From assembly GCA_964565345.1 (NCBI GenBank), contig CAZMEQ010000002.1, positions 7,133 to 71,132 of the forward strand: a DNA stretch of 64,000 nucleotides. The letters are read 5' to 3'. Both the position numbers and the translations under genes were made by a program. Below are positions 1-64,000 of the stretch, piece after piece. How positions within the stretch are numbered: position 1 is the first letter of the stretch; every line of letters begins with the position of its first letter. The stretch is from an uncultured Gammaproteobacteria bacterium (GTDB taxonomy: Bacteria; Patescibacteriota; Patescibacteriia; UBA11705; JABHMO01). The notes under the pieces were generated by a model. That model worked only from the letters and a program-made list of their open reading frames with translations, had not been told where the DNA came from and did no database searches.

Positions 1-2540
1 ACCTCACCGCCAACAGCTGTAATTTGAATAGAATAAATATCAAAATCCGCTGTCGCTGCATAGTCAGGTTGTATCTTAATAATTTGATAAACCGTAACCC
101 AACTATCCAGAGGAGCCGAAGATAAGTCTGCTTTACCATTCTCTAATTCTTCTCCCCTAAATTTAGAATCTGTTTGAAACACGTCTGCAAGTAGTGTTTT
201 CCATTCAAATGTAACATTCGCTTCTGCTGTTTTTTTCTTAGCTTTAGCCGAAACCGCAAAATACCTCACATGGTCTTTGGCTGGCAAAGAAAATTGAGGC
301 TTCATATAAACATCCTCACCTGAGGCTAAAGATAATGCCGCCAAACCAGCAAATGAGTCAGACACTAGCTCAATCCCAACATCAGCCGGTAAATCAACCT
401 TATTCCACCACCCCTGCGCTTCATTATCATTCAAATCTGGCGAATTAATATCTCCAGTAAAAATTTCAAACCCGCCGTTTTCTATTAAGCTCGTGCCCGA
501 ACCAGCATAAGTTCGCACAAAACGAGTACAGCCTTCATCATTGGGCGAACATTCAAAATCTTTAATATTTTTATTTAATTGAATGCTATCATAAGTACAA
601 CTAGCACCGCCACAAGTATCATCATCAGGAAGCTTCCAATCCCAATTAGCAGCACTATTTCTAATTGTACTATATACTTTACAACCAGCATTATTAGGGT
701 CGCAACCAGTGGTATCGACCGTGTTCACCAAATAACTGGCCTTTTCTCCACCTTCAACTTTGGTTACTGTTCGACAACTATCATACTGAGCCGAACACTC
801 GGTGCCACCAAAGCGAAAAACGTTTTGTTCGGCCGCACAATACCCCCAGGCCTTGCATTTACCAGTCTCGTCTTGTTTAATACAAGTTTTTAAGTCGGCG
901 CAAACAGGTGCGCGCTTATCAGACCCAGCCCCAATTAAAGTTGGACCAAAAGCCTCAGCTTCACAACGAGCTAACGGTGCGCGCAAAATCCATTCTGGGT
1001 CAATCAACTTTTCGAACCTGTCTCCCGCTGTAGAGAACTGTTCCATGGCATATTTCAAAGTAATATTTTCACCTTCTTCAACTTTTCGCGCCGCGATTTC
1101 CCAGCCAATAGGGATTATACGGGCTGTGCGCAATTTAACCAAGTTAGAATAACACCACCCCTCTTCATAACAATTGCTCGACTGATTACGTCCATCTGTT
1201 GGTGGAATAAGTGGCAAGTTACCGTTCACTTTACCCGAAGCGATAGCTTCTTTAAGTGACAGTGGTTTATCCTGATCAGCCGAGCGCACTGCTTGGGCGA
1301 AATCATTATCAACCACACAATTATATATTTGTCTGTCTTGCGGGCAACTCGTAAATTGTGTTAACAAATCAATTTGTTTACTCGAAGTAGAAAAGCTAAC
1401 TTTTTGCACCTGAATCGCTTGCGCCATTTCCTTGGCAATTTGCTCTTTATCTTCAAAAATACCAGCCCGAGGTTGATAGCCTTTGGGACTCTTAGTAATA
1501 CCATCCCAAAGCTTTTTTAAGAATGCTTCGGAAAAGGCTTTAGACACAAAAGAATTCACAAAAGCAGCCACAACACTTTCTGGTATTTCTGTAATCACAT
1601 CCAATGATTGTTGCCCCTCGGACTTTTGCATCCCCTTGGTTTGTCTTATATCTTCTTTTGTTACTTCAGTGTTGGCTTCAGGTGGAGTTTTAACAGTGGT
1701 CCCTTCAACCGACGTGGTTGCTTTCATGCCGCCACCGGCTTCCTCACGTTGTTTGCCCTCTGCTTCTTTTAACTTTTGTTGCTCAGCCATTATCTCTTGA
1801 TTCATCTTAATCCACTGCCCCATGTCAGTATATTTCATATCAAAAGAAGCATCAGTCGCTTCTTGCAAAAAGGCTAAACTCATAGCCCCAGGTTTATCTA
1901 AAAACTGCTTGTATTTTGCTACTGTATTGTCATAAAGTGCCTCCCAATTATTAACCAACTTACTAAGAGAACAATCTGGTTGCTGTTGTTCTATCATTCC
2001 AGGATCATCAACATTGGGCAATTCCAACCCTATCATGATTTTTATTTTGATGTCTGGCGTTCTTGGTTCGCAAATATCAAAGCCTGTTTCGCTCCAGACA
2101 ACATCACGCAAATTATCTAACATTTGCCCCACAGTATAATTCATGATATCGCTAGTAAATTTATTCCAGGCTTGTTCATAAAACATGCCACCCTGCCCCC
2201 ATTCTCCAGTCGCCACCCAATCGAGTGTTTGCTCAGCCATTTTTTGTGATAAATAAACCAAAGCATTACGAACAGTTATGGAAGCCGAAAGTAACAGCCC
2301 CTTGTACAAACGCTCCCACACAGTCTGCTTAACCTCCTTAGTTGTTTCCGTTGTCGTCCGTTTCGTTTCTAAGCTAATTGTAGTACTTAAAAGACTGGCT
2401 TCACCAACTTCAGTATCTCCAGCATTAACGACCATCTTCTCCCTAAACAAAAAAGCAGGACTAAAAAGCTGAAAAATGGCTAACAGGATGACTAATCCAA
2501 AAGCACATTTTTTCAGCCATAAATAATTGGGGGCTTTCAT
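1..2540 (-). CDS. Large exported protein, partial because the C-terminus runs off the window start. It has an N-terminal TM or signal helix and a Cys-containing extracellular region.
   Basis: Open minus-strand frame from ATG at 2540 (MKAPNYLWLKKCAFGLVILLAIFQLF...) to position 1 with no stop. It is missing from the ORF track because it is truncated by the window edge. The plus-strand ORFs at 579-1800 are antisense shadows of it. Confidence 0.5.
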   Translation of the reverse strand, partial: MKAPNYLWLKKCAFGLVILLAIFQLFSPAFLFREKMVVNAGDTEVGEASLLSTTISLETKRTTTETTKEVKQTVWERLYKGLLLSASITVRNALVYLSQKMAEQTLDWVATGEWGQGGMFYEQAWNKFTSDIMNYTVGQMLDNLRDVVWSETGFDICEPRTPDIKIKIMIGLELPNVDDPGMIEQQQPDCSLSKLVNNWEALYDNTVAKYKQFLDKPGAMSLAFLQEATDASFDMKYTDMGQWIKMNQEIMAEQQKLKEAEGKQREEAGGGMKATTSVEGTTVKTPPEANTEVTKEDIRQTKGMQKSEGQQSLDVITEIPESVVAAFVNSFVSKAFSEAFLKKLWDGITKSPKGYQPRAGIFEDKEQIAKEMAQAIQVQKVSFSTSSKQIDLLTQFTSCPQDRQIYNCVVDNDFAQAVRSADQDKPLSLKEAIASGKVNGNLPLIPPTDGRNQSSNCYEEGWCYSNLVKLRTARIIPIGWEIAARKVEEGENITLKYAMEQFSTAGDRFEKLIDPEWILRAPLARCEAEAFGPTLIGAGSDKRAPVCADLKTCIKQDETGKCKAWGYCAAEQNVFRFGGTECSAQYDSCRTVTKVEGGEKASYLVNTVDTTGCDPNNAGCKVYSTIRNSAANWDWKLPDDDTCGGASCTYDSIQLNKNIKDFECSPNDEGCTRFVRTYAGSGTSLIENGGFEIFTGDINSPDLNDNEAQGWWNKVDLPADVGIELVSDSFAGLAALSLASGEDVYMKPQFSLPAKDHVRYFAVSAKAKKKTAEANVTFEWKTLLADVFQTDSKFRGEELENGKADLSSAPLDSWVTVYQIIKIQPDYAATADFDIYSIQITAVGGE

Positions 2541-2556
2541 AGTATTTTTGTAAATT

Positions 2557-3423
2557 TTATTTAATGCTTTTACTTGCTTCTTCGTACGCCTTTTTATAAA
2601 GATCTCTTAGGGTAGCGTCATCAACCTGATTTAAAGTTAAGTCATCAATTCCCTGCTGGCGCAAAATTCTTTTTATTTCTTCAACCGGCACCGTATCCAC
2701 TTCGGCCATAATTTGTTCTGGCGTCTTACCCTGCATAGAGGTATCTACGACGGCACTTTCTTCGGCTAACTGTTGTTGTATCTCGGGATTTTCTTTTAAA
2801 AAGTCCTGATAAAAAGCCTCCAAATCAGCGTCAGACACGGCCGTAACTTGTTCTTCGGTTAATTGCCCCGAAGCTAAAAGCAAAGATCTAATTTGACTGG
2901 CGTTTAGTTTTTGAACTGCAACCGCTGGGGAGACTGCTTCGTCTTGATATAACTCTTCGGTTCTAAAACAATTTTGACCTCGTGGACAATTAGGATCTTC
3001 TTGAGCTTTTATTTCTTCCAAATCATTAATACCATCACTATCTGAATCAGCCAAATAAACACTTGTTTTATAAATGTATAATTCTTCAAAGTCAGTTAGG
3101 CCATCAGCATCCGTATCACGCTGTTTTAAAACCTCTAAATCTTCATCTTTAATATCTTTAACAACCTCAGTATTGTTTTTACTGTTTACTTCAGCTTGTT
3201 TTTTTAAATTAGCGATGGTGATTCCTCCAGGTAACGGGATAGACAACAAATTTCTCATTTGGACTACACTAAAAATAGAAATTAAAATCGCCAGCATAGC
3301 CAAAAAGGCTAACGCGGCGATTTTTTGTCGTTTCTTTTTTTGATAAGCGTAAAAATCATTGCCCTCCTCTGGCGGCTGAAGATCAACTGCTTTATTTTCT
3401 TCTGGATTTAACTCCTCGGCCAT
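2557..3423 (-). CDS. Membrane-anchored hypothetical protein with thrombospondin-type-3-like DxDxDG calcium-binding motifs
   Basis: 288-aa ORF. TM helix (IAALAFLAMLAILISIFSVV). Motifs DTDADGLTDFEE and DSDSDGINDLEE. Confidence 0.55.
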   Translation of the reverse strand: MAEELNPEENKAVDLQPPEEGNDFYAYQKKKRQKIAALAFLAMLAILISIFSVVQMRNLLSIPLPGGITIANLKKQAEVNSKNNTEVVKDIKDEDLEVLKQRDTDADGLTDFEELYIYKTSVYLADSDSDGINDLEEIKAQEDPNCPRGQNCFRTEELYQDEAVSPAVAVQKLNASQIRSLLLASGQLTEEQVTAVSDADLEAFYQDFLKENPEIQQQLAEESAVVDTSMQGKTPEQIMAEVDTVPVEEIKRILRQQGIDDLTLNQVDDATLRDLYKKAYEEASKSIK

Positions 3424-3525
3424 AACGTAAAAAACTAAATTCTAAATATTTTAGGAATTTCGCTTATTTTACTTTTCCTATAAATTACGTCTGCAAACAA
3501 ATTATATCACAATTTGTGCTTTTCA

Positions 3526-3574
3526 ACAAAAAAAGTGGCTAGTTTTCCACAAGAGCACTAAACCACTTTTTTTG
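3526..3574. terminator. Bidirectional intrinsic terminator-like hairpin downstream of ksgA
   Basis: aaaaaaagtgg...ccactttttttg. Stem agtgg/ccact flanked by an A-run and a T-run. Confidence 0.4.
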
Positions 3575-3578
3575 AAAC

Positions 3579-4379
3579 TTATTTTTCGATTCCCTGCGCT
3601 AATTTTACCCAATCGAAAAGTGATAATTCTTCCGCCCGAACAGACTCTGAATACCCACGCTCAATTAAAAACTCTTGAATTTTCTGAGGACTATACTCTC
3701 TTAAATTATTCCTTAATTTTTTCCGTTTCTGACTAAACCCAGCCTTAACCAGTTCAAAAAATATTTGGGCTGTAACAGAAAACTTGTTTTTGCGGATATT
3801 CTTAAATTCAATAATAGCGCTCTCCACCTTTGGTGCTGGCTTGAAACTATTTTTTTTAACTGTAAAAAGTAGCTTGGGTTCACAATAAAAATGCACCGAT
3901 AAAGACAAAACACTGTTATTCTGGTCTTTATTACAAATTCGCTCTGCCACCTCTTTTTGCAGCATCAATAACATCGAAGTCGGAGCATATTCTCGCTCCA
4001 AATATAACTTTAGAAACTGACTTGATATGTTATAGGGTAAGTTAGCGATGATCCGGTAAGGTTCTCCCTGAAAAAAATCTTTTAGTTGCTCGTCCGAAAC
4101 CTTCAAAACATCATACTCCAACACGCGAACATTACTCCAGCCAGCAGTAGCTAAACCAGAAATTAAGTCACTGTCTTTTTCGACAGCTAAAACTCTTTTT
4201 GCTCGAGTGGCCAATTCTTGAGTCAAAACACCCCGCCCCGGCCCCACCTCCAAAACATTATCTGTTTTTTTGACTTGAGCCACCTCAATAATTTTTCGCA
4301 AGATATTCTTATCAACTAAAAAATTTTGCCCAAGATATTTTTTGGGTTGATGTTTATTGGTTGTTTTTTTTCCATTCAT
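3579..4379 (-). CDS. rsmA: 16S rRNA (adenine1518/1519-N6)-dimethyltransferase KsgA/RsmA
   Basis: LGQNFL near the N-terminus. SAM-binding VLEVGPGRGVLT. NLPYNISS motif. 266 aa. Confidence 0.9.
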   Translation of the reverse strand: MNGKKTTNKHQPKKYLGQNFLVDKNILRKIIEVAQVKKTDNVLEVGPGRGVLTQELATRAKRVLAVEKDSDLISGLATAGWSNVRVLEYDVLKVSDEQLKDFFQGEPYRIIANLPYNISSQFLKLYLEREYAPTSMLLMLQKEVAERICNKDQNNSVLSLSVHFYCEPKLLFTVKKNSFKPAPKVESAIIEFKNIRKNKFSVTAQIFFELVKAGFSQKRKKLRNNLREYSPQKIQEFLIERGYSESVRAEELSLFDWVKLAQGIEK

Positions 4380-4387
4380 GTTATTTT

Positions 4388-5326
4388 TTAGTTCTGCTGT
4401 TCATTTACAAACCATTCCACTGTTTTTTCAATACCATCCTCCATACTAACACGAGGCGACCACCCCAAAGCTTTTTTAATTTTTTCGGTATTTAAACAAC
4501 TTACCTTTTGGCCCGAAAAAACATCAACGTGTTTGGGCGCAAAATCTTTATCTAAACATCCCTGGACTAATTTAAAAACTTCATTAACAGTTGTTTGTCG
4601 TCCAGTTCCAACATTGTATGTATCACATTTGTCACTTTGAAAAACTTTTAGATTTGCTTCCACAACATCGCCCACATAAACAAAGTCCCTGGTTTGATGT
4701 CCATCGCCGTGAATAACAGGGTGTTCCCCAGCCAGTATTTTTTCAGCAAAAATTGAGACCACCCCAGCCTCGCCCTTACTGTTTTGCCGTGGTCCGTAAA
4801 CATTAGCGTAACGAGTAATCCCATATTTTAACCCACGATTCTCATAATAAAAACGAATATAATTTTCTACCGCTAATTTGGCTATACCATAAGGTGACAG
4901 TGGTGCACATGGATATTCCTCGGGAGTCGGGACAACTTCCGCCTCCCCGTATAGCGCTCCTCCGGTTGAAGAGAACATTATCTTTTTTACACCAAAATCA
5001 ACGCAATTATCTAAAACATTTAAACTCCCTATAACATTCACATCTGCGTCAAAGATGGGGTCTTCTACCGAACGATTAACATTAATTTGGGCCGCAAAAT
5101 GAAAAACATAGTCTGGCTGTTCTTTTTGAAAAATTTCTCTTAGCTCCGATTCTCGGATGTCCACCTGATAAAACACAACGCTTTCGGGTATGTTCTTTCT
5201 ATTGCCACTTGAGAGATCGTCCACCACCACAACCTTATACCCCTCCTTTAACAACATATCCACTTGGTGTGAACCAATAAACCCAGCTCCACCTGTAACT
5301 AATACTTTCCCTTTGTTTGTAAACAT
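4388..5326 (-). CDS. NAD-dependent epimerase/dehydratase (UDP-glucose 4-epimerase family)
   Basis: VLVTGGAGFIGSH Rossmann motif. YGIAK (YxxxK) catalytic motif. The ORF track extends to 5380, but the upstream part is a hydrophobic read-through. The likely start is the internal Met (MFTNKGKVLV). Confidence 0.8.
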   Translation of the reverse strand: MFTNKGKVLVTGGAGFIGSHQVDMLLKEGYKVVVVDDLSSGNRKNIPESVVFYQVDIRESELREIFQKEQPDYVFHFAAQINVNRSVEDPIFDADVNVIGSLNVLDNCVDFGVKKIMFSSTGGALYGEAEVVPTPEEYPCAPLSPYGIAKLAVENYIRFYYENRGLKYGITRYANVYGPRQNSKGEAGVVSIFAEKILAGEHPVIHGDGHQTRDFVYVGDVVEANLKVFQSDKCDTYNVGTGRQTTVNEVFKLVQGCLDKDFAPKHVDVFSGQKVSCLNTEKIKKALGWSPRVSMEDGIEKTVEWFVNEQQN

Positions 5327-5380
5327 ATAGGTCAAAATTATTATTACAATAATCAATAAAACAAAGAAACAATAAAACAA

Positions 5381-5740
5381 CTATTTTGCCGTACGTAATA
5401 AGTTCTTAATTTCTGTCCACAGCATGGCTCCGATTTCATCAACAAGTTTATCGGCTTTTTTGAAGTTAGTCTTATTTATTAATTTATCAAAAGCACAAAG
5501 TTCAACCAAGTATTTAGATTCTTTTAATGATCCGTAAGAAATTTCTAAAAAATTCAATCTAACTCGGCTTCGATTACGTGCATAACCTTCTACATAGTTG
5601 AGCGCAATGGATAATGTTGATCGTCGTAATTGAGATGTAATTCCATACATTTCGCTTACGGGGAAATCTTTTGTCCAACCGTAGATTAGTCGAACATATT
5701 CATCCATCTTTTGTTTTAACTTTACTTGATATTCGTTCAT
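5381..5740 (-). CDS. Four-helix-bundle protein of the 23S-rRNA-intervening-sequence / Avd-like family
   Basis: 119 aa. LRRSTLSIALNYVEGYARNRSRVRLNFLEISYGSLKESKYLVEL resembles the conserved core of the PF05635-type four-helix-bundle family, recalled from memory. Confidence 0.65.
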   Translation of the reverse strand: MNEYQVKLKQKMDEYVRLIYGWTKDFPVSEMYGITSQLRRSTLSIALNYVEGYARNRSRVRLNFLEISYGSLKESKYLVELCAFDKLINKTNFKKADKLVDEIGAMLWTEIKNLLRTAK

Positions 5741-5749
5741 AGCTCAACG

Positions 5750-5930
5750 TTTTGTTTTCTTGCTTTCTTGCTTTTTTGCTTTCTTGTTTTCTTGCTTTCT
5801 TGCTTTTTGCTTTCTTGCTTTTTTGCTTTCTTGTTTTCTTGCTTTTTTGCTTTTTTGTTTTCTTGCTTTTTTGCTTTTTTGCTTTCTTGCTTTTTTGTTT
5901 TCTTGCTTTTTTGCTTTCTTGCTTTCTTGA
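5750..5930. repeat. Tandem array of about 20 short T-rich units (TTTCTTGC, TTTTTTGC and TTTTCTTGC, 8-9 nt each)
   Basis: Visible as ...ttttcttgctttcttgcttttttgctttcttg... repeated for about 180 bp. The variable unit length breaks all reading frames. The FLAFLLFCF ORFs at 5726-5991 are translation artefacts of it. Confidence 0.8.
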
Positions 5931-5942
5931 CTCTAGTTTATT

Positions 5943-6109
5943 TATTTTGAATTACGCCACTGATCAAACGGAATCAATCCATCGACTTTAAACTCCTTAT
6001 TCACAGGTGGTGCATTGATTGGTTTTTTATTTTCTTGCCATAAATAAACGAACACAAAACCTAAAAGAACAATAATTAAAATCAGAAAAAATAAAATGGC
6101 GTAGCGCAT
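5943..6109 (-). CDS. Possible small single-TM membrane protein (about 55 aa)
   Basis: ATG at 6109 (MRYAILFFLILIIVLLGFVFVYLWQENKKP...), immediately downstream of the prfB stop. Below the ORF-track cutoff. Weak support. Confidence 0.25.
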
Positions 6110-6110
6110 A

Positions 6111-7205
6111 CTATTTTATTTGTGAGCGTAAATAACTTTCCATAAAAGGCAACAATTCCCCATCCAAAACATCATCAACATTAGTCGCTTCAAAATCGGT
6201 TCGATGATCTTTAACTAGTTTATACGGATGAATAACATACGAACGCGCTTGATTCCCCCAAGCTGCCTCAGTATATTCACCACGTAAACGGGCTCGTTCT
6301 TCTTCGACTTCTGTCTGATAATATTGTTGCAATTTAGATTTTAAAACTTTTAACGCTTTTTCTTTATTTTGCGCTTGAGACCGTTCGTTTTGACAACTGA
6401 CGACTATGTTTGTGGGTAAATGAGTAATACGGACTGCTGAATCAGTCGTGTTTACACTCTGCCCGCCCTTTCCGCTAGATCGAAAGGTGTCAATGCGTAA
6501 ATCATCCGACTTAATTCCTATTTCTACGCTATCCGGAAGAAATGGCAAAACCTCCACTAAAGCAAAAGAAGTATGCCGCATTTTTTCTGCATCAAAGGGC
6601 GAGATCCGCACTAAACGGTGCACCCCTGCTTCTGACTTTAAATAGCCATAAGCATGACGGCCTATAACCTCAAATAGGACGCTTTTTATACCCGCCTCCC
6701 CCCCATACGATGTTGTTATAATGTTTGTTTTCCAGCCTTGTTTTTCACAAAAGCGCAAATACATCCGTAACAACATTTCGGCCCAATCTTGAGCGTCGGT
6801 CCCACCAGCGCCCGCATGAATCGCAACTATGGTGTCTGCACCATCATAGTCGCCCGCAAAAAGTAGATTGAATTCTTCGGTAGCAAAAACAGTTTCTAAC
6901 TTAACAATTTGCTGCTCAACTTCTGTGCGCAAATTAACTGACTGGTCTTCGTCATCTAACTTAGTAATTTCTAGTAAATCACTTATATCACGTTTAATTT
7001 TTTGCCAAAATTGTACTTCTGTTTCTAAATCGCTGGCGCGACGAGCAATTAGCGTCGCCTTATCTTGGTTGTCCCAAAAACCAGGTGTACTCATTTCATT
7101 TTGCAAATGAATGCTTTCTTCTTTTTTCTCATCAATCTTAAGCAACTGCCATGCGCTTAACAATCTGTCCCGCAAGGCCGAAATACGATTGATAAGATCT
7201 TGCAT
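6111..7205 (-). CDS. prfB: Peptide chain release factor 2
   Basis: GGQ motif (SGKGGQSVNTTDSAVRITHLPT). SPF tripeptide (RISPFD) specifies RF2. 364 aa in a single frame, with no programmed frameshift. Confidence 0.9.
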   Translation of the reverse strand: MQDLINRISALRDRLLSAWQLLKIDEKKEESIHLQNEMSTPGFWDNQDKATLIARRASDLETEVQFWQKIKRDISDLLEITKLDDEDQSVNLRTEVEQQIVKLETVFATEEFNLLFAGDYDGADTIVAIHAGAGGTDAQDWAEMLLRMYLRFCEKQGWKTNIITTSYGGEAGIKSVLFEVIGRHAYGYLKSEAGVHRLVRISPFDAEKMRHTSFALVEVLPFLPDSVEIGIKSDDLRIDTFRSSGKGGQSVNTTDSAVRITHLPTNIVVSCQNERSQAQNKEKALKVLKSKLQQYYQTEVEEERARLRGEYTEAAWGNQARSYVIHPYKLVKDHRTDFEATNVDDVLDGELLPFMESYLRSQIK

Positions 7206-7206
7206 A

Positions 7207-8415
7207 TTACTCAGTCCTTTCTGTCAATTTAACTGTTACTGTTTTTTCTTCTTTTTCCCGTGCGTACTTTATGGTGACTTCATCACCTGGCTGATATTTA
7301 TTTACCTCTTGGACCAAAGGATGTTCAGCATCAATCTTAACACCATTAATTTCTAAAATAATGTCCTTTTCCTTTAACTCCGCACTAGCCGCTGGGCTGT
7401 CTGGCACTATGGCTGGTTCAGTTGCTCCACCACCGGTAATCAAGGCTCCGTATTGATAATCTAATTTTCTTTTTTCAGCTACTTCCTCGTCTATTTGAAC
7501 ATAGCGAACTCCAAGCCAAGGACGTACAATCTTGCCATATTTTTTAACACTCTCAATCACAGTTTTAGCTTGATTAATTGGGATAGAAAAACCAATGGCC
7601 TCAGCTTGCTGAGAGATAGCTGTATTAATAGCAATAACTTGCCCCGACAAGTTCATCAAAGGTCCACCAGAGTTTCCCGGATTAATAGCCGCGTCAGTCT
7701 GAATCGCCCCGTCAATAACTTCGGCTCCACTATAAAAATCGCCGGCCGTAATTCTTCTATTAATTCCACTGACAATGCCACGCGTTACAGTATTCCTGAA
7801 TTCACTTAAAGAATTTCCAATCGCAATTACTGTTTGCCCCAATTGCAAAGAATCCGAATCCCCTAGTTCTACGGTCGGTAAATTATTAGCTTCTATTTTT
7901 AAAACAGCTAAATCACTAACCACATCTCGTGCTAAAACTTTTGCAGGATACTTTTCACTACTATTCAAAATGACTGTATATTCTGCGTCTTCATCAAAAA
8001 CCACGTGTTTATTCGTAACAATAAGACCATCCTCAGAAACAATAAAGCCTGTCCCGCCACCTATTTCTTGTTTTTGTTTGGCTTCTGGTTTTAGGGTAAT
8101 TCCATTGTTTTCAAAGCCAAAGACATCGGGGCCAGTCTGATTAAACAAATTTGTTAACTCTTTACTAACAACAATACTAACCACGGCCGGCGCGGTTTTT
8201 TTAACTGCTGCGATAGTCGCAGACTCTTCTTCAAGCGTCACGGTTTTGTTAAAAATTCCGCCAGAATTAATTGTTGAATTTAAAAATTCTTGCCCCCAGT
8301 TTTGGCTCATGAGATATGGACGTAAAAAGAAAGAACCTAGCACGCCCCCCAAAGACCCCACCACTAAACTAATAATGATAATTAAGGCTAAATAGCCACG
8401 TGTTTCTTTTTGCAT
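7207..8415 (-). CDS. htrA: HtrA/DegP-family serine protease with PDZ domain
   Basis: N-terminal TM. Catalytic GNSGGPL motif. TNKHVV histidine region. C-terminal PDZ-like segment. Confidence 0.85.
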   Translation of the reverse strand: MQKETRGYLALIIIISLVVGSLGGVLGSFFLRPYLMSQNWGQEFLNSTINSGGIFNKTVTLEEESATIAAVKKTAPAVVSIVVSKELTNLFNQTGPDVFGFENNGITLKPEAKQKQEIGGGTGFIVSEDGLIVTNKHVVFDEDAEYTVILNSSEKYPAKVLARDVVSDLAVLKIEANNLPTVELGDSDSLQLGQTVIAIGNSLSEFRNTVTRGIVSGINRRITAGDFYSGAEVIDGAIQTDAAINPGNSGGPLMNLSGQVIAINTAISQQAEAIGFSIPINQAKTVIESVKKYGKIVRPWLGVRYVQIDEEVAEKRKLDYQYGALITGGGATEPAIVPDSPAASAELKEKDIILEINGVKIDAEHPLVQEVNKYQPGDEVTIKYAREKEEKTVTVKLTERTE

Positions 8416-8462
8416 ATTTTTTTATAATAAAACACTTTGCATTATACAAGGTGTTTAATTTA

Positions 8463-8768
8463 TCATTTCTTAATTAAATCGAAAACTCCATTATATACAG
8501 CGCCCGAACCAGTAGCTGCATTAAACTCTTGCATCATGTTCTGATATAACTTCATTGTTTCACGCAAATAAGGTACCGCAAAGAAAATTGCAAAAACCAG
8601 TGGAACAATAATTAAAATTAATTTTAATATGTTCATAATATGTTGCATGAAAATGAAACGCTTCACCTTCACCAACATTTTATGCATTTCTTTGGTGTAT
8701 TCGAGATTTTTCTGCAACAACTGCTTAATTTCCTCCTCGTGCATATAGATAATTAACGTACACGGCAA
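8463..8768 (-). CDS. Hypothetical small membrane protein
   Basis: 101-aa ORF with a central hydrophobic helix (ILKLILIIVPLVFAIFFAV). It overlaps the nrdG end by a few codons in the same operon. Confidence 0.4.
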   Translation of the reverse strand: MPCTLIIYMHEEEIKQLLQKNLEYTKEMHKMLVKVKRFIFMQHIMNILKLILIIVPLVFAIFFAVPYLRETMKLYQNMMQEFNAATGSGAVYNGVFDLIKK

Positions 8769-9439
8769 ACTTTAAACCAATCTTTAAATGTTTGCATGAT
8801 CTCGTTTAATTGTTTTTTGGTATAAGTCATCTTACTCAAAAATTCTGGGTCAACTAAAGCGGCCGCTGGACGAAATTGTTGTAAAAAATACTTGTCAGCG
8901 CCTCTAATTTGCCGCGCCATGGCTAAAATGTCTTTTTCGGGATGCAAAGCCGGTAAAACCGTAGAACGGAATTCATACGGAATCTTCCCCTCCTTAATAA
9001 TTAAAACACTTTCTTTTACTTTCTCCAAGTCCGAAGGTCGCACCACAATTCGATCATATTTCTTCCAGGGCGCCTTAATATCCATAGCAATATAATCAAT
9101 TAGGCCCTTATTGATCAACCTTTTTATAATAGAGGGACGATGGCCGTTTGTATCCAATTTAACTGCATAACCCAAATGTTTTACTCTTTTGATAAAATCA
9201 ACCAAGTCACTTTGCAAGGTTGGCTCTCCGCCGGTAATACAAACACCATCAACCAAATCTTTACGACTTTTTAAAAAATCAAAAATAGTTTCTTCGGGAA
9301 TAACTTTAGCTATTCCTTTTACTATTTCCGGATTATGACAAAAAGAGCAGCGATAATTGCATCCAATAGTGAAAATGGTCGCTGCTATTTTTCCCGGGTA
9401 ATCAACCAAAGTTGTTTTTTGTAATCCGCCGATAAGCAT
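8753..9439 (-). CDS. nrdG: Anaerobic ribonucleoside-triphosphate reductase activating protein (radical SAM)
   Basis: CNYRCSFCHN (CxxxCxxC) radical-SAM cluster motif. GGEPTLQ. Directly downstream of nrdD. Confidence 0.85.
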   Translation of the reverse strand: MLIGGLQKTTLVDYPGKIAATIFTIGCNYRCSFCHNPEIVKGIAKVIPEETIFDFLKSRKDLVDGVCITGGEPTLQSDLVDFIKRVKHLGYAVKLDTNGHRPSIIKRLINKGLIDYIAMDIKAPWKKYDRIVVRPSDLEKVKESVLIIKEGKIPYEFRSTVLPALHPEKDILAMARQIRGADKYFLQQFRPAAALVDPEFLSKMTYTKKQLNEIMQTFKDWFKVCRVR

Positions 9440-9472
9440 ATATTCGATCGCCTGGGGCGATGGCCAAAAGAA

Positions 9473-9667
9473 CTATTTTAAAGCTCGATCATATGTTTTT
9501 CTATCACCGAATTCCTCTCTTTTACCCTTATTCCAACGGTGAATTGGACTTAAATAGCCCACGACTCGAGAATATACTTCACACTTTTGACGCTCCATTT
9601 TTTGTGCAGTCATATTTTCTAGTAACCAGATGCTAGTAACAAGTAACCAACCAACCCAGTTACTCAT
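9473..9667 (-). CDS. nrdD: Detached C-terminal glycyl-radical domain of NrdD (RVVGY motif), in a different frame from the nrdD body
   Basis: SRVVGYLSPIHRWNKGKREEFGDRKTY matches the NrdD C-terminal glycyl-radical signature RVCGYLGSP...NAGKQEEV...R recalled for E. coli NrdD. The upstream part of this ORF (MSNWVGWLLVTSIWLLE) is a read-through of the GTAAC repeat element. The likely start is the internal Met (MTAQKMERQKCEV). Confidence 0.6.
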   Translation of the reverse strand: MSNWVGWLLVTSIWLLENMTAQKMERQKCEVYSRVVGYLSPIHRWNKGKREEFGDRKTYDRALK

Positions 9668-9700
9668 TACTCATTACCCGTTACTTATTATTTATTTTTA
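9600..9700. repeat. Short GTAAC/GTTAC-rich palindromic repeat element (copy A), inserted between the nrdD body and the glycyl-radical domain
   Basis: Minus-strand reading agtaacgggtaatgagtaatgagtaactgggttggttggttacttgttactagcatctggttactag. It aligns with the 60446-60516 copy: agtaacgagtaat, GGTTACT(G/T)GTTACT and CTGGTTACTA. Confidence 0.55.
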
Positions 9701-9701
9701 T

Positions 9702-11768
9702 TTAATTTAATATCTGTTTTTTGACGCTTCGAACGGCTTCGTCTGTATACCCCATTTCTTCATCACAATAAGGACAATACTCGTGTTCACCTTCTATATA
9801 ACCGTGCACAGGGCAGACACTAAAGGTGGGCGTAATAGTAAAATATGGTAAGCGAAAATTTTCGGCGATTTTTTTGACTAGAGCCTTAGTGCTTTCGGCA
9901 GAAGGCATCCGCTCTCCCACAAAACCATGAAGAACCGTCCCGCCTGTATAACGCGTTTGTAAATCGTCTTGCAAGCGTAGGGCTTCAAAAATATCGTCCG
10001 TATAACCAACAGGCAACTGTGTTGAATTAGTATAATACGGCGCAGCTTCACGTTCCTTAACAGCAGGCTCATTGGCCACAACAATATCCGGAAATTTTTC
10101 TTTATCCAAGCGCGCAAAACGATAGGCTGTTCCCTCGGCTGGAGTTGCCTCTAGGTTAAAAAGTTCATTTGTTTCATTTTGATAATCCATGCAACGTTCA
10201 CGCATAAAATCAAGAACTTCACGCGCGAACTTGTGGCCTTCTGGCTCCGAAATTGGCACTTTCAAAAGATTAAGGCAAGCCTCATTCATGCCATTTAAAC
10301 CAATGGTATTAAAATGATTTTTCCAATATTCACCGAAACGTTCTTTTATAGTATTCAAATAAAAACGAGAATATGGATAAAGACCGCCTTCAGTAAAACG
10401 CTCTAACGCGTTACGCTTAATTTTTAAACTTGTTTTAGCTAAATCCATCAAGACGCCTAATCGTTGTAAAAACTCTTCTTTGTTTTTTGATAGATAACCC
10501 AAACGCGCCATATTTACAGTGACCACACCAATTGAACCAGTCAATGGATTAGCGCCAAATAAACCACCGCCACGTCGTCTTAATTCACGATTGTCTAAAC
10601 GCAAGCGGCAACACATACTGCGCGCATCTTCTGGGCTCATGTCGCTGTTTACAAAGTTGGAAAAATAAGGAATGCCATATTTAGCAGTCATTTCCATTAT
10701 TTTATTAATAATGGGGGCCTCCCAATCCCAATTTTTGGTAACATTATATGTAGGTATTGGCCAACTTAAAACACGGCCTTTTCTATCCCCCTCTGTCATA
10801 ACTTCTATAAAAGCCGTGTTGAACATATCCATTTCTTTTTGGAATTCGCCGTAAGTTTCTTTCTGTGGTTCACCGCCACGAATAACAGCCTCCTTAGCTA
10901 AATTTGATGGTACAAATAAATCCAAGGTGACATTGGTAAAGGGCGTTTGAAAACCGACTCTAGTTGGAACGTTAATGTTAAACAAAAACATTTGGACCTG
11001 CTGTTTAACTTCGTCGTAGGTTAAATTGTCATAGCGGATGAAAGGCGCAACATAAGTATCTAAACTAGAAACCGCCTGAGCACCGGCCGCCTCGCCCTGT
11101 AAAGTATAGAAAAAATTAACCAGTTGACTTAAAGCAGTTGTAAAATGTTTAGGCGGTTTACTTTCAACTTTGCCTCGCACACCACCAAAGCCACGCAATA
11201 AAATATCTTTAAAATCCCATCCACAACAATATGGAGCTAAAAGCTGAAGATCGTGTATATGGAAATCACCACTGACATGTGCTTCACGAATGTCTGGTGA
11301 ATAAACCTTGTTTAACCAATAATTCGTACTAATACTAGAAGCCACATAGTTATTTAACCCTTGCAGTGAATAATCCATGTTGCTGTTTTCTTTTACTTTC
11401 CAATCGAGTTGGCTCAAATAGCTTTCCATGAGTTCATCAGAATTGATCATGCTTTGAATGTCTCGCATCTTGGAGTGCTGATCACGATAAACAATATACG
11501 CTTTGGCAACTTTTATTAACCTTTCTTCGATTAAAACTTCTTCAACTAAATCCTGAATTTCTTCGACCGCTGGGATAGAACGCTCATGAAATTTTTTATT
11601 CAAAAGTTCAACCACGCGATCAGACAAACGATCTGCGCGTTCTTGATCGGGTTCACCGACTGCGCGCATGGATTTAAAAATAGCTTGACCAATTTTTTCT
11701 TGTTCAAAGTCAACAATACGATCGTCGCGCTTTCGAATCTGAATAATTTTATTTGCTGTATAAACCAT
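9702..11768 (-). CDS. nrdD: Anaerobic ribonucleoside-triphosphate reductase, catalytic body ending after the Zn-ribbon Cys motifs
   Basis: N-terminal ATP-cone-like segment. Large class III RNR body. C-terminal CPVH...CPYC zinc-ribbon ligands. A stop follows directly after, so the glycyl-radical motif is absent from this ORF. Confidence 0.85.
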   Translation of the reverse strand: MVYTANKIIQIRKRDDRIVDFEQEKIGQAIFKSMRAVGEPDQERADRLSDRVVELLNKKFHERSIPAVEEIQDLVEEVLIEERLIKVAKAYIVYRDQHSKMRDIQSMINSDELMESYLSQLDWKVKENSNMDYSLQGLNNYVASSISTNYWLNKVYSPDIREAHVSGDFHIHDLQLLAPYCCGWDFKDILLRGFGGVRGKVESKPPKHFTTALSQLVNFFYTLQGEAAGAQAVSSLDTYVAPFIRYDNLTYDEVKQQVQMFLFNINVPTRVGFQTPFTNVTLDLFVPSNLAKEAVIRGGEPQKETYGEFQKEMDMFNTAFIEVMTEGDRKGRVLSWPIPTYNVTKNWDWEAPIINKIMEMTAKYGIPYFSNFVNSDMSPEDARSMCCRLRLDNRELRRRGGGLFGANPLTGSIGVVTVNMARLGYLSKNKEEFLQRLGVLMDLAKTSLKIKRNALERFTEGGLYPYSRFYLNTIKERFGEYWKNHFNTIGLNGMNEACLNLLKVPISEPEGHKFAREVLDFMRERCMDYQNETNELFNLEATPAEGTAYRFARLDKEKFPDIVVANEPAVKEREAAPYYTNSTQLPVGYTDDIFEALRLQDDLQTRYTGGTVLHGFVGERMPSAESTKALVKKIAENFRLPYFTITPTFSVCPVHGYIEGEHEYCPYCDEEMGYTDEAVRSVKKQILN

Positions 11769-11999
11769 AGTTTTTCTGATTTATTTATCCCCCCTAAATT
11801 TAATTAACTGACACAGGGACTAAAAAAATAGCCCCTAAAAAATCTTGCTTTGCAGCGAAATTCTTGTCTCTATTGTACCTTATTTTGAGGGACACAAGCA
11901 ACTTCCAAATTTTATATTTTCAAACCACTAAAATTATTAAAAATTATGTGTCGACAAACATGTTTTTTGCAATAAAAATTTTTACTGTGGATAAGTAAA

Positions 12000-12041
12000 A
12001 AAACACGGTGGGGAACAAAATTTTTTGTTCCCCACCGCGAG
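12000..12041 (-). terminator. Rho-independent terminator downstream of ftsZ
   Basis: Perfect inverted repeat ggtggggaacaaaa/ttttgttccccacc followed, on the minus strand, by a run of T. Confidence 0.6.
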
Positions 12042-12084
12042 GCATATACTTGTAGTCAGTAGCTCCAAAGGAAGGAGCGTAGGA

Positions 12085-13356
12085 CTACATCATCTTTCTT
12101 CTTATAAAAGCTGGAATTTCTAAATCCTCATCATCGCTAGCTGAGGCCGTTCCAGGCTGAACGACCATATCTTCTGGCCGTATCTTGTCTGGATCTTCTG
12201 GTGGTTGAGGAGCCAAAGTGCTTTGTTCTAATTTTTTAGCGTCAAAGTCCAGGCGTGGTTCACGTTTTTCGGGCGCAGTAGCAGAACTTAAACTGCTAGC
12301 CTGGCTAGCTGGAGCAGCAGGCGCCTCCTTTTTAATCGGAGCAAAATAATTTGGAGTTGATGGTTGCATAGCATTAACGCGAAGCAAATGACTTTGTACC
12401 CCGGGTTGATCAAATCCCGTTGCCACCACCGTTATCTTAATTCTATCCTTTAAATTTTCATCGACTACTGCGCCGAAGATAATACGAGCATCACTGTCAA
12501 CTGATTCAGTTATAGTTTTCGCAGCCTCGCTCACTTCGTACATTGTTAGATCTGGTCCACCGGTAATTGTAAATAAAATGCCTTTTGCACCTTCAATGGA
12601 CACCTCTAATAATGGACTGGCAATAGCGGCCTTAGCGGCTTCAATGGCACGATTGTCCCCTTGAGCTTCGCCCATACCCATTAGGGCTGAGCCACTATTT
12701 TCCATAATTGTTTTAACATCAGCAAAGTCCACGTTAATCAAACCAGGCAAAGTGATAAGCTCAGAGATTCCTTGAACACCTTGGCGTAAAACTTCATCAA
12801 CAACACCAAAAGCTTCAATTAAAGGTGTTTTTTTATCAATAATTTGCCAAATTCTATCATTAGGAATAGTAATCAAGGTGTCAACCTTAGTAGCCAACTC
12901 TTTTAAGCCTTCTTCGGCAATACGTTTACGTGGACCACCTTCAAATGAAAAAGGTTTGGTAACTACTGCAATCGTTAAAGCCCCCATCTCTTTGGCAATT
13001 TCGGCGACCTTAGGACCAGCTCCAGTTCCCGTACCACCACCAGAGCCATAAGTAATAAAAACCATATCCGCCCCTTTTAAAATTTCGCGGATTTCATTCT
13101 GAGCCTCCTCCGCAGCCTTACGCCCCACCGCAGGATTCATACCTGCGCCCAAACCACGAGTTGTGCTTTTGCCAATATGAATTCTTTCGGGCGCTAAATT
13201 AGACTGTAAAGCCTGTAAATCTGTATTAAGCGAAATGAACTCAACGCCCTTAATCTTGGCCTGAATCATTCGGTTGATAGCAGAATTACCGCCACCGCCG
13301 ACACCGACGACTTTAATTTTGGCATAAGTTTGTATCTCTGGTTTGACTTCTGGCAT
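12085..13356 (-). CDS. ftsZ: Cell division GTPase FtsZ
   Basis: [13 protein letters not shown] and the tubulin signature [13 protein letters not shown]-terminal Pro/Ala-rich tail. Confidence 0.95.
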
Positions 13357-13384
13357 ATCTTTTAAAAGTTATAAGCGAGATAAG

Positions 13385-13450
13385 CGAGATAAGCCTCAAT
13401 TCTTAATTTGCTTATCCACTTACTTACTTAACTAGCTTACTTTTTCGTTT
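13385..13450. repeat. Intergenic hairpin element with tandem 9-mers (ATAAGCGAG x2-3) and an opposing CTTAC-rich arm. Possibly a diverged relative of the GTAAC elements.
   Basis: ataagcgagataagcgagataagc ... gcttatccacttacttacttaactagcttac between ftsZ and ftsA. Confidence 0.3.
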
Positions 13451-13468
13451 CTCCCTCCCTTTTATATA

Positions 13469-14725
13469 TCATGATATTAAATTTTTAAACCATCCTTTAA
13501 CTTTATCAGCCGCTTCTTTAACATTATGAAATTTATGCGCAAAACTGAACTTACCGCCACCCTTTTCACTTAAAACGCTATAACCCCACATAACCAAGCC
13601 TAGGGCAGTTGAAAAAGAAACATCATGAACCTTATCTACCGCGGTATTAAAACGTTTATTACTTCCCAACGCAACAGGCAACATGGTTTTCTTTTTTCCT
13701 ACTTCGATCATGCCTGGCAATTTTGAACCCCCACCTATAAGGACTAGCCCCGCAGGAAGTAATCCACTTCTGTTAATTTTTTGTAACTCTAAATCGACTT
13801 TCTGAAAAATTTCCTCTACACGAGCCTCAATAATTTCGGCGATATATTTTTTAGAAAAGGTTTGATCTTCTCCACCATAGTCTCGAAGGTTTACTTCCTC
13901 TTCTTTGTTAAATTCTTTAACTAAGGCGCTTCCAATGTCGAGCTTGATGCGTTCGGCCACATCTAATGATGTTTGCAGCCCAATGGCCAGGTCAGCGGTA
14001 ATATGGTCAGCCCCAAGAGGTAAAATAGAGACATGGATGACATCGCCTTCTTCAAAAACAATTAATTTGGTTGTCGCCGCGCCAATGTCTACCAAAGCGA
14101 CCCCTAACTCTTTTTGCCGCACAGAGAGGACAGCCTCACTGGCCGCTAAAACGGACAGAACTAAATCATTAATATCTAGACCAGTACGATAAATGCTTTT
14201 AGTTAAATTTTTTATTTGTGAACTAAGTCCACGTATAACTTGGGTTGTCACTTCGAGCCGAATACCGCTCATGCCAATCGGATCTTTAACACCTGTTTGA
14301 TTATCAATTGAAAACGATTTTGGGATAACGTGTAAAACCTCGTAATTTACTGGCGCTGCTACGGCTCGGGCCGCCTCTATCACACGACCGACATCATTCT
14401 CTTGTATTTCGCCATTTGTTCTGGCGATGGCAATGACACCATTGCTTTCTTGCGAATTGATGTGCACACCGCCCAATCCAACCCAAACATTTTCAATGGG
14501 CAGACCGATCATCCGCTCTACTTTTTCTAGTCCGGCCGAAATGCTCGAGACAGTGTCCTCAATGCTAACAACCGAGCCCTTATTCATCCCTAGAGCCGGA
14601 ACTTCAATGACACCGATCACATTTAATTGCTCGTTATCACTATTATTATTTTTACTTAGCTGACCGACTACAATTCGGATGTTGGACGAACCGATATCAA
14701 GGCCAGCGATGATGTTTTCTGCCAT
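13469..14725 (-). CDS. ftsA: Cell division protein FtsA (actin-like ATPase)
   Basis: MAENIIAGLDIGSSNIRIVVG phosphate-1 motif. Actin-fold segments. Located upstream of ftsZ. The ORF track extends 7 codons further, to 14746. Confidence 0.9.
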   Translation of the reverse strand: MAENIIAGLDIGSSNIRIVVGQLSKNNNSDNEQLNVIGVIEVPALGMNKGSVVSIEDTVSSISAGLEKVERMIGLPIENVWVGLGGVHINSQESNGVIAIARTNGEIQENDVGRVIEAARAVAAPVNYEVLHVIPKSFSIDNQTGVKDPIGMSGIRLEVTTQVIRGLSSQIKNLTKSIYRTGLDINDLVLSVLAASEAVLSVRQKELGVALVDIGAATTKLIVFEEGDVIHVSILPLGADHITADLAIGLQTSLDVAERIKLDIGSALVKEFNKEEEVNLRDYGGEDQTFSKKYIAEIIEARVEEIFQKVDLELQKINRSGLLPAGLVLIGGGSKLPGMIEVGKKKTMLPVALGSNKRFNTAVDKVHDVSFSTALGLVMWGYSVLSEKGGGKFSFAHKFHNVKEAADKVKGWFKNLIS

Positions 14726-14837
14726 ACAATTTTCTGAACAATACAATTGGTCAACAACAGCGCATTGTTAACACTTTCTCTTATTTAATTATAGTATAAA
14801 AAGTTCTAGACTCCAACTATTACTAGTGATAATGCAA

Positions 14838-14870
14838 AAAGGCCTTATTTAAGGTCTTTTTTTATCCTTT
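14838..14870 (-). terminator. Intrinsic terminator-like hairpin downstream of dgkA (end of the long minus-strand operon)
   Basis: aaaaaggccttatttaaggtcttttttt. A GC-containing stem with flanking A-runs and T-runs. Confidence 0.4.
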
Positions 14871-14878
14871 TGCACAAA

Positions 14879-15244
14879 TTATGAGTTCAGTTGTAAATAG
14901 GGCAAAAAAATAATTAAACCCAAAACAACAGCCGACAAAGCAGCCACCAAAACCATTCCTGACAGGATGTCTTTTATTTCGCCCACGTAAGGATGCAATC
15001 GTGGCTTGAATAAATCGACTAATCTTTCAAAAACAGTATTCAACATTTCTAAAATAAAAATTAGTGCGATCATCATAATAATAATCGCCCATTGCCAAGC
15101 CCTAATATTAAAATAAAAACTAAAAAATAAAACAAAAAACGCTGCCAAAAGATGCAGTTTAAAATTTTGCTCTTTCTTTATCAACATTTTGAGCCCAGAA
15201 AGCGCATGTTCAAAACTTCTAAATAATCTATTCAACTTAAGCAT
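14879..15244 (-). CDS. dgkA: Diacylglycerol kinase family membrane protein
   Basis: 121 aa with 3 TM helices. ILEMLNTVFERLVDL resembles the DgkA E..LNTAIE..VD core. Confidence 0.6.
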   Translation of the reverse strand: MLKLNRLFRSFEHALSGLKMLIKKEQNFKLHLLAAFFVLFFSFYFNIRAWQWAIIIMMIALIFILEMLNTVFERLVDLFKPRLHPYVGEIKDILSGMVLVAALSAVVLGLIIFLPYLQLNS

Positions 15245-15656
15245 AAAATTTATTTAGGATTTTTTCTTCGAGTCTCTCCATTATAACTGCTTCTGTATTT
15301 TTGATGTGATCATAACCAGATAAATGGAGATAACCATGGAGCACAAGACGCAAGATCTCTTTTTCTAAACTGTGTTTTAATTCTCTAGCTTGTTTTTGCG
15401 CCCGCAGAGAACAAATAATTATCTCACCTAGCAGAGCATCTTGTGTGTTATCTTCAAAAGAAAGCACGTCTGTAACAGCAGCCTTATGCCGATACATATC
15501 ATTCATTCTTTTGATACTCGCTGGCACTACAAAAGCTAATGAGACCTGCTTATGACCTTTTTGGAGTATTGTTTTTTGGGCCAGATTTAAAATAGCGCTT
15601 ATCTTTTTTTGCGGAACACGAATTGCCGTTAAATTATTAATTTCGACCGATACCAT
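15237..15656 (-). CDS. ybeY: rRNA maturation endoribonuclease YbeY
   Basis: HGYLHLSGYDH metal-binding motif (HGxLHLxGYDH). Confidence 0.85.
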   Translation of the reverse strand: MVSVEINNLTAIRVPQKKISAILNLAQKTILQKGHKQVSLAFVVPASIKRMNDMYRHKAAVTDVLSFEDNTQDALLGEIIICSLRAQKQARELKHSLEKEILRLVLHGYLHLSGYDHIKNTEAVIMERLEEKILNKFYA

Positions 15657-15666
15657 AGGCTCGCGA

Positions 15667-17154
15667 CTAAGGGCGGATTAGCTGAGCTAATTCTCCGGTA
15701 CAGGTATCTGTTCGACTTATAGCGGTTTCAAAATTCTGTTCTGGATTATAAGTGCACTTCATAATTTTTCCAGCCCAGGCTGCCTCTGGATGTTTGGTAA
15801 AACGGGCAGAATAAACGCAATTACCTCCCTCCCTACCTCCGACACTGATTTCGTATGTAAGATTGTCAGCGAGCTTAAAAATCCCAATTACTGGTTCACA
15901 AGTTTCAAAAGAATCATAGAAGCAGGCTGTATTACCACAGGGGAATTCTGTAACAACCTTTTTATTATCAACCAAAACAGGAACCCCCAAAGACTCCATA
16001 ATACCCGCAAAATTGACGGCTGGAGCAGTGGCAACTGGCTCTATAACACCAAACTCAAAGCTATTTACCATCATAGCAAAAAGACCAGGGTAATTGGCTT
16101 CTTCATTCAATCCGATATTATAATTAATAATATAGACTCTAGTTCCATTAGCAACATAGGCAGTAAAACCATCAGGGCTTTCAATTACAGCGTTTTTCTT
16201 ATAGTTTTGGTATTTCTTTAGCTGAGTTGCGCTAATGCTTGGTGCTCTTTCTAAATACCAAGCATCCAATGTTTGTTCGGCTGGTTTTGTATCTACAAAA
16301 ATGTTTACGAACTCATTGCCCTTTGAGGTAAACATAACCTCTTTGGGATCATTTTCTTTTAAAGGACTAGCTAACCAAGTTGAGGGATATAACAATTTAT
16401 AACCATAGCTAGTATTCTCGTATGCTTTTGCAAAACCCTCTTCGTTTATTCTAGTACTACCGGCCTTAATTGGGCTGTAAAAATTTTTCATCTCATCGCC
16501 ATCGCGGTAAGTATCTTTGTCTGTGTCATTCATGTTTGGATCCGTACCGATCAATGCCTCCTCGGCATCAGTTAGCCCATCTTTATCTTTATCTAGGCTG
16601 GCCATTAAAGATAATGAAACATCACTTAATTTACTTGGATCAAAATTAATTTTTTCTTCGACTGCTGGTTGTTCCGTGGGAATGTCAACTGGTGGTGGGG
16701 TGTTCTCGTCCGGCTGAGCTGCCTCCTCTGTGGCAGGCTCTTCGACAACAGGCTGTTCTTCAACTACGGCCACCTGGTCTTCAACATTAACGTTTTGATT
16801 ATTGGCTGGTGCTTGATAGCTGGCATATAACAAGTAAGCCGAAATACCAACGACCAAAACTAAGACCACAATAATGGCGATGTTCATGATCTTTTTTTTG
16901 CCAGCTGGCGCACCTGAAGTTTGATAGGCCGGCGCCGTTGGTGCGGCTGACTGCATCACTGCTGGTTGTGGCCCTTTGGGGATATTAGCTGTTTTCCCGC
17001 CAGTATAATAGTCCATCGGCATAGTATGAATTTCTTCTGACCCAGACGTGGCTGTTGGCGCAGTTGGTGCGGGTGGCGCCACATTGGGAGTAGTCTGGGG
17101 CGCTGGGGTTGGTTGTACTGGTGGTGCTGATTGTGTATTTACATCATCAAACAT
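15667..17154 (-). CDS. Hypothetical exported protein, Pro/Thr/Ala-rich N-terminal region, with one DxDxDG calcium-binding motif
   Basis: 495 aa. Low-complexity PAPQTTPNVAPPAPTAP region, then a TM helix (IAIIVVLVLVVGISAYLL). DKDKDGLTDAEE. Confidence 0.5.
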   Translation of the reverse strand: MFDDVNTQSAPPVQPTPAPQTTPNVAPPAPTAPTATSGSEEIHTMPMDYYTGGKTANIPKGPQPAVMQSAAPTAPAYQTSGAPAGKKKIMNIAIIVVLVLVVGISAYLLYASYQAPANNQNVNVEDQVAVVEEQPVVEEPATEEAAQPDENTPPPVDIPTEQPAVEEKINFDPSKLSDVSLSLMASLDKDKDGLTDAEEALIGTDPNMNDTDKDTYRDGDEMKNFYSPIKAGSTRINEEGFAKAYENTSYGYKLLYPSTWLASPLKENDPKEVMFTSKGNEFVNIFVDTKPAEQTLDAWYLERAPSISATQLKKYQNYKKNAVIESPDGFTAYVANGTRVYIINYNIGLNEEANYPGLFAMMVNSFEFGVIEPVATAPAVNFAGIMESLGVPVLVDNKKVVTEFPCGNTACFYDSFETCEPVIGIFKLADNLTYEISVGGREGGNCVYSARFTKHPEAAWAGKIMKCTYNPEQNFETAISRTDTCTGELAQLIRP

Positions 17155-17165
17155 AAGATATAAGG

Positions 17166-17753
17166 TTATTGATTTGTATTTAATTGTTGCAAAGCCTCTT
17201 CGAAATTAAGCAACTTCCCCGCCCCACGTGGGTTATAACCAGCCTTCACTTCTTCTCCATCTAAAAAACCATCACCGTCTGAATCAGAAGCAAGTGGATC
17301 GGTTAAAAAATTCTTAACTTCGTCATAATCAGATAAACCATCATTATCTGTATCGCTCTTGTTGGGGTTAGTTTGTAAGATAATTTCCTCTTCCCGAGGC
17401 AAACCATCATTATCATAATCATCAACAGTCTCGATGCGTGGAGCGACAAAAACCTCTTGTTCTGGAACCACCACGGCTTCTTCCACCTCAATTTGAGTTA
17501 TTATGTCGGGCACAACTTCTTGTTTTTGGAATAGCCCAAACTGTTTAATCATAATAAAAATTACTCCACACAATATGGCTACCATTAAAAACAAACCAAG
17601 GCCGATAAATATTTTTTTGTTACTGCTAGGTGGAGTAGAATTCGTTGGAATCGTTCCTAGCGCTGGATTATTGTACATTAAATTACCCGGCACATTCTTG
17701 GGTGCTTTGTCGACTGCTTGAAAAATATCTTCGATTTGGTTATCGGTAGGCAT
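17166..17753 (-). CDS. Hypothetical membrane-anchored protein with three thrombospondin-type-3-like DxDxDG repeats
   Basis: TM helix (IFIGLGLFLMVAILCGVIFIMI). DYDNDGLPREEE, DTDNDGLSDYDE and DSDGDGFLDGEE. Confidence 0.5.
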   Translation of the reverse strand: MPTDNQIEDIFQAVDKAPKNVPGNLMYNNPALGTIPTNSTPPSSNKKIFIGLGLFLMVAILCGVIFIMIKQFGLFQKQEVVPDIITQIEVEEAVVVPEQEVFVAPRIETVDDYDNDGLPREEEIILQTNPNKSDTDNDGLSDYDEVKNFLTDPLASDSDGDGFLDGEEVKAGYNPRGAGKLLNFEEALQQLNTNQ

Positions 17754-17754
17754 A

Positions 17755-20700
17755 TTAGTAATTTAACTCATCTTCATCTGGTGGTGGAGGCGGTGGAAGC
17801 GTAGTGAACTTAGACATTAAATTCTTGAGCTTTGTTTCTAGTTCTGCTGTACTCCCCTGCATCCAAATTCCTTGATGATTTATATCATTTATACAAACAG
17901 AAGGTTCCGTGGTTGGCGCAATACAAACATTATTAACACAAGCATTAGAACAACTTGTTGAACTTACACAAGAAGCGCAATCAGTATTCGCCGTACACGC
18001 CTGTCCAGCACACAGGCCATGGTAACGATACCAAAAGTTAAAATTACTGACTCCTAACGCGCCTGTTTTAATATAAATAAAGTGTATCGGTATTCCTCTT
18101 GCATTAGCAGCTGTAATTGTCGCCGCTCTACTTTCGGGATTATAGGTATCATCAGCATCAGTGATAACAATGTAAACAGTTTGATCATAATCGACAGACG
18201 CTCCTGCTTTTGTCATCTTAGTATCATACACATTTAATGCATCCATAAAAACATTATCTATTCTCAAGGCCATATACGCATTCCCATCATAGATGTAAGG
18301 TGAACTACACACTGGGGCAGCACCACTACAAGTTCCCGAAGAACAAACGTTAGAAGAACATTGGTTGGCTTGTGTACAATAATTATACACACATCTTCCC
18401 GCCCCACCACAATTATAAGTTGCGTTACATGTTGCTATGTCTTGCGTTTTAACGCAGTTCTCCCAACCATTTGCACAATCCAACCAACCCAAGAAATGGT
18501 CAGCCTGACCGGCAGGAAAATATGCCCTTCTGGCATCTTCCGTCGGACTAGTTTTTGATGTCCCCAAGACGAAATAGGCATTATTGCCCATAACGTCACG
18601 GATTCCATCAATATGTGTGCAACCTGGGGCACCAGGAATACAACCAGCCGGAGTATCTATTCCATTAACAATTGAAAGAATTAAATCTTGATGAGCCATT
18701 TCTGGATCATGATCTTGCCATCTCATACTGCCGCTCGTATCAACAAAAAAGGCAAAAAGAACTTTTTTAGTTTCTTTATCATCATACTCACTTGAACAAG
18801 CTTTGTCACAAGTTGCCTCATTTGAACCATCTAGTTTACAGTAATCAATGTCGCCATCGCCGTCGTTATCCTGTCCGTCATTACATTGAGCTGGATAAAC
18901 CTCTGACTTGTGTGTCGACTTTTGTACACCATTCTCTTGGCAGCTATAATCTTTTTCTAACCAATTTACTGGCTGACCAGCGGCTTTATCGGCCAAGCAC
19001 TGTTGTTTTGTTTTCCCAATACCATTAATACAACAACCATCCCAATCACAACGCCCATCACCGTCATTATCAAGTCCATCTTTACAGTGATAAGGGTAAT
19101 CTTCTGTTTCGTCGCTAGAACTCGAGCAACCTTCATCATTTGGATAGTCGATTTTGCCATTTTTATCATTATCAATTCCATCCATACACTCGGGAGCGTC
19201 ACCTGGAGTCTCTGGAATTTCTTCTGGATCCTGCTTTATAGCATCCCAACCCACATTTGAAGTTTCTATGAGTGGAACATATTTATAATTTAACTGTGGT
19301 TGTTCGTAATAAACGCGTAACCGGTATTTAGTATAATCAAGATCATTTACTTCGTAAGTATAGGTTAAATTCTTCCCATAATCTTTATCAGTCTTATCCA
19401 ATATGGAATAATATCCATACAATGAATCGAATGTTTGAGTAGAACTGTTATAACAAGCTCTATTATCATAAACATTAGAACATTCAACACAGGACATCCC
19501 CGGAATAGCACATTGTTCGTCCGAACCACAGGCCAACGGATTAGAATAAACATCGGTACCGCATAAAACTGGCTTTGAAATATTATCACAAATACAATTA
19601 GTTTCTTGCTCCTGGCAGGCCGTTGTGGTTCCACTCAAGAAGCACTGTGGCTGTGGTGGGACATTATACAAAGCATTAATTGGATCTACCGGCATGTCGA
19701 AACCAATAGCCTTGGACAACTCATTTTTCCAGGAATCCCAAACGCTGTTGGAGAAGTGTCGTTGGAGAGTTCCAGATTCAAGTTGTGGCACATAACCGTT
19801 ATTTTGGGCTTTATAAACTTTTAGATATTCGTGCATCAACACAAAATCTTGTAAACGCTTTGTATCTCTAATTACCTTAAGTTTGTTAACATTTTCAGCA
19901 TTCAAAACATTCATGTTGAATTTTAAGAACTCAACCATTTGCCCAAAGATGTTTTGTGTGGCCGGATTAGAATTTTGTGAATAACTTAGAAGATAAATGT
20001 TGTTGTAAACATTGTTACCATTAACATTCGCGGCTGAAACATAAATTGTTCGTCCATCTTGAGTCCCGGCATAACAAAATTCACCAAAGCTGTCATACAA
20101 ACAATCGGATTTAGTTTCGGGCACAGAAGCCGCTGGATTTGGTGCGTACCGCTTATACCACAAACTCGGTGGCAACGCTTCTGGATTTTCGTATATGCGC
20201 AATGAGATTGCGTCTGGCACCATGTCGTTAGTACTCGGATAGTCCATATCATCCTTGCGGACAAAGAAATATTGGGCAAACAAAGCGGGGCTTTCCCACC
20301 CATCATTTGCCGAGGTGCATTTATGATCTTTAGTATCAATTAACCCGTTGCCATCATCGTCAACACCATTGCTACATTGATTTTCGACGTCGACATTCAA
20401 TTCTTGCCAACCTGAATTATCGCCATAGAAAATGCCTTTTTGTTTGGCGATATCTGTTATATTGTGGTGTTTAAATTTGAAACTTCCGCCATCTGGCAAA
20501 CATTGTGAAGTTATATTTACACAAGTACAACCTGGTTGATTCTTAACACAAGAAACCGGAGTACAATATTCAGCCGAATAATCAGCTGTACACTTGAAGG
20601 CGCCAATACCGTTGTTGGAATTAGTATCAGTATTAAAGGTCCAAGCAACGGCGAGACCTGTTTCTTCGTCAGTCTTTATAGCACTTGGTGTTTTTTCCCC

Positions 20701-23700
20701 ATGGAAAACTCTAAAATCATCAACATAACCACCAAAAGAGACTAAAGGAACGGTTGTTTTGCCTAAGCCACCAACATAGAGTTTGTCGTACATGCTAGGG
20801 GTGGCTATCACATCTAGCTTTTCGCTAGTACAAACGCAACCCGGAGTTCCACTATCGCAAATTGTTCCACCAGCTGTTTTACAATCTAAATTATCCCGTG
20901 GCCAAACAAACATAGACGCTGTTTCTTGCTCTGAAACATCTGCTTTTCCGTTAATCGATAAAATGGCGGATTTAGAATCCTTATTATAAGACAAAACTAT
21001 CTGATTAAAACCATTATTTAATAAACCAGCAGCATCGCGAATACCGCGATAAATAATGTTATTGCCATATTTAATCTTAAAGACAACTGATCGCTTAATA
21101 TTTTCGTCAGTACAGTTACAGGCAGACGGCTGTTTAGAGCCGTTTAACACCTCAAACCAACAAACTGGATCAACCGGCGTAGCACACCAACGACGCACAC
21201 CCAACTGAACATGATCTTGATTTGGGACAGAGGCTATATCTGTTGATAAATTTTTATAAAATAGACGGACATATCTGTCTTGTGGTAAATCATCGTTATA
21301 AACCCAAGCTGAAATGGTCCAAGATTCTTTGGCTGTTTCGCTAGCGCCGTCTCTATTTAAGAAGTCTAAGTTATCATTAGCGCCAGACACGACATAATCA
21401 TAATTACGATCAAAATAAACACCAAAGCGTGGTTTAGGATCAATCTCCGTGAACTCACCAGACATCAAACCAACAAGAGGTAAATCGTCGCTTAAAATTT
21501 TATCTTCACCAAAATCACGACAATAGAATAAACCAGCATTGAATTCTTTTTCAACTAAATAGCTTGGTTTTAATTGGCCATTGTTGGTTGTTTCAAGTCG
21601 TAAGTCAAATTTTTTACGAGTGGGTTGCCCGTCGACATATTGATACTCAGCCGGGATAGCCCGTCCATAACTATTATAAACATCGCCAAACCACGGGTTG
21701 TCGCAAATAAAGACTTTTATATTACCAAAGCCCGTAAACTTTGCACCTATCTGATTAAAATTCCCTTGGTCTTTTGCGCAAACACATGTTGCCCCACCAG
21801 CAACACATGGAGCACCAGTATCTTCATCAGTGCACAGTTGAGCGACAGAATCTTCGGTGATTGTTGCCGTAGCTTTAATTTGTCCCTGACCATTTTTAGT
21901 TTGAGTTGTAATAACGGCAGCATAAGCATTTGGATTTATTGTAGCAAGGGCTGTGTCTGTTGATTCCCAAGCCCAATTCCAACTATAAACACCTGGGACA
22001 GGGAAAATATTTTGTGCGCCACTACGTGGATAAGCATAATAGTTAAACTCTTGCTTTGACTGCATAACAAACAAATCACCAGGAGTTACAGCCACATTAT
22101 CTAAACGGCAGAGCTCAGATCCAGTGGTGAATGTGATTTTTTTAGGTAAATCAGTAAAACCAACATTACATTTATTCTTTAAATTTCTGAATAAAATTTT
22201 ATAGGTTGTATTAGGCAAAAGAAGTTCCGCCGGGATCCCCCTCATTTCGGTCCCATTACCAGTCACCTTTATATCGCTTGTCATTTCTGGACCACGGCAA
22301 TGTTTTAATGGACCAGCTAGACCTATCTTGAAAAGTAAATTTCTAACAAATTCAATAACCTTGTTATATGTTTTAACGAACCAGTTTTTACTAGAATTAG
22401 ATACAAACTCGTCGATTTCCCCAGATGATAATTCCCCATTGGCGCAAACTTCAGCATCATAGTAAAACAACATGCCACTCTTGCGTTCGCAGCCAACAAC
22501 CTTTGTTGCCCCGTCGCACTTGCTCATATCTGCCTTTCCGTCTGGCATGAGCTGTTCGCCTCCATCGGTACAAATACAACTGTCGCCGCCCTTTATCTCT
22601 CCCTTTACCGTTGAATATAAAACTATAATTGAATTACGACAAACATCCTGAGCACCGTTCGATGGCACCGAATACGAACTCCCTCCAAACAACTCGGTTT
22701 CAGCGGAACAAGAAGCAGTTACGGCCTCGTCATACACTGATTTAGGAACACGCAAAGCAATGTCCGTGTCCCCAGTCTTAGTTTGTGGCTGACCTTGAAT
22801 AGTTTCTAAAGTTTGAGCAATAATTTTTTTAGTCAAACTATAAGTCACTGGTGGTTTGTCAGGATTTTTAGAATCAATATCTGGCGTTAATCTTAATAAA
22901 ACGCTATAAACATTGAAGGTATTTTTTTCGGTATTAATAGTTGCTTGTTGATATGGGCTCCCCTTAGTACCTGTCCCCAAAGCCTCACAACCACTGTCTT
23001 CTCCTAATTCCTTAAGGCCATTACCACACAAAGAACCATATTCACTATCTGAACCTATGTTAGTACATTTATTGGTACACCAAGCTGGAAATTCGCAAAC
23101 ACAACCTGCTTCACCCACAGCACAAGCTTGTTGCATTTTGCCACCGGCAGGACAAGCTGTTACTTCGGCGCAAAAGCATTGGTTCCCCACTTTAGTACAA
23201 CCAGAATCCCCCGAATCACACTTAGCCATATTCTGAACCTGCGTTGGACATGTTACCTCTTTGAAACAGGCCGTTTTTTCACATTCCTCCATACTTAAAC
23301 CCGCACCCGTTAAGTCCTCAACAATGCTATTGCCACAGCAATTATTTTCGCCCGGATTAACGCAAGATGGAAAACCAGTTATCAAACATTTTTCATTACA
23401 TAAAGGATTGGCTGAATCGCATTCCTCGCCAGCATCGACAGTCCCATTACCGCAAATAGGAAGACCAGCTACAAATTTAACCTGAGCGCCCTCATTTAAA
23501 CATTTATTGTTTACCCCATCACCGGCTTTATTGTTGCCATCATCAACGTCTTCCCCTGGTTCTGGGACTTTATTCCCACAAGTATAGCCATCGGCTGTAC
23601 CAGTGTTCAAACAACCAGCTGAACAAGCTTTACTCTTAGATACCAAGACACAATTATCTTCGGGCTCTGCTGTGGTTGGGTCACATGCCTCTTTATCTTT

Positions 23701-26700
23701 ATCTAAATATTCTGCACCCAAATCACACTCTTCGTTACCATTTTTAACACCATTGCCACAGCAAGCTGAACTTCCAGACAATTCAGCGGGCGTGCAAGCC
23801 GCAAAATTATCCCAGAGACAAGTTTCAATGTTACAATTGGCGATTGGTGGCTCACACTCTTCGCCAGTTGAAATTGTTCCATCACCGCAAACAGCTCTAT
23901 ATTTTACACTTCCTTTCAACAAACAATTACTATTACAAGTTGTAGAAACCTGAGTATTATAAACATTATTAGTTATGGTCGCGAGTGGGGCTCCATCAGT
24001 TGCGCCATTATCGGGGTCATTTGTAGACCAGTCCCAGTCATAGTTGAGTGGGTTTAATAATTGGCCATTGGGCGAACACTTGTCTGGGGCACTGGCTGGT
24101 TGCACTGCGTAATTTATGGTCTCGCCTGGAACGCCAGCCACATAACCACCAGGAGTTACGCCAACTGAGTTAATGACGCACTGGTTAGGATCATTTTTTG
24201 TTTTAAAGACCCAGCTAAAACTATTAAATGCTGCCCCGGGGATAACACCCGTTGGATCATGGTGATAATTTAAGTCAATTAATTTTACCCCACTAATACT
24301 TTCCATATCTCCAGAAATTACAACGCGGTGGTAACGATTAGGCAACAAATTCATGTTATTTACCAAATCGATTGTTAACAAATTTTGACCGAAAGAAACG
24401 CCAGCAGCCGGCGCATACAAATAATTTAAATTCAAGGTAACACCAGGCAAAGCAGAAATTACGGTACACTCTTCAGTATCACAACTATAAACTTTTACAT
24501 TGTTTTGATTTTCCACCACAGACTCCTTCATCTTGGTGTTAAAGTTAACCCCCATTTGAGCGTTAATACAGGCTTCTTTACACTTTGGATAATAACTTGT
24601 AACACGTGGTTCACTAAAATTAATTTCTAAATCAGCTCCCTTCTCGTATAATAAGCTATCAGCTGGCACCACGGCGTTAGCCAATATCTGGACTAAATTA
24701 CTTTCGGTTGTTTCTAAATCAATAGTCGCATTACATTCACACCCCTCACTAAATTGAGAACAACCGCCAGGTTGGCAAACCAACTTATCCGTACGTGTAG
24801 CATAAACGCCAATGTCATTACGTCTTTCGGTTGCAGCTGTACAATATGGCAAAGCACCAGGAATCGGCTCAACTAAGCAGGCATAACCCTTAGCCTCGGC
24901 TTTTTGCGCATCTGCTGCATCTGGAACTGTCCAAACCCACGGCTTATCAATTAAACTTATTTCTTGACACTGGTACATGCCAGTAACCCAGTATTTTTGA
25001 ATTTGTTGTACTGAAGTTATTTTACCTTTAGAAGGCGTCATTAAAAAATTATCAGGGACACAGTCAGTGGCTTTAGTTTTAAAATTCCAAACATAGCTTT
25101 GCGTCATAGTTTTACCTGGAACACCTGGTGCAAAACTATTTGCCGCCACACCACCTGGGCCGCCAACTATTTCTACTTGATACCAAGAATTTGCAAATAA
25201 ATTATACTTATTGCCTGATTTTTGAATTATATTTGGATAGGCATTAGTTCCAGGAGCGCCACCACCAGCATAGCTGGCAAACAAAGAAAATGAAGTCATG
25301 TTTTCATTAGAAGCGGCACAAACACACCCCTCTGTTCCAGGCTCACACTTAGCGCCCAACTTTGTACAAACAATACTGGCCGGCTGAGTACCGACATCAC
25401 TGGGAGCGATATTAGATAATTGACTGGAAAGACAATTAGGTGCGGTACAAGCAGTAAAGTCACAAGGAGTCTCGCTATCCGAAGCAAGACAACGTCGAAT
25501 AATAACATTGCCATTCAAGCTTGCTTCGTTAATTAACATGTTAAAGGTTGCTGAAATCAACCCATTAGGACAAGCTAATTTATCCTCTTTTTTAGGCGAA
25601 GGCGATTGTCTATAACCAGCATCAGTAGCAAAATCAGTCACAAAACAATTTCGTTCAATAACAGCTGGAATTTTAGGGATTACTCCAGTACTCATAACCC
25701 AAGCATACTCAGACTCATGGGTTACAATAGTAGAGCCACAAACATCTTCTTTGGTTGTTTTCGTTCCTTTGTTTGTACAAACTCCATTAGAACAACAAAA
25801 TTGATCGGCCTTACAAGATTCGTCATTTTTACAAGCACCAACCTTAAATTCAATAGCATTGCTTGCAACTGAACAATCTCCTCCCTCCAAACGAACACCG
25901 CCCGTAATTGCCTCGGCCGGAACGCGTGCCTTTTCTATAGTTTCAGCGCCCCAAACAATATCCCCCGCTTCATTAACCGGAATACGGTTGTCCTTATCTT
26001 TTACAAAAGTTAAATTATATAAATCTTTAGTGCCAAAATTTTCACCTGTGACTGTAAATTCTGTAGCAGCCGGTCCATTGCTTGGAGATAAACCGCACAA
26101 ACCCGGACCCGGAGCATTAGTGTTTACCACAAAGAAACGGTTATTACTTGGTAAACTCTGGCTTGTAATAACCTGGACCCAATAATTACCAGGACTTAAA
26201 CTCATGGCCTGATCGCCCTGTAACTTATTTGCTTCGGGCACCTTAACTATAATCTCGGTATCAGACCAGCTTCCAGCACCACAAGCAAAATCAGCAATAA
26301 AAGCAGGCAAAGGATTTCCATCCTCATCAGTTGCCTCTACAAATCCACCCTCGCCATTGTCCTCCAAAAGTTTTAAAATTACTTGACCCTGGGCGTCGCC
26401 AAAATTACTGCCAGCAATACTGATCATTTGTTTTACCGGAGCACTTTCTACACAAGTACAATCTGGTGACCCCACGATACAACAACTGTCATCAGCCTTT
26501 TTGCATGTTTTTGGCGTAATTTCAGTGATCGTAGGTAGTGCTCCTGGGTTTCTTACCGTAAAAGAAACAGGATTACTCAAAACATTAAAACAACTACACC
26601 CTGGAGAGCCTTGCTCACAACTTTCAATACAAGATTCAGCGCCAGATTCACAACCGTCTTTAACTTTGGAACAACGCTCCCCCTTACCAACAACAACATC

Positions 26701-29097
26701 GTAAATACCTTTATCTATTTGTGGGACACGAGCCCCCTCTATCTTTGTATCAGACCATAAAATAGTAACAGCTGCTTCTGTATCACCAAAATAAACAGCA
26801 TCGTCTTCTGCTTTTAACTGCCCATCTGGAGGATTACCAAATTTTTCACCCGACAACTGAACCAAAGTCCCGGCGACACCGTCCGAAGGCACCAAAGGAG
26901 CGCACAACCCTGGATAACGTAAAATTGGGTTGCGCACAAAATCTCCCTGCCAACCTTCGTCATCATCTTCGGTATCATCGAATCTATTATTGCCTTCGTT
27001 ATCTTTATTTTTCGTAACAACCTTAATTGGACCTGTTCCTACACCTTCCGGGACTTTGACTATAATTTGATTATTAGTCCAAGCACCAGCAGAGTCACAA
27101 CCTAGTTCTGCAGGTAGAGTGTATTTTTGTCCTGCCTCAACACCCTCACTAAACAAAACTCGACTTTCATTAATATCATAAGAAGAAAATCCATTCCCAT
27201 ATATAGTCACAAAATTACCGTCAATGCCCTCTTTCGGATTCGCGTTATAAATTATCGGCAAAGACTTACAAACACCTGTTGTTTCACCTTCTTTAATTTC
27301 ACAATAACCATTGGCACAATCTGAATCCTGCGTACAAGGGCCCTCATCACATGCCCCACAAGCGGGATCACCACAAATTATTTCGCCAGCGTCGTCGCAA
27401 CAAAAATCTGGTCTTAAATAAACGTTTGTTTTCTTATTACTGCTATTACCATCAACATCATTCGCTTCTAGCATTAACCAATGTTCACCTAAAGCATACT
27501 TTTGTTTTCCGCCAGCATCCAAAACGTTAACTTCCCATGGCAACGAACCTGAATATATAAGAGGTGTTGAAGGCAAAGAAACTTCTCCTATTGCATCTTC
27601 CTGCCCAGTTACGTGATCAACATATAAAGAAATAAGTGCCAACCCAGCGTCATCTTCGGCTCCAAAAGGAATGTCCCTTGAATCTATGCTTTCCTCAGGG
27701 AATTTACACATGCTCTTATTAAGAGCATTAAAATATACTTTGGGTGGAGTAACATCGCATACATCCCCAGTAGTAAACTTTGCCGTACAAACACTGTCAG
27801 TGGCATTACAAATTAAAGGATCGCCATCAGCTGACGTTAAACCAGTGGCCCCCGCCTTTATGGTAATGGTATATTCAGTATCTTTTTTTAAGGCATATTT
27901 AGAAGAGTCAGCCTGGTCACACACTCCAGCTGGAACAAATTCCACTAACCGCCCACTATTTTTGACTACAAAAGTGCCGTCGACTGTACTAGGTACAGAC
28001 TCGACTATATCTAACCACATGTAATCAAACTTTAAACAGTTAGTGCCAGTACGTGCCCATTTAATATAAATCTTATCTCCGCCCAAACACGCAGCATCTA
28101 AATCGATTTCATTATTACCATTAGGCGGCAACCAATTTTCTTTTATTTTAACTAAGTCTGCTTCTGTTTTACCGCAAAAAATATCCATGGTGGCCTGATC
28201 GCCGGAAGATGAACTTTCGAATTTTAATTTACCTGATTTTTCTGTCGTAATTCCACTCACATCGTATTCAACCAACATCGGGGTTTCACCCAAATACGTA
28301 GCGCTACATATTACCCAATTAGGGTTAATTGTTCCATCATCTTCTTTTATTTGCGCTAAAATTTGGGCTCCATTACCTAGCACCTCCGTGACCTTAACTG
28401 GCTTAACTGTTATATTTTGATCGACCGTTTCTGCACTGCCAGATATTATAATATTGTTTTTTAATATTTCAGGAGTAGAAACAACCGCCTGGTTAAAAGA
28501 AATTCGCGGATGAACATTGATAATTTTTTGTTGGCCCACGGGAACTATTGCCTTTACCCTCAAATACGCCTCGCCATAAATATCAAGACCAGAATATTCT
28601 GTATAATGGGTGGCCGAAGTACAACCGGCATCTCCGGGAAAATCAATTGTGCCATCTTTATCATTGTCTTTACCATCAGAACAAGCATAATAATATGTGT
28701 CATCGGTCACTGCCCCTTGTAACTTACTTATGACAAATGAAACTATCGCATATGATAATAAGATAATGGCTAAACCAATGGCCGCATTGATTAAGTATTT
28801 TTTAGCTTTATCAACCTTGTCTGCTTCACCACCCGAAGTCATGTATAAATAGCCCCCATAAAGGGTTAAACAAAGAGCAATAACTCCCAAAAAACCTAAA
28901 ATTACTTTTATAATCTTTCCAATAACAACTTTTAAATCCGCCTTTTGTAAGCCAGCGCCCGATGCACCCGCAACAGTATCTAACCCAGCAGTAATATCAT
29001 CGTTAGCTAAGACAGAGGCACCAAGCGAAAAACAAAAACTCAAAACAATAAAGAAAGCGACAACAAAAATTAAATTACGAAAAAACTTTTTAGACAT
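17755..29097 (-). CDS. Giant (3780 aa) Cys-rich cell-surface protein. N-terminal signal followed by a pilin-like two-helix hydrophobic hairpin. Also Myxococcus-type Cys-rich CGNG..GEECD repeats, Cys-flanked DxDxDG calcium-binding repeats, a LamG/ConA-like segment and a C-terminal vWA (MIDAS DTSGS) domain.
   Basis: Single uninterrupted ORF. N-terminus ...VIGKIIKVILGFLGVIALCLTLYGGYLYMTSGGEADKVDKAKKYLINAAIGLAIILLSYAIV. Repeats CGDGTISTGEECE, CGNGVKNGNEECD and CGNGTVDAGEECD. CKDGLDNDGDGRCDWDGC. FAFFVDTSGSMRW. Ends in PPPPPPDEDELNY. Confidence 0.8.
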   Translation of the reverse strand: MSKKFFRNLIFVVAFFIVLSFCFSLGASVLANDDITAGLDTVAGASGAGLQKADLKVVIGKIIKVILGFLGVIALCLTLYGGYLYMTSGGEADKVDKAKKYLINAAIGLAIILLSYAIVSFVISKLQGAVTDDTYYYACSDGKDNDKDGTIDFPGDAGCTSATHYTEYSGLDIYGEAYLRVKAIVPVGQQKIINVHPRISFNQAVVSTPEILKNNIIISGSAETVDQNITVKPVKVTEVLGNGAQILAQIKEDDGTINPNWVICSATYLGETPMLVEYDVSGITTEKSGKLKFESSSSGDQATMDIFCGKTEADLVKIKENWLPPNGNNEIDLDAACLGGDKIYIKWARTGTNCLKFDYMWLDIVESVPSTVDGTFVVKNSGRLVEFVPAGVCDQADSSKYALKKDTEYTITIKAGATGLTSADGDPLICNATDSVCTAKFTTGDVCDVTPPKVYFNALNKSMCKFPEESIDSRDIPFGAEDDAGLALISLYVDHVTGQEDAIGEVSLPSTPLIYSGSLPWEVNVLDAGGKQKYALGEHWLMLEANDVDGNSSNKKTNVYLRPDFCCDDAGEIICGDPACGACDEGPCTQDSDCANGYCEIKEGETTGVCKSLPIIYNANPKEGIDGNFVTIYGNGFSSYDINESRVLFSEGVEAGQKYTLPAELGCDSAGAWTNNQIIVKVPEGVGTGPIKVVTKNKDNEGNNRFDDTEDDDEGWQGDFVRNPILRYPGLCAPLVPSDGVAGTLVQLSGEKFGNPPDGQLKAEDDAVYFGDTEAAVTILWSDTKIEGARVPQIDKGIYDVVVGKGERCSKVKDGCESGAESCIESCEQGSPGCSCFNVLSNPVSFTVRNPGALPTITEITPKTCKKADDSCCIVGSPDCTCVESAPVKQMISIAGSNFGDAQGQVILKLLEDNGEGGFVEATDEDGNPLPAFIADFACGAGSWSDTEIIVKVPEANKLQGDQAMSLSPGNYWVQVITSQSLPSNNRFFVVNTNAPGPGLCGLSPSNGPAATEFTVTGENFGTKDLYNLTFVKDKDNRIPVNEAGDIVWGAETIEKARVPAEAITGGVRLEGGDCSVASNAIEFKVGACKNDESCKADQFCCSNGVCTNKGTKTTKEDVCGSTIVTHESEYAWVMSTGVIPKIPAVIERNCFVTDFATDAGYRQSPSPKKEDKLACPNGLISATFNMLINEASLNGNVIIRRCLASDSETPCDFTACTAPNCLSSQLSNIAPSDVGTQPASIVCTKLGAKCEPGTEGCVCAASNENMTSFSLFASYAGGGAPGTNAYPNIIQKSGNKYNLFANSWYQVEIVGGPGGVAANSFAPGVPGKTMTQSYVWNFKTKATDCVPDNFLMTPSKGKITSVQQIQKYWVTGMYQCQEISLIDKPWVWTVPDAADAQKAEAKGYACLVEPIPGALPYCTAATERRNDIGVYATRTDKLVCQPGGCSQFSEGCECNATIDLETTESNLVQILANAVVPADSLLYEKGADLEINFSEPRVTSYYPKCKEACINAQMGVNFNTKMKESVVENQNNVKVYSCDTEECTVISALPGVTLNLNYLYAPAAGVSFGQNLLTIDLVNNMNLLPNRYHRVVISGDMESISGVKLIDLNYHHDPTGVIPGAAFNSFSWVFKTKNDPNQCVINSVGVTPGGYVAGVPGETINYAVQPASAPDKCSPNGQLLNPLNYDWDWSTNDPDNGATDGAPLATITNNVYNTQVSTTCNSNCLLKGSVKYRAVCGDGTISTGEECEPPIANCNIETCLWDNFAACTPAELSGSSACCGNGVKNGNEECDLGAEYLDKDKEACDPTTAEPEDNCVLVSKSKACSAGCLNTGTADGYTCGNKVPEPGEDVDDGNNKAGDGVNNKCLNEGAQVKFVAGLPICGNGTVDAGEECDSANPLCNEKCLITGFPSCVNPGENNCCGNSIVEDLTGAGLSMEECEKTACFKEVTCPTQVQNMAKCDSGDSGCTKVGNQCFCAEVTACPAGGKMQQACAVGEAGCVCEFPAWCTNKCTNIGSDSEYGSLCGNGLKELGEDSGCEALGTGTKGSPYQQATINTEKNTFNVYSVLLRLTPDIDSKNPDKPPVTYSLTKKIIAQTLETIQGQPQTKTGDTDIALRVPKSVYDEAVTASCSAETELFGGSSYSVPSNGAQDVCRNSIIVLYSTVKGEIKGGDSCICTDGGEQLMPDGKADMSKCDGATKVVGCERKSGMLFYYDAEVCANGELSSGEIDEFVSNSSKNWFVKTYNKVIEFVRNLLFKIGLAGPLKHCRGPEMTSDIKVTGNGTEMRGIPAELLLPNTTYKILFRNLKNKCNVGFTDLPKKITFTTGSELCRLDNVAVTPGDLFVMQSKQEFNYYAYPRSGAQNIFPVPGVYSWNWAWESTDTALATINPNAYAAVITTQTKNGQGQIKATATITEDSVAQLCTDEDTGAPCVAGGATCVCAKDQGNFNQIGAKFTGFGNIKVFICDNPWFGDVYNSYGRAIPAEYQYVDGQPTRKKFDLRLETTNNGQLKPSYLVEKEFNAGLFYCRDFGEDKILSDDLPLVGLMSGEFTEIDPKPRFGVYFDRNYDYVVSGANDNLDFLNRDGASETAKESWTISAWVYNDDLPQDRYVRLFYKNLSTDIASVPNQDHVQLGVRRWCATPVDPVCWFEVLNGSKQPSACNCTDENIKRSVVFKIKYGNNIIYRGIRDAAGLLNNGFNQIVLSYNKDSKSAILSINGKADVSEQETASMFVWPRDNLDCKTAGGTICDSGTPGCVCTSEKLDVIATPSMYDKLYVGGLGKTTVPLVSFGGYVDDFRVFHGEKTPSAIKTDEETGLAVAWTFNTDTNSNNGIGAFKCTADYSAEYCTPVSCVKNQPGCTCVNITSQCLPDGGSFKFKHHNITDIAKQKGIFYGDNSGWQELNVDVENQCSNGVDDDGNGLIDTKDHKCTSANDGWESPALFAQYFFVRKDDMDYPSTNDMVPDAISLRIYENPEALPPSLWYKRYAPNPAASVPETKSDCLYDSFGEFCYAGTQDGRTIYVSAANVNGNNVYNNIYLLSYSQNSNPATQNIFGQMVEFLKFNMNVLNAENVNKLKVIRDTKRLQDFVLMHEYLKVYKAQNNGYVPQLESGTLQRHFSNSVWDSWKNELSKAIGFDMPVDPINALYNVPPQPQCFLSGTTTACQEQETNCICDNISKPVLCGTDVYSNPLACGSDEQCAIPGMSCVECSNVYDNRACYNSSTQTFDSLYGYYSILDKTDKDYGKNLTYTYEVNDLDYTKYRLRVYYEQPQLNYKYVPLIETSNVGWDAIKQDPEEIPETPGDAPECMDGIDNDKNGKIDYPNDEGCSSSSDETEDYPYHCKDGLDNDGDGRCDWDGCCINGIGKTKQQCLADKAAGQPVNWLEKDYSCQENGVQKSTHKSEVYPAQCNDGQDNDGDGDIDYCKLDGSNEATCDKACSSEYDDKETKKVLFAFFVDTSGSMRWQDHDPEMAHQDLILSIVNGIDTPAGCIPGAPGCTHIDGIRDVMGNNAYFVLGTSKTSPTEDARRAYFPAGQADHFLGWLDCANGWENCVKTQDIATCNATYNCGGAGRCVYNYCTQANQCSSNVCSSGTCSGAAPVCSSPYIYDGNAYMALRIDNVFMDALNVYDTKMTKAGASVDYDQTVYIVITDADDTYNPESRAATITAANARGIPIHFIYIKTGALGVSNFNFWYRYHGLCAGQACTANTDCASCVSSTSCSNACVNNVCIAPTTEPSVCINDINHQGIWMQGSTAELETKLKNLMSKFTTLPPPPPPDEDELNY
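22980..23920 (-). repeat. Block of Myxococcus-type cysteine-rich repeats (CGNGxxExGEECD) inside the giant protein
   Basis: At least five units, CGNGLKELGEDSGCE, CGNSIVEDL...MEECE, CGNGTVDAGEECD, CGNGVKNGNEECD and CGDGTISTGEECE, located from the reverse complement of the nucleotide sequence. Confidence 0.6.
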
Positions 29098-29112
29098 TAT
29101 AAAAAATTATTT

Positions 29113-31266
29113 TTATCTTTCGATATTGCTCAAAACACATTCATTTAGATCTTCGGGGCTGGCTGGATTTATCCGAGTCGGCTTATAATCACCCTCCGAT
29201 GGACAACAGGAAACACCATAAGTTTCAGCTGTAATATCATCACCATCCGTATCAGTGCAGTCTAAATTGCTTTCATTCTGAACAGTTGATGTTTTTTGAG
29301 CATCTAAATTTCGGCTCGGCGTAAAACAATTTTGGCGCATATCACGGACTTGCGCCTTAATAACAGGCATATAAACTGGACCATCTGGAAGAGGTTCTCC
29401 CGGAGCCGGCTCTGGTACCTTGGCAAAAAGACCATGAGCCATATTTATCGTATTCATTAACGTACTTGGTGGGGCCGGAATTTCTAAATTCGGATCAAAC
29501 CAACTGCTGTAATTTTGACCATAAAGATAGACTTCGGTATCAACCGTAGCTGGATCTAACCCTTCATTAAAAATAGCTCTAATAGGAACATCAATCTCAA
29601 CATTTTCTGAAACATTTTTAGGTATTAATTCAACAATAGCTGGTGGAGTTAAATCTATGGCACTTCCCACACCAAAAGACCAGTCATCATAATTATCATC
29701 GGGCTGACCATCCGCCTTTCCATCATTATTACCATCAAGCGCATTACCCGCTAAATCAGCAATACCAGTTCCCAGTAAAGCGATTTCAGCCTCTTCATCA
29801 ATTTCGGCAGACTTAACCAATCCTTCTAAAATCTTATCAGCTGGTAAACAAAAAGCTTTTTCTCCGCAACTGTTTTCTTCTACCCCCTCACACTCCATTG
29901 AAGATATAAATTGAATTGTTCGGTATTGATTAATCCCGGTTAACCATTTACCAGGGACATACGAAGTAGTACAAGTCCCCACTTTTTCACCTGCGGCTAA
30001 TTTTAACTGCGCCTCGTTCACATCGCTTGTCGCATTACAAGCTGTTTGGTCTGTTCCGCCCAATAAAGGTAAAACTGGCTCATTAAAATTAACAACCACT
30101 ATTTGATTACGGAAAACTTTTGGCACAGCGCAATCGGCGTCCACACCAGGAGTACACAAGCTACTATCTGTTACTTTATCATCAATTCCAGCTTGATTAA
30201 CAGGAATAACGGAGACTATTTTCGGCGGTGTCAGATCAACGGCTGTACTGGTAGTGAAGCGCCAATAATAATCCCGAGGGTTGCTAAAAACAGACATCCC
30301 TGCCGGAGATAAACGCTTTATGCCATTGGCTCCACTCAACATATGAACCACGTAAGTTACGTTTTCTTCTGAACTTCCCAAATAATTAGACGAGCCAACC
30401 CCATTACCATAGGGATTAAAAACAACGGAACGTCTATCCTCTGTTATTAAAACAAAACCAGGAACAATGTCTTCAAAGTTCTCTGGGTCACTAATTTGTG
30501 CGTTTAAACAATCCGAGGGTGGAGTTCCATCTGGCCAATCAGGCATTTTATCGCAACGATATAACTTAAACGTATTCTTATTAATTGGACCACAAACAGA
30601 CGAATCGGCTGGACAGTCATCATTGGTACATTTAGTAATCGCTTCTGGACAACCTGTATAAGCCGAACTTGAGTCCATATCAATAAAAGATTTTTCTTCA
30701 ATTGGCATTTTAAATGTAACCACGACCATGGTATTGCGTGGTACGCCGGTTTGCTCCGGATATGGTGAATGCCCCGACAGAATTTCACCAAAAGCATTAC
30801 CCGAAAGACTATAACCCAAACCCTTGGGAATAGTAGAAGTAATAGTATAAGTACCGGTATCCTTATTTAGTAGGGCATTTAAAATAAAGGAAACAATCGA
30901 ATAGGCCGCAAAAATGATGATTAAACCAATGGTCGCATTAGTCATCCACTGTTTGGCCGTTTGCACCTTGGTCGGATCGCCTCCAGAAGTCATATAAACA
31001 TAGCCAGCGTAGAGGATAATAACAAAGAAAACGATCCCCAAGATACCAAGGAAAACCTTAATAATTTTCCCTATGGTTAAACGGATATCGCTCTTTACCA
31101 AACCAGCTTGAGTCCCAACTGTGTCCAACCCCTCCATAGCATCATCGGCCGCGGCCTGAACCGGTGAACTTAAAACTGGCATAAATAAAATAACTGCCAA
31201 CATAAACAACAAACAACTGGCAGTTATCCAAAAAATAAACTGATTTTGATTTTTTTTGACAAGCAT
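29113..31266 (-). CDS. Large (717 aa) exported Cys-containing protein. Its N-terminus is paralogous to that of the giant protein (signal plus pilin-like hairpin).
   Basis: ...TIGKIIKVFLGILGIVFFVIILYAGYVYMTSGGDPTKVQTAKQWMTNATIGLIIIFAAYSIVSF closely parallels the giant-protein N-terminus. Also GLDTV in both. DGNNDGKADGQPDDNYDDW. Confidence 0.7.
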   Translation of the reverse strand: MLVKKNQNQFIFWITASCLLFMLAVILFMPVLSSPVQAAADDAMEGLDTVGTQAGLVKSDIRLTIGKIIKVFLGILGIVFFVIILYAGYVYMTSGGDPTKVQTAKQWMTNATIGLIIIFAAYSIVSFILNALLNKDTGTYTITSTIPKGLGYSLSGNAFGEILSGHSPYPEQTGVPRNTMVVVTFKMPIEEKSFIDMDSSSAYTGCPEAITKCTNDDCPADSSVCGPINKNTFKLYRCDKMPDWPDGTPPSDCLNAQISDPENFEDIVPGFVLITEDRRSVVFNPYGNGVGSSNYLGSSEENVTYVVHMLSGANGIKRLSPAGMSVFSNPRDYYWRFTTSTAVDLTPPKIVSVIPVNQAGIDDKVTDSSLCTPGVDADCAVPKVFRNQIVVVNFNEPVLPLLGGTDQTACNATSDVNEAQLKLAAGEKVGTCTTSYVPGKWLTGINQYRTIQFISSMECEGVEENSCGEKAFCLPADKILEGLVKSAEIDEEAEIALLGTGIADLAGNALDGNNDGKADGQPDDNYDDWSFGVGSAIDLTPPAIVELIPKNVSENVEIDVPIRAIFNEGLDPATVDTEVYLYGQNYSSWFDPNLEIPAPPSTLMNTINMAHGLFAKVPEPAPGEPLPDGPVYMPVIKAQVRDMRQNCFTPSRNLDAQKTSTVQNESNLDCTDTDGDDITAETYGVSCCPSEGDYKPTRINPASPEDLNECVLSNIER

Positions 31267-31304
31267 GTTTTTACCGCCTAAGCGGATTATGGCAAATTAT
31301 GTTT

Positions 31305-31763
31305 TTATTTTTGCAACAGGGTTTTTACAACCTGACTTATAACCTTGCCATCTGCACCCCCCTGTAACTCGGCCATGACCTTTTTCATAACCAAACCAAA
31401 ATTCCCTTTTTCTTCATCACTCAAACTAGCAACAACTTCTGTGGCTTTAGCCAAAACTTCAGCCTCAGACATTTGTGCTGGTAAATACTTATTAAGTATT
31501 TCAATTTCAATTACTTCTTTATCAGCCAAGTCAGCACGATTCCCTTGTTTATATACTTCAATTGAATCTTGCCTTTTTTTTATTTCTGACTTTAACACCG
31601 CCACGGCTTCGTTTTCTTCTAAAACCTTTTTCCCCATTTCAATCGCCTTATACATAAAAGACGAACGCAACATGCGTAACACGCCTAAAGTTGGCTCATT
31701 TTTTGCTTTCATGGCCATTAAAAAGTCAGAATCAATGTCCTTGATTATCGCCATAACTTTCAT
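31305..31763 (-). CDS. yqeY: GatB/YqeY-domain protein
   Basis: 152 aa. LKSEIKKRQDSIEVYKQGNRADLADKEVIEIEILNKYLP and the C-terminal LVMKKVMAELQGGADGKVISQVVKTLL are typical of the YqeY family. Confidence 0.7.
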   Translation of the reverse strand: MKVMAIIKDIDSDFLMAMKAKNEPTLGVLRMLRSSFMYKAIEMGKKVLEENEAVAVLKSEIKKRQDSIEVYKQGNRADLADKEVIEIEILNKYLPAQMSEAEVLAKATEVVASLSDEEKGNFGLVMKKVMAELQGGADGKVISQVVKTLLQK

Positions 31764-31808
31764 TCAAATTATACAACATTTATCAATAATCCCAAAATAA
31801 CTTGGGGA

Positions 31809-32054
31809 TTAACGTCGTTTTGTTTTCTTCTTATCTTCAACTAAACGACCAGTCTTTTTCATGAATTCTAATTTTTCGCGATATTTTTTTCGTTCTACCG
31901 CTAATAAATTCTGTTTATTGCGGCTATGTTTTTTTTGTTCATGTGCGCGTCCCTTAAACTCCAAAATAACCTTGCTTTGAATCAAGCGTTTATTAAAACG
32001 TCTTAAAAAAGATTCGAATGTCTCTCCTTTTTTGCGCTTTACTTCAATTGCCAT
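31809..32054 (-). CDS. rpsU: 30S ribosomal protein S21
   Basis: 81 aa, very basic. ESFLRRFNKRL...KGRAHEQKKHSRNKQ resembles the S21 consensus (ALRRFKR...FYEKP..RKR). Confidence 0.75.
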   Translation of the reverse strand: MAIEVKRKKGETFESFLRRFNKRLIQSKVILEFKGRAHEQKKHSRNKQNLLAVERKKYREKLEFMKKTGRLVEDKKKTKRR

Positions 32055-32134
32055 GTTAAAACAACTCCTTAAAGTTTATTTTTCTAACTGCTCAACTTTA
32101 AACTAAATTTAAACAAAAGTCAAGACAGCAAACA

Positions 32135-33454
32135 CTATTTTTTCAATCTCTTTTTTATCTCGGGAATAATACGGTTTTGATTAATTACCTCTTGAATACC
32201 ACTCTCCAAATCACGCAAGAGCACAGTACCTTCGACTATCTCCTTTTGCCCAAATATTAGAACTAATTTAGCATTTGCCTTTTTGGCTAATTCTAGTTGT
32301 GCTTTTAAACTGCTCTTAGAGAAATTAGCTCGGACAGTGAAGTCTTCGTGTCTAATTTTTTCATAAATAGCAAAAGCTTTTTGCCGAGCCTGTTCACTTA
32401 GCTGTGTAACAAAAACATCTAAATCTGGTCCAGCTGGAAGTTCCACTTTACTGTTTTTCATCTGGTTAACTAATCGCTCTAAGCCAAAAGCAAAACCAGC
32501 TGCTGGAGTTCGGTCGCCACCAACCATTTCAATTAAATAATCATAACGTCCGCCACCAGCCAAAACCACCGGAGGCGTTTTTTCATCGTCAGACTTAGTT
32601 GTAATTTCAAAAACAGTTTTTGAATAATAATCAAAGGTGCGCAACAAGAAAGGATCCAAACGATAGGGGATTTTTAATTCATCGAGATATTCCAACACTT
32701 TAAATAAATGACTACGACATTCATCGCACAGCCAATCAATGGTCTGGGGCATTTCTTCGCGCAACTTTAAACACTTTGCATTATCGCAAGAGAAGAAACG
32801 CATTGGATCGCGCCCGGCGCTCTTGCGGCAATCAGCACAAACAGCAGCACGTTTTGACTTTAAAAAGCCGGCTAATGTTTTTTTGTATTCCGGACGACAA
32901 ACAGCGCACCCCAAACTATTCAAACGGATCTCGGACTCAAGCATTAAATTCTTTAACAAATAATGCCCTAGAATTATCAATTCAGCATCTATGGCTGCCG
33001 TAGCGTCACCAATAATTTCGAAACCAACCTGGGTGAATTGTCTAAAGGTATTTTCTTCCACTCTGCCCTGTCTGAACATGGGCCCCCAATAATAAACTTT
33101 TAATGGCATGGTTTGATTAACCATGTTGTGCGCCACAAAAGCGCGGGCGATTGAAGTTGTTGCTTCTGGACGCAAAGCCAATTTTTCACCACGATCAATA
33201 AAACTAAAGAGTTCTTTATCAGCTAAACCGTTTTGTTTAAATAAGGTGTGATTAAAAAGTTCATACTTCTCGATGACCGGAGTTTCAATTCTTTTAAAAC
33301 TATAATCATCAATAAGCTTGACCACTGTTCTCTCAACAAATTCCCAGTAACGGGCGTCTGTTGGCAAAACATCCTTCATCCCCATAATTAGGGGTGGAGT
33401 TTTCATCGAACGGATATCCTCCTGTGGTTGATCCTCTTTTTTGCGTCGTGGCAT
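32135..33454 (-). CDS. hisS: Histidine--tRNA ligase (class IIa) with an inserted Cys-rich zinc-ribbon-like segment
   Basis: Motif 2 MFRQGRVEENTFRQFTQVGFEIIG (compare FRYERPQKGRYRQFHQ). Motif 3 LAGGGRYDYLIEMVGG...PAAGFAFGLERLV. Insertion CAVCRPEYKK...CADCRKS...CDNAKC...CDEC. Confidence 0.85.
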   Translation of the reverse strand: MPRRKKEDQPQEDIRSMKTPPLIMGMKDVLPTDARYWEFVERTVVKLIDDYSFKRIETPVIEKYELFNHTLFKQNGLADKELFSFIDRGEKLALRPEATTSIARAFVAHNMVNQTMPLKVYYWGPMFRQGRVEENTFRQFTQVGFEIIGDATAAIDAELIILGHYLLKNLMLESEIRLNSLGCAVCRPEYKKTLAGFLKSKRAAVCADCRKSAGRDPMRFFSCDNAKCLKLREEMPQTIDWLCDECRSHLFKVLEYLDELKIPYRLDPFLLRTFDYYSKTVFEITTKSDDEKTPPVVLAGGGRYDYLIEMVGGDRTPAAGFAFGLERLVNQMKNSKVELPAGPDLDVFVTQLSEQARQKAFAIYEKIRHEDFTVRANFSKSSLKAQLELAKKANAKLVLIFGQKEIVEGTVLLRDLESGIQEVINQNRIIPEIKKRLKK

Positions 33455-33538
33455 ATTTTTATGTTTTACAAATTTTATCCCTGCCCATAGACGGGCTTAT
33501 CAAAACTTGTTTCTTATATATAAATAATCATTTTTTTG

Positions 33539-34159
33539 CTATTGCTTATCTTCGGTAACAAAAGGAGTAGCTTCGTATTTAACGCCAGAAAATATTTTGG
33601 CACGCCAAACTGGCCAACCTCGCAACCAAACTCGTCCAATTATCAAATCTTTAAAAACTGGGCCAAAACTTCGGGAGTCCAGACTTTCCCCCCTATTATC
33701 GCCCAGTACATAATACTCATCTGGACCCAATGTCCAAACATTGTTGCCAGTTGTTTCTATGTCCGGCAAATAAGCGTTTTCATCTAGAATAAACTTTTTC
33801 CCTTCTTTGGGATATATGTAAACTTTTTTGTCTTTTATTTCAACTTTTTCACCAGGCAGACCAACTACTCTTTTAATAAAATATTGTGATGGTACTTTAG
33901 GATACCTAAAAACAATAATATCACCGCGTTCCGGCTCCCCAAATCGATAGGATATTTCATCAACGATTAAATATTCATGATCATAAAAACTTGGCTCCAT
34001 CGACGCCCCTTTAACATAAAAGGGCTGGATAACAAAATATCGTACCGGGATAATTATAGCCAATGAGATTGTGACAACTTTTAAAAGGTCCCAAATAAAC
34101 TGAATAACTTTTTGGCCGAAACTTAAGTCTTCTTCGTCGTAATTATTATATTCATTCAT
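33539..34159 (-). CDS. lepB: Signal peptidase I (S26 family)
   Basis: GASMEPSF (catalytic Ser box). GDNRGESLDSR box. N-terminal TM. Confidence 0.85.
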   Translation of the reverse strand: MNEYNNYDEEDLSFGQKVIQFIWDLLKVVTISLAIIIPVRYFVIQPFYVKGASMEPSFYDHEYLIVDEISYRFGEPERGDIIVFRYPKVPSQYFIKRVVGLPGEKVEIKDKKVYIYPKEGKKFILDENAYLPDIETTGNNVWTLGPDEYYVLGDNRGESLDSRSFGPVFKDLIIGRVWLRGWPVWRAKIFSGVKYEATPFVTEDKQ

Positions 34160-34329
34160 GTAATTAAAAGGTAAATTTATAATACAAAGAACAATAAAAT
34201 TTGTTCTTTTTTACTAGCAAGGGTCATTATACCACTCCAGGGCGGAATAAGCAAACCACTTTCTTGTAAACTTAGAGTTAATCAACTATAATATCTAAGT
34301 AAAATATTTTTACGCAAAAATTTTTTATT

Positions 34330-35757
34330 ATGAAAAAAAATATCTTCTCGAATTCAGGCTTCGAACCACCCCGTATCAACCTACTATCTCGTGATGATAA
34401 TCGCCAGCCACGCGGCAAAAAAGTCTTCCGCATCAGCCGATTTATTCTCTATCTTTTTACGATTTTAATAATTGCTTTTGTTGCTTTTTCTTACGAGGTA
34501 CTTATAACTAACAACAGCATTACAGATGTTTTTTCCGGAAAAATAAACATTTTTAAACAACTCAATATCTTGGCTGGTGATGGCAGTCGCCTCCAAGGTG
34601 AGGCTGAAGATCGCATCAATATTTTGCTCTTAGGCATGGGTGGAGCCGAACATGATGGCCCATATCTAACCGACACCCTAATTCTCGTAAGTATAAAACC
34701 TTCAACTAAGCGCGTGGCAATGATTTCTATCCCCCGAGATTTATTGGTTGAAATCCCTGGCTATGGCTGGTGGAAAATAAATAGCGCCAACTCCTTTGGA
34801 GAAAAACAAAGTTCTGGTAATGGCGCTAATCTTTCCAAAGAAGTAGTCAAAAATATCTTTGGTTTACCCATACATTATTATGTCCGGGTTGACTTCTCTG
34901 GTTTTGAACAAATGATTGACACTGTTGACGGAATAAAAGTTGAAGTTGATAAAAGTTTTGTTGATTATCAATACCCCACTAATGATTATAAATATCAAAT
35001 TATCTCCTTTGAACAGGGCTGGCAAACCATGGATGGTGATGCTGCTTTAAAATATGCCCGCTCACGCCATGGGAACAATGGTGAAGGTTCTGATTTTGCA
35101 CGCAGCAAACGTCAACAAAAGATTTTGCAAGCCTTTAAACAACGCGTTTTATCAAAAGAGGTGCTTCTTAGTCCGCGCAAAATCAGCAATCTCTCGCGTG
35201 ATTTAGCCGAGCACCTTAGAACTGATTTAGAACCGTGGGAGGTTGTAAAACTGGCGCAACTAATGAAAGATATCAACACAGACGAAATTATAAATCGCGT
35301 CTTAGACGATAGCCCTGGTGGTTATCTGTATCCCAACTTTGTAAACTCGGCCTATGTCCTCCAACCGCGAGGCAACGATTTTGGACAAATCCAAGAATTA
35401 GCACACAACATTTTTACTATTTCAGAGCCAGGTCAAACCTTAACGCACACAGCAATTAATGTTGAAATTAAAAATGGAACAACAATAACAGGGCTGGGAT
35501 CGCGCCATGCGCAAGAGCTGAAACTTAGTGGGTATCGGGTACTACAAGTTGGCAACGCTCCGAGTCAAGACTATGCAGCTACCGAAATATATAAGCTAAG
35601 CGGACGCGAATTGCCGGACCAAATTACTGAGCTTGAAAAAAAATATCAAACAACTGTAATCAAAAACACCGTGCCTGACTGGATAAAAAACATGGCGGCA
35701 CCCGACCTTGACTTCTTTATAATATTAGGAGAGAATTCAGATTCTAGAGCAAATTAA
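34330..35757 (+). CDS. LytR-CpsA-Psr (LCP) family cell-envelope phosphotransferase
   Basis: N-terminal TM. NILLLGMGGAEHDGPYLTDTLILVSIKP...AMISIPRDLLVEIPGYG...KINSA is the LCP core. Confidence 0.8.
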   Translation: MKKNIFSNSGFEPPRINLLSRDDNRQPRGKKVFRISRFILYLFTILIIAFVAFSYEVLITNNSITDVFSGKINIFKQLNILAGDGSRLQGEAEDRINILLLGMGGAEHDGPYLTDTLILVSIKPSTKRVAMISIPRDLLVEIPGYGWWKINSANSFGEKQSSGNGANLSKEVVKNIFGLPIHYYVRVDFSGFEQMIDTVDGIKVEVDKSFVDYQYPTNDYKYQIISFEQGWQTMDGDAALKYARSRHGNNGEGSDFARSKRQQKILQAFKQRVLSKEVLLSPRKISNLSRDLAEHLRTDLEPWEVVKLAQLMKDINTDEIINRVLDDSPGGYLYPNFVNSAYVLQPRGNDFGQIQELAHNIFTISEPGQTLTHTAINVEIKNGTTITGLGSRHAQELKLSGYRVLQVGNAPSQDYAATEIYKLSGRELPDQITELEKKYQTTVIKNTVPDWIKNMAAPDLDFFIILGENSDSRAN

Positions 35758-35759
35758 CT

Positions 35760-37166
35760 ATGCGACGCATAATCGAAAATTATCCCCTCATCACTCTCGT
35801 AGGCCGGACCAACGTGGGAAAATCAACACTTTTTAACCGCTTAGTCGGAGACAAAAAAGCTTTGGTTTCTTCTATTCCCGGGACCACGCGCGACCAACGC
35901 GTGGGCATTTGTAATTGGCAAAATAAAAATATTCAAGTCTGCGACACCGCGGGATTAGATGTTTCGTTGGAAGAAGAAATAGACAAACAATCAGTAAAAA
36001 AGGCAGAGGCCATGGCTAAAAAAGCTGACATTGTATTACTTGTTGTAGATATTCGTGATGGGCTACTACCACAAGACAAGGAATATGCTCAAAAACTGAA
36101 AAGAATGAAAAAAAAAGTCTATGTTGTAGTTAATAAAGTAGACTCCCAAAAACAATTAGCAGAAACTAATACATTTTATCGCTTAGGCTTTAAAGACCTT
36201 TTTATTATTTCTTCTAAATCAGGTGCCGGCGTGGGCGATTTGCTTGACGCTATAATGAAAAATTTTAATAGCGCAAAAACTAAAGAACAACACATTGATG
36301 AATATACCAATGAAATAAAAATTGCCATTGTAGGCAAACCAAATGTGGGAAAATCCTCCCTGATAAATAAAATAGCGGGTGAAGATCGCGCCATTGTTTC
36401 TTCTATCCCCCACACCACGCGCGACAGCCAAGACATAACCGTTGAACATAACGACGACAAAGGGCAAACCTACAATCTGACCTTTATTGATACTGCAGGG
36501 ATAATAAAACAACGGAAAATAAACGATAAATTAAAAGAACAAAGCATCGAACAAAGTTATGAAATGATTCGTCGTAGCGATTTAGTTTTGTTAGTTTTAG
36601 ATGGAGCCAGCGAGGTTACAGTACAAGATAAAAGCTTGGCCGGAGAAATCTTAGAGAACAACAAATCGCTCATCTTTGTTATTAACAAATGGGATTTGAT
36701 TCCCGAAAAAGATACTCATAGCGACAAAAAATATATTGAATTTTTGCATAAGCATTTTGCTTACCTAACCTGGGCGCCGGTAATTTTCGTTTCAGCTAAA
36801 ACCGGCTTTAAAGTTGATCGTTTAGTAAAAATAGTAACCGAAATTTATCAAAATCAAAACTTAATTATTCCTCAAGCATCTTTAGACGAACTGCTTAAAA
36901 AAATCTTACGCAAGCAAACACCAAAAGTAGCCATGGGAGCACTACTCCCCAAAATTTATACACTCGAACAAATAAGAACAAATCCACAAACATTTTTACT
37001 TTCCGCCAAAAACATAAAGAACATTCATTTCTCGTATCGTCGCTTTATTCAAAACCAAATTCGTGAAAAATACAAATTGTCCGGTTGCGGAATAAAAATA
37101 AAATTAGAAGAAATTCAGGATGTTCGAAAAATTGATCCAACCTTTAAGAATAAGAGATCAAAATAA
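35760..37166 (+). CDS. der: Ribosome biogenesis GTPase Der (EngA) with two GTPase domains
   Basis: Two P-loops, GRTNVGKST and GKPNVGKSS, each followed by DTAG. C-terminal KH-like domain. Confidence 0.9.
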   Translation: MRRIIENYPLITLVGRTNVGKSTLFNRLVGDKKALVSSIPGTTRDQRVGICNWQNKNIQVCDTAGLDVSLEEEIDKQSVKKAEAMAKKADIVLLVVDIRDGLLPQDKEYAQKLKRMKKKVYVVVNKVDSQKQLAETNTFYRLGFKDLFIISSKSGAGVGDLLDAIMKNFNSAKTKEQHIDEYTNEIKIAIVGKPNVGKSSLINKIAGEDRAIVSSIPHTTRDSQDITVEHNDDKGQTYNLTFIDTAGIIKQRKINDKLKEQSIEQSYEMIRRSDLVLLVLDGASEVTVQDKSLAGEILENNKSLIFVINKWDLIPEKDTHSDKKYIEFLHKHFAYLTWAPVIFVSAKTGFKVDRLVKIVTEIYQNQNLIIPQASLDELLKKILRKQTPKVAMGALLPKIYTLEQIRTNPQTFLLSAKNIKNIHFSYRRFIQNQIREKYKLSGCGIKIKLEEIQDVRKIDPTFKNKRSK

Positions 37167-37172
37167 AAACGC

Positions 37173-37718
37173 ATGAAACTTCTTGTTGGCCTGGGAAACC
37201 CAGGTAAAAATTACGACAACACACGCCACAACATTGGCTTCGCCATGATTGATTTTTTATATTCAGAATGGCTTAAAAAAGAAAACTTTGATGCTTGGGG
37301 CATTAACAAAAAATTTAAAGCTGAGCTCACGGTTGGGATTATTAATGGAGACAAAGTAATGCTGGTAAAACCGCTAACCTTTATGAACAACTCCGGCGAA
37401 ACGGTTCAAGCGCTAGCGGGTTATTTTAAAATAGCCAATAAAGACATTTACATCTTTCACGATGAATTAGATTTACTCTGCGGTAATTATAAAATCCAAT
37501 TCAATCGCTCTGGCGCTGGCCACAATGGGGTCCTTTCCATTATCGAAAAACTGGGCTCACAGGAATTCAATCGCATCCGTATAGGCATCGCCAAGCCTGA
37601 TAAACAAAAACAAGGCCAAGGTGCCGATTATGTGTTAAATAAATTTAATCTTATAGAAAAAATAAAATTAAAAGAGGTTAAAAAGAAAATTCTAGAAGAA
37701 ATAAAAAAAATTATATAA
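37173..37718 (+). CDS. pth: Peptidyl-tRNA hydrolase
   Basis: MKLLVGLGNPGKNYDNTRHNIGF N-terminal signature. FHDELDL. Confidence 0.9.
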   Translation: MKLLVGLGNPGKNYDNTRHNIGFAMIDFLYSEWLKKENFDAWGINKKFKAELTVGIINGDKVMLVKPLTFMNNSGETVQALAGYFKIANKDIYIFHDELDLLCGNYKIQFNRSGAGHNGVLSIIEKLGSQEFNRIRIGIAKPDKQKQGQGADYVLNKFNLIEKIKLKEVKKKILEEIKKII

Positions 37719-37721
37719 AAA

Positions 37722-37748
37722 AAGTCGGCCTGCAGCCGTCTTTTTTTG
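37722..37748 (+). terminator. Intrinsic terminator after pth
   Basis: aaaagtcggcctgcagccgtcttttttt. GC stem followed by a T-run. Confidence 0.5.
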
Positions 37749-37966
37749 TTATATCCCAACGCTTTAATGCTTACCAGAAAGAATACTCCGACAGTAGAGG
37801 AGGGGCCACTGATCGTTTTTGCTAACTGATAAGCATGAAAGCGCTGATAACCAGCAATATTTCACACAACTTTAAGGCATTCACCTCTCTCTGTCAAGAA
37901 AGCAAAGTATAACACAGCCTATTTCAGCTTTCTTTAGACTAAATTTAGATAAATATTCACCTAAAA

Positions 37967-39103
37967 TTGAAAACTGATCTTCTCTGCCCTATCCTTACTA
38001 TCATGGAGAATAATGAAGAACTGAAATATTGGCTTGCTTTTGCCAAGATCAAAAATCTACGGCACAAACAGTTTCTTTTTTTTAGAAAAAAGTTCCAGTC
38101 CTTAGCTCACTTTTGGCATGCTTCTGTAAAAGAATTGCTTACCGCCGACCTTCCCCAATCCACAATTCAAGAAATTATTCAGCAAAAAAATACTATATAC
38201 CCCGAGAAAGCTCTCGCGGAAATCAAAAAAAATGACATCCAGGTTATAACCTACGACTCGGCAGAATTCCCGCCTTTATTAAAACAAATTGCTTGTCCGC
38301 CACTTCTTCTTTTTTGTCGTGGCAACATAGATATCCTGAAACAAAATTTATTGGCCATAGTGGGCACAAGAAAATTTTCTTCTTATGGAAAAATCGTCAG
38401 CGAAAAAATAACGCAAGAGGCCCTAGACCACCAGTTAATTCCGATTAGTGGACTGGCCCTTGGTATAGATGCGCTCGTTCATAACACTTGCGTTCAAAAC
38501 AAATTTTCTACCCTGGCCGTGCTTGGTGCCGGAGTTGATAATGATAACATATATCCGCGACAAAACTTTTTTTTAGCTCAACAAATAATAAAAAATAATG
38601 GCTTAATTATTTCTGAATATGCGCCTGGCACAAAAGTACAAAAATATCACTTTCCAGCACGTAATCGCTTGATTTCTGGATTATCTCTTGGTACGCTTGT
38701 GACCGAAGCCAAAGAAAAATCCGGAGCACTAATTACAGCTCACTTTGCACTAGAGCAAAATCGCGAAGTTTTTGCCATCCCAGGACCAATTAACAGCCCC
38801 ACCTCGTATGGTACAAATAAATTAATCCAACAAGGAGCAAAACTTGTTTCTTCTATTAACGATGTTTTAGAAGAATTGAATCTAACCCAGGTACAAAAAG
38901 TCGAAAAAACAAAACCGATGTTTCAGCTATCTCCTGAGGAACAAATAATAGTTAACTTCTTATCCGGTGGCAAAAAACATATTAATGAAATCGCTCAAAA
39001 TTGTAACATCCCAACCGCCACAATTAATTCATTGCTAATTCAGATGGAGCTTTCCAACAGAATAAAAAATAACGGAAACCTGTATTATTCAAATAACATT
39101 TAA
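37967..39103 (+). CDS. dprA: DNA processing protein DprA (Smf)
   Basis: LLAIVGTRKFSSYGK Rossmann-like core. GLALGIDALVH. C-terminal winged-helix-like tail. The start may be the downstream Met (MENNEELKYW, about 38003). Confidence 0.8.
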   Translation: MKTDLLCPILTIMENNEELKYWLAFAKIKNLRHKQFLFFRKKFQSLAHFWHASVKELLTADLPQSTIQEIIQQKNTIYPEKALAEIKKNDIQVITYDSAEFPPLLKQIACPPLLLFCRGNIDILKQNLLAIVGTRKFSSYGKIVSEKITQEALDHQLIPISGLALGIDALVHNTCVQNKFSTLAVLGAGVDNDNIYPRQNFFLAQQIIKNNGLIISEYAPGTKVQKYHFPARNRLISGLSLGTLVTEAKEKSGALITAHFALEQNREVFAIPGPINSPTSYGTNKLIQQGAKLVSSINDVLEELNLTQVQKVEKTKPMFQLSPEEQIIVNFLSGGKKHINEIAQNCNIPTATINSLLIQMELSNRIKNNGNLYYSNNI

Positions 39104-39106
39104 TAT

Positions 39107-40375
39107 ATGCAACTCACAAAATATCGAGCTTTTTTAACTGCTCTAAATTATTTAGAATCATTGGGAAATTTAAAAGAAAAAGACTTTTTTGCTGGTCACA
39201 AAGATCCACGACCGCAGTTTAAACGCATGCAACACTTATTAAAATTAGCTGGACACCCGGATCAAAAATTAAAAATAATTCACATCACCGGAACTAGTGG
39301 CAAGGGCAGCACTGCCAACCATATATATAATATTTTGCAAAAAGCAGGTTATAAGGTTGGCGCATATTTTTCGCCCCATGTTTCTGTCCCCACAGAAAAA
39401 ATTCAAATCAACAATAAGTTTATTTCAACGGATGAATTTTGTTCCTTGGTCGAAAAAATGAAACCAATTATCGAACGCTGTTATAAAACCTTGGACACCC
39501 CAAGCCATTTTGAAGTTTGGTTTCTTTTATCACTTCTTTATTTCAAAGAACAAAAGTGCGACTATGTTGTACTTGAAGTTGGCTGCGGAGGCCGACATGA
39601 CGCTACTAATGCTGTACAAAAAACTATTCTTTCTACCATAACAAATATTGGTCTAGATCATACCCACATTTTGGGAAATACCTACGAAGAAATAGCGTAC
39701 GAAAAAGCAGGCATTATTCGTCCCAAGGGAGTTGTGTTTACGGCAACTGAAAGACCCAGCGCGCTGAAAGTAATTCAAGATGAAGCTGATAAGAAAAAAG
39801 CTGACTTAACCATTCTGCAAAACCAGAATGATCCCAATGCCGCCTTAGCCATAGCCATGGCCGAACATTTAAATGTTTCAGAGAAGCATATTACGCAAGG
39901 CCTCAAACAAAAAAAACTTCCAGCCCGTTTTGAAGTTGTCCAAAAAAAACCTTTTGTCATTCTAGACGGTGCGCACAACATTGATAAGATGAACTTTTTT
40001 ATTAACAAGTTAAATCAATTTAAAAGAGAACAAGCCCCTAAAGCTAAAATAATCGCCATTTGCGCTTTAACCAGTCAAAAAGATAGCCGAGCCATACTCG
40101 GACCCCTCTTTAAATCGGTCGATAAAATTTTATTAACTCGTTTTACCACAACCTTCCGCAAAGTCACTCCTCCCTTAGAAATAAAAAAACATTGTCCCAA
40201 AAAGAAACTCGGGGCCCTGTATCTAAACCCCGAGGCGGCATTAAAGCAAGCTCTTAAAATCGCCAAGCCAGAAGACATTATTATTATAACGGGCTCCTTC
40301 TTTTTGTGTGGTGATTTACGCGGTTACTGGCACGATGAAGTTGAACAACTCGAAAAAAGAACAAACTTTGTTTAA
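39107..40375 (+). CDS. folC: Mur-ligase-family protein (folylpolyglutamate synthase / FolC-like)
   Basis: IIHITGTSGKGST P-loop typical of Mur ligases/FolC. DHTHILGNTYEEIAYEKAGI. ILDGAHN. Confidence 0.65.
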   Translation: MQLTKYRAFLTALNYLESLGNLKEKDFFAGHKDPRPQFKRMQHLLKLAGHPDQKLKIIHITGTSGKGSTANHIYNILQKAGYKVGAYFSPHVSVPTEKIQINNKFISTDEFCSLVEKMKPIIERCYKTLDTPSHFEVWFLLSLLYFKEQKCDYVVLEVGCGGRHDATNAVQKTILSTITNIGLDHTHILGNTYEEIAYEKAGIIRPKGVVFTATERPSALKVIQDEADKKKADLTILQNQNDPNAALAIAMAEHLNVSEKHITQGLKQKKLPARFEVVQKKPFVILDGAHNIDKMNFFINKLNQFKREQAPKAKIIAICALTSQKDSRAILGPLFKSVDKILLTRFTTTFRKVTPPLEIKKHCPKKKLGALYLNPEAALKQALKIAKPEDIIIITGSFFLCGDLRGYWHDEVEQLEKRTNFV

Positions 40376-40457
40376 TAAAAAATTATTGATTAAAATAAAA
40401 TAAAAATTTGACAAAAAAAATGTCGTCTGGCATATTAAGTCAGAAATCAATATCTTT

Positions 40458-42662
40458 ATGAAGCATCTTGTTATTGTAGAAAGTCCTACTAAGGCAAAAA
40501 CTATTTCTAAATTTTTAAGCCGCGACTATAAGGTCGAGTCTTCTTTTGGCCATGTTAGCGACTTGCCTACATCTAAACTTGGCGTTGACGTAGAAGACAA
40601 TTTTAAGCCAAGCTATGTCATCCCAGTCAAAGCGAAAAAGCAAGTTACCAAGCTAAAAGAGCTCGCTAGTAAAGCAGATGAAATTATTTTGGCTACCGAC
40701 CAAGACCGTGAAGGTGAGGCCATTGCTTGGCACTTAAAAAACATTTTAAAACCAACTAAATATACCCGCATTGCTTTTCATGAAATTACCAAAAAAGCGA
40801 TTGAAGAAGCCCTCGCTAAACCCATGGATTTAAACCTCAATTTGGTCGATGCTCAGCAAGCACGCCGTGTGCTAGACCGTTTAGTGGGCTATCAACTTTC
40901 GCCGTTCTTATGGAAAAAAGTGGCTCGCGGATTATCAGCTGGGCGCGTTCAAAGCGTAGCTGTCCGTTTGGTTGTCGAAAAAGAACGCGAACGTGACGCA
41001 TTTAAACAAACTGAGTATTGGACTATTGCTGGTGTTTTCTTTAAAGAAGAATCTAACAAGTTTCCAGCAACTCTTTTTGCTATAAAGGGTAAATCACTCG
41101 GGAAGCTCGGTCTAAAAAATCAAGAACAAAGTGAGAACATATTAAAAGAATTAACTGATGCTAATTTTTATATTGCTAAAATCACAAAAAAAACTAGTCA
41201 AAAAAAACCGCCAGTCCCGTTTACGACTTCAACCTTACAACAAGCAGCTAATAATCAACTAAATTTTTCGGCCAAACAAACCATGAAGTTAGCTCAAGAA
41301 TTATATGAAGGTATTAAGGTTGATCAAGAATCTGTCGGTCTTATCACCTACATGAGAACTGACTCTTTAAATTTATCCGACTCCTATTTAAACCCAGCCA
41401 GAGAATTCATCACCAAACAATTTGGTTCAGAATATTTACCCAGCAAAGCAGTCCGCTATAAAACTAATAGCAAGGGGGCGCAAGAAGCACACGAGGCAAT
41501 CAGACCAACCGATGTTTTTAAAACGCCTGAGTTAGTCAAGCCTTATTTAGAAGCAAATCAATACAAACTTTATAAATTAATCTGGGAACGCACTTTAGCC
41601 ACACAAATGACACCCGCTGTAATTGATGCCACAGCGCTAGATATAAATGATAACAACAACGTATATACTTTTCGAACCACTGGACAAACCATTAACTTCC
41701 CCGGCTTTTTGAAGGTTTATCCTACAGGCACTAAAGAAACAATTTTACCCACCTTAGTAGAAAAGGATTCTGTTAAGGCTGAAAATCTAAAACCCGAACA
41801 ACACTTTACTCAACCACCGGCCCGCTACACCGAAGCTTCGCTAGTTAAAGTTTTAGAGGAATATGGTATTGGTCGACCTTCAACTTATGCCCCAACCATC
41901 GCGACTATAATTGAACGTGGTTATGTTGAAAAAGAAGCCAAAGCCTTAAAACCTACAGAGATAGGCTGTTTGGTAAACGATATTTTAGTCGAACATTTTA
42001 AAGACATAGTTGATTATGACTTTACAGCCGAAATGGAAAATCAATTTGACCAAATCGAAGCAGGAAAAAAAGAATGGCAACCTGTTATTGCTAGCTTTTA
42101 TGGACCTTTCAAAAAAAATCTAGATGAGAAAACAGCCGAATTAACTAAAAAAGGCTTAACCGAAGAAAAAACTTCTGAAATTTGCGACAAATGTGGCTCT
42201 CCAATGGTAATTAAAGTAAGTCGTCATGGTAAATTCTTGGCTTGTACTAAATACCCTGAATGCAAAAACACTAAATCCATTGATGATAATGGTAAAATTG
42301 AAGCTAAAGCTCCAGAAAAAGTATTAGAGGAAAAATGCCCTGACTGTGGCTCCCCACTAGTAGAAAAAACCGGACGCTTTGGTCCTTTTGTTGGTTGCTC
42401 TAATTATCCCAAATGCAAATATATCAAGAAGAAAGACTATGGCACTGGCGTGCATTGTCCCCAATGCGAAACCGGAGAAATAGTCAGTAAGCGCGCTCGT
42501 GGAGGAAAAATATTTTTTGCTTGCAATAAATACCCTGACTGTAAATTCACTTTATGGAGCAAACCAACGGGCGAAAAATGTCCAAACTGCCAATCTCTTA
42601 TGGTCTATGCGGCCGAAGGTAAAACCGTTTGCAGTAATAAAGAGTGTTCCGCGAATAAATAA
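40458..42662 (+). CDS. topA: DNA topoisomerase I with C-terminal zinc ribbons
   Basis: MKHLVIVESPTKAKTISKFL TOPRIM start. Active-site Tyr region. Several C-terminal CxxC...CxxC ribbons (CDKCGSPM, CPDCGSPL, CPQCETGE, CPNCQS). Confidence 0.9.
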   Translation: MKHLVIVESPTKAKTISKFLSRDYKVESSFGHVSDLPTSKLGVDVEDNFKPSYVIPVKAKKQVTKLKELASKADEIILATDQDREGEAIAWHLKNILKPTKYTRIAFHEITKKAIEEALAKPMDLNLNLVDAQQARRVLDRLVGYQLSPFLWKKVARGLSAGRVQSVAVRLVVEKERERDAFKQTEYWTIAGVFFKEESNKFPATLFAIKGKSLGKLGLKNQEQSENILKELTDANFYIAKITKKTSQKKPPVPFTTSTLQQAANNQLNFSAKQTMKLAQELYEGIKVDQESVGLITYMRTDSLNLSDSYLNPAREFITKQFGSEYLPSKAVRYKTNSKGAQEAHEAIRPTDVFKTPELVKPYLEANQYKLYKLIWERTLATQMTPAVIDATALDINDNNNVYTFRTTGQTINFPGFLKVYPTGTKETILPTLVEKDSVKAENLKPEQHFTQPPARYTEASLVKVLEEYGIGRPSTYAPTIATIIERGYVEKEAKALKPTEIGCLVNDILVEHFKDIVDYDFTAEMENQFDQIEAGKKEWQPVIASFYGPFKKNLDEKTAELTKKGLTEEKTSEICDKCGSPMVIKVSRHGKFLACTKYPECKNTKSIDDNGKIEAKAPEKVLEEKCPDCGSPLVEKTGRFGPFVGCSNYPKCKYIKKKDYGTGVHCPQCETGEIVSKRARGGKIFFACNKYPDCKFTLWSKPTGEKCPNCQSLMVYAAEGKTVCSNKECSANK

Positions 42663-42664
42663 AA

Positions 42665-42694
42665 AAAAGCCCCGAAAAAATCGGGACTTTTTTA
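42665..42694 (+). terminator. Intrinsic terminator after topA
   Basis: aaaaaaaagccccgaaaaaatcgggactttttt. Confidence 0.6.
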
Positions 42695-43016
42695 GTGTAG
42701 GGATCTGGATAGAAACCCCAATAACATTGTTGATGATAGGGTAATCACAGATACCCTACAGCGACAGTATAGCGAAATATTTTCAATAAAACAACAAAGC
42801 CGCCTTGCCATACTTCGAGAGCCTCAGTACGACAAAGCAGCTTATTCATAATAATCTTTAAATAAAACGAAAACTCCTAGACCATAGAGCCCAGGAGTTT
42901 TCAATTGAAGTTTCACCTATCATCAACAACATCAGTATAGCAAATTTTTCTCTTGCTGTCAATAGAAAGCCAAAAATAACTTGCATTTTAGAGCGATTGT
43001 GGTTAAATACAATTAT

Positions 43017-44657
43017 ATGACCTATGCGAAAATTAGCGAAATAATTACCCAAAAACAACCAGAATCAACTTTTATTTTTCTAGAAAAAACATACGCTTTA
43101 TTAAAAGACGGCACCAAAGAGCTGTCTTTTATAGAACGAAATAGAGTCTATAATGCAGCTATCAATAGAGCTTACGAAGCCGCGCTCCAGGGCGCTAGAA
43201 CAGAATTTGTTTGTGCGACCATGCTTTTTGATTTAGCAGAAAAAACACCAAACTTTACTACCAAAATACTCCAAACCGTAAACGATAACGTCGCTAATTT
43301 TACTTATTGCTACATACTAGCCAAGCAACGCTTAACCGAAGTCTCCCAACTCGATCATAGCTATCGGACAGCCTTGAGACTAGCCACAATTAAAATAAAT
43401 TTCCCGGCCATTTGCGCGGCCATGCTCCACGAACTTCCAATTCATTCTGATACAAAAGTAGAAGAATTGGCTAAACTTTTTGGCGAGGAAGTTGGAACTC
43501 TTGTAACCAAATTTTTAAATATCCGTGTTATCAAGACTGCCAATAGTAGTCAGTATATTGCACACTTACGCGAGATGGTCGTAGCTATGGCGCAGGACCT
43601 ACGTGTGATAATTATAAAAATGTGTTCAAACATTGATCGCATGGAAAGCTATGGCGTAAACTATACCGCCGAAAAACTTCATGCTGTGGCGACTGAATCG
43701 ATGGAAATTTTAGCCCCATTGGCAAATGTTTTAGGTATCTGGGAGTTGCGTTGGAGGCTTGAGGATTTATCCTTCAAGATTTTACAGCCCGAAGAATACA
43801 AAAAAATTAACCAGCGTTTTAATCCAGACGAGCAAAAAAATAGACAAAGGCACATTCAAAAAATGATAACCCTAATTGAAAAAGAAGCTAAAGCCAAAAA
43901 CATCAAATGCCAAGTCGAAGGACGCTTTAAACACTACTACAGTATCTACCAAAAAATGAAGAACAAGAAAAAAGCCTTCAGCGAAATTTGTGATGTTTTT
44001 GCTTTACGCATTATTGTCTCTGAAATCGACGACTGTTATAGAATGCTCGGCCTTATTCATCAAAACTGGCGACCAAAAAAACGACGCATAAAAGATTATA
44101 TTGCGGCGCCTAAAAGCAATAATTATCGCAGTCTGCACACAACTGTTTTTGGCGTTAATGGGAGACCCACCGAATTTCAAATAAGGACCAAAGAAATGGA
44201 TGACCTAGCGAATTTTGGTATTGCGGCTCACTGGTTTTACAAAAATCCTAAAACAAAAACACCAAACTGGATGCAAGAACTGCTTATTCAACAACAAAGT
44301 TTTAAAGACGATGAAGAATTTTTAGCCGCTTTTTCATCCAGAATTCTCCAAGACCGCATTTATGTTTATACACCAAAGGGAGACGTTATTGCCTTGCCCG
44401 CGAAATCAACACCGGTTGATTTCGCCTATGCCATACACTCAGAAGTAGGCAATAAATGCTCTGGAGCCACTATTAATGATGTGGCGGCGCCTCTTAATGC
44501 CCAACTTTCCACCAACGATGTAGTCGAAATAACTCTGAATCGCGATCAAGCAGGGCCAAAACCTGAATGGTTAAATTTTGTGCAATCAAATAATGCCAAA
44601 AAACACATTCAGGAATATTTGGACAAGTTCCCAGTAGAACGTTCCTTTAGACTTTGA
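43017..44657 (+). CDS. RelA/SpoT-homolog paralog 1. Degenerate HD hydrolase motif, intact (p)ppGpp synthetase and TGS domains, no ACT domain.
   Basis: HD region reads AAMLHELPIHSD (His-Glu instead of His-Asp). Synthetase RIIVSEIDDCYRMLGLIHQNWRP...YRSLHTTVFG...IRTKEMD...GIAAHWFYK. TGS YVYTPKGDVIALPAKSTPVDFAYAIH. The ORF track starts at 42981, but MTYAKISEI is the likelier start. Confidence 0.7.
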   Translation: MTYAKISEIITQKQPESTFIFLEKTYALLKDGTKELSFIERNRVYNAAINRAYEAALQGARTEFVCATMLFDLAEKTPNFTTKILQTVNDNVANFTYCYILAKQRLTEVSQLDHSYRTALRLATIKINFPAICAAMLHELPIHSDTKVEELAKLFGEEVGTLVTKFLNIRVIKTANSSQYIAHLREMVVAMAQDLRVIIIKMCSNIDRMESYGVNYTAEKLHAVATESMEILAPLANVLGIWELRWRLEDLSFKILQPEEYKKINQRFNPDEQKNRQRHIQKMITLIEKEAKAKNIKCQVEGRFKHYYSIYQKMKNKKKAFSEICDVFALRIIVSEIDDCYRMLGLIHQNWRPKKRRIKDYIAAPKSNNYRSLHTTVFGVNGRPTEFQIRTKEMDDLANFGIAAHWFYKNPKTKTPNWMQELLIQQQSFKDDEEFLAAFSSRILQDRIYVYTPKGDVIALPAKSTPVDFAYAIHSEVGNKCSGATINDVAAPLNAQLSTNDVVEITLNRDQAGPKPEWLNFVQSNNAKKHIQEYLDKFPVERSFRL

Positions 44658-44682
44658 TATAATAACAATATCACTTCCCAAA

Positions 44683-46134
44683 ATGATTAGCTTACGACAC
44701 TTAATTGATGAAATTCAAAAAAACGATTCCACTGCCGATACTTCATTGGTGGAGCGTGCTTATAATTTTGCCGAAGAAGCACATCGCGGCCAAAAAAGAG
44801 CTAGCGGAGAAGATTATATTCAACACTCTTTGTTAACAGCAAAAACTTTAGCTGAGCTAAAACTACCCATTCCCATTATTATTGCAGGTTTATTGCATGA
44901 TGTGCCCGAAGACACCACCAAAACTTTAGATGAAATAAGAAAAATTTTCGGCTCTGATATTGCCAAAATGGTTGAAGGCATTACCAAACTCGGAAAAATC
45001 AAGTATCGTGGTATGGATCGCTACATAGAAAATTTGCGTAAAATGTTTGTGGCCATGGCTCAAGATATTCGTGTCATTTTGATAAAATTTGCCGACCGCT
45101 TGCACAACCTTAAAACACTTTATGCCCTACCCGAACCAAAACAAAAGCGAATAGCCCTAGAAACTTTAGAAATATATTCTCCAATAGCCAATCGACTGGG
45201 AATTGGAGAACTTCAAGCCCAACTAGAAGATGCTGCATTTAAATATGCTTATCCAGAGGATTTTATAAACATCGAACAAGTCATCAAAAAAAATTACCCC
45301 CTCAAAAAGAAGACTCTTAACAGCATGATCCGGAAAATTAAAAACCGACTAGAACAAGACAACGTTAAATATTCCGACGTATATGGGAGAACAAAACATT
45401 ACTATAGTTACTACCGTAAATATTTAAAATACAATGCGGATCCCAAACAAATATATGACTTAGTGGCTATTCGCGTGATTGTTGAAAATGTCGCTGACTG
45501 CTACACTGTATTGGGAGCCGTGCACAATATTTGGCGGCCTATACGAGGGAGGATTAAAGACTATATTGCTCAACCAAAACCAAACGGCTACCAATCTTTA
45601 CACACTGCTGTTTTTGGCGATGAACAAGAAATTGTCGAAATACAAATTAGAACTAAAGAAATGCACGAGCAAGCGGAGTATGGTATTGCCGCACATTGGA
45701 ATTATAAAGAAGGCAAAAAAAGCCAACAGGAATTGGCCTGGGTTCAGGATTTGGCCAATTGGCTAAAAAACATAAACGACAATGATAAATTTTTAGAAGG
45801 AGCCAAAATTGATGTTTTTCAAAATAGAATTTTTGTTTTTACACCCCAGGGCGATGTCATTGATTTGCCCGACGGAGCCACCCCGGTAGATTTTGCCTAC
45901 CACATTCATACCGACATTGGCGATAAATGTTCCCAGGCGCGTATTAATAATGAAATAGTCTCTTTAAACTATAGGATTCGAAACGGTGATGTAGTCCAAA
46001 TAATCACAGATAAAAATCGTAAAGGTCCCAACCCCGATTGGCTGAGCTTTGTAAAAACCAGAACAGCCAGGCAACACATAGAAAACTACAAAAATAAAAG
46101 TTGGAAATCTTTTTTACCAATATTTTCAAAATAA
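44683..46134 (+). CDS. rel: RelA/SpoT-homolog paralog 2, bifunctional-type with intact HD. It has HD hydrolase, synthetase and TGS domains and no ACT domain.
   Basis: HRGQKRASGEDYIQHSL...GLLHDVPEDT (HD motif). VAIRVIVENVADCYTVLGAVHNIWRP...YQSLHTAVFG...IRTKEMHEQAEYGIAAHWNYK. TGS VFTPQGDVIDLPDGATPVDFAYHIH. Confidence 0.8.
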   Translation: MISLRHLIDEIQKNDSTADTSLVERAYNFAEEAHRGQKRASGEDYIQHSLLTAKTLAELKLPIPIIIAGLLHDVPEDTTKTLDEIRKIFGSDIAKMVEGITKLGKIKYRGMDRYIENLRKMFVAMAQDIRVILIKFADRLHNLKTLYALPEPKQKRIALETLEIYSPIANRLGIGELQAQLEDAAFKYAYPEDFINIEQVIKKNYPLKKKTLNSMIRKIKNRLEQDNVKYSDVYGRTKHYYSYYRKYLKYNADPKQIYDLVAIRVIVENVADCYTVLGAVHNIWRPIRGRIKDYIAQPKPNGYQSLHTAVFGDEQEIVEIQIRTKEMHEQAEYGIAAHWNYKEGKKSQQELAWVQDLANWLKNINDNDKFLEGAKIDVFQNRIFVFTPQGDVIDLPDGATPVDFAYHIHTDIGDKCSQARINNEIVSLNYRIRNGDVVQIITDKNRKGPNPDWLSFVKTRTARQHIENYKNKSWKSFLPIFSK

Positions 46135-46138
46135 AATT

Positions 46139-48254
46139 TATGAAACACAAAGGTTTATTAATGCCACTGCTTTTAACGTTTGTTCTGTCTTTATTTTTTG
46201 TCCTGACAGGCAATGTCCAGGACACTTTTGCCACAGATAATAAATACTGGGCCACAACTTACTACCAGGCAACCATAACAAACAGCCAGGGGAACAGCAT
46301 GATCATATGCTGTGTTGGTAATTACATGGCCTGTCTAAATTCAAAAGCAACACAACAACCCTGCCCAGATGCTTCAGGTGGCAAGTGTGACACATTCTCA
46401 GAATTAGAAACATTCAACCCCGCTGCCGCCATAGTTGTTAGAAACCAATGTTACCAGGAATCATATTGTTTCCAAAAATTAGACAACCCCGGCTGGGATG
46501 GGCAAGATGAATGCAAACTTTCTGCTCCAGATAATTGCACCTCCAACTCACAATGTTCATCGACTGAATATTGCGACCTAACATCACAACCCAAAGCCTG
46601 TTTCCCCAAAAAAGCTAACGGTAAAATGTGTACCAATGATGATGAATGTTTATACAAAAATTGCCAAAAGCCAACAGCTGGGGGAGTTGGAACTGGTTTT
46701 TGCAATAGTCCTGAATGTAAAACCTGGACCTATTCAGCTTGGTCCCCCTGTGTCGCAGGCGAACAAGCCAGAACCAAGTCAAACCCAATGCCTTTGGGGT
46801 GTACTGGTGGCACCTCGGAACCGCTCATAAGAGCTTGTGGGCCTGGCACAACTTGCACCTGGACCTACTCACCTTGGTCGCCCGCCACTTGCACTGCCGG
46901 GCAAAAACAAAATCGCACAAAATTTAACCCACAACCAGATGGTTGTGACCAAATAAACAGTCCTGCTGAACCCTTACAACAAGATTGTCTTGTAATACCA
47001 AATTGCAATACCTTCGAATACAGTGAATGGGGCGCCTGTGTAGATGGACAAAAAACACGTACGATTAACGAAGCTTCAAAACAACCCACTGGATGTAATG
47101 TTGTAAATCCAACTCTGACCCAAGCCTGCGGGGCTGGTATAGTCGATTGTACTCCAGAATCTTTTACCTACTCAGCCTGGAGTTCCTGTGTAGCTGGTAA
47201 AAAAACTAGAACACTCGTGTCCCGTAATCCCGCTAACTGCGTCGGCGATCCACCCGGTCCCTTTCAACAAACATGCACTCTAACTTGTACTGCCTGGACC
47301 TATTCACCATGGAGCGAATGTGGCAAAGCACCTGCTGGAATAACCGCTGAACCCAATAAACAAAAGCGAACAATTTTAACTTCTACTCCGCAAGGTTGCA
47401 CGGGTGGAGCATCTGGACCTCTAGAAAAAGGCTGTGCATCAGCCCCGGCCGCGACCTCTTGTACCCCAAATCCATGTCCCAAAGGACAATATTGTAACGG
47501 GACTGCTTGTGTTGCTGGTGTTCCAAAGGGTCAAGCCTGTGCTGGAGACTTTCAATGCGCTGCCGGTTTTTGCTACAATAGCGTTTGTAGCGATGCCCTC
47601 TCTGATGATTGCGCCGCACTAAGTGGCGATCCAACTGGTTGCGAAACACAACCCAACTGTATGATAGGAGAAGGTACAACTTGTGTGGCTCGAGCCACCT
47701 ATGGCATGGCTTGTACTGGCTCAGGACAAGGAAATTGTTCTGAGGGCGAGTGTATCCCATTCTTAGGGAAATCCGAATGTCGAAAAACTTGTACTAAACA
47801 CAGCGACTGTCCTGAAGGAAATTATTGTATGGATACTAATACTGCAAAGTTTTGTAAGGTTCGCGAAAAAGAAGGTGCTGTCTGTAACGCTGATGGAGAC
47901 GTTTGTATATCAGGTATTTGCGAATCAGGTAAATGTAAAGGCAACGCACCACCCACGGTTGATGCTAGCGGTGGAATCGTTAAAGCCCAATCAGAATTTG
48001 AGCTGCCTAATTTCTTACGAGTAGACGACCCGAATGTAGTAGTAGGTAGAATTATTAAATATATTATTGGCTTTGCCGGGACTATTGCGCTATTAACCTT
48101 TATGTATGGCGGTACTCTTTGGCTAATTTCCGCCGGCAGAACTGATTATGTGACTAAAGGGAAAAATTATATGATTTGGTCCGCCATTGGTCTGGCCATT
48201 GTCTTTGGATCATACGTTCTTGTCTCTCAGGTCCTGGCTTTATTCGGTCAATAA
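46139..48254 (+). CDS. Secreted Cys-rich protein with five thrombospondin-type-1-like repeats (W-x-Y-S-x-W-S-x-C ... RT) and a C-terminal pilin-like two-helix hydrophobic hairpin
   Basis: Signal peptide MKHKGLLMPLLLTFVLSLFFVLTG. Repeats KTWTYSAWSPCVAGEQARTKS, CTWTYSPWSPATCTAGQKQNRTK, NTFEYSEWGACVDGQKTRT, ESFTYSAWSSCVAGKKTRT and TAWTYSPWSECG. C-terminus VVGRIIKYIIGFAGTIALLTFMYGGTLWLISAGRTDYVTKGKNYMIWSAIGLAIVFGSYVLVS. The ORF track starts at 46101. Confidence 0.6.
46690..47420 (+). repeat. Five tandem TSP1-like WSxWS repeats (about 45 aa each) within the secreted protein
   Basis: Periodic W..YS.WS.C ... K/Q.RT motif in the translation. Confidence 0.55.
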
Positions 48255-48298
48255 AGTAAAATTTAGCTAAATTTAGGTCAACCTCACTGCCAACGGGG

Positions 48299-48326
48299 TT
48301 GACTTTTTTATATTTTGTGCTATAAT
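48299..48326 (+). promoter_or_regulatory. Consensus-like sigma70 promoter (TTGACT, 16-nt spacer, TATAAT) with SD AAGGAGG at 48372-48378, driving the GC-rich cassette 1
   Basis: ttgacttttttatattttgtgctataat read directly. AAGGAGG lies 5 nt before the ATG at 48384. Confidence 0.5.
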
Positions 48327-48383
48327 GTAAGGTCGTAAAAACGACAAAAAGTTCTCTACAACAACGCTCGCAAGGAGGTTCCC

Positions 48384-49418
48384 ATGTCTCTGACCCTCAT
48401 CGGTATCATCGGTCTGTCCGTGATCGCGATGGCCGCCCTGGTGACCATGGTGCTGAAGAAGTGCCTGGTCGTCACCGAGTCGCCCAACCTGACCGTCGTC
48501 GGCGACTGGGGGAAGTCGCCGACCGACATCCTCAACCCGCCCTGGGAATTGATCTTCTACCCCGTCACCCAGGTGATGGGGGTCATCACGACCGAGGTGC
48601 AGCGGTACAACATGCCGCAGTGTACCCTGTCGTGCAGAATGCCCGACCCCAACGGTGGGGCAGGCATCGGGAAGATCAACACGAAGGAGGTTTCGCTCTG
48701 CTACCATTTCTACTTCTGGACCAGCAGCGAAATCCGCCTCCACTCACCTGGCACATCACTTCCCGCCGGCTTCTCGAAACTGATGCAACTGCGTAAGTTC
48801 TTCCAGTTCGTGGGATTCCTGGCCGACGGCAAGGTCGACTTCCCCAGCATGGAAGAGGCCCTGAAGGACAGCCTGCAAGGAGCCTTCTCCCAGATCAGCC
48901 GCACGCTGGAACTGGAAGAGGCCATCAACTTCCCGCAGGACAAGCTGGATGAGATCGCGCACGCACTACAGCAGGAGTTCTGGACCGAGGGCCTGCCCGT
49001 CAAGGTGGTGTCGCTCCAGAGGAATGCCCCGTTCGAACCGGAAGGTGAACTGGGCAAGTCCATCGCCGCACGTGTGGCGGCACTGGCCGCACTACCCACC
49101 AAGGTGGCCGAGGCCGAGAATGCCCGCCGTCTGGCGGTCATCAACGCCAATACCGCCCGTGAGGTGGCTGGCATCGAAGTCGAGACGGCAAAGCTGCAGG
49201 GCGACAAAGAAGTCGTCCGCATCGGCAAGGTGCTCGAGGCTTACCGCCTCGTGGCCCTGCCGCCCGAAGAGCAGGTGCGGCAACTCATGAACCTGGAACA
49301 GCTCCAGGTCTATCGCGAGATGGCCGCAAGCTCGAGTGCCAAAATCATGCTGGTGCCGACCGATGTTCTGTCCGGAATCGGCCGCGCGCTCAGCGCTTTC
49401 ACCGGAGGTCATCCATGA
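48384..49418 (+). CDS. SPFH/band-7 (stomatin/HflC/QmcA-like) membrane protein, GC-rich foreign-looking gene
   Basis: N-terminal TM. EAENARRLAVINANTAREVAGIEVETAKLQGDKEV ... LEQLQVYREMAASSSAKIMLVPTD resembles the Glu/Ala-rich helix and SSS.K..MP ending of QmcA/HflC-type SPFH proteins. GC in nearly every third codon position. Confidence 0.65.
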   Translation: MSLTLIGIIGLSVIAMAALVTMVLKKCLVVTESPNLTVVGDWGKSPTDILNPPWELIFYPVTQVMGVITTEVQRYNMPQCTLSCRMPDPNGGAGIGKINTKEVSLCYHFYFWTSSEIRLHSPGTSLPAGFSKLMQLRKFFQFVGFLADGKVDFPSMEEALKDSLQGAFSQISRTLELEEAINFPQDKLDEIAHALQQEFWTEGLPVKVVSLQRNAPFEPEGELGKSIAARVAALAALPTKVAEAENARRLAVINANTAREVAGIEVETAKLQGDKEVVRIGKVLEAYRLVALPPEEQVRQLMNLEQLQVYREMAASSSAKIMLVPTDVLSGIGRALSAFTGGHP

Positions 49419-50059
49419 ACCGAACCGTCACCATCTTCCTGTCCTCTGCCCTTGTGTTCGCGGGGCTCATCCTCGCGGACAGCATGTTCAACTGGGCGTG
49501 GTACTGGAAGGTGGGCGCGGCGGTGGGCCTGGGGATCATCCCCTGGTTCTTCGTTCGTCGATCGACCTCTGCCACCCCCGCAACCCCGGCCGCACCCGCG
49601 GCTGGCACTCGCCCCACCTGCCCCACCACCGCCCGCAGAGACTTCTGGGGCGACACGGCCATCCCGGCGGCAATCACGGTCGCTCTCTGGGCCGCGCTCG
49701 CCTACGGAGTCTGGTTCTGGGTCGTCATCCCGGTCGTGGAATCGGGCAAGGCAGACCCGCAGACCCGCGTCGTGAATAATGGGTTCGCCCATCACGACGC
49801 GACTTACCCGCGGGAAGTCAGTACCCACCCCTTCGAGGCCACCCTGTCGGCCAACCAGCCGACTGCGGTGTTCGAGGTCAAGGCCGGTGATCCCATCAAG
49901 ATCTACCGGCTGGACGCCCCGATCCGCGTCTGGGTCAAGGGGCAGAAGGGCTGGACGGAGTTTTCCACCCCCTACCGGTTCCGCCCCAAGCAGGACGGGA
50001 CACTCATGATTTCCTCTCCAACCCCGGGGAATCATGTGTACATTCACAACGAGGGTTAA
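49415..50059 (+). CDS. Membrane protein (3 predicted TM helices plus a C-terminal beta-rich soluble domain), plausibly the NfeD-like partner of the SPFH protein
   Basis: ATGA start/stop overlap with the SPFH gene. Hydrophobic helices IFLSSALVFAGLILA, VGAAVGLGIIPWFFV and ITVALWAALAYGVWFWVVIPVV. C-terminal beta-rich segment VFEVKAGDPIKIYRLDAPIRVWVKGQKGW. SPFH genes are commonly paired with nfeD (established pairing). The assignment here is an inference. Confidence 0.45.
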   Translation: MNRTVTIFLSSALVFAGLILADSMFNWAWYWKVGAAVGLGIIPWFFVRRSTSATPATPAAPAAGTRPTCPTTARRDFWGDTAIPAAITVALWAALAYGVWFWVVIPVVESGKADPQTRVVNNGFAHHDATYPREVSTHPFEATLSANQPTAVFEVKAGDPIKIYRLDAPIRVWVKGQKGWTEFSTPYRFRPKQDGTLMISSPTPGNHVYIHNEG

Positions 50060-50102
50060 AAAACGCCCCACTGCAGCAACTGCAGCGGGGCGTCATTTTT
50101 TG
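50060..50102. terminator. Bidirectional intrinsic terminator shared by cassette 1 and the convergent lipoprotein gene
   Basis: aaaaaacgccccactgcagcaactgcagcggggcgtcatttttt. An 11-12 bp GC stem with an A-run upstream and a T-run downstream. Confidence 0.6.
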
Positions 50103-50107
50103 TAATT

Positions 50108-50704
50108 TTATTTCATGTCAGAAGGGGAGGCGTTGGGATAAAAGGTCATACTATTCAAAATTGTTTTAATATCATCCCAATATTGTTTTTCATGAATTTC
50201 TATTTCCAATATTCTGTCACCTAAATCAAGCGCCACTAAATCAACTAAAACTTCTGGCTTTTCAAAGTTTCTGTTTCTGACATCTTTGAACCAAACACCT
50301 TCAATACCACCCACAAAAACTTTTTCTTGCTGATAATTTCCTAAAAATAAATTCTCAGTTGCTTGTCTGTAAAAATCCTCCAATGTATATTTTGTTTGCC
50401 AATTAGAATGAGCCAAAATGACCAAAGACCCGTAATAAGTTTCATTATTCTTTTGAACCTCTACTCCACGCTCTTCTGGATAAAAGGCCGCTTGCTTACC
50501 GTCCTCACCAGAATCATAAACTAACCAATTGTTTGGAAAACGTAATTCATAACGATAGGCGGGGTTTGTATACAACTTCCAAGAATAAACTTGCCTGGCC
50601 ACCTCCGAACTATTCATAGCAAAGCCACTATTTTCTTTTTTAGTACAAGCAGAAAAAGAAAAAACTAACATCAGAATAACTAAACCAACAAATACTTTTT
50701 TCAT
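50108..50704 (-). CDS. Hypothetical lipoprotein
   Basis: Signal peptide with lipobox-like LVFSFSAC. 198 aa. No recognised catalytic motif. Confidence 0.5.
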   Translation of the reverse strand: MKKVFVGLVILMLVFSFSACTKKENSGFAMNSSEVARQVYSWKLYTNPAYRYELRFPNNWLVYDSGEDGKQAAFYPEERGVEVQKNNETYYGSLVILAHSNWQTKYTLEDFYRQATENLFLGNYQQEKVFVGGIEGVWFKDVRNRNFEKPEVLVDLVALDLGDRILEIEIHEKQYWDDIKTILNSMTFYPNASPSDMK

Positions 50705-50705
50705 A

Positions 50706-51584
50706 CTAGTTTAAAATTTGATTAATAATCGACAACAATTCCTCCTCTGAATAAAATTCTATTGCTATTTCCCCCTGCCCGCCCTTTTTACTTATTCTTA
50801 CTTTTGTATTTAGCTTTTCTCTCAACAAGTTTTCTTTTTCTTCAACTTCATAATCCCGCGCTTTTGTTGCCCCTACCCTTCGAGTTCCTTTGGGAGCACG
50901 CGCCTGCTCAGCCTCACGCACGGTAAAATTATATTGCACTATTTTTTTTAAAAAGTCTAGCTGTTCTTTTTCTGATTTTAAACCAGCAATTATTTTAGCA
51001 TGTCCCTCAGATATTTCTTCTCTGGCCAAAGAACGTTGAATCTCGGCTGACAATTCTAAAAAACGTAGAGTATTAGCCAAAGAAGAACGGCTCACACCAA
51101 GCTTTTCAGCGGCTTCTTCTTGCGATAAATTATATTCGTCAATTAACTTTTGATAAGCAATGGCTTTTTCAATAGGATTTAAATTTCGGCGCTGAATATT
51201 TTCAATTAATGCTAATTCTAATTTTTCTTGTTCACCGGCTTCGCGAACGATAACCGGAACAGTGGCTAGACCCAAAATTTTTGAGGCGCGCAAACGTCTT
51301 TCCCCAGCAATTAATTCATATCCTTCGCCTGTTTTTGTCACTACCAAAGGTTGAATAATCCCATGTACTCGTATGGATTCAATTAGAGACTCCAGGTCTT
51401 CGTGATCAAAAACTGTTCGAGGCTGTTGCGGGTTAGCCGAAATTCTATCAACCGGGACTTGAAGTATTTGATTTTTGGTATCATTTAACAAAAACTCTCG
51501 ATGTGGTTCCGAAATAGTATCTTTTAAAACTTTTCTTGGAATTAACGAATCCAGCCCTTTACCGAGACCAGTGATCTTGGCCAT
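50706..51584 (-). CDS. parB: Chromosome partitioning protein ParB/Spo0J
   Basis: GIIQPLVVTKTGEGYELIAGERRLRASKILGLATVPVIVRE (ParB box). HTH region. Directly downstream of parA. Confidence 0.85.
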   Translation of the reverse strand: MAKITGLGKGLDSLIPRKVLKDTISEPHREFLLNDTKNQILQVPVDRISANPQQPRTVFDHEDLESLIESIRVHGIIQPLVVTKTGEGYELIAGERRLRASKILGLATVPVIVREAGEQEKLELALIENIQRRNLNPIEKAIAYQKLIDEYNLSQEEAAEKLGVSRSSLANTLRFLELSAEIQRSLAREEISEGHAKIIAGLKSEKEQLDFLKKIVQYNFTVREAEQARAPKGTRRVGATKARDYEVEEKENLLREKLNTKVRISKKGGQGEIAIEFYSEEELLSIINQILN

Positions 51585-51600
51585 AACTATATTTTTATTT

Positions 51601-52362
51601 TTATAATATTTCTAACAATTCGCGCGCTAATTTTTCATAAGCTTTTGCCCCCTTAGAAGCTGGGTCATAATGCAAAATAGATTTGCCATGACTGGGAGCT
51701 TCTGTTAGGCGCACGTTACGCGGAATAACAGTTCTAAAAATTTTATCAGGAAAATGTTTATAGAGTTCTTGCAACACCTGATCAGACAAACGCAACCGTT
51801 TATCGTACATGGTAATCAAAGCTCCTAAAATTTCTAATTCTGGTTTGATGTTTTCTTGTATTAAAGAAATAGTATTCATCAATTGTCCCAAACCCTCTAA
51901 TGCATAATATTCAGCTTGTACCGGAATTAAAACCATATCAGCCGCAACCAAGCCATTAACAGTTAGTAATCCCAAAGACGGCGGGCAATCAATAATAATA
52001 ACATCATAATCACCTCTTACTTCTAATAAAGTATCGTACAAACGAAATTCACGTCTATCAAGACCCACTAATTCAACCGTTGCTCCGGCTAAGCCCGGTG
52101 TGGCGGGTGCAATACGAAAACCAACATGGCCTGTTGGTTGAAGAACCTCTCGCATTAAACAAGAACCGGACAAGGCTTCATAAATACCCTTAGAAATGTT
52201 TTGATAATCCAAGCCCAAACCAGAACTCGCATTAGCCTGCGGATCCAAATCAACCAATAAGACATATTTACCAAGATGCGCCAAATAAGCGGCCAAATTA
52301 ACGGCTGTAGTTGTTTTTCCTACTCCGCCCTTCTGATTAACAACAGTTATTATCTTAGCCAT
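51601..52362 (-). CDS. parA: Chromosome partitioning ATPase ParA/Soj
   Basis: KIITVVNQKGGVGKTTTAVNLAAYLA deviant Walker A. DCPPSLG. Confidence 0.9.
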   Translation of the reverse strand: MAKIITVVNQKGGVGKTTTAVNLAAYLAHLGKYVLLVDLDPQANASSGLGLDYQNISKGIYEALSGSCLMREVLQPTGHVGFRIAPATPGLAGATVELVGLDRREFRLYDTLLEVRGDYDVIIIDCPPSLGLLTVNGLVAADMVLIPVQAEYYALEGLGQLMNTISLIQENIKPELEILGALITMYDKRLRLSDQVLQELYKHFPDKIFRTVIPRNVRLTEAPSHGKSILHYDPASKGAKAYEKLARELLEIL

Positions 52363-52474
52363 AAAAATTTAAATTCTTAGTAAATTATACTATAAACGAA
52401 GTCCTTTGACAACTTAAAATTTTTGCTTTATAATGGCCCATAGTTCTGTTAATTTAAGGAAAATATCAGGTGAC

Positions 52475-52559
52475 GGGCGAGTGGCGAAGTTGGTAGACGC
52501 GCACGACTCAAAATCGTGTGGGGAAACTCATGAGAGTTCGACTCTCTCCTCGCCCACCA
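52475..52559 (+). tRNA. tRNA-Leu (anticodon CAA) with long variable arm and an encoded CCA
   Basis: Acceptor GGGCGAG/CTCGCCC. Anticodon stem cacga/tcgtg with loop cuCAAaa. T-arm gagag-ttcgact-ctctc. Discriminator A then CCA. Preceded by TTGACA-17-TATAAT. Confidence 0.75.
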
Positions 52560-52576
52560 TCTGGTATTTTTTCTTT

Positions 52577-52615
52577 TAAAAAAATAGCGACCGCAGGAGT
52601 GTTCCTTTGGTCGCA
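52577..52615 (-). terminator. Intrinsic terminator downstream of the GC-rich cassette-2 gene, also placed just after tRNA-Leu
   Basis: aaaaaaatagcgaccgcaggagtgttcctttggtcgc. Stem gcgacc/ggtcgc, with a U-run on the minus strand. Confidence 0.45.
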
Positions 52616-52621
52616 CATGAG

Positions 52622-53488
52622 TCAGGCCTGACGCACGGGCTTCCACTTGCCCGTGAGGTTCGTCCTTTCCCAGAGACGGATGTACTGTTCCGTCTTCTCG
52701 GATCGGATGCTCTGCTTCAGCAGGTTCTGCGCCTCGACAAGCTCGGGGAAGACCGACCGATCCAGATCCAGCCGCAAGAACCGATACAGATCCGGACCGA
52801 CCTTGAAGGCCGTACGCTGTACCAGAAGCTGGTCAGTCAGCTCGAAGAGCATGTTGGTCGTGGCATCCGTGATGGTGGGATCAGGGCGCACCCGCGCCTT
52901 GAACGCCTCGATGAGCTCGAGCGCGCGCTCGGCCAGGGTCCGATCCACGATGGTGATCGTGTTCACCCGGGCCATGACCCGCTTCAGTCCGTCGGTGCTG
53001 GTGAAGGTCACCTGCGAACGCAGGTTGCCCTTGGCATCTAGCAGATGCGAGAAGACGTGGGCCGTCACGTAGCCCTCGCGCGCGATGCTGGCCAGGACTA
53101 CTGCGCTGTTCAGCGCAAAGACCTGGGTCACCACTTCGTCCGTGGCCTGGCAACGTGCCCGCTCTTCGGCCATGACACGATCGAGCTCGCGCTGCTTCTG
53201 CGCCAGTTCTTCCTGTGCCGCACGCACGGCGTCACGTGCCTCGTCACGCTTCCTGGTCAATTCGCGCGATTTGTCCCGAAAGGCCTTAATGATGCCCTTT
53301 AGACCGGCTTCACGCTTGGTGCCATGTCGCACCAGATCGGCCAGAGCTTCCGAAGCATCGACGTACTGATGGTGCAACCTAGTCCAGGCTGCACGGGCCT
53401 TGGCCTCCGTCTTCTCCAAGACCTCGAGCTTTTTCTCGAGTGCTTTGACAGCGGACTGCAAGGTCCCAATAACTGTTTTGTGTCCCAT
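52622..53488 (-). CDS. GC-rich foreign-looking gene. Hypothetical protein with an N-terminal coiled coil of about 120 aa and a C-terminal globular domain of about 160 aa, of unknown function.
   Basis: 288 aa. Heptad-like Glu/Lys/Arg/Ala-rich N-terminal half (LEKKLEVLEKTEAKARAAW ... RKRDEARDAVRAAQEELAQKQRELDRVMAEERAR). No recognisable catalytic motif. Preceded on the minus strand by TTGACG-17-TATTAT and GAAGGAGG. Confidence 0.6.
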   Translation of the reverse strand: MGHKTVIGTLQSAVKALEKKLEVLEKTEAKARAAWTRLHHQYVDASEALADLVRHGTKREAGLKGIIKAFRDKSRELTRKRDEARDAVRAAQEELAQKQRELDRVMAEERARCQATDEVVTQVFALNSAVVLASIAREGYVTAHVFSHLLDAKGNLRSQVTFTSTDGLKRVMARVNTITIVDRTLAERALELIEAFKARVRPDPTITDATTNMLFELTDQLLVQRTAFKVGPDLYRFLRLDLDRSVFPELVEAQNLLKQSIRSEKTEQYIRLWERTNLTGKWKPVRQA

Positions 53489-53530
53489 GAAAACCTCCTT
53501 CAGGGAACTGCTCTCTTACTAGAACTTAAT

Positions 53531-53559
53531 ATAATAGCCAATAACCTGTTGTCCGTCAA
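53531..53559 (-). promoter_or_regulatory. Sigma70-like promoter (TTGACG, 17 nt, TATTAT) plus SD GGAGG for cassette 2, divergent from the tRNA promoter
   Basis: The reverse complement of 53525-53575 reads ...ttgacggacaacaggttattggctattat... The SD is the reverse complement of cctcc at 53495-53499. Confidence 0.45.
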
Positions 53560-53623
53560 TTGCAAGGCTTGCAGAAATTGTAATTTTAGCCTATAATGAA
53601 GTCACGATCGATTGCCACATTAA

Positions 53624-53699
53624 CGCGGGATAGAGCAGTTGGCAGCTCGCCAGGCCCATAACCTGGAGGTCGCAGGTTCGAGTCCTGCTCCCGCTACCA
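53624..53699 (+). tRNA. tRNA with anticodon CAT (Met, fMet or Ile-lysidine type). Position 1:72 is a C:U mismatch.
   Basis: Acceptor CGCGGGA/TCCCGCT. D-arm gagc-agttggcag-gctc. Anticodon stem ccagg/cctgg with loop ccCATaa. T-arm gcagg-ttcgagt-cctgc. Encoded ACCA. Confidence 0.65.
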
Positions 53700-53724
53700 A
53701 ATTTAAAAAGTTTATATATACCGC

Positions 53725-53801
53725 ACCAGGGTAGCTCAGATGGTTAGAGCGAGGGAATCATAACCCCTAGGTCGGCGGTTCGATTCCGCCCCCTGGTACC
53801 A
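53725..53801 (+). tRNA. Second tRNA with anticodon CAT (Met/fMet/Ile2 type)
   Basis: Acceptor ACCAGGG/CCCTGGT. D-arm gctc-agatggtta-gagc. Anticodon loop atCATaa with a GGG/CCC run in the stem. T-arm ggcgg-ttcgatt-ccgcc. Encoded ACCA. Confidence 0.65.
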
Positions 53802-53883
53802 TTCTTCGCACAGCGAAGAATGCCCTGCGTAGCGTGCAAAGCGAAGCATGGGCTGTGCTTCGAATGGCAAGCCATAATACTAT

Positions 53884-54835
53884 GCGTTTTATTTTCGACT
53901 TTGTTATAGTTTTGGTCTTATTACTTAGTGCTTATTGGATGTATGTTATCATACGTTCTTTTTTTATACCTGAAAACAAAAAAGTCAAAACGAAAATATT
54001 TCGCATTGTTTTGGCTATTTGTTTAGGTATAATAGCGGTTGTTATCTTTTATGGCAGCTTCATTGAACCAAGAAGAATAAAGGTTAAAACAATTGAAATT
54101 AACATTGGTAAAACAGCATCAGAAGAAAAACTAACCATCGTTTTTTTAAGCGATCTCCATGTAGGCCCGTACAAAAAAGATGACTATGTAAAAAAAATCA
54201 TTAAAAACATAGAACGAATTAACCCTGACTTAATTTTCTTGGGTGGAGATATGCTCTTTGGCAAAGAACATGAAGCAAAATATTTATATCCTTTTAAATC
54301 TTTAGCTCATGAGTATAAAATCTATGCCATTACTGGTAATCATGAATACAATGCTGGTAAATATGGGGATCCAAAACGGCTTGATCAAACAAGATTATTA
54401 CGCCAAAATTTTAATGACTGGGGCATTACTTTATTAGACAATCTAACCATTGAGTATGACCATAAGGGTGAGAAAATAACCATTAGCGGAATCGAAGATA
54501 TTTGGACCGGCAAAGCAGACCTTAAAAAAGTAAGATCCAATATTGATGCACAAAAAACTAATCTCTTATTGGCTCATAACCCAGACGTTATTCTGGACAA
54601 GGATCATGATGGCTTTGATTTAATTCTTTCTGGTCACACACACGCGGGACAAATACGTTTACCTTGGATTGGAGCGCTTATGGGAGTCCCCACTATTCTG
54701 GGACGGAATTACGATCACGGACTTTTCAAGTTTGACGAGAATTACTTATATATTTCCGCTGGTTTAGGAGAATCTGGCACCAGAGCGCGCCTCTTTAATC
54801 CGCCAGAACTGACAATAATAAAAATAGATCCATAA
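53884..54835 (+). CDS. Membrane-anchored calcineurin-like metallophosphoesterase
   Basis: FLSDLHVGP (DxH). FLGGDMLFG (GDxxD). ITGNHEYN (GNHE). LSGHTHAGQ (GHxH). Two N-terminal TM helices. The ORF track start at 53834 overlaps hairpins downstream of the tRNAs. MRFIFDFV is the likelier start. Confidence 0.75.
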
Positions 54836-54858
54836 ATAAATCCGCCTCAAGGGCGGAT

Positions 54859-56001
54859 TTATTTTAGTAAGATTTGAAATTTTTTTATTGTTGTTTCCCA
54901 TTTAAACTGCTCAGAGCGAGCTTCACCCTTTTGCACCAAGCCCTGCCGGACAAGCTTGTCTTGTAAAATAGTTTTTAACGCTGACTTAATCTCGCCAGGA
55001 TCTTCAGGATCAACCAAAATAGCTTCCCCTGTCCCAGCGATCTCTTTTAAAGATGAGTTATTTCCTGTAATCACAGGAACTCGCAAAGCCATCGCCTCTA
55101 ATATAGGAAAACCGAAGCCTTCATAGCGCGAAGGAAAAACAAAAACACTAGAATTTTTTAACAGAATATTGCGTTCGCGATTACTAACCTTACCAATATA
55201 TTTTATTTGGGCTTGAGTAAAACGCTGATTCGATTCATTTAAAAATTTAAATATCGGTTGGAACTTCCAACCTTTTATTCCAGCCAATACTAGCGAAACT
55301 TTACTCTCTTCATTCTCAAAAAGATAATTTGTGAAGGCTTTAATTAAATTTTTAATATTCTTTCTCGGTTCTATGGTTCCCAAATATAACACGTAATTGG
55401 TAAGAATATTAAACTTCTCTAAAACCTTCTTATTTTCATCTTCAATATAATTTTCCTTTACTATAACGCCAGGATATATTACTCTAATTTTCTCTGGATC
55501 TACCTTAAACAAAGAAATTAAATCATCTTTTGTGTTATGGGATATGGCGACAACTGTTTTTGCCTTCTTTAAACTTAGAGGGACTAAAATTTTAGTTGAA
55601 AACCACTGTCTTTCCGGAAACCACTCTGGATGCAAATAGATCGCTAAATCATGAACAACCAATATCGATTTTTTAAAATAAAACAAAGGCATAACATTAG
55701 CCGGGAAGATAGCCAAGTCCAATTTAGCTGTATTTAGTAACATGCTAAAACGAATATGATTCTCCAATAACGGAATTTTCGAGCTAGAACGAAACAACTT
55801 AACAATTTTTACTCGATCATTCCCAGCACGAACCTTGTGTATAGTTTCAGGGCTCATGTCGCTATGAAAAAACAGAACAAATTCATTGCTTTCGTCGAGT
55901 TTTAAAAGTGTTTTCACAAAATGATAAACATAACGTTCGACTCCAGCGCCGATATTCGCATGAACGTCATAAAAATTTCGGCAATCAATACCTATCCGCA
56001 T
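54859..56001 (-). CDS. Glycosyltransferase family 1 (GT4-like)
   Basis: C-terminal VFVFPSRYEGFGFPILEAMALRVPVITGNNSSLKEIAG is the GT1/GT4 EX7E-region signature. Confidence 0.8.
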   Translation of the reverse strand: MRIGIDCRNFYDVHANIGAGVERYVYHFVKTLLKLDESNEFVLFFHSDMSPETIHKVRAGNDRVKIVKLFRSSSKIPLLENHIRFSMLLNTAKLDLAIFPANVMPLFYFKKSILVVHDLAIYLHPEWFPERQWFSTKILVPLSLKKAKTVVAISHNTKDDLISLFKVDPEKIRVIYPGVIVKENYIEDENKKVLEKFNILTNYVLYLGTIEPRKNIKNLIKAFTNYLFENEESKVSLVLAGIKGWKFQPIFKFLNESNQRFTQAQIKYIGKVSNRERNILLKNSSVFVFPSRYEGFGFPILEAMALRVPVITGNNSSLKEIAGTGEAILVDPEDPGEIKSALKTILQDKLVRQGLVQKGEARSEQFKWETTIKKFQILLK

Positions 56002-56007
56002 ATTTCG

Positions 56008-56910
56008 TTAATTTTCCCATTCATAATTATTAAAAACCCAATCTGCAATAACTTTGACATCTTGGAAACGAGCCTCTATATCGCTACTATTAAGTACAGT
56101 GATCAAAACTGGATGATTATTACTAGTAATTTGCACTGTTAGACAATAACCAGCTTCTGGAATGTACCCTGTTTTGCCTCCAAACAATGTATAACCATAC
56201 TTAGGCTGATTTAAAAAACTATCTAACAGAATATCAGTGCTAGTAACCGTCCTTTTTTTAGCACTGTTTATTATTTCAAACGAATACTTTTTCTTTGTCA
56301 CTGTTTCCTGAATCTTTTTTTGATTTAAAGCAGCATATAGTAGCCGAGAAACATCTAATGCAGTCGAGTAATTTTCCGTTGCCAGGCCAGTTGGGTCAGC
56401 AAACTTTGTATTATACATCTGCAAGGCCCGTGCTTTTTCATTCATTTTTTTAACAAACTCATCCTGTGAAAACCCTAAAGCCCGAACCATGGCCATAATA
56501 GAATTATTATCTGAACTTATTAAGGCTGCATGCCACAAATCAGCGAAAGTGACTTTTTCACCTCTATAAATATGTGCAAAAGCACCCTCCGTTTCATCGC
56601 TAGCAGTCATTTCTACTACCTTGTCCCAATTTGTCACTTCATCCAAAACAACTAGTGCCGTCATTAACTTGGTTATGCTAGCAATTGGTTGCACAGAATC
56701 AACATTTTTTTGAATTAATATTTTCCCGCTCGCGACATCCAGAGCAACATATTTTTCAGCACTGATTTCTACACCCACATTTTCCGGGTTAATTCTTTTC
56801 GGTGGACTTGCCTCAACTGCTTTAGCCACATGGAAAAAATCACGATCAGCAGGATAAGCACTGCTGAACGGATTTAAAAATAGTAGAACCAGTAAAATAT
56901 TAATTAGCAT
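56008..56910 (-). CDS. D-alanyl-D-alanine carboxypeptidase (S11, PBP5/DacA-like)
   Basis: Signal peptide. PIASITKLMTALVVL (SxxK active site). SDN-like ISSDNNS. KTG-like GGKTGY. Confidence 0.8.
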   Translation of the reverse strand: MLINILLVLLFLNPFSSAYPADRDFFHVAKAVEASPPKRINPENVGVEISAEKYVALDVASGKILIQKNVDSVQPIASITKLMTALVVLDEVTNWDKVVEMTASDETEGAFAHIYRGEKVTFADLWHAALISSDNNSIMAMVRALGFSQDEFVKKMNEKARALQMYNTKFADPTGLATENYSTALDVSRLLYAALNQKKIQETVTKKKYSFEIINSAKKRTVTSTDILLDSFLNQPKYGYTLFGGKTGYIPEAGYCLTVQITSNNHPVLITVLNSSDIEARFQDVKVIADWVFNNYEWEN

Positions 56911-57466
56911 TTGTTTTTTCGGCTTGCACTAAATAGTTTTCTAAATTTTCAACTTGATGTAGTCGTTCATAATCAGGCAATTCTGTAACAGAGTTAATTC
57001 CCAGATACTTCAAAAACTCAACTGTTGGTTCATAAACCACGCGCATCTTCTCTTTTTCTTCGGTTACATTGATAAGACCGCGGATCAATAAATTCCGAAT
57101 AATTAGACTACAATTTACCCCGCGAATTTGCTCCAGCTCTGTTTTTGTAATAGGACCGCGATACGCAATAACTGTCAGAGCCTCTAATGAAGCCGGCGTT
57201 AACTCGCCTGTTAAATCTTCTTTTAAAAACTGTTTAACCAAACCACTGGCTTCTTGATTACTGACAAATTGCACCGAATCCGCTGCCTGAATCAATTGGA
57301 GTCCGCTTTCTGGATTGTTATATTTTAATTTTAATTCTTCGATGACACTTAAAACTTCATCCGAAGTTGTTTTTTCGCCTTGTTTGTTGAGGAAACTTAC
57401 CAAACTCCCTATTGTCATAGGCTTGGGTGACACAAAGAGCAAAGATTCTACTTTTGTTTTAAGCAT
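56900..57466 (-). CDS. scpB: Segregation and condensation protein B
   Basis: Two winged-helix repeats. TLAIIAYRGPITKTELEQIRGVNCS-type segment (ALTVIAYRGPITKTELEQIRGVNCSLIIRNL). Confidence 0.85.
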   Translation of the reverse strand: MLKTKVESLLFVSPKPMTIGSLVSFLNKQGEKTTSDEVLSVIEELKLKYNNPESGLQLIQAADSVQFVSNQEASGLVKQFLKEDLTGELTPASLEALTVIAYRGPITKTELEQIRGVNCSLIIRNLLIRGLINVTEEKEKMRVVYEPTVEFLKYLGINSVTELPDYERLHQVENLENYLVQAEKTNAN

Positions 57467-57468
57467 AT

Positions 57469-58161
57469 CTATATTTTTTCGATAATAATATCATTAAAAG
57501 TCCCCTGTTGCTTAACTTTTAAATGGCGCTGTTTCAGTAATTCCAAGATTGCCAAAAAATTAATAATTATTTCTGTTCTATTTTGCGCATTACTGATTAG
57601 ATGCTGAAAATTTACATTCTTTTTTGCGGAGATAAAATCTTTAAGCTCTAATATTTTCTGTTGAAGGCTAATCGTTTTTTCCATCATCTGCTTTGGCAGC
57701 TTAACTAATGGATCCAACCTTTTGAGCACTACCAAGAATGAATTCTTTAATGTCTCTAAATTAGCGTTAGGCGGCGGGGAAAATTCAATTTCTGTTTTAG
57801 CCGGTGGGCGAGTACGTGCAAATGAAAAATGTTCTGCTTTAAGCATGGCTTCAATCTTTTTTGAGGCCTCCAGAAAATCCTTATACAACTTCAATTGAGA
57901 CTCTAAACTTTCCTCCTCTACCTCAGTCTCTAGATAAGGCAATAAAGCTCGAGATTTTAACAAGAGCAAACGACCGGCTACAACCAAAAAATCAGCTAAA
58001 TCATCCGGCTCTAACTCGGTTAGCTGATTTAGGTGCTCAATGTACTGTTCAGTAACTTGAGCCAAAGAAATTTCGGTAATGTTCAAATCTTCCTTTTCTA
58101 TTAGCTGTAATAATAGGTCCAAGGGCCCGTTAAATTTTTCTGATTTTACTTCGTACGACAT
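57469..58161 (-). CDS. scpA: Segregation and condensation protein A
   Basis: MSYEVKSEKFNGPLDLLLQLIEKEDLNITEISLAQVTEQY is the characteristic ScpA N-terminus. Upstream of scpB. Confidence 0.85.
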   Translation of the reverse strand: MSYEVKSEKFNGPLDLLLQLIEKEDLNITEISLAQVTEQYIEHLNQLTELEPDDLADFLVVAGRLLLLKSRALLPYLETEVEEESLESQLKLYKDFLEASKKIEAMLKAEHFSFARTRPPAKTEIEFSPPPNANLETLKNSFLVVLKRLDPLVKLPKQMMEKTISLQQKILELKDFISAKKNVNFQHLISNAQNRTEIIINFLAILELLKQRHLKVKQQGTFNDIIIEKI

Positions 58162-58775
58162 TTTATTAAAAATTCTTTTATTTTTTGTTTGGATTCAACC
58201 ATTTGCTTCTTGAGTTTTTCTGGTGTTTCGTTGTAAAAAGTATAAACGAAAGGCAAATTAATGTTTTTATGTAAGGGTTTTCGTTTAAAATAATTTTCGA
58301 TGGCTTCCGGACCACGGTACTTTCTTTTTTTATTATCTACTGCGAGCCTCGCCAAAATAATTTTCTCTGACACCTCTATTTTTATCCAAACCAGTGGAAT
58401 TCTGTACTTTTTACTTTTGGCTAACAACCCTTTAATAATTTCCGGCCGTGCGCAGTCAGCGTCAATGGCCACGCCGATTTTTTGCTTTATTAATCTACTA
58501 ATGACGGTTTCCATTACTTCGGCTGCCAGCTCAGTATTATAACCAAGCTTATTCAAATATGCACGCATCTCATCTGCGGAACCTCTAACTAAACCAAAAT
58601 GACGTGCTAGTTTCTTGACAATTGTGGTTTTTCCAGAACCGATTAAACCAATAGGGCAAATTAAACAATAATTCTTTGTTGGACGATCAAGTTTTTTCAA
58701 CTGAATAAAGCTCTTGGCTACTTGTTCAAATTTACTCGCAGACAACTTCTCGTCTTGTTTTTTAAATTGAGCCAT
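58146..58775 (-). CDS. P-loop NTPase, nucleotide/nucleoside-kinase-like
   Basis: Walker A GLIGSGKTT. 209 aa. No further diagnostic motif recognised. Confidence 0.4.
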   Translation of the reverse strand: MAQFKKQDEKLSASKFEQVAKSFIQLKKLDRPTKNYCLICPIGLIGSGKTTIVKKLARHFGLVRGSADEMRAYLNKLGYNTELAAEVMETVISRLIKQKIGVAIDADCARPEIIKGLLAKSKKYRIPLVWIKIEVSEKIILARLAVDNKKRKYRGPEAIENYFKRKPLHKNINLPFVYTFYNETPEKLKKQMVESKQKIKEFLIKCRTK

Positions 58776-58776
58776 A

Positions 58777-59082
58777 TTATTTAATCGGAAGCTTCAATTG
58801 TTCGCCCACTAATTTTTTTGTTATTTTTAAACCCTTATCGGTTAATTTTATTTCGGTGATAAACCACTTATGCGGAGTTCTTAGCCCATAACCAACCAAG
58901 AATTCACGATCAATGAGGCTCTCGATGCTTTGAGTAATAATCTTCGCTCGCAATTCTTTTTTTGATTTGGCATCTTGCTGATAAAAATCTAAAAGTTCCT
59001 CCCTATCAAGCCGATATCCTTTGACATTAAAGCACTGTCGCAAGATATATTTTTGTAAATTGGAGAGCCTCATAATCGTCAA
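58777..59082 (-). CDS. Hypothetical small protein
   Basis: 101-aa ORF in the operon. No recognised motif. Confidence 0.35.
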   Translation of the reverse strand: MTIMRLSNLQKYILRQCFNVKGYRLDREELLDFYQQDAKSKKELRAKIITQSIESLIDREFLVGYGLRTPHKWFITEIKLTDKGLKITKKLVGEQLKLPIK

Positions 59083-59100
59083 ATTATGAAGACTATATTT

Positions 59101-60441
59101 TTAGCCTTTATTTAATGTTTCATCAATTCTAGTACGATCGCGTGGGAATAGAGTGGCCTTCTTGATATTATCAAGTCCTAATAATTGCCAAGTAACACGC
59201 TCCAAACCCATGCCAATTCCACCTTCAGGTGGCATGCCATATTTAAACGCTTGTAAATAATAGGCATAACCTTCTGGTTTTAAGCCGAATTTGATCATGT
59301 TGTTAACTAACTTTTCGTATTCATTGATACGCTGGCCACCAGTGACAATTTCTGTACCACGGAACAAGACATCAAAACTGCCAGTGAACCCTGGATCGGC
59401 TGGATCTTCATAAGTATACATTGGTCGTTTAGAAACTGGGTAGTGTGTAATGACTAAAAAATCTGAGTTCCACTTTTTCTTAGCGTATTCGCAAATTTGT
59501 CGTTCTTGATGCGGTTCTAAATCTGGTTCATTTAAACAGCCTTTTTCATTATACTCATCTTCAAGAATTTTTTGAGCTTCTTTTAACTTCATTTGTGGTA
59601 CGGGATGGACAAATTCTGGTAATTGAACGTTCAAAAGTTTAACTTCTTCTGGGCAAGCTTCACGAACACTGGCAATCATGGCCTCCAGAGTGCCGTAAAC
59701 CATTTCCATTACATCTTTGTAGCTGTTTATGTAACCCATTTCAAAGTCCAAACTTGTATATTCATTAATGTGACGATTGGTGTCGTGTTCTTCGGCGCGA
59801 TAAACATTCCCAGTTGTAAAAACTCTTTCGTAAATTCCAACCATTATTTGTTTATAAAACTGAGGGCTCTGGCCTAAGTACGCTTTGTTACCAAAATAGT
59901 CGATAGTAAAAACATTAGCACCGCCCTCAGTGGCACCAGCCACAATTTTTGGTGATTGAAACTCAGTAAAATCATTAGCTGTTAAATGTTTTCTAAATCC
60001 TTGAACCAAAGCGGCTTGAATTTTGAAAATAGCTCTTTGTTTATCAGCTCTTAAGTTGAACGGCATGTTGTCGAGATATGCATCCATGTGTAATTCCGCG
60101 TCTAAATCGTAAGGTAAGGTTTCAGCGGCCGCTAAAATCTTTATTTCCTTTGCCAAAACTTCCACATTACCAGTGGCTTGATTAGGATTCTTTTGTTTTT
60201 CTCCACGTTCATTTACAATACCGCGAATTTCTAAAACATATTCAGGTCGTAATTCTGGCAAAACGTTTTTTGACGCTTCATCTAACTCTGCTGGCACCAT
60301 AACCACTTGGACCAAACCACTGCGGTCGCGCATATCACAAAAAACAATCTTGCCCATGTTACGGCGGGCGTTAATCCAACCTTTTATGGTTATCTCTTTC
60401 CCTATTTTTTCTGTAGTTTCACGATTTAATGTTCTTTCCAT
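59101..60441 (-). CDS. aspS: Aspartate--tRNA ligase, archaeal/eukaryotic-type class IIb (possibly non-discriminating)
   Basis: Short (446 aa) class IIb enzyme. Motif 2 YRAEEHDTNRHINEYTSLDFEMGYI. Motif 3 GGIGMGLERVTWQLLG. OB-fold N-terminus. Distinct from the adjacent AsnRS. Confidence 0.7.
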   Translation of the reverse strand: MERTLNRETTEKIGKEITIKGWINARRNMGKIVFCDMRDRSGLVQVVMVPAELDEASKNVLPELRPEYVLEIRGIVNERGEKQKNPNQATGNVEVLAKEIKILAAAETLPYDLDAELHMDAYLDNMPFNLRADKQRAIFKIQAALVQGFRKHLTANDFTEFQSPKIVAGATEGGANVFTIDYFGNKAYLGQSPQFYKQIMVGIYERVFTTGNVYRAEEHDTNRHINEYTSLDFEMGYINSYKDVMEMVYGTLEAMIASVREACPEEVKLLNVQLPEFVHPVPQMKLKEAQKILEDEYNEKGCLNEPDLEPHQERQICEYAKKKWNSDFLVITHYPVSKRPMYTYEDPADPGFTGSFDVLFRGTEIVTGGQRINEYEKLVNNMIKFGLKPEGYAYYLQAFKYGMPPEGGIGMGLERVTWQLLGLDNIKKATLFPRDRTRIDETLNKG

Positions 60442-60445
60442 ATGT

Positions 60446-60516
60446 AGAAAGTAACGAGTAATTAGTAACGAGTAACGAGCTTTACTGGTTACTGGTTACT
60501 GGCCCCTGGTTACTAA
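60446..60516. repeat. Short GTAAC/GTTAC-rich palindromic repeat element (copy B) between aspS and asnS
   Basis: agtaacgagtaattagtaacgagtaacgag ctttactggttactggttactgg cccctggttactaa. The two arms are near reverse complements with an 8-nt periodicity of GTAAC. It matches the copy at 9600-9700. Confidence 0.55.
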
Positions 60517-60517
60517 T

Positions 60518-61819
60518 TTAAGGATAAATTCTATTAATCATACGTGGGAATGGAATAGTTTCGCGGACATGCTGCACACCACACATCCAACCAACCAAAC
60601 GTTCCAATCCAATTCCGAAGCCCGAATGAGGTACACTGCCGTATTTGCGCAATTCCAGATACCAAGTGAACGCCTCTTCGGGCAGCTTATCATCGACGAT
60701 ACGCTTTTTCATGGTAGCATAATCATCTTCACGCTCAGATCCACCAATAACTTCGCCATGGCCCTCGGGAGCAATCATGTCAGCGCATAAAGCTAGATCA
60801 CCTTCGCGCTTCATGTAGAAGGCCTTGATATCAGCCGGCCACTTTTCAATAAATAATGGCTTATCAAACTTGCTCATGATCAAAGTCTCGTCATCATTAC
60901 CTAAATCTTCCCCGTCTTTGATATCGGACCCTAATTCTTGCAACATTTTTATTGCTTCTTTATAAGTTAAACGATTGAACGGAGCTTTAATTTTTTCTAA
61001 AGCCGTTTTATCGCGTTCTAAAATGTCTAATTCTTTTTGATTAATTTCTAAAACTTTTTTAGCTACGTGCGCAATTAAATTTTCTTGCACTTCTAAATTC
61101 ATTTTATGATCATAAAAAGCCATTTCTGCATCCATCATCCAGAATTCAGTTAAATGTCTCTTGGTTTTTGATTTTTCGGCGCGGAAAACTGGGCCAAAGT
61201 CAAAAACTTTTCCGAACGAAGCGATCGCTGCTTCGATGTATAATTGTCCGCTTTGTGAAAGATAAGCCTTACCTTCGTCAAAATATTTCATTTCGAATAA
61301 TTCAGTTGTTCCTTCGCAAGCAGCGGGTGTTAAAATTGGTGAATCAATTTTAATAAAACCTTCGTTATTCAAAAATTCATAAATCGCATTAATAACTGTG
61401 TTGCGCACACGTTGGATTGCCCATTGTTTGGGTGAGCGTAACCATAAATGTCTATTTTCAAGTAAGAAATCCGGGCCATGTTCTTTTTTACCAATCGGAT
61501 AATCTTCAGCGCGTTGAAAAAATCTTAAGGACTTAACTTGAACTTCATATTCATCTAATTTGGGGTGTTTAGAAACAGTACCCACAATTTCAACTGTACT
61601 TTCTAAGGTCATTTCTTCCATAACTTTCCATGTCTCAGCATCGACGGCTGGTTGACTAACGATGCACTGAGCAAAGCCAGAGCCATCGCGCAATTGAAGG
61701 AAACCAATCTTGCCCGAAGAACGAAAATTATAAACCCAACCCTTTAACAAAACTTCTTTGTCTAAATTTGCTTTAAGATCTTTAATGTATGTTTGTCCCA
61801 TAGAATTATTATTGTTCAA
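60518..61819 (-). CDS. asnS: Asparagine--tRNA ligase
   Basis: FRAEKSKTKRHLTEFWMMDAEMAF matches AsnRS motif 2 ([21 protein letters not shown]). GFGIGLERLVGWM motif 3. Confidence 0.85.
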   Translation of the reverse strand: MNNNNSMGQTYIKDLKANLDKEVLLKGWVYNFRSSGKIGFLQLRDGSGFAQCIVSQPAVDAETWKVMEEMTLESTVEIVGTVSKHPKLDEYEVQVKSLRFFQRAEDYPIGKKEHGPDFLLENRHLWLRSPKQWAIQRVRNTVINAIYEFLNNEGFIKIDSPILTPAACEGTTELFEMKYFDEGKAYLSQSGQLYIEAAIASFGKVFDFGPVFRAEKSKTKRHLTEFWMMDAEMAFYDHKMNLEVQENLIAHVAKKVLEINQKELDILERDKTALEKIKAPFNRLTYKEAIKMLQELGSDIKDGEDLGNDDETLIMSKFDKPLFIEKWPADIKAFYMKREGDLALCADMIAPEGHGEVIGGSEREDDYATMKKRIVDDKLPEEAFTWYLELRKYGSVPHSGFGIGLERLVGWMCGVQHVRETIPFPRMINRIYP

Positions 61820-61879
61820 TGGTTAAATTATAGCTTAATTACGTGTTTCTGTAAATCTGTTTTGGAGTAAAAATCCATC

Positions 61880-61912
61880 AAAAAAGCCCCTTTGGCGGGG
61901 CTTAATTTTATT
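61880..61912. terminator. GC-stem hairpin with flanking A-runs and T-runs (terminator-like) in the AT-rich spacer before cassette 3
   Basis: aaaaaagcccctttggcggggcttaatttta. Confidence 0.35.
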
Positions 61913-62067
61913 ATTTTATTTTAACAAAATTAGAACCCGCAAATAGGGCTGTCATTGTTATTATCCAAGGTGGTAATGCGAATCGATTGCATATAAATAT
62001 ATCTTTTCATATCTAATTTAATTTGACAATATCCTTTGACAAAATTAACCGATAAGGTTATCATTAA

Positions 62068-62979
62068 ATGTCCCGAGTGAGGACAAGATCAACCATTTCG
62101 GACACTCGAATGCTAAGTGAATGGGTCCTTCCTGGTGGACTGTACTACCCCGCTTCAACCTGCGTCTTGGGCGTTGCTATTGCACTGCATGGTGCGCACA
62201 AGAAGAATGAGTTCGGCCTCGGGCTGGGAGTAGGAATCGTCCTCTTGTCGATTTCCACCATACTCATGCTCTCTCCCTCCGTACAGGCTGCATCGGAAAT
62301 CCCCTCCTGCCCGACCTGCTTCATGGTTCCGGGCGAGAAGACCAAGCCCAAGAGCGTCCTGACCACGTCCGAAGTCAATGCCACAAAGACGCCCCAGGCC
62401 TATCCGCAGACCTACTTCGTCGGCCACTACCAGGTCGCGGTGGAACTCTACGAAAACGGCACCACGGCCGTCAGCGGAGAGCTCTACAAGCTCACCATCC
62501 TATCGTACGACGGGCGGATCCAACACGCACAGTTCGTGAATGTCGACCCCACGGTCAAATCCAGCACCGAACCGAACTGCTGGATCATCATGACCAACGA
62601 CTTCCGCGAACTGGAGGGCCTGAGCTTCCACGACGGCCCCCTGGTACCAATGTCCATCTGCTACCAGGAGGGACGCTTCAAGGACGATTCCGAGAGTGAG
62701 CTCTTCCGCTACTTCTCGGATCGCAAGGCCGACATCCTCCAATTGACCCGCGACTGCCGGGCCAAGCAGAGCTGCCTCCTGGACCGCGAAACCACGGCCC
62801 TCATCGTCGAGCTCTTCATCGCCAAGGCGTACCTCGAGCTGTCGGGCTTCAAGCCCGCCCTGCCCGAGAACTGGCACTGCGGGATGTCGCTCGACGAGCA
62901 ACGCCTCCTGGAGATGCGAATCCTGAATCGAATCAAGACGCGTCTCATCGACCACGTGATCCACAAGTCACGTCCGTAG
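62068..62979 (+). CDS. GC-rich foreign-looking gene. Hypothetical membrane-anchored protein with an extracytoplasmic Cys-containing domain. Paralog of the 63115-63816 product.
   Basis: Hydrophobic helices (LGVAIALHG, GLGLGVGIVLLSISTILML). CPTCF. NCWIIMTNDFRELEGLSFHDGPLVPMSICYQ aligns with WCVLVEDTADFYGMAELPMSAGPSVPMVMCLD of the next gene. TTGACA-17-TATCAT lies only 3 nt before the first ATG, so the start may instead be MLSEWV at 62107. Confidence 0.55.
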   Translation: MSRVRTRSTISDTRMLSEWVLPGGLYYPASTCVLGVAIALHGAHKKNEFGLGLGVGIVLLSISTILMLSPSVQAASEIPSCPTCFMVPGEKTKPKSVLTTSEVNATKTPQAYPQTYFVGHYQVAVELYENGTTAVSGELYKLTILSYDGRIQHAQFVNVDPTVKSSTEPNCWIIMTNDFRELEGLSFHDGPLVPMSICYQEGRFKDDSESELFRYFSDRKADILQLTRDCRAKQSCLLDRETTALIVELFIAKAYLELSGFKPALPENWHCGMSLDEQRLLEMRILNRIKTRLIDHVIHKSRP

Positions 62980-62985
62980 CCCTAC

Positions 62986-63023
62986 ACCCCCCCTCCTTTC
63001 CTCTGATCGGAGGGGTGTTTTTA
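62986..63023 (+). terminator. Intrinsic terminator after cassette 3
   Basis: cccccctcctttcctctgatcggaggggtgttttta. Stem cccctcc/ggagggg followed by a T-run. Confidence 0.5.
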
Positions 63024-63056
63024 TACGCAAATTTACCTAAATTTAGGCAAAAACTA

Positions 63057-63085
63057 TTGACATTACCTGTGTTTTATGATATCAT
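63057..63085 (+). promoter_or_regulatory. Sigma70-like promoter (TTGACA, 17 nt, TATCAT) for cassette 4, preceded by the palindrome CCTAAATTTAGG at 63036-63047
   Basis: ttgacattacctgtgttttatgatatcat read directly. Confidence 0.5.
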
Positions 63086-63114
63086 ATAAGCAACCAACTG
63101 CCTTAGGGCACATC

Positions 63115-63816
63115 ATGTTCGACCTGAACAAGATCGTCCGTCGCGTCGCGCTCGAGAACCTCCTGAAGATCGTGCTGCTCGTGGCGGCGCTGATCCTCGT
63201 CATCTTCCGCCTCTCCGGGGAGCTCCAGGCCCAGCCCCGCCCCACGATCGAAGCTGCCGAGTACGCCACCACCTGCTACGAGGACAACCAGTTCCATGTG
63301 CGCAGCACCCCGTCCTGCGGCGCCTCGCACTGCACGTACTTCATCGAGATCTCGAACCGCAAGAACGATGAAGTCCTCATGTTCTTCTGGGCCGACTCGC
63401 CGTTCGTGCAGGTTCTCTCGCCCTGGTGCGTGCTGGTCGAAGACACCGCCGACTTCTACGGCATGGCCGAGCTCCCCATGAGCGCCGGCCCCAGCGTCCC
63501 CATGGTCATGTGTCTCGACAAGCACAGCCGGTGGTACGAAGCCCCCCAGATGGCCATCTACACCTTCCGCTCACGCCTGCGCGAGCTCCTGCCCACCATC
63601 AACAACGGTTCGGGCCAGGACCTGAAGGTCGCCATCGTCGAAGCCCTGGCGCTGCAGGAGATCCTGCTTCGTGCCGGGCAGAGCAGCAACCTGCCGAACC
63701 TCGAGCAGGCGCTCCGTCTCGCCGCCGCTCGCGCCAAGCTCTCCTACTCGCTCATCGAGATGGAGGTCAAGGAACGTTGTGACCGGCGCCTCCAGTTCCG
63801 CGGGCTCTCCAAGTAG
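63115..63816 (+). CDS. GC-rich foreign-looking gene. Hypothetical N-terminally TM-anchored protein with an extracytoplasmic Cys-containing domain. Paralog of the 62068-62979 product.
   Basis: TM LLKIVLLVAALILVIF. Conserved block PWCVLVEDTADFYGMAELPMSAGPSVPMVMCLDKH shared with the upstream gene. The ORF-track start at 63076 lies inside the AT-rich promoter. The composition switch and MFDLNK mark the real start. Confidence 0.55.
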   Translation: MFDLNKIVRRVALENLLKIVLLVAALILVIFRLSGELQAQPRPTIEAAEYATTCYEDNQFHVRSTPSCGASHCTYFIEISNRKNDEVLMFFWADSPFVQVLSPWCVLVEDTADFYGMAELPMSAGPSVPMVMCLDKHSRWYEAPQMAIYTFRSRLRELLPTINNGSGQDLKVAIVEALALQEILLRAGQSSNLPNLEQALRLAAARAKLSYSLIEMEVKERCDRRLQFRGLSK

Positions 63817-63837
63817 ACCCGCACACCTGCTACGCAG

Positions 63838-63876
63838 CTCCCTACCTTTCCGCGGATCGGTAGGGAGTTTTCTTTT
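63838..63876 (+). terminator. Intrinsic terminator after cassette 4
   Basis: ctccctacctttccgcggatcggtagggagttttctttt. Confidence 0.55.
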
Positions 63877-63883
63877 ATTCCAA

Positions 63884-63912
63884 TTGACAAAAAGACCCTA
63901 TCAAGTTAAACT
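63884..63912 (+). promoter_or_regulatory. Sigma70-like promoter (TTGACA, 17 nt, TAAACT) for cassette 5
   Basis: ttgacaaaaagaccctatcaagttaaact. It is followed by the inverted repeat at 63917-63935 and SD GGGGAGG at 63944-63950. Confidence 0.45.
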
Positions 63913-63916
63913 CCTT

Positions 63917-63935
63917 TGATGCCATGACGGCATCA
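63917..63935. promoter_or_regulatory. Operator-like inverted repeat TGATGCC-atgac-GGCATCA between promoter and SD of cassette 5
   Basis: Perfect 7-bp arms separated by 5 nt, positioned at the expected transcription start region. Confidence 0.4.
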
Positions 63936-63957
63936 CGAATTCTGGGGAGGATACACC

Positions 63958-64000
63958 ATGCCCGAACAGACCACTCCCTGTGGCCGCGTCGTGACCACCA
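63958..64000 (+). CDS. Start of a fifth GC-rich gene (MPEQTTPCGRVVTT...), truncated by the window end
   Basis: ATG 8 nt after GGGGAGG. GC-rich codons. It continues beyond the window. Confidence 0.4.
   Translation, partial: MPEQTTPCGRVVTT

Follow-up and report, generated by a model that had tools for sequence, protein, structure and literature searches.

A putative two-polypeptide class III ribonucleotide reductase with its glycyl-radical domain encoded by a separate small gene

To our knowledge, class III ribonucleotide reductase (NrdD) has always been described as one chain with a C-terminal radical glycine plus a separate activase, and in all characterised class III enzymes that we know of NrdD ends in a covalently attached glycyl-radical domain. 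This domain must leave the barrel for activation. For pyruvate formate-lyase, GrcA/YfiD and T4 Y06I provide a glycyl-radical domain that is activated and works in trans, and GrcA rescues an enzyme with its own radical domain after oxygen cleavage. T4 nrdD (sunY) carries a group I intron, T4 gene 60 uses translational bypass, and NrdA of phage Aeh1 is split by a homing-endonuclease insertion. The catalytic subunit of a class II reductase, NrdJa/NrdJb, is split between two genes whose products reassemble (PMC9669993). According to a 2026 review, only formate lyases have standalone radical-domain proteins of the GrcA kind (PMC13450708). No description of a split class III reductase was found in the full-text literature that could be searched.

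The nrdD locus and its two reading frames

In the window (the whole stretch of 64,000 nt that was analysed), the nrdD body, a small radical-domain gene and nrdG follow each other in this order, all on the minus strand. The body is an ORF of 688 aa (9702..11768, minus strand; stop TAA at 9704-9702) that ends ...FSVCPVHGYIEGEHEYCPYCDEEMGYTDEAVRSVKKQILN* and contains the ATP-cone, the ten-stranded barrel, the finger-loop cysteines and the zinc ribbon. Pfam NRDD (PF13597) matches it over profile positions 1-530 of 562 with 604 bits (cut-off 26.2), the ATP-cone profile also matches, and NCBIfam NF006126 matches over model positions 3-657 of 684 with 1040.5 bits (cut-off 548). Residues 98-611 of T. 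maritima NrdD (4COI) align to the body. The zinc-ribbon ligands C652, H655, C665 and C668 (C652-x2-H655...C665-x2-C668, here C652-P-V-H655 and C665-P-Y-C668) are invariant across 76 body homologues, and so is the finger-loop motif SMCCRLRLDNRE (SMCCRLRLD) with C386 and C387. By homology, one of these finger-loop cysteines (C386/C387) is the putative site of the thiyl radical.

The initial annotation had described nrdD as split, with the RVVGY glycyl-radical motif in a separate, frame-shifted ORF and the 688-aa ORF stopping just past its zinc ribbon. Both observations are confirmed, the former by the ORFs and profile coordinates and the latter on the minus strand. The RVxGY motif is absent from the body and present only in the separate 46-aa ORF. 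Past the last zinc ligand, the body has a C-terminal tail, DEEMGYTDEAVRSVKKQILN (9705..9764, minus strand), which was delimited with the C-termini of 120 homologues. In this tail 'DEE[MI]GY' is conserved within the clade and the remainder is variable. Past the 4-residue linker, the tail has no counterpart in fused NrdD.

The small glycyl-radical-domain gene, MTAQKMERQKCEVYSRVVGYLSPIHRWNKGKREEFGDRKTYDRALK (46 aa; 9473..9613, minus strand; stop TAG at 9475-9473), is in frame +1 relative to the body, and the encoded C-terminus is ...CEVYSRVVGYLSPIHRWNKGKREEFGDRKTYDRALK*. It matches Pfam NRDD over profile positions 530-562 (E 1.1e-9; 38 bits against the cut-off of 26.2) and NF006126 over model positions 649-682 of 684, and residues 611-645 of 4COI align to it. 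The complementarity of the body and the small ORF to one NrdD profile and one NrdD structure is far beyond chance. Residues 8-42 of the 46 match the NrdD C-terminus, and the candidate radical glycine is G19 (codon 9559-9557). In Pfam, NCBIfam and PHROG the small protein matches NrdD models only; it is not a member of the PFL-type Gly_radical family, and no dedicated PHROG family was found for it.

The longest ORF at this position has 64 aa (9473-9667), and this reading frame had been taken as the small ORF. In the alignment with homologues, the conserved start is instead the internal ATG 9613-9611; the protein then has 46 aa with the N-terminus MTAQKMERQKC..., and gene callers in relatives agree on this start. 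The 18 extra 'codons' ahead of it correspond to the hairpin and are unconserved. It is correct that no obvious SD site precedes the small ORF, but this is uninformative, as only about 2-4 of the 43 window genes have SD-like motifs and A/T-rich leaders are the norm. SD sites are not in use in this genome, and 'aaaatATG' is therefore an ordinary start. Across 18 small-protein homologues, 17 residues are invariant and the start is conserved. The small ORF evolves under strong purifying selection, with a dN/dS of 0.03-0.09 and nearly saturated synonymous sites.

The gene nrdG encodes a radical-SAM activase of 228 aa (8753..9439, minus strand) and begins 33 nt downstream of the small gene. It matches Pfam Radical_SAM and Fer4_12, and in the NCBIfam profile search it matches TIGR02495 NrdG2 with 218.9 bits against a cut-off of 131.15. 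A promoter-like site lies 5' of nrdD (11943..11972, minus strand) and is a possible operon start; it is a weak consensus match (9 of 12 positions), and in the consensus scan promoter-like sites were no more frequent than in shuffled sequence. The sole terminator-like hairpin (12004-12039) is located 3' of ftsZ, upstream of nrdD, and no terminator-like site was found in the spacer between the body and the small gene (9614..9701).

A 4-residue linker connects the last zinc ligand to 'EVYSRVVGY', and this is where the break sits. Placed on an HMM built from the C-termini of fused proteins, 92 of 116 bodies stop at model position 33, and the small proteins begin at position 30. These positions point to a clean fission within this linker, which joins the zinc ribbon to the radical domain, and an origin by duplication and decay was rejected on the same positions. 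The NF006126 coordinates of the body and the small ORF overlap by 8 positions. MAFFT paired the tail 'MGY' of the body with 'VGY' of fused proteins, and it misaligned the small proteins whenever tailed bodies were in the alignment.

A 10-nt direct repeat on either side of the gap, AGCGTCAAAA (9585-9594 and 9719-9728), was considered as a target-site duplication or deletion scar and was rejected as chance; it is absent in relatives. Its copies are spaced 134 nt apart, and therefore a loss between the repeats would not restore the frame.

The spacer and the GTAAC element

The body stop codon and the small-gene ATG are separated by an A/T-rich intercistronic spacer (9614..9701, minus strand). The gap had been estimated at about 100 nt; its length is 88 nt. 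It contains a hairpin of GTAAC/GTTAC heptad repeats (9621..9685, minus strand) with the arrangement (GAGTAAY)n, loop, (CTGGTTA)n, which belongs to the small dispersed palindromic repeats. RNA folding gave a 16-bp central stem and a fold z of -5.05. Only two GTAAC/GTTAC clusters are present in the window, at 9620-9690 and 60450-60515. The second hairpin (60450..60515, plus strand), found by the cluster scan, aligns with the nrdD-spacer copy and is flanked by two class IIb aminoacyl-tRNA synthetase genes, in agreement with the earlier statement that the repeat also occurs between aspS and asnS. The two copies have opposite orientations relative to the flanking genes. Other homologous copies were found in L085/86 and L297, and the four copies show 79% mean column identity. 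Similar heptad hairpins are observed in at least 120 unrelated metagenome contigs.

The Rfam scan of 9300-12100 at E up to 1 gave no match to the spacer. There is an unrelated weak Rfam match at 11970-12044.

Among relatives, the spacers range from 20 nt (L033) to 158 nt and their sequences are unrelated. The split is found without the GTAAC element in L083, L088, L003 and L014. As relatives have unrelated or near-absent spacers, the GTAAC element occupies the spacer and did not create the split. From its sequence and placement, the hairpin is to be classified as a dispersed intergenic repeat that happens to occupy the spacer. At most, it may modulate mRNA stability or the relative expression of both cistrons. 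The element resembles REP, MITE-like palindromes and cyanobacterial STRR heptamers in being short, dispersed and intergenic, in forming a hairpin from tandem heptamers, and in occurring in either orientation. In contrast to those, it has two copies in the 64-kb window, and no transposase or known family was matched.

Distribution of the split and of standalone radical domains

The 120 best body homologues show 67-100% identity and come from Falkow-, Kuenen-, Uhr-, Buchananbacteria and others. Eight of them, 'src'-only entries of doubtful origin, were left out. All of the 112 natural homologues end at the same place without RVVGY, with C-termini of the form 'CPxCDEE[MI]GY' followed by 2-20 residues. 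One entry, P0171, was considered as a natural fused close relative and rejected; its N-terminus is that of P0132 and its C-terminus resembles Desulfobacula. P0171 and the other 'src'-only entries look chimeric and were set aside for that reason. Five independently assembled syntenic relatives (86-94% identity) have the body, the small gene (46-48 aa) and nrdG. The initial annotation had named relatives with a continuous in-frame nrdD as the sign of a sequencing or assembly error. No such gene is seen among the close relatives, and fused forms are found only in distant clades. Sequences from the window's own clade are nearly all from metagenome-assembled genomes, and the cultured examples belong to a sister clade with another gene order. 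The split is carried by isolate genomes too, including L013.

In the cultured Orenia marismortui and Halanaerobium saccharolyticum, and in Synergistales, the gene order is body, nrdG, small gene. These three and the window lineage form one clade in the neighbour-joining tree. Splits at the same linker are placed separately in the tree for Elusimicrobia and for Thermotogae/Acetothermia. In Elusimicrobia both pieces have helical zipper-like tails, and in Thermotogae and Acetothermia the TTG start of the small gene is inside the 3' end of the body gene. The split apparently arose three times or more. In lineages where SD sites are in use, an AGGAGG of its own precedes the small gene, 5-9 nt before the start. 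One Falkowbacteria scaffold has a small gene adjacent to the body and a second copy about 175 kb away.

A word-indexed search favours matches of query-like length, so its 90 short matches are no proof of a standalone family. Because of this length bias, an exhaustive HMMER search of 1.84 billion representatives was run, and the same answer was obtained. The best 150 matches are all standalone, with lengths of 48-131 aa. Among the 144 new proteins of these best 150, 135 begin with M and none has a zinc-ribbon remnant. The standalone NrdD-type radical-domain family includes at least 150 clusters at 50% identity. NrdD fragments of 186 aa on megabase contigs were examined as well and were rejected as an artefact; L090 is a frameshifted long-read assembly.

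Two loci, L035 and L073, have a complete fused NrdD beside an extra standalone zinc-ribbon/radical-domain ORF. Of the 80 viral loci, 69 have an orphan copy of the small gene, among them a contig that also encodes terminase and portal proteins; isolate phage genomes gave two weak matches only. Organisation of this kind is conserved across many bacterial, archaeal and phage sequences.

Interpretation and comparison with known systems

It is very likely that the body and the small protein constitute a functional two-polypeptide class III reductase, in which the radical domain is supplied in trans. A separate radical-domain polypeptide, comparable to GrcA, was among the possibilities raised at the beginning, and it gains support from the shared truncation, the purifying selection and the unlinked copies. 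Translation of the small protein would start at its own ATG (9613), as in the other SD-less genes of this genome. NrdG and S-adenosylmethionine would abstract hydrogen from G19 of the small protein, which would insert non-covalently into the barrel of the body at the seat of the C-terminal domain of fused NrdD. The glycyl radical would generate a thiyl radical on a finger-loop cysteine, starting nucleotide reduction. The short lineage-specific tails on either side of the break probably help the chains associate. A likely consequence, although speculative, would be that the oxygen-labile part is a cheap, replaceable unit of 46 residues, sparing the large body from radical damage. The split could be neutral instead of adaptive.

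The AF2 models were built with an artificial end-to-end fusion of the body and the small protein as input. The fusion model shows the class III fold, with TM 0.71-0.75 to T. maritima and T4 NrdD. The pLDDT of the radical domain was below 50 in run 1 (alignment of bodies only) and 63-83 in run 2 (truncated bodies, fused C-terminal fragments and small proteins). It was about 50 over the tails, and confidence was low for the finger loop. Because it is built from an artificial fusion and has moderate or low confidence at the domain and the finger loop, the model does not demonstrate docking, and run 2 holds no residue-level docking evidence.

The palindrome located exactly between the two ORFs fits a pseudogene, in which GTAAC insertion, or else a sequencing or assembly error, has broken nrdD and the small ORF is a decaying remnant. 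Clearly artefactual frameshifted nrdD genes do exist in long-read assemblies (L025 and L090). Such an origin is nevertheless extremely improbable for this locus, since all 112 natural homologues and the five independent syntenic assemblies share the break, and isolate genomes (the sister clade and L013) have the split too. The relatives without GTAAC (L083, L088, L003 and L014), the spacer of only 20 nt in L033 and the low dN/dS of the small ORF (0.03-0.09) also argue against it; the initial annotation had listed repeat insertion among three possibilities, and these points do not support it. The matching codons around the spacer suggest a different scenario, the restoration of a single NrdD chain by translational bypass, frameshift or excision of a mini-intron placed similarly to the T4 nrdD intron. 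The last body codon, AAT (followed by TAA), is the same as the AAT preceding the small ATG, and with the strong hairpin between them they resemble a take-off/landing pair; an AAT pair is also found in L083, and AAC/AAT in L085. The match is absent in L088 (CAT/AAT) and L003 (AAA/ATT), however, and starts in an 'AAT ATG' context are common among the genes of this genome. The spacers of 20 to 158 nt are unrelated in sequence, no intron or ribozyme family matches in 9300-12100 (Rfam), and the direct repeat AGCGTCAAAA, absent in relatives, would not restore the frame. In the sister clade the whole nrdG gene separates the two pieces, unlinked copies and phage orphans exist, and in other lineages the SD site and the start codon of the small gene are conserved. 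Restoration of a single chain is thus very improbable, and the earlier idea that the repeat is bypassed or removed at the RNA level does not stand, given the absence of any Rfam match, the unconserved spacer and the nrdG gene between the pieces in the sister clade. The remark that the insert is too small for a group I intron holds, with 88 nt and no Rfam intron match.

It is unlikely, too, that the two products do not belong to one enzyme, the body being catalytically dead or having another role, or the small protein serving as an accessory spare part or a regulator of another glycyl-radical enzyme. Standalone radical domains are found beside fused NrdD (L035 and L073) and as orphans on phage contigs, and therefore proteins of this family are not in every case obligately tied to a truncated body. 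Against this scenario, conservation of the body is high (67-94% identity) and extends to the finger-loop cysteines and the zinc ribbon, and the body stays adjacent to nrdG. As far as we know, NrdG acts on the NrdD glycine only. The match of the small protein is specific to the C-terminus of NrdD and not to PFL-type Gly_radical, and synteny of the body, the small gene and nrdG is kept in every close relative.

If the two-polypeptide reductase is functional, the split NrdD extends the in-trans glycyl-radical domain to a second enzyme class. It suits the study of activase access to the glycine and of domain insertion into the barrel, which are long-standing questions, and it suggests a cheap strategy of oxygen-damage repair in small-genome anaerobes. 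It is possible, though we would not call it probable, that the 46-aa protein is one member of a large family, so far unrecognised, whose proteins act as diffusible, replaceable radical subunits of class III reductase. In the window lineage the member would be the sole radical domain. Extra paralogues elsewhere, such as the second Falkowbacteria copy and the additional ORFs of L035 and L073, would be spare parts, and phages would use their orphan copies to re-arm or take over the host NrdD body and raise the dNTP supply in infection. Such an autonomous NrdD-type family would be the class III counterpart of GrcA and T4 Y06I. The orphan viral copies likely represent a new phage auxiliary gene. 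There is a consequence for annotation as well: gene calling often misses the small genes or lists them as 'hypothetical', and truncated bodies carry the label of complete reductases.

The locus shares features with several known systems. As in the T4 nrdD intron and T4 gene 60, the interruption is near a functional region, and the gap has a hairpin and matching AAT codons. In contrast to them, the spacer is 88 nt with no intron fold, the gap is unconserved, and the downstream piece begins at a conserved start codon of its own and is not always linked to the body. As in NrdJa/NrdJb and Aeh1 NrdA, a reductase catalytic subunit is encoded by two genes. Those belong to other classes, and their break divides a part of the barrel or C-terminal redox domains, whereas the break in the window divides off the radical-storing domain; no endonuclease gene is present in the window gap. 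The canonical NrdD/NrdG systems (T4, E. coli, T. maritima 4COI and P. copri 8P23) have the same domain order and an adjacent radical-SAM activase, and the locus in the window differs from them in that the glycyl-radical domain is a separate 46-aa product and both pieces have short extra tails. GrcA/YfiD and Y06I are, like the small protein, small standalone glycyl-radical-domain proteins, presumably activated by the cognate activase, and phage copies exist in both cases. GrcA is PFL-type, whereas the small protein in the window is NrdD-type. A radical domain is already part of the enzyme that GrcA serves. The window body lacks one, and therefore the small protein would be obligatory.

The two genes and the position of the break

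On the minus strand, the region contains ftsA, ftsZ, nrdD, a small ORF, nrdG (the radical-SAM activase gene), a 101-aa ORF, an HtrA-type protease gene and prfB, in this order. The nrdD body (9702-11768, minus strand) encodes 688 aa and its C-terminus reads '...FSVCPVHGYIEGEHEYCPYCDEEMGYTDEAVRSVKKQILN*'. The small ORF (mechanically listed at 9473-9667, minus strand) is in another frame and includes 'CEVYSRVVGYLSPIHRWNKGKREEFGDRKTY'; nrdG is located at 8753-9439 (minus strand). The large and the small ORFs match positions 1-530 and 530-562 of Pfam NRDD (562 positions), positions 3-657 and 649-682 of NCBIfam NF006126 (684 positions), and residues 98-611 and 611-645 of T. maritima NrdD (4COI), respectively. 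The pair covers one NrdD model exactly. This rules out chance and confirms the claim of the initial annotation that nrdD is split, with the glycyl-radical motif (RVVGY) in a separate ORF of another frame.

The initiator methionine is conserved across 18 aligned homologous small proteins and corresponds to an internal ATG in the window (9613-9611). The protein starting there is 46 aa long (MTAQKMERQKCEVYSRVVGYLSPIHRWNKGKREEFGDRKTYDRALK), and gene callers agree, with genes of 46-48 aa at this position in relatives. The 18 "codons" upstream of this ATG are a hairpin read in frame and show no conservation. It had been pointed out that 'aaaatATG' has no Shine-Dalgarno (SD) sequence. The lack of one is no cause for concern: SD sequences are essentially absent from the genome, and starts, those of nrdD and nrdG included, typically follow A/T-rich leaders. 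An SD-like motif of any kind precedes only ~2-4 of the 43 window genes, most clearly as AGGAGG at 48384 and 53488. In Thermotogae and Acetothermia (L037, L039, L045, and L058, ~3900-3990), the 3' end of the body gene contains AAGGAGG and, 8 nt past it, a TTG start. These overlapping cistrons are probably a translationally coupled pair.

The break was placed on an HMM built from 109 C-termini of fused, one-chain NrdD (consensus ...CPSHGYLKGEQEKCEKCEEETEVYSRVVGYLRPV...). Of 116 bodies, 92 stop at HMM position 33, and 60 of 90 small proteins start at position 30; thus, the chain is cleanly divided within the 4 residues that link the last zinc ligand to the first radical-domain strand. Lineage-specific extensions flank the break: in the window, the body bears 'GYTDEAVRSVKKQILN' and the small protein 'MTAQKME'. 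In Elusimicrobia (L046, L071, and L078), whose split form is set apart from the window's clade by the tree, the body tail 'RMQELERQVRLLEDQLYSK' and the small-protein head 'TAEERKIVENKISELKKEM' look like amphipathic helices, possibly forming a zipper. Such paired tails are the pattern expected if they hold the two chains together. Thermotogae and Acetothermia, split at the same linker, are also apart from the window's clade. The neighbour-joining tree, the only one available, suggests at least three independent fissions at this site (the window's clade, Elusimicrobia, and Thermotogae/Acetothermia).

Overlapping palindromes (…ATGTGTCGACAAACATGT…) are present upstream of nrdD, between the ftsZ terminator and nrdD (11939-11982, minus strand). 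Because NrdR is encoded just upstream of nrdD in relatives such as L171, they could be NrdR boxes. A very long ORF (3780 aa, 17755-29097, minus strand) is located ~6 kb from the nrdD operon.

Error, pseudogene or removal of the spacer

The break is neither an error nor the mark of a pseudogene. The 120 best body homologues (67-100% identity) include 112 natural sequences, which come from Falkowbacteria, Kuenenbacteria, Uhrbacteria, Buchananbacteria and other Patescibacteria; every one of these ends past the zinc ribbon with 'CPxCDEE[MI]GY' and a short variable tail, lacking RVVGY. The continuous in-frame nrdD sought in close relatives was found in none of them. The body, the small gene and nrdG are syntenic in five independently assembled relatives whose bodies are 86-94% identical, all of them split, and dN/dS for the 33-codon core of the small gene is 0.03-0.09 among syntenic relatives, with synonymous sites near saturation. 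The pseudogene reading offered initially is therefore not borne out. Left out of the 112 are entries with the source 'src' only (P0149, P0153-P0158, and P0171), whose N-terminal half is identical to that of P0132 while their C-terminal parts differ; they look chimeric or constructed and unfit as natural homologues. P0171, the sole 'fused' match, has a Desulfobacula-like C-terminus and was rejected. In two long-read metagenome assemblies (L025 and L090), nrdD is in several frameshifted pieces, most likely sequencing artefacts; not every 'split' nrdD in databases is genuine.

The initial annotation also considered that the repeat is removed or bypassed at the RNA level. The body's last sense codon, AAT (followed by TAA), is also the codon preceding the small-gene ATG, a likeness to the T4 gene 60 bypass; however, neither L088 nor L003 has the matched codons, and starts in this genome often read 'AAT ATG'. 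The spacer itself is conserved neither in length nor in sequence and matches no Rfam family. It contains the GTAAC hairpin in the window, in L085/86 and in L297; in L083 it is a different sequence, rich in G, that does not fold significantly; unrelated palindromes rich in A/T occur in L088, L003, and L014 and none in L007; in L033 the spacer is only 20 nt long. In cultured Orenia marismortui, the body (677 aa) comes first, nrdG second and the small gene (48 aa) last. The same order is observed in Halanaerobium saccharolyticum, other Halanaerobiales, Bacillota and Synergistales, and these lineages and the window's Patescibacteria lineage form one clade in the neighbour-joining tree of bodies. 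One scaffold of Falkowbacteria (GCA_001778235.1, MFGJ01000007.1) carries two paralogous small genes (L171:5128-5343 and L005:3986-4147), one of 50 aa adjacent to the body and one of 48 aa ~175 kb off, after mraZ-rsmH. In SD-using lineages, the small gene has its own AGGAGG 5-9 nt ahead of its start. Removal or bypass is thus rejected as well. Of the three readings offered initially, a separate polypeptide is the right one.

The GTAAC element is a ~65-nt hairpin of tandem heptamers, (GAGTAAY)n, a loop and (CTGGTTA)n, with many G·U pairs. A homologous copy (60450-60515), opposite in orientation relative to its flanking genes, is present between two class IIb aminoacyl-tRNA synthetase genes. The repeat was thus correctly reported in both places, but it is incidental to the split, as relatives (L083, L088, L003, L014, and L033) are split without it. 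Similar heptad hairpins occur in at least 120 unrelated metagenome contigs (L177-L296) of widely different G+C content, which suggests that simple palindromic repeats of this class are widespread; they recall the STRR elements of cyanobacteria. The element is of the REP or STRR kind, a repeat dispersed among intergenic regions, and has settled in an already existing spacer. No T-tract was found 3' of the hairpin, and an influence on the stability of the mRNA or the ratio of the cistrons would be hypothetical.

Distribution of split and orphan forms

A word-indexed protein search with the small protein returned short proteins only. Such a search favours matches of query-like length; therefore, the test was repeated by exhaustive HMMER search against 1.84 billion cluster representatives, which gave 4816 matches at E ≤ 1e-3 (1772 at E ≤ 1e-10). 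The best 150 of the 4816 are all 48-131 aa long. Among these, 144 are new; 135 begin with M and none has the 'C..HGY' zinc-ribbon remnant. The best 80 loci, with one genome per species, include ~42 fused forms, ~17 with the order body-small-nrdG and 12 with body-nrdG-small; in 6-8, the small gene is an orphan or unlinked.

In L035 (Paceibacterota) and L073 (Bdellovibrionales), a complete fused NrdD is followed by an extra 90-110-aa ORF (L035:3842-4117; ~228 nt past nrdD in L073) with its own CxxC...CxxC ribbon and radical domain. This is the expected look of a true class III "spare part". Longer standalone forms (~90-140 aa, ribbon and radical domain) are also seen in L040, L076, L030, L141, L155, L162, and L168.

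Of 80 IMG/VR loci, 69 carry the small gene as an orphan; stretches of up to 20 kb around it encode neither an NrdD body nor NrdG. The orphan genes in predicted viral contigs (L151, L298-L372) encode 41-147 aa. One (L151:4001-4114, contig 3300017613_002246) is beside large terminase and portal protein genes, and another (L100) is accompanied by dNMP kinase and M23 peptidase. The orphan gene may be a new auxiliary gene of phages, comparable to T4 Y06I for PFL. Coiled-coil-headed small proteins related to the Elusimicrobia form are found in viral contigs L118, L140, L145, L161, and L167.

A fourth gene order, with the small gene immediately upstream of the body, is seen in L300:3226-6419, where the body also seems to be interrupted, perhaps by an intein, as the tblastn match has a gap. 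Large gaps are also seen in L016, L018, L021, L028, L033, and L074, and bodies of the same family in P0115, P0122, P0143, and P0188 are ~1015 aa, ~330 aa longer. P0188 matches LAGLIDADG_3 (PF14528). Barrel inteins are the probable explanation, with no connection to the C-terminal split.

Proposed mechanism and comparison with known systems

Two conserved, separately initiated genes together make one NrdD, adjoining the activase gene. From established class III reductase chemistry and the GrcA/Y06I precedent, NrdG would make the radical on G19 of the small protein, free or loosely bound; the barrel of the body would take up the small protein; and the radical would be handed to the finger-loop cysteine C386/C387 of the body. 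C386/C387 is invariant among homologues. Modelled by AF2 as one chain, joined end to end, the two pieces adopt the class III fold, with TM of 0.71-0.75 to NrdD of T. maritima and of T4; pLDDT is 80-82 for the zinc ribbon, 63-83 for the radical domain, ~50 for the tails and below 50 for the finger loop. The model is compatible with this mechanism, short of proof. We hypothesize that repair is cheap when the oxygen-labile part is confined to a chain of 46 residues; if true, this would account for the extra paralogues and the phage-borne copies.

The split nrdD is genuine and no artefact; it represents a known enzyme in a new and widespread form. A split class III reductase is not described in the full-text literature searched, whose coverage is incomplete, so that earlier notice (e.g., RNRdb curation) is possible; Pfam, NCBIfam and PHROGs hold no model for the small protein. 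The split form has testable consequences for radical-enzyme activation and phage-host biology. Phage Aeh1 reportedly has a split class I reductase. A split class II reductase, NrdJa/b, is known (PMC9669993), and a June 2026 review describes formate lyases as the sole glycyl-radical enzymes with identified spare-part proteins (PMC13450708). The enzyme in the window probably works as canonical NrdD/NrdG does, but lacks one hallmark, a radical domain that is part of the same chain. The likeness to GrcA-PFL would be the use of a radical domain in trans; the small protein is outside the GrcA family because its sequence is of the NrdD type and its partner body has no radical domain of its own.

Follow-up and report, generated by a model that had tools for sequence, protein, structure and literature searches.

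A giant surface protein and a smaller neighbour, both carrying a VirB2-like pilin hairpin, as a candidate adhesive fibre pair of ABY1-type Patescibacteria

Our analysis supports, with moderate confidence, a model whereby two adjacent genes, U and G, in the 64-kb stretch of DNA analysed here (the window) encode an adhesive fibre pair on the cell surface, anchored by hairpins and stabilised by Ca2+ and disulfides. In this model, Sec would export both proteins, their signal peptides would be removed, and a VirB2/TrbC-like helical hairpin would hold each in the cytoplasmic membrane with its short basic loop in the cytoplasm, so that all residues C-terminal of the hairpin would lie outside the cell. 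G would extend a 3,650-aa acidic fibre with a stalk of Big_5 and IPT/TIG Ig-like domains and Cys-rich repeats, stiffened by many disulfides and by Ca2+ in CxDGxDNDxDG loops. The distal third of G likely holds the ligand-binding modules (LamG, a PsbP/Mog1-like domain X and a terminal MIDAS-bearing, vWA-like region), which would bind carbohydrate or protein on the surface of a partner or host cell, or matrix. U most likely joins G through the paralogous hairpins, as base or spacer, and two membrane-anchored TSP3 Ca2+-binding proteins, invariably encoded after G, are probably accessory partners. The features are as follows.

29113 to 31266, minus strand: U, surface protein of 717 aa (ORF and domain matches), with signal peptide (aa 1-38), VirB2-like hairpin (aa 46-135) and Ig-like (Big_5/BIg) domains (aa ~160-717)
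17755 to 29097, minus strand: G, giant surface protein of 3,780 aa (whole ORF including stop)
29005 to 29097, minus strand: predicted signal peptide of G, aa 1-31 (hydrophobic segment aa 3-33), with putative cleavage after SVLA (...SVLA/NDD)
28702 to 28956, minus strand: VirB2/TrbC-type two-helix hairpin of G, aa 48-132 (PF18895), paralogous to the U hairpin
28621 to 28683, minus strand: single Ca2+-type loop of G, aa 139-159 (regex)
27262 to 27408, minus strand: Cys-rich knot of G, aa 564-612, preceding the TIG region
25828 to 27261, minus strand: IPT/TIG Ig-like region of G, aa ~613-1090 (PF01833)
22978 to 23889, minus strand: Myxococcus-type Cys-rich acidic repeats of G (CG[ND]G...GEEC[DE]), aa ~1737-2040 (TIGR02232)
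20698 to 21420, minus strand: LamG/ConA-like lectin-fold domain of G, aa ~2560-2800 (PF13385)
20317 to 20376, minus strand: single Ca2+-type loop of G, aa 2908-2927 (regex)
19348 to 20280, minus strand: domain X of G, aa 2940-3250, conserved, matching no Pfam family
18796 to 19188, minus strand: three tandem acidic double-disulfide Ca2+-type loops of G (CxDGxDNDxDGxxD), aa 3304-3434 (regex)
17803 to 18771, minus strand: C-terminal MIDAS-bearing, probably vWA-like region of G with two Cys-rich insertions, aa 3443-3765
17758 to 17802, minus strand: C-terminal tail of G, LPPPPPPDEDELNY, after the MIDAS region
17166 to 17753, minus strand: TSP3a, single-pass membrane protein of 195 aa with three bacterial TSP3 (DxDxDG) Ca2+-binding repeats (PF18884, 62 bits)
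15667 to 17154, minus strand: TSP3b, single-pass membrane protein of 495 aa with a TSP3 repeat (PF18884, 24.8 bits) and a weak PsbP-like domain
15237 to 15656, minus strand: ybeY (PF02130, 118.7 bits)
14879 to 15244, minus strand: dgkA (PF01219, 108.4 bits)

Both U and G are uninterrupted and separated by 15 nt, with exactly the coordinates and lengths given in the first-pass annotation; its word "giant" suits G, but not U, which has 717 aa. As proposed there, the two proteins share a paralogous N-terminus (49% identity across 119 aa, E 4e-27), and the pilin-like hairpin is borne out in both by the Pfam family PF18895 (T4SS_pilin), whose gathering cut-off of 26.6 is exceeded by U (42.7 bits) and just reached by G (26.7-29.2 bits). 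The G hairpin scores 113.8 bits against an HMM built from U-family hairpins and 30.9 bits, under the cut-off, against NF045849. Hydrophobic segments of G are confined to aa 3-33, 54-86 and 100-130, that is, the signal and the two helices; the remaining 3,650 aa contain none, and G contains no LPXTG motif. The window also encodes a third protein with this hairpin, here placed C-terminally after a Cys-rich ectodomain, so that both fusion polarities occur within the window, which fits a both-ends-outside hairpin as a generic anchor.

Beyond its hairpin, U is a string of Ig-like domains. Pfam scores are 35.6 bits for Big_5 and 22.4 bits for TrbC, the AF2 model (pLDDT 82) places helices at 61-93 and 98-134 followed by beta domains, and Foldseek matches this model to the BIg domains of LdtMt2 (E 3e-6) and to the S-layer protein SbsC (E 9e-6); 70 homologues of U were collected. 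In G, PF01833 scores 38.0 and 43.9 bits in two segments (five stretches). Among 14 giants, Big_5 and T4SS_pilin each occur in 13, Laminin_G_3 and TIG each in 12, and Big_7 in 7. The IPT/TIG domains, the Big_5 Ig-like domains and the conserved domain at aa 2940-3250 had been overlooked in the first-pass annotation. The Myxococcus-type repeats that it reported are recovered by TIGR02232 (21.1 bits, cut-off 20.8, three stretches) and by the motifs CGNG (three times) and GEECD (once), with DUF4215 sub-threshold; nearly all Cys of this region are conserved 11/11. Of the 182 Cys in G, 113 are shared by at least 80% of orthologues, a level of conservation reached by 19% of other residues, which points to structural disulfides and so to a place outside the cytoplasm; the ectodomain is acidic (D+E 475 versus K+R 283). 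Cys-flanked DxDxDG loops are likewise present, although five (C-x-DG-x-D[ND]D-x-[DN]G at aa 139, 2908, 3304, 3338 and 3405) rather than "many". NF033662 reaches 16-30 bits on the loop region (cut-off 41), and the tandem loops match hundreds of repeat proteins and resemble a Cys-rich motif of Teneurin-4. We infer that Ca2+ and disulfides stabilise G. BLAST-level internal repeats are absent from G, and ~40% of it (aa ~1100-1700 and ~2050-2550) has no assigned domain.

The distal third of G carries the candidate ligand-binding modules. The ConA/LamG-like segment does not stand in G alone, where PF13385 (Laminin_G_3) scores 21.2 bits against a cut-off of 27.6, but it stands through the orthologues, 12 of 14 of which match (best E 7e-21), with a strong match in the 3,896-aa JGI orthologue. 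Domain X overlaps the stretch of G that is conserved best (aa ~2881-3060). The fold of its N-terminal half is PsbP/Mog1/DUF1795-like, which says little about a ligand. The motifs quoted in the first-pass annotation, including FAFFVDTSGSMRW at aa 3448 and the tail, are all present. Of its vWA domain, the MIDAS motif (D-x-S-x-S ... T-D) holds, being invariant in 8 orthologues, but no Pfam or NCBIfam profile detects a vWA in G itself and hhalign similarity of this region to vWA is weak. Pfam VWA is sub-threshold in two orthologues (P0078, E 5.6e-4, profile positions 3-140 of 174; P0071, E 2e-3) and significant at the C-terminus of a distant giant (locus L048, 30.3 bits); the region is probably vWA-like. 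An adhesin-like role is the best reading of these domains (Ig-like, LamG, probable vWA), and giant membrane proteins of CPR bacteria have been tied to host attachment (PMC8080830; PMC11809585). The broader reading of G also holds: it is a very large multidomain protein, rich in Cys, acidic and probably exported by Sec to the surface of a CPR/Patescibacteria cell.

Downstream, the small DxDxDG proteins (195 and 495 aa, TSP3_bac), ybeY and dgkA were all recovered as described. The TSP3a start codon lies 1 nt past the G stop, and the four genes are co-directional with gaps of 1-11 nt plus one 8-nt overlap, followed by a terminator-like palindrome (14836-14861) after dgkA; U, G and the downstream genes may form one operon. 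A TSP3a orthologue lies 3' of the giant in 12 metagenome loci as well as in L006 and L007, and TSP3b is likewise conserved downstream. TSP3b resembles PsbP (E 1.5e-3) and, weakly by hhalign, domain X (E 3e-3). By contrast with these probable partners, ybeY and dgkA are housekeeping genes that close the array and lie outside the surface apparatus.

The locus is part of a conserved block, SPase I-HisRS-S21-YqeY-U-G-TSP3a-TSP3b-ybeY-dgkA-ftsA-ftsZ, whose order is kept throughout a class of these ultra-small bacteria; of 55 informative metagenome loci, 48 have a giant (or contig-truncated) hairpin-bearing ORF following U. Named genomes of Falkowbacteria, Uhrbacteria, Magasanikbacteria and "Parcubacteria" (GW2011) carry the block too, so the kinship is with these lineages and not, as had been supposed, Saccharibacteria-like; the source organism is an ABY1-type patescibacterium (Falkowbacteria and allies). 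Nor is the domain combination "unusual": a large orthologous family has this architecture as a fixed feature, one metagenome scan yielding 569 U relatives and clustering at 50% giving more than 20 representatives of giant size. Colinear G orthologues span 1,600-4,040 aa, with identities of 53% (L001) and 35% (L004).

Strict vertical inheritance, colinearity and a position in a housekeeping and division block are atypical for host-specific adhesins, and those described from CPR bacteria are variable and lack full-length homologues (PMC11809585). Full-length colinearity and the conserved block therefore leave open a structural role that is not host-specific. U and G might accordingly serve envelope architecture or division as a core scaffold, such as a coat of the S-layer kind or a spacer across the wall, on which all cells of the clade depend, and have no part in host recognition; we consider this possible but unlikely. 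Near-universal presence from Falkowbacteria to Uhrbacteria and Magasanikbacteria, the fixed position between HisRS/S21/YqeY and ybeY/dgkA/ftsA/ftsZ, the resemblance of U to SbsC, and a PsbP/DcrB/LpqN-like fold common to domain X and TSP3b and frequent in envelope lipoproteins all speak for a scaffold. Yet domain scans of U, G and the 14 giants found no SLH or other wall-binding domain, LamG, MIDAS-type modules and Myxo repeats typify adhesins that bind ligands, and the C-terminal third, which is present, absent or rearranged depending on lineage, suits adaptation to external ligands. Moreover, G diverges far more than its neighbours (~51% identity versus 89-92% for FtsZ and FtsA), a pattern seen in proteins exposed at the surface.

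Because the hairpin is homologous to polymerising pilins, treating it as a mere anchor is an assumption. It is conceivable, if improbable, that U and G are minor or tip pilins: their hairpins would co-polymerise with small VirB2-like pilins from genes elsewhere, such as near virB4, and a T4SS-type pilus would then display the giant ectodomain on its surface or at its tip, as the host-recognition head of the essential Patescibacteria pilus. Both termini of VirB2-type pilins face outward, making N- and C-terminal fusions sterically possible, and both polarities are seen in the window. The hairpin is a bona fide PF18895/TrbC-type module, one Uhrbacteria genome has a 76-aa T4SS_pilin gene directly upstream of U and G, and VirB2-like pilins of Patescibacteria often form tandem arrays of 2-11 divergent genes that are essential in Southlakia (PMC12102498; PMC12857230; PMC10633639). 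Against this, all ORFs of at least 550 aa in the 64-kb window are accounted for and none is a VirB4- or VirD4-sized gene, 59 of 89 loci have exactly two hairpin genes (U and G), and the hairpin HMM finds a small pilin in only 2 of 89, a count that misses L088, whose 76-aa pilin scores under threshold. Helical packing could not accommodate an extension of 400 kDa on each subunit, which would make G a rare subunit at best. Finally, giant ORFs in metagenome bins may in general be chimeric, but a misassembly, frame-shifted region or decaying pseudogene is for practical purposes already refuted by the chance of a 3,780-codon open frame (~1e-113 at this base composition), by unbroken orthologous ORFs in at least 20 independent assemblies (among them intact orthologues of 3,880, 3,896, 3,624 and 3,719 aa), which exclude the hidden frameshifts or stops that the first-pass annotation had allowed for, and by conserved Cys and domains along the full length of G.

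Returning to the adhesive fibre pair, U and G resemble several known systems. Like Patescibacteria VirB2/TrbC-like pilins, they have a signal peptide, two hydrophobic helices with a short basic loop and a PF18895 score, and, as in the pilin arrays, they are divergent tandem paralogues with Patescibacteria-specific abundance. The known pilins are ~70-170 aa and mostly encoded near virB4 (Quinonero-Coronel et al. 2025, PMC12102498; Wang et al. 2023, PMC10633639), whereas the U and G hairpins bear 580-aa and 3,650-aa ectodomains and belong to a two-gene unit that, unlike the variable arrays, is vertically conserved and lies among housekeeping genes; the 64 kb contain no T4SS gene. SbsC/SbsA-type Big_5 and LdtMt2 BIg domains superpose on the U ectodomain (Foldseek E 3e-6 to 1e-5), a likeness that amounts to a generic Ig-like fold (multi-domain TM-scores 0.1-0.3), and Big_5 recurs in 13 of the 14 giants; U and G have no SLH, cell-wall-binding or transpeptidase domain.

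Diderm bacteria have giant Ca2+-dependent Ig-repeat adhesins, namely SiiE (PMC6272769), LapA and MpIBP-type RTX adhesins. G shares with these a mass of hundreds of kDa, an Ig-like stalk that Ca2+ would rigidify in G too, and lectin-like or vWA-type candidate ligand modules near the distal end. Unlike them, it has a Sec signal instead of a T1SS, no RTX nonapeptides (0 GGxGxD), an N-terminal membrane hairpin as anchor, no long near-identical repeat array and, judging by its conserved Cys, heavy disulfide bonding. Closer to home, the giants of Vampirococcus lugosii (1,392-4,163 aa; PMC8080830) and the FhaB-type proteins of Patescibacterium danicum (4,939-6,025 aa; PMC11809585) are likewise very large, membrane-associated proteins with adhesion-type domains, encoded in tiny genomes and presumed to attach to hosts. 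Those were reported as fast-shuffling, without full-length homologues, and contain FhaB, DUF2341, integrin or PKD domains (PMC8080830; PMC11809585), while G has orthologues in several candidate phyla that are colinear with it over the full length, and it combines a pilin-type anchor with TIG, Big_5, LamG, Myxo repeats, domain X and the vWA-like region. Giant CPR surface proteins and CPR VirB2-like pilins were thus both already known; what is new is the fusion of a giant surface protein with a VirB2-like pilin module in a vertically inherited core locus.

Our analysis best supports a model in which U and G, the products of adjacent genes, would act as a pair of Sec-exported, hairpin-anchored fibres, the hairpin being a VirB2/TrbC-type two-helix membrane module near both N-termini. 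In G, disulfides and Ca2+ loops would stiffen a stalk built of Ig-like domains and Cys repeats, and the distal lectin-fold (LamG), PsbP-like and MIDAS modules of the protein might bind a partner surface, while U could be a short companion of G on a paralogous anchor. The hairpin itself would serve as a general anchor with both ends facing outward. The features concerned are:

29113-31266, minus strand: U, surface protein, 717 codons, 15 nt upstream of G
17755-29097, minus strand: G, giant surface protein, 3,780 codons without interruption
19348-20280, minus strand: domain X, residues 2940-3250 of G
15667-17154, minus strand: TSP3b, TSP3-repeat membrane protein downstream of G

The giant frame is genuine. 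Because one stop is expected per ~15 codons at the local base composition, an open frame as long as G has a chance probability of ~1e-113. Hidden frameshifts that might break it into ordinary-sized genes are excluded by the orthologous giants found at the same place in the genomes of relatives and by the conserved order of the locus. The first-pass annotation had also described paralogous N-termini, and the two proteins indeed share 119 residues at 49% identity (E 4e-27); every sequence motif it cited was found in G. Together, U and G take up ~13.5 kb of DNA, which would be ~1% of a typical Patescibacteria genome of ~1 Mb.

Relatives of U number 70 in a word-indexed database, the named ones coming from Parcubacteria GW2011_GWC2_39_14, Falkowbacteria, Uhrbacteria and Magasanikbacteria, and the order SPase I-HisRS-S21-YqeY-U-giant is retained in every genome context inspected. 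The downstream order TSP3a-TSP3b-ybeY-dgkA-ftsA-ftsZ is likewise retained, TSP3a and TSP3b being TSP3-repeat membrane proteins of 195 and 495 aa.

Giant orthologues of G, by length and source
3,880 aa: three independent assemblies of one species
3,896 aa: JGI
3,624 aa: CAZPYM010000004.1 (L004/L007)
at least 1,301 aa: truncated by the end of its contig
2,327 aa: Uhrbacteria
3,719 aa: Magasanikbacteria

A metagenome scan returned 569 relatives of U, from which 79 loci were kept, 55 of them with at least 1.5 kb beyond U. The next ORF begins with a hairpin in 50 of these 55 and is complete (1,625-3,443 aa) or continues past the contig edge in 48; most loci have exactly two hairpin genes, and the flanking housekeeping genes were found again in 43-54 of the metagenome loci. 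The domain combination, described earlier as unusual, is instead one that a large family of orthologues stably maintains. Searching the word-indexed database with the C-terminal 1,180 aa of G retrieved three proteins only, so giants seem to be under-represented there. Identity to the closest named relative is 92% for FtsA, 89% for FtsZ, 79% for DgkA, 67% each for YbeY and TSP3b, 59% for TSP3a and about 51% for G. Three loci are of separate note. CAZPYM010000004.1 is titled 'uncultured Gammaproteobacteria bacterium', yet has a complete Patescibacteria-type block (SPase-HisRS-S21-YqeY-U-3,624-aa giant-TSP3-dgkA-ftsA-ftsZ), and its label is probably wrong. Locus L088 of Uhrbacteria (MGDT01000003.1, 63% GC) has a 76-aa T4SS_pilin gene between yqeY and U (9626-9856), giving a small-medium-giant pilin series, and another ORF, at least 1,346 aa long, after the giant. 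In locus L078 (metagenome contig Ga0233431_1000875, 8982-13975), a tandem array of ten hairpin pilin genes (128-223 aa) stands in place of U-G, a classical pilin array that contrasts with the fixed two-gene unit.

From yqeY to dgkA the genes point the same way, lie 1-38 nt apart except for one 8-nt overlap, and keep a conserved order, and a palindromic terminator-like hairpin lies 3' of dgkA. On the proposal that they form one operon, the promoter/terminator scans did not exceed chance overall (59 vs 50 and 22 vs 16 in shuffled sequence), for which reason we regard co-transcription as plausible only. While ybeY and dgkA have ordinary housekeeping roles, both TSP3 proteins accompany the giant wherever contigs extend far enough and are likely its functional partners.

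The anticipated T4SS-pilin-like domain was recovered at or above the gathering score of PF18895 (26.6) in both proteins (U, 42.7 bits; G, 26.7 bits) and in 13 of 14 orthologous giants; the related TrbC profile (PF04956) gave a sub-threshold match (22.4 vs a cut-off of 27.9) and was matched in three of the 14. By hydropathy, the only hydrophobic segments of G, at residues 3-33, 54-86 and 100-130, correspond to a signal peptide and two helices, with none in the 3,650 residues beyond the hairpin, and U has segments at residues 8-40, 61-96 and 107-135. Both proteins thus have the T4SS_pilin topology of a cleavable signal and two hydrophobic helices joined by a short polar loop, but where a mature pilin of ~70-120 aa is essentially the hairpin alone, U and G have extensions of 582 and 3,650 aa. 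The ectodomain of G is strongly acidic (D+E 475 vs K+R 283). All ORFs of at least 550 aa in the window are identified (NrdD, TopA, RelA/SpoT, U, G and a third hairpin protein), and the flanks of U-G in relatives are housekeeping genes. G is accordingly a T4SS_pilin protein by sequence and topology, not by size or genomic context. These observations bear on a credible alternative, in which U and G would occur as rare subunits of a VirB2-type pilus or form its tips. Essential VirB2-like pilin arrays are known in Patescibacteria (PMC12102498, PMC12857230, PMC10633639), and the 76-aa pilin gene preceding U in Uhrbacteria points the same way; however, the 64-kb window has no T4SS genes (VirB4, VirB6 etc.) and a small pilin is usually absent from the locus.

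Further features of the window are:

46101-48254, plus strand: third hairpin protein, 717 aa, hairpin at the C-terminus (residues 649-708; PF18895, 27.5 bits)
42981-44657 and 44683-46134, plus strand: two adjacent RelA/SpoT-family paralogues, each with HD_4, RelA_SpoT and TGS
48384-50059 (plus), 52622-53488 (minus) and 62068-63816 (plus): high-GC islands, 57-67% GC in a window of 38% GC

The third hairpin protein has a Sec signal, five thrombospondin-type-1-like repeats (W[ST]YSxWSxC...RT...P.GC) and other Cys-rich modules (Dickkopf_N, weak) ahead of its hairpin, and a 720-aa orthologue occupies the same place in GW2011_GWC2_39_14, which also has the adjacent RelA/SpoT pair. Its C-terminal hairpin fits a general anchor with both ends outward. 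The high-GC islands are real coding genes, with GC3 of 0.76-0.89, ordinary amino-acid composition and AT-rich upstream promoter/SD regions, that match nothing in Pfam or NCBIfam. Orthologues of the 344-aa gene among them are 60-65% identical, and because the one in GW2011_GWC2_39_14 is syntenic and also high-GC (57-59%) and the coding features are normal, the islands represent a conserved, gene-specific GC anomaly at synonymous sites and not a chimera.

The extensions were resolved into domains by scanning G whole and as ten overlapping segments and the 14 orthologous giants one by one. Among the giants, Big_5 and T4SS_pilin were each matched in 13, Laminin_G_3 (best E 7e-21) and TIG (best E 4e-20) in 12, Big_7 in seven, TrbC in three and DUF4215 in two, which settles most domain assignments of G. 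Segments covering residues 614-1000 of G match IPT/TIG (PF01833) at 38.0 and 43.9 bits vs a gathering score of 20.9, and the Big_5 match in G itself is weak. The Myxococcus-type repeats reported earlier are borne out by TIGR02232, marginally above its cut-off (21.1 vs 20.8 bits, three stretches), and by CxxG...GEEC[DE]-spaced motifs at residues 1737-2040, with DUF4215 sub-threshold at 15 bits. The acidic double-disulfide repeat NF033662 has five sub-threshold matches (16-30 bits vs a cut-off of 41), and the motif CxDGxD[ND]Dx[DN]G occurs five times. As to the suggested ConA/LamG-like segment, G itself is below the cut-off of Laminin_G_3 (PF13385; 21.2 vs 27.6 bits), but 12 of 14 orthologues have a match in the homologous region, the JGI orthologue gives a strong one, and we accept the predicted membership by orthology. 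A BLAST self-comparison of G gave no internal repeats, and G as a tandem-repeat adhesin was rejected on this ground. The C-terminal third of G, used as query against the PDB in sequence and profile searches, gave nothing useful.

G contains 182 Cys, 113 of which recur in no fewer than 80% of the eleven orthologues aligned, compared with 19% of non-Cys positions. A Cys mini-module, C-x6-C-x-C (CxxGxxGCxC), occurs ten times vs 0.40 expected (maximum of 4 in 2,000 shuffles) and is present again in all orthologues, several copies being lineage-specific loop insertions. The mini-module is ten residues long (e.g. G residues 827-836, 1251-1260, 1992-2001, 2431-2440 and 2747-2756), and its lineage-specific copies sit in loops of otherwise conserved domains. 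Cys conservation and mini-module pattern argue for an oxidised, extracytoplasmic G. The AF2 model of U (57 homologues) is confident (pLDDT 82, pTM 0.76) and has a signal helix, a helical hairpin (residues 61-93 and 98-134) and then beta-rich domains, for which Foldseek gives superpositions on LdtMt2 (its BIg domains) and on SbsC, an S-layer protein (E 3e-6 to 1e-5); judged by model and superpositions, U resembles a short stalk of Ig-like domains held by the same type of anchor as G, without an enzymatic domain. S-layer-like Ig domains, together with universal, colinear and housekeeping-linked conservation, make a second alternative credible, in which U and G are a core envelope scaffold, but modules of ligand-binding type, the variability of the distal end and the absence of domains for wall binding speak against it.

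The distal part of G was said to include a vWA domain. Pfam vWA profiles (PF00092/PF13519) do not match the C-terminus of G, either complete or stripped of its inserts, and an NCBIfam scan of the region added nothing; what stands is the canonical order of MIDAS residues, D-x-S-x-S...T...D, given by the D, S and S of VDTSGSM and the T-D of ITDADD, and matches in relatives. Since these residues are invariant in eight orthologues, two orthologues give sub-threshold VWA matches (P0078, 20.6 bits, E 5.6e-4; P0071, 18.8 bits, E 2e-3; cut-off 23.8) covering profile positions 3-140 of 174, and a more distantly related family member, in L048, has a significant vWA at its end (30.3 bits), likewise with a Cys-rich insert, we regard the C-terminal domain as probably a vWA. 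Profile comparison by hhalign with two canonical vWA sequences was weak, aligning only beta1-alpha1-beta2 or beta4 (probability 6-12%). Many orthologues terminate directly past domain X, and the lineage of G has added the acidic loops and vWA-like domain at the C-terminus. The final residue of all eight orthologues with this extension is aromatic (Y or F), after a Pro-/acid-rich tail (17758-17802, minus strand, in G).

The best-conserved stretch of G, residues ~2881-3060, leads into domain X and is 80% identical to the closest orthologue and ~60% to one with 35% identity overall. An exhaustive HMMER search with residues 2581-3780 against 1.84 billion representatives gave 2,748 matches, 81 below 1e-30, in three classes: colinear giants, acidic-loop-rich proteins and many secreted proteins of 200-1,000 aa in which domain X (residues ~2940-3250 of G) immediately follows the Sec signal peptide. 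In hundreds of Patescibacteria-type proteins (P0161, P0189, P0190, P0206 etc.) domain X precedes variable adhesin-like modules, including Big_9, TSP_3, He_PIG, Myxo repeats and vWA. Its N-terminal half has a PsbP/Mog1/DUF1795-like fold that superposes structurally on family members; no support was found for a type IV pilin head in its second half. Pfam matched domain X in none of ten such secreted proteins, and a contig scan with a domain X pattern, which was too narrow, gave two loci only. Domain X is a widespread domain without a Pfam family and merits its own family definition; the locus thereby reveals a widespread secreted domain outside all family databases. TSP3b gave a weak PsbP-like profile match (residues 243-352), this region and the PsbP-like half of domain X show a weak hhalign alignment (E 3e-3; common pattern ...WY...DG.T.YV...IY.I.YN...), and TSP3b and G may carry a related module.

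It is tempting to speculate, although we consider it unlikely, that U and G are the first core-inherited VirB2-like pilins with very large adhesin ectodomains, which would nucleate, cap or decorate a VirB2-type fibre together with small pilins whose genes lie elsewhere (or directly upstream, as in Uhrbacteria), with domain X as a docking module recruiting smaller secreted domain-X proteins onto the same structure. If so, the essential T4SS/pilus system of Patescibacteria would be physically coupled to partner-cell recognition.

A large part of bacterial diversity belongs to the Patescibacteria, which apparently live attached to other cells, and we know of no contact-making molecules in the group outside Saccharibacteria. 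Returning to the fibre pair as the preferred reading, the U-G locus is a concrete and unusually tractable candidate for cell contact, a two-gene unit that Falkowbacteria, Uhrbacteria and Magasanikbacteria all retain, colinear and in the same position. Orthology throughout the clade allows host range to be set against the variable distal modules of the locus (LamG, domain X, vWA-like region, Cys inserts), and the conserved hairpin ties the locus to VirB2-like pilins essential for epibiotic growth in the one genetically tractable relative.

VirB2-like pilins and pilin arrays in Patescibacteria have been described (PMC12102498); in the literature searched we found neither an account of a giant ectodomain joined to a VirB2-type hairpin nor one of this conserved U-G locus, and public records label these proteins 'hypothetical', 'pilin' or 'IPT/TIG domain-containing'. 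RTX-, LPXTG- and SLH-type anchoring of G were considered and excluded on motif and domain scans. Unlike RTX/T1SS giant adhesins of the SiiE and LapA type, G has no GGxGxD motif, an N-terminal Sec signal and no adjacent transporter genes, and it lacks the defining features of LPXTG adhesins of Gram-positive bacteria, as [LIV]Px[TSA]G is absent throughout and the C-terminus has no hydrophobic segment. Giant membrane proteins with a presumed role in attachment are known from the same radiation, in Vampirococcus (1,392-4,163 aa; PMC8080830) and in P. danicum (4,939-6,025 aa), the latter reported without full-length homologues (PMC11809585); as the U-G locus shows, giant CPR proteins are not all fast-shuffling orphans.

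Follow-up and report, generated by a model that had tools for sequence, protein, structure and literature searches.

A VirB2-type pilin hairpin carried by three large, predicted surface proteins of a Patescibacterium

Analysis of a 64-kb stretch of DNA (the window) from an ultra-small Patescibacteria/CPR bacterium identified three copies of a helix-loop-helix unit of ~70 aa, each within one large exported protein. We propose that these are probably Sec-exported surface proteins in which one PF18895 pilin unit forms the only membrane-spanning part, and in this sense 'modular' VirB2-type pilins. The PF18895 family is already known, its usual form being tiny stand-alone proteins; the cargo-bearing architecture is a new variant, of which no description was found in the literature searched.

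The largest gene (17755..29097, minus strand) encodes a giant protein of 3780 aa, composed of a complete N-terminal pilin unit followed by a Cys-rich ectodomain of ~3650 aa. Its signal peptide (aa 1-31; 29005..29097, minus strand), the first of three hydrophobic segments, ends in a -3/-1 V-x-A site read from the sequence, with predicted cleavage at SVLA|NDD. Hairpin copy 1 (aa 58-126; 28720..28926, minus strand) consists of a helix, the loop TSGGEADKVDKAKK and a second helix. On the same strand, 15 nt upstream of the giant gene, lies the gene for a 717-aa protein (29113..31266, minus strand) with a complete pilin unit, a linker, a Big_5 chain and a Cys-containing tail. Its signal peptide (aa 1-38; 31153..31266, minus strand) is presumably cleaved at PVQA|AADD, and hairpin copy 2 occupies aa 62-131 (30874..31083, minus strand). 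The third gene (46140..48254, plus strand) encodes a Cys-rich protein of 704 aa, in which Dickkopf_N-like knots and five repeats lie between the signal peptide and a C-terminal hairpin. The open reading frame itself extends over 46101..48254 (plus strand) with a TTG opening at 46101; the likely true start is the ATG at 46140, shortly after the preceding relA/spoT gene ends at 46134. Hairpin copy 3 forms the last 73 aa of this frame (aa 645-717; 48033..48251, plus strand), only ~5 residues following its helix 2. The giant and 717-aa proteins are thus whole pilins, from signal peptide through outside segment to hairpin, with a C-terminal extension, and the third protein has its cargo placed between signal peptide and hairpin. 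All three copies noticed in a preliminary description of this DNA were recovered at the positions given there, and HMM searches of the six-frame translation yielded no fourth in the window.

The hairpins are homologous to each other and to pilins. Pairwise BLASTP with composition adjustment matched the 717-aa protein to the giant protein (E=3e-33, 53% identity over 94 aa) and to the C-terminal copy of the third protein (E=3e-12, 33% over 70 aa). An HMM trained on 60 stand-alone pilins, with every window sequence left out, gave 109.5, 105.5 and 69.5 bits for the hairpins of the giant, 717-aa and third proteins. Composition-preserving shuffles, 1000 of each hairpin, averaged -0.2 bits and never rose above 13.6 (12.8 for the giant hairpin); the match is therefore no artefact of hydrophobicity. 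The giant and 717-aa copies aligned with positions 5-129 of a profile that has 134 positions and represents entire free pilins, including their signal peptide. All three copies also passed the Pfam gathering threshold of PF18895 (T4SS_pilin; 26.6 bits), with 42.7 bits for the 717-aa protein, 31.8 for the giant (N-terminal 166 aa; 26.7 for the full protein) and 27.5 for the third. Since PF18895 is the family of Patescibacteria VirB2/TrbC-like pilins, the earlier identification of a TrbC/VirB2-style pilin-like domain holds. The TrbC family (PF04956; threshold 27.9 bits) was approached but not reached by window copies: the 717-aa protein scored 22.4 bits (26.7 with its N-terminus scanned alone) and the third 15.3, the giant not being among the matches listed. 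In the wider family, PF04956 matched 32 of 63 members at E<=0.01 (best E=2.4e-8), and the fused relative P0255 exceeded the threshold with 34.6 bits.

These results bear on the idea that the likeness reflects composition alone, or that the proteins are type IV pilus (T4P) rather than type IV secretion system (T4SS) pilins. Two-helix hydrophobic hairpins are common, and a fold search with the hairpin returned only generic hairpins. Nevertheless, the shuffles, the BLASTP matches and four invariant glycines rule out the absence of homology, and a regular-expression search over the N-termini of the three proteins found no class III prepilin motif (G|(F/M)TLxE), so that T4P pilins, with their G|FTLIE-type motif, were rejected. 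Taken as a whole, this explanation is highly improbable.

In a whole-library search, the PF18895-type unit was found in 56,201 cluster representatives, with N-fused, C-fused, tandem and stand-alone forms all among the best-scoring matches; the best 120 word-index matches were all <=200 aa. This bears out the suggestion that the domain is widespread in CPR and occurs at either terminus of dissimilar ectodomains. That it is 'movable' is true across the family as a whole, but the individual fusions in this window are ancient, stably kept arrangements and not products of recent shuffling. The 717-aa and giant genes form part of a syntenic chromosomal locus (lepB-hisS-S21-yqeY-pilin/Ig-pilin/giant) kept in 4/4 related places examined, and the locus is old; giant orthologues of 1865-4039 aa carry an N-terminal unit identical in kind. 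The orthologue of the third protein, P0154 (739 aa), shares its dprA-folC-topA-relA-relA context.

Each protein contains exactly three hydrophobic segments, namely its signal peptide and helices 1 and 2 of the hairpin, and the hairpin is the sole possible membrane anchor in each; an LPXTG sorting signal is absent from all three. An AF2 model of the 717-aa protein showed helices at residues 61-92 and 98-134 with pLDDT >90; after this confidently predicted helix-loop-helix, the chain passes through a disordered linker into an ectodomain rich in beta structure. Signal-peptide cleavage, a topology with both ends outside and surface display are together very probable. The unit would run from the signal peptide through a short outside segment, helix 1 and a short basic loop facing the cytoplasm to helix 2. 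Since both ends of the hairpin point outward, such a unit fits before an ectodomain, after one or in tandem, leaving the remaining topology unchanged. The most likely arrangement is a membrane hairpin of this kind displaying adhesin-like or S-layer-like ectodomains. It would root Ig-like, IPT or Cys-rich domains of these types on the outside of the cytoplasmic membrane; for the 717-aa protein, the flexible linker would serve as the tether.

Judged from Big_5 and TIG domains, a fold match to an S-layer protein and a Cys content of 2.6-8.5% across the three proteins, the ectodomains resemble surface or adhesion modules. The giant ectodomain contains 182 Cys, IPT/TIG domains, weak matches to Big_5 and Laminin_G_3 and one DxSxS motif at aa 3453. 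In the 717-aa protein (whole model pLDDT 81.9, pTM 0.74), a disordered linker (aa 134-150) leads into chained bacterial Ig-like (Big_5) domains and a Cys-containing tail modelled with low confidence, and the top Foldseek match of the model was the S-layer protein SbsC (4uic, E=6.7e-6, probability 0.98). The third protein, with 8.5% Cys, carries Dickkopf_N-like knots and five W-x-Y-S-x-W-S-x-C repeats; the repeat has four Cys and recurs in bacterial proteins without a pilin unit. The preliminary description had called this protein 'TSP1', a label we do not retain: neither the whole protein nor isolated repeats matched TSP_1 (PF00090) at E<=1, and the repeats had no PDB sequence match at E<=10.

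The hairpin is the most conserved region of each protein. Compared with their orthologues, the giant protein (against P0148) was 87% identical in the hairpin and 55% in the ectodomain, the third protein (against P0154) 81% and 30%, and the 717-aa protein 76% and 60%. Over 65 homologues, mean identity was 0.51 in the hairpin but 0.29 in the ectodomain, and the signal peptide, although just as hydrophobic, reached only 0.27; column entropy was 1.3-1.4 bits in the hairpin against 1.7-2.9 elsewhere (2.6 in the signal-peptide core). G77, G88, G96 and G114 were invariant in the fused family and free pilins alike, which share a consensus (63 and 66 sequences). N-fused hairpins were 0.46-0.50 identical to free pilins, comparable to the 0.47 of free pilins among themselves; copy 3 belongs to a distinct C-fused subgroup, with 0.66 identity inside the group and 0.36 to others. 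The outside GL...GL...D segment is also kept, so that the whole pilin unit is retained. Conservation in helix 2 lacked helical periodicity and is therefore not restricted to one face.

Such strong residue-specific constraint, as in free pilins, indicates that the hairpin most likely retains pilin-type contacts. These may be made with other pilin units and/or with VirB4/VirB6-type machinery, through which the fused proteins would enter pilin assembly as sparse, cargo-bearing subunits. A cargo of 3650 aa per subunit is sterically incompatible with a homopolymer, and incorporation would therefore be sparse or terminal only. We put forward co-assembly with free pilins or a pilus more tentatively than the display itself.

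The same conservation could instead come from intramembrane packing or insertion requirements. Under such an account, the PF18895 hairpin would be a static anchor that stays in the membrane and roots an S-layer-like or adhesin coat of a monoderm cell, unrelated to any pilus, its helices being conserved for packing or oligomerisation inside the membrane. Archaeal S-layer proteins are rooted by a transmembrane stalk in this way. The account would suit the housekeeping neighbourhood and its old, conserved synteny with no T4SS gene near, the fold match of the 717-aa ectodomain to an S-layer protein, the giant cargo, oversized for a regular pilus subunit, the existence of proteins with 2-10 tandem hairpins, which resemble polytopic membrane proteins, and the frequent location of free-pilin arrays far from virB4. 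However, a hairpin serving only as an anchor should drift like the signal-peptide core, and this one has not; conservation in helix 2 is spread over its faces, the fused copies show no divergence from free pilins, and the outside segment persists. We therefore regard a purely static role as unlikely, though a serious competitor to the modular-pilin reading.

A further alternative is that the hairpin acts as an export or release tag. VirB4 dislocates VirB2 from the membrane, and a VirB4-type pilin dislocase, the T4SS ATPase, might likewise recognise the hairpin and extract the proteins, so that the ectodomain is released or reaches a host cell as an effector. No relaxase belongs to the Patescibacterial T4SS, for which protein transport has been proposed. 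Against this, the signal peptides are ordinary Sec signal peptides, the ectodomains consist of adhesin-like or S-layer-like repeats and not of enzymes or toxins, no processing site is evident between hairpin and cargo, and linkage to T4SS genes is lacking: the window contains no T4SS gene, and none lay within 10 kb at the related loci examined. We consider this alternative improbable, and the term 'effectors' previously applied to the proteins finds no support.

The absence of T4SS genes from the window and from the surroundings of the related loci also counts against the modular-pilin reading, as does the result that profile and fold searches retrieved no solved VirB2 or TraA structure. Components of a T4SS are nonetheless recorded in related genomes. 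Tables S1 and S3 of PMC12102498 list VirB4 for three relatives, one of them the closest genome (GW2011_GWA2_40_23), which also has entries for TrsD, VirB3 and T4CP. The fused orthologue of that genome passes PF18895, yet is absent among the rows listed for it in the portion of Table S3 considered here (PMC12102498). In a cultured Saccharibacterium, neither the T4SS nor its pilin array is dispensable (PMC10633639). A pilus of PF18895 proteins has been called a possibility by reviews, and none has been shown for any Patescibacterium. A bolder extension of the modular-pilin reading, which we hold to be rather unlikely, is that these are the first cargo-bearing conjugative-type pilins, a T4SS-like machine building a filament or membrane platform in which fused subunits are inserted among free VirB2-like pilins. 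If so, adhesins of 60-400 kDa would be displayed on the filament or platform for host attachment, and the expansion of PF18895 (free arrays, N-fused, C-fused and tandem poly-hairpin forms) would amount to one combinatorial, epibiont-specific surface-display system.

Among known systems, VirB2, TrbC and TraA of diderm T4SSs (PF04956) resemble the window unit in their long cleaved leader, two hydrophobic helices, short basic loop and outside termini, cleavage and topology being predicted for the window unit. These pilins are small, lie within T4SS operons and polymerise with phospholipid into a pilus, with cyclisation in some systems; we know of none with a large fused ectodomain. A conceptual parallel is offered by modular T4P pilins, such as PilB and PilC of Streptococcus sanguinis, in which a polymerising pilin module displays an adhesive module on the filament. 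Their pilin fold and machinery are unrelated to the window proteins, and T4P pilins have only one helix, at the N-terminus, and a signal peptide of class III. Geobacillus SbsC and SbsA consist of Big_5 Ig-like chains, like the 717-aa ectodomain; the global TM-score to SbsC was low (0.13), and therefore only domain type and chaining are shared. The N-terminus of SbsC binds a secondary cell-wall polymer, whereas the 717-aa protein has a predicted membrane-hairpin tether.

The Mbov_0395/MMCAP2_0565 pilin-like conjugal transfer proteins of Mycoplasma ICEs (NCBIfam NF045849) are likewise monoderm, T4SS-associated hairpins, but unlike the window proteins they are small and ICE-borne. Two window copies matched this family over 70 of 80 profile positions with 33.9 and 32.5 bits, the third not being listed; these scores fall under the curated cut-off of 40 bits, and the copies are therefore not members. 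The proposed kinship with Gram-positive T4SS pilins comes down to this sub-threshold match, and Gram-positive T4SSs are without VirB2 according to reviews.

The closest counterparts are the VirB2-like pilins of Patescibacteria themselves (PF18895; the array of Ca. Southlakia epibionticum, Wang et al. 2023, PMC10633639; Quinonero-Coronel et al. 2025, PMC12102498), from the same phylum and with the same signal peptide, outside segment and helix-loop-helix. Free pilins and window copies share the consensus LG.LG...YGGF.WMT.GG...KV..AKK....IGL.II..AYAI with its invariant glycines, and the window hairpins reach 59-61% identity with free array pilins. Known PF18895 pilins are stand-alone proteins of ~110-175 aa, commonly clustered in arrays of 2-11 genes and in many cases close to virB4, whereas the window units, within proteins of 3780, 717 and 704 aa, carry a cargo of 580 to 3650 aa and lie in housekeeping loci, with no free pilin elsewhere in the window. 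This mismatch in size is a difference in architecture, and not a failure of domain membership.

The preliminary description had placed one hydrophobic hairpin of ~70 aa in each of three large secreted proteins. ORF analysis, BLASTP and comparison of free-pilin HMM scores with shuffles confirmed all three copies. The first lies in the flagged stretch (28720-28950), which encodes residues 50-126 of a 3780-aa protein (the giant; ORF 17755..29097, minus strand), the quoted sequence included; the second comprises residues 62-131 of a 717-aa protein encoded by the adjacent ORF (29113..31266, minus strand); in both the hairpin precedes the cargo (N-fused). The third makes up the C-terminal 73 residues encoded by ORF 46101..48254 on the plus strand (C-fused), a gene that probably starts at the ATG at 46140, directly past the stop codon of relA/spoT upstream. 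BLASTP with composition adjustment aligned the giant with the 717-aa protein at 53% identity over 94 aa (E=3e-33), and the latter with the C-terminal copy at E=3e-12. An HMM built from 60 stand-alone homologues (free pilins), the window sequences being left out, gave the three hairpins 109.5, 105.5 and 69.5 bits, against a ceiling of 13.6 bits for 1000 same-composition shuffles of each. Similarity among the three copies is thus far above chance, and chance similarity is excluded. Further copies, for which an HMM search had been suggested, did not appear: searching six-frame ORFs of at least 40 aa with HMMs built on the three copies and on 63 family members revealed neither a fourth copy nor a free pilin in the 64-kb window.

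Each of the three copies scored above the curated cut-off for 'Type IV secretion system pilin' (Pfam PF18895). For PF04956 (TrbC/VirB2), the N-terminus of the 717-aa protein scanned alone reached 26.7 bits, just under the 27.9 cut-off; 32 of the 63 aligned family members matched this model (best E=2.4e-8), and one fused relative, P0255, exceeded its threshold. The initial TrbC/VirB2-style identification was therefore correct. A sub-threshold match was also obtained with the NCBIfam model of a Mycoplasma ICE 'pilin-like conjugal transfer protein'. The closest sequence relatives are Patescibacteria proteins of 110-175 aa, called 'pilin' by several sources, and a whole-library HMM search returned 56,201 cluster representatives at E<=1e-3. 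The domain family is already known and named in databases, so no new kind of element is involved. Both N-terminal copies cover positions 5-129 of the 134-position stand-alone pilin profile, signal peptide included, indicating that the giant and the 717-aa protein are complete pilins extended at the C-terminus. In the third protein, the cargo separates the signal peptide from the mature pilin. For the unit of the 717-aa protein, AlphaFold2 predicted a signal helix, a short helix and then a helix pair (61-92 and 98-134) connected through a loop of 5 residues, with pLDDT above 90 in the hairpin.

The unit also occurs in tandem. Among the 149 best-scoring cluster representatives, 104 carry 2-10 tandem hairpins per polypeptide, with as many as 17 stretches matched in raw HMM output. 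Four of these proteins (P0122, P0123, P0127 and P0133) lack internal Met residues and signal peptides between their repeats, and read-through of pilin arrays was rejected for them; on the evidence of their sequences, these poly-hairpin proteins are real. P0121 is a read-through case, in which two adjacent C-fused genes were joined in reading. Free pilins with hairpins ~59% identical to that of the giant (P0015) belong to arrays of 7-8 tandem pilin genes on database contigs (L009/L010, 9144-12139; L011, 7102-10848). These arrays lie directly downstream of NTP_transferase and SBP_bac_1 genes and upstream of pgi-yebC-ruvC, a context common to two different samples, and no virB4 was found within 10 kb of them.

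Within each of the three proteins, the hairpin is the most conserved part. Compared with their orthologues, identity in the hairpin, ectodomain and signal peptide was respectively 76%, 60% and 71% for the 717-aa protein, 87%, 55% and 42% for the giant, and 81%, 30% and 26% for the third protein. The signal peptide, equal in hydrophobicity, serves here as an internal control for composition. Averaged over 65 homologues of the 717-aa protein, identity was 0.51 in the hairpin, 0.29 in the ectodomain and 0.27 in the signal peptide, and column entropy was 1.3-1.4 bits in the hairpin, 1.7-2.9 bits in the ectodomain and 2.5 bits over aa 1-60. Free pilins and the fused family share one common consensus with the same four invariant glycines. 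In a sample picked by similarity to the window, and hence biased to close relatives, mean hairpin-core identity was 0.47 among free pilins, 0.46 between free and Ig-fused pilins and 0.50 between free pilins and giants; C-fused hairpins formed a tighter separate subgroup (0.66 internally, 0.36 to others).

Hydrophobic segments occur at exactly three places in each protein, its signal peptide and both helices of the hairpin, which leaves the hairpin as the sole possible membrane anchor after leader cleavage. Neither an LPXTG nor a T4P prepilin motif is present in any of the three window proteins, and the absence of the latter excludes T4P pilins. The putative cleavage sites, read from the sequence, have V-x-A, V-x-A and T-x-A at -3/-1, compatible with signal peptidase I. 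Very probably, all three are surface proteins that the pilin hairpin tethers to the cytoplasmic membrane.

The cargoes are of different kinds. In the 717-aa protein, where Pfam detected Big_5, a model based on 66 homologues (pLDDT 81.9, pTM 0.74) showed a disordered linker after the hairpin (aa 134-150), followed by a beta-rich chain (~aa 160-650). By fold it was closest to the S-layer protein SbsC (4uic, E=6.7e-6); LdtMt2, through its bacterial Ig domains, and then CopC ranked next. The giant contains 182 Cys, IPT/TIG domains at 54.9 bits, weak matches to Laminin_G_3 and Big_5, and a single DxSxS motif close to its C-terminus. Cys makes up 8.5% of the third protein, in which Dickkopf_N-like knots are accompanied by five W-x-Y-S-x-W-S-x-C repeats. 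The preliminary description had labelled the repeats TSP1, a label we reject because they gave no match to TSP_1 in Pfam and no PDB sequence match. The repeat (46600-47450; four Cys, ~45-50 aa) is without a Pfam model and recurs in bacterial proteins lacking the pilin unit, some with cytochrome c or SprB-repeat domains (P0341-P0376); it may represent an undescribed extracellular repeat family.

With the 717-aa ectodomain as sole query, we recovered 71 homologues, the lowest at 24% identity. Those named by their source belong to Falkowbacteria, Magasanikbacteria, Uhrbacteria, Komeilibacteria or unclassified Parcubacteria. PF18895 and Big_5 occur together in nearly every full-length homologue, and this retention of the pilin unit led us to reject a recent mobile cassette or ectodomain shuffling for the 717-aa family. 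The gene order lepB-hisS-S21-yqeY-pilin/Ig-pilin/giant, where pilin/Ig denotes the 717-aa type, was conserved at all related places examined, and was found on lake metagenome contigs and on a 757-kb contig. In the distant genome GCA_040960375.1, yqeY is absent and the second protein is of 1865 aa, followed by collagen-like and TSP3 genes. Upstream of the 731-aa orthologue in GW2011_GWA2_40_23, the ORFs are unannotated, with sizes compatible with the lepB...yqeY order. The third gene is syntenic too, preceded by dprA-folC-topA-relA-relA. We conclude that the three fusion genes are long established in the chromosome and did not arise by recent cassette shuffling.

TSP3_bac genes follow the giant gene in the window as well, the small secreted TSP3_bac/collagen-like proteins being encoded at 17166..17753 and 15667..17154. 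The tandem RelA/SpoT-family genes directly upstream of the C-fused gene (42981-44657 and 44683-46134; 558 and 483 aa) have counterparts preceding the C-fused orthologue in four other contigs. The run lepB-hisS-rpsU-yqeY-pilin/Ig-pilin/giant lies on one strand (minus in the window) and is headed by the signal peptidase I gene lepB (33539-34159 in the window), as at related loci L001, L002 and L012. LepB processes VirB2-type leaders, and its linkage to the pilin fusions may or may not be meaningful.

We found no T4SS genes in the window, either on reading ORF translations or on scanning the large secreted proteins and the 48-64 kb ORFs with Pfam; only housekeeping, surface-protein and uncharacterised genes were present. 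The housekeeping genes include ftsZ, ftsA, prfB, nrdD, hisS, lepB, der, pth, dprA, folC, topA and two relA/spoT, those at 3.5-46 kb being assigned solely from their translations and from Pfam tables of the syntenic loci; parAB was confirmed by Pfam scan. According to the survey of Quinonero-Coronel et al. (2025), ksgA is among the genes frequent near virB4 in Patescibacteria, and virB4 is often close to dnaA and the replication origin (PMC12102498). The window carries ksgA/rsmA (3579-4379) and parB and parA (50706-52362), though T4SS genes were not found in it. parAB is typically origin-proximal; cumulative GC skew falls monotonically, indicating no origin/terminus switch inside the window.

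The same survey found VirB2-like pilins via PF04956 and PF18895 in 1,948 assemblies, with 441 arrays of 2-11 genes, and VirB4 in 2,417 of 3,035 genomes (PMC12102498). The T4SS and a VirB2-like pilin array are essential in the epibiotic life of Ca. Southlakia epibionticum (Wang et al. 2023; PMC10633639), the one genetically tractable Patescibacterium (PMC10633639, PMC12857230), and a 2025 review treats a pilus made of Patescibacterial VirB2-like pilins as a mere possibility (PMC12857230). The nearest reference genome, Parcubacteria group bacterium GW2011_GWA2_40_23 (GTDB class ABY1; 60% identity for the 717-aa protein), encodes a 731-aa fused orthologue (L008, 10001-12196) scoring 35.4 bits against PF18895 with 86% profile coverage. 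The rows for this genome (GCA_000996245.1) in the available part of survey Table S3 list VirB4, TrsD, VirB3, T4CPs and one T_virB2 match, and within them neither this orthologue nor any PF18895 row appears (PMC12102498). Such surveys may count too few of the large fused members.

These data bear on what the tethered hairpin does. The main rival to a functional pilin unit is a purely static anchor of an S-layer-like coat, favored by the SbsC-like fold, the housekeeping gene context, the lack of T4SS genes nearby and the very large cargo of the giant. Against this, the full pilin signature is kept under strong constraint, and VirB4 is listed for three relatives, the closest genome among them (PMC12102498). 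On balance, these sequence comparisons favor a hairpin that would still make pilin-type contacts, and we consider a purely static role rather unlikely. That the fused units actually co-assemble with free pilins, or enter a filament, is less likely than not. Release of the fused proteins as a T4SS substrate is possible, though unsupported and very improbable.

Other features of the window were noted. Three islands of 58-69% GC interrupt its 38% GC sequence: 48350-50050, starting ~100 nt past the C-fused gene stop; 52600-53450, flanked by tRNA-Leu (52475) and two tRNA-Met genes (53624, 53725); and 62000-64000. None of their plausible ORFs (344 aa with weak SPFH similarity, a 214-aa TM protein, a 288-aa coiled-coil, 303 aa and 246 aa) scored above a family threshold, and Rfam gave no match on the three islands, which resemble foreign cassettes or an assembly chimera. 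Running off the left edge (3-2606, minus strand) is a secreted Cys-rich protein of >868 aa without Pfam match and, within its visible part, without a pilin unit, a further large protein of the cell surface; a 288-aa TSP3-like protein (2557..3423) comes next.

As judged from sequence, the related ABY1-type genomes that we examined retain the cargo-bearing architecture, in syntenic positions. This architecture is new to the searchable T4SS literature, in which we found papers on free pilins and no mention of fused or giant VirB2-type pilins; the pilin family itself is known. Fused pilins provide natural handles on what the essential VirB2-like pilins build, as Ig-like cargo used as a target could place the pilin unit in the membrane, an S-layer-like coat or a filament. 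Where surveys assume VirB2 to be small, a class of family members that is conserved and probably core may escape them.

We propose that the Sec signal peptide would place the N-terminus outside and the two helices would bring the chain back outside, leaving both hairpin ends facing outward. Such ends would tolerate cargo on either side and make tandem poly-hairpin proteins possible, a simple reason for reuse of the unit at either terminus and in tandem. VirB2-type propilins have periplasmic termini and a cytoplasmic loop, and the out-out topology predicted for the window hairpins agrees with this arrangement.
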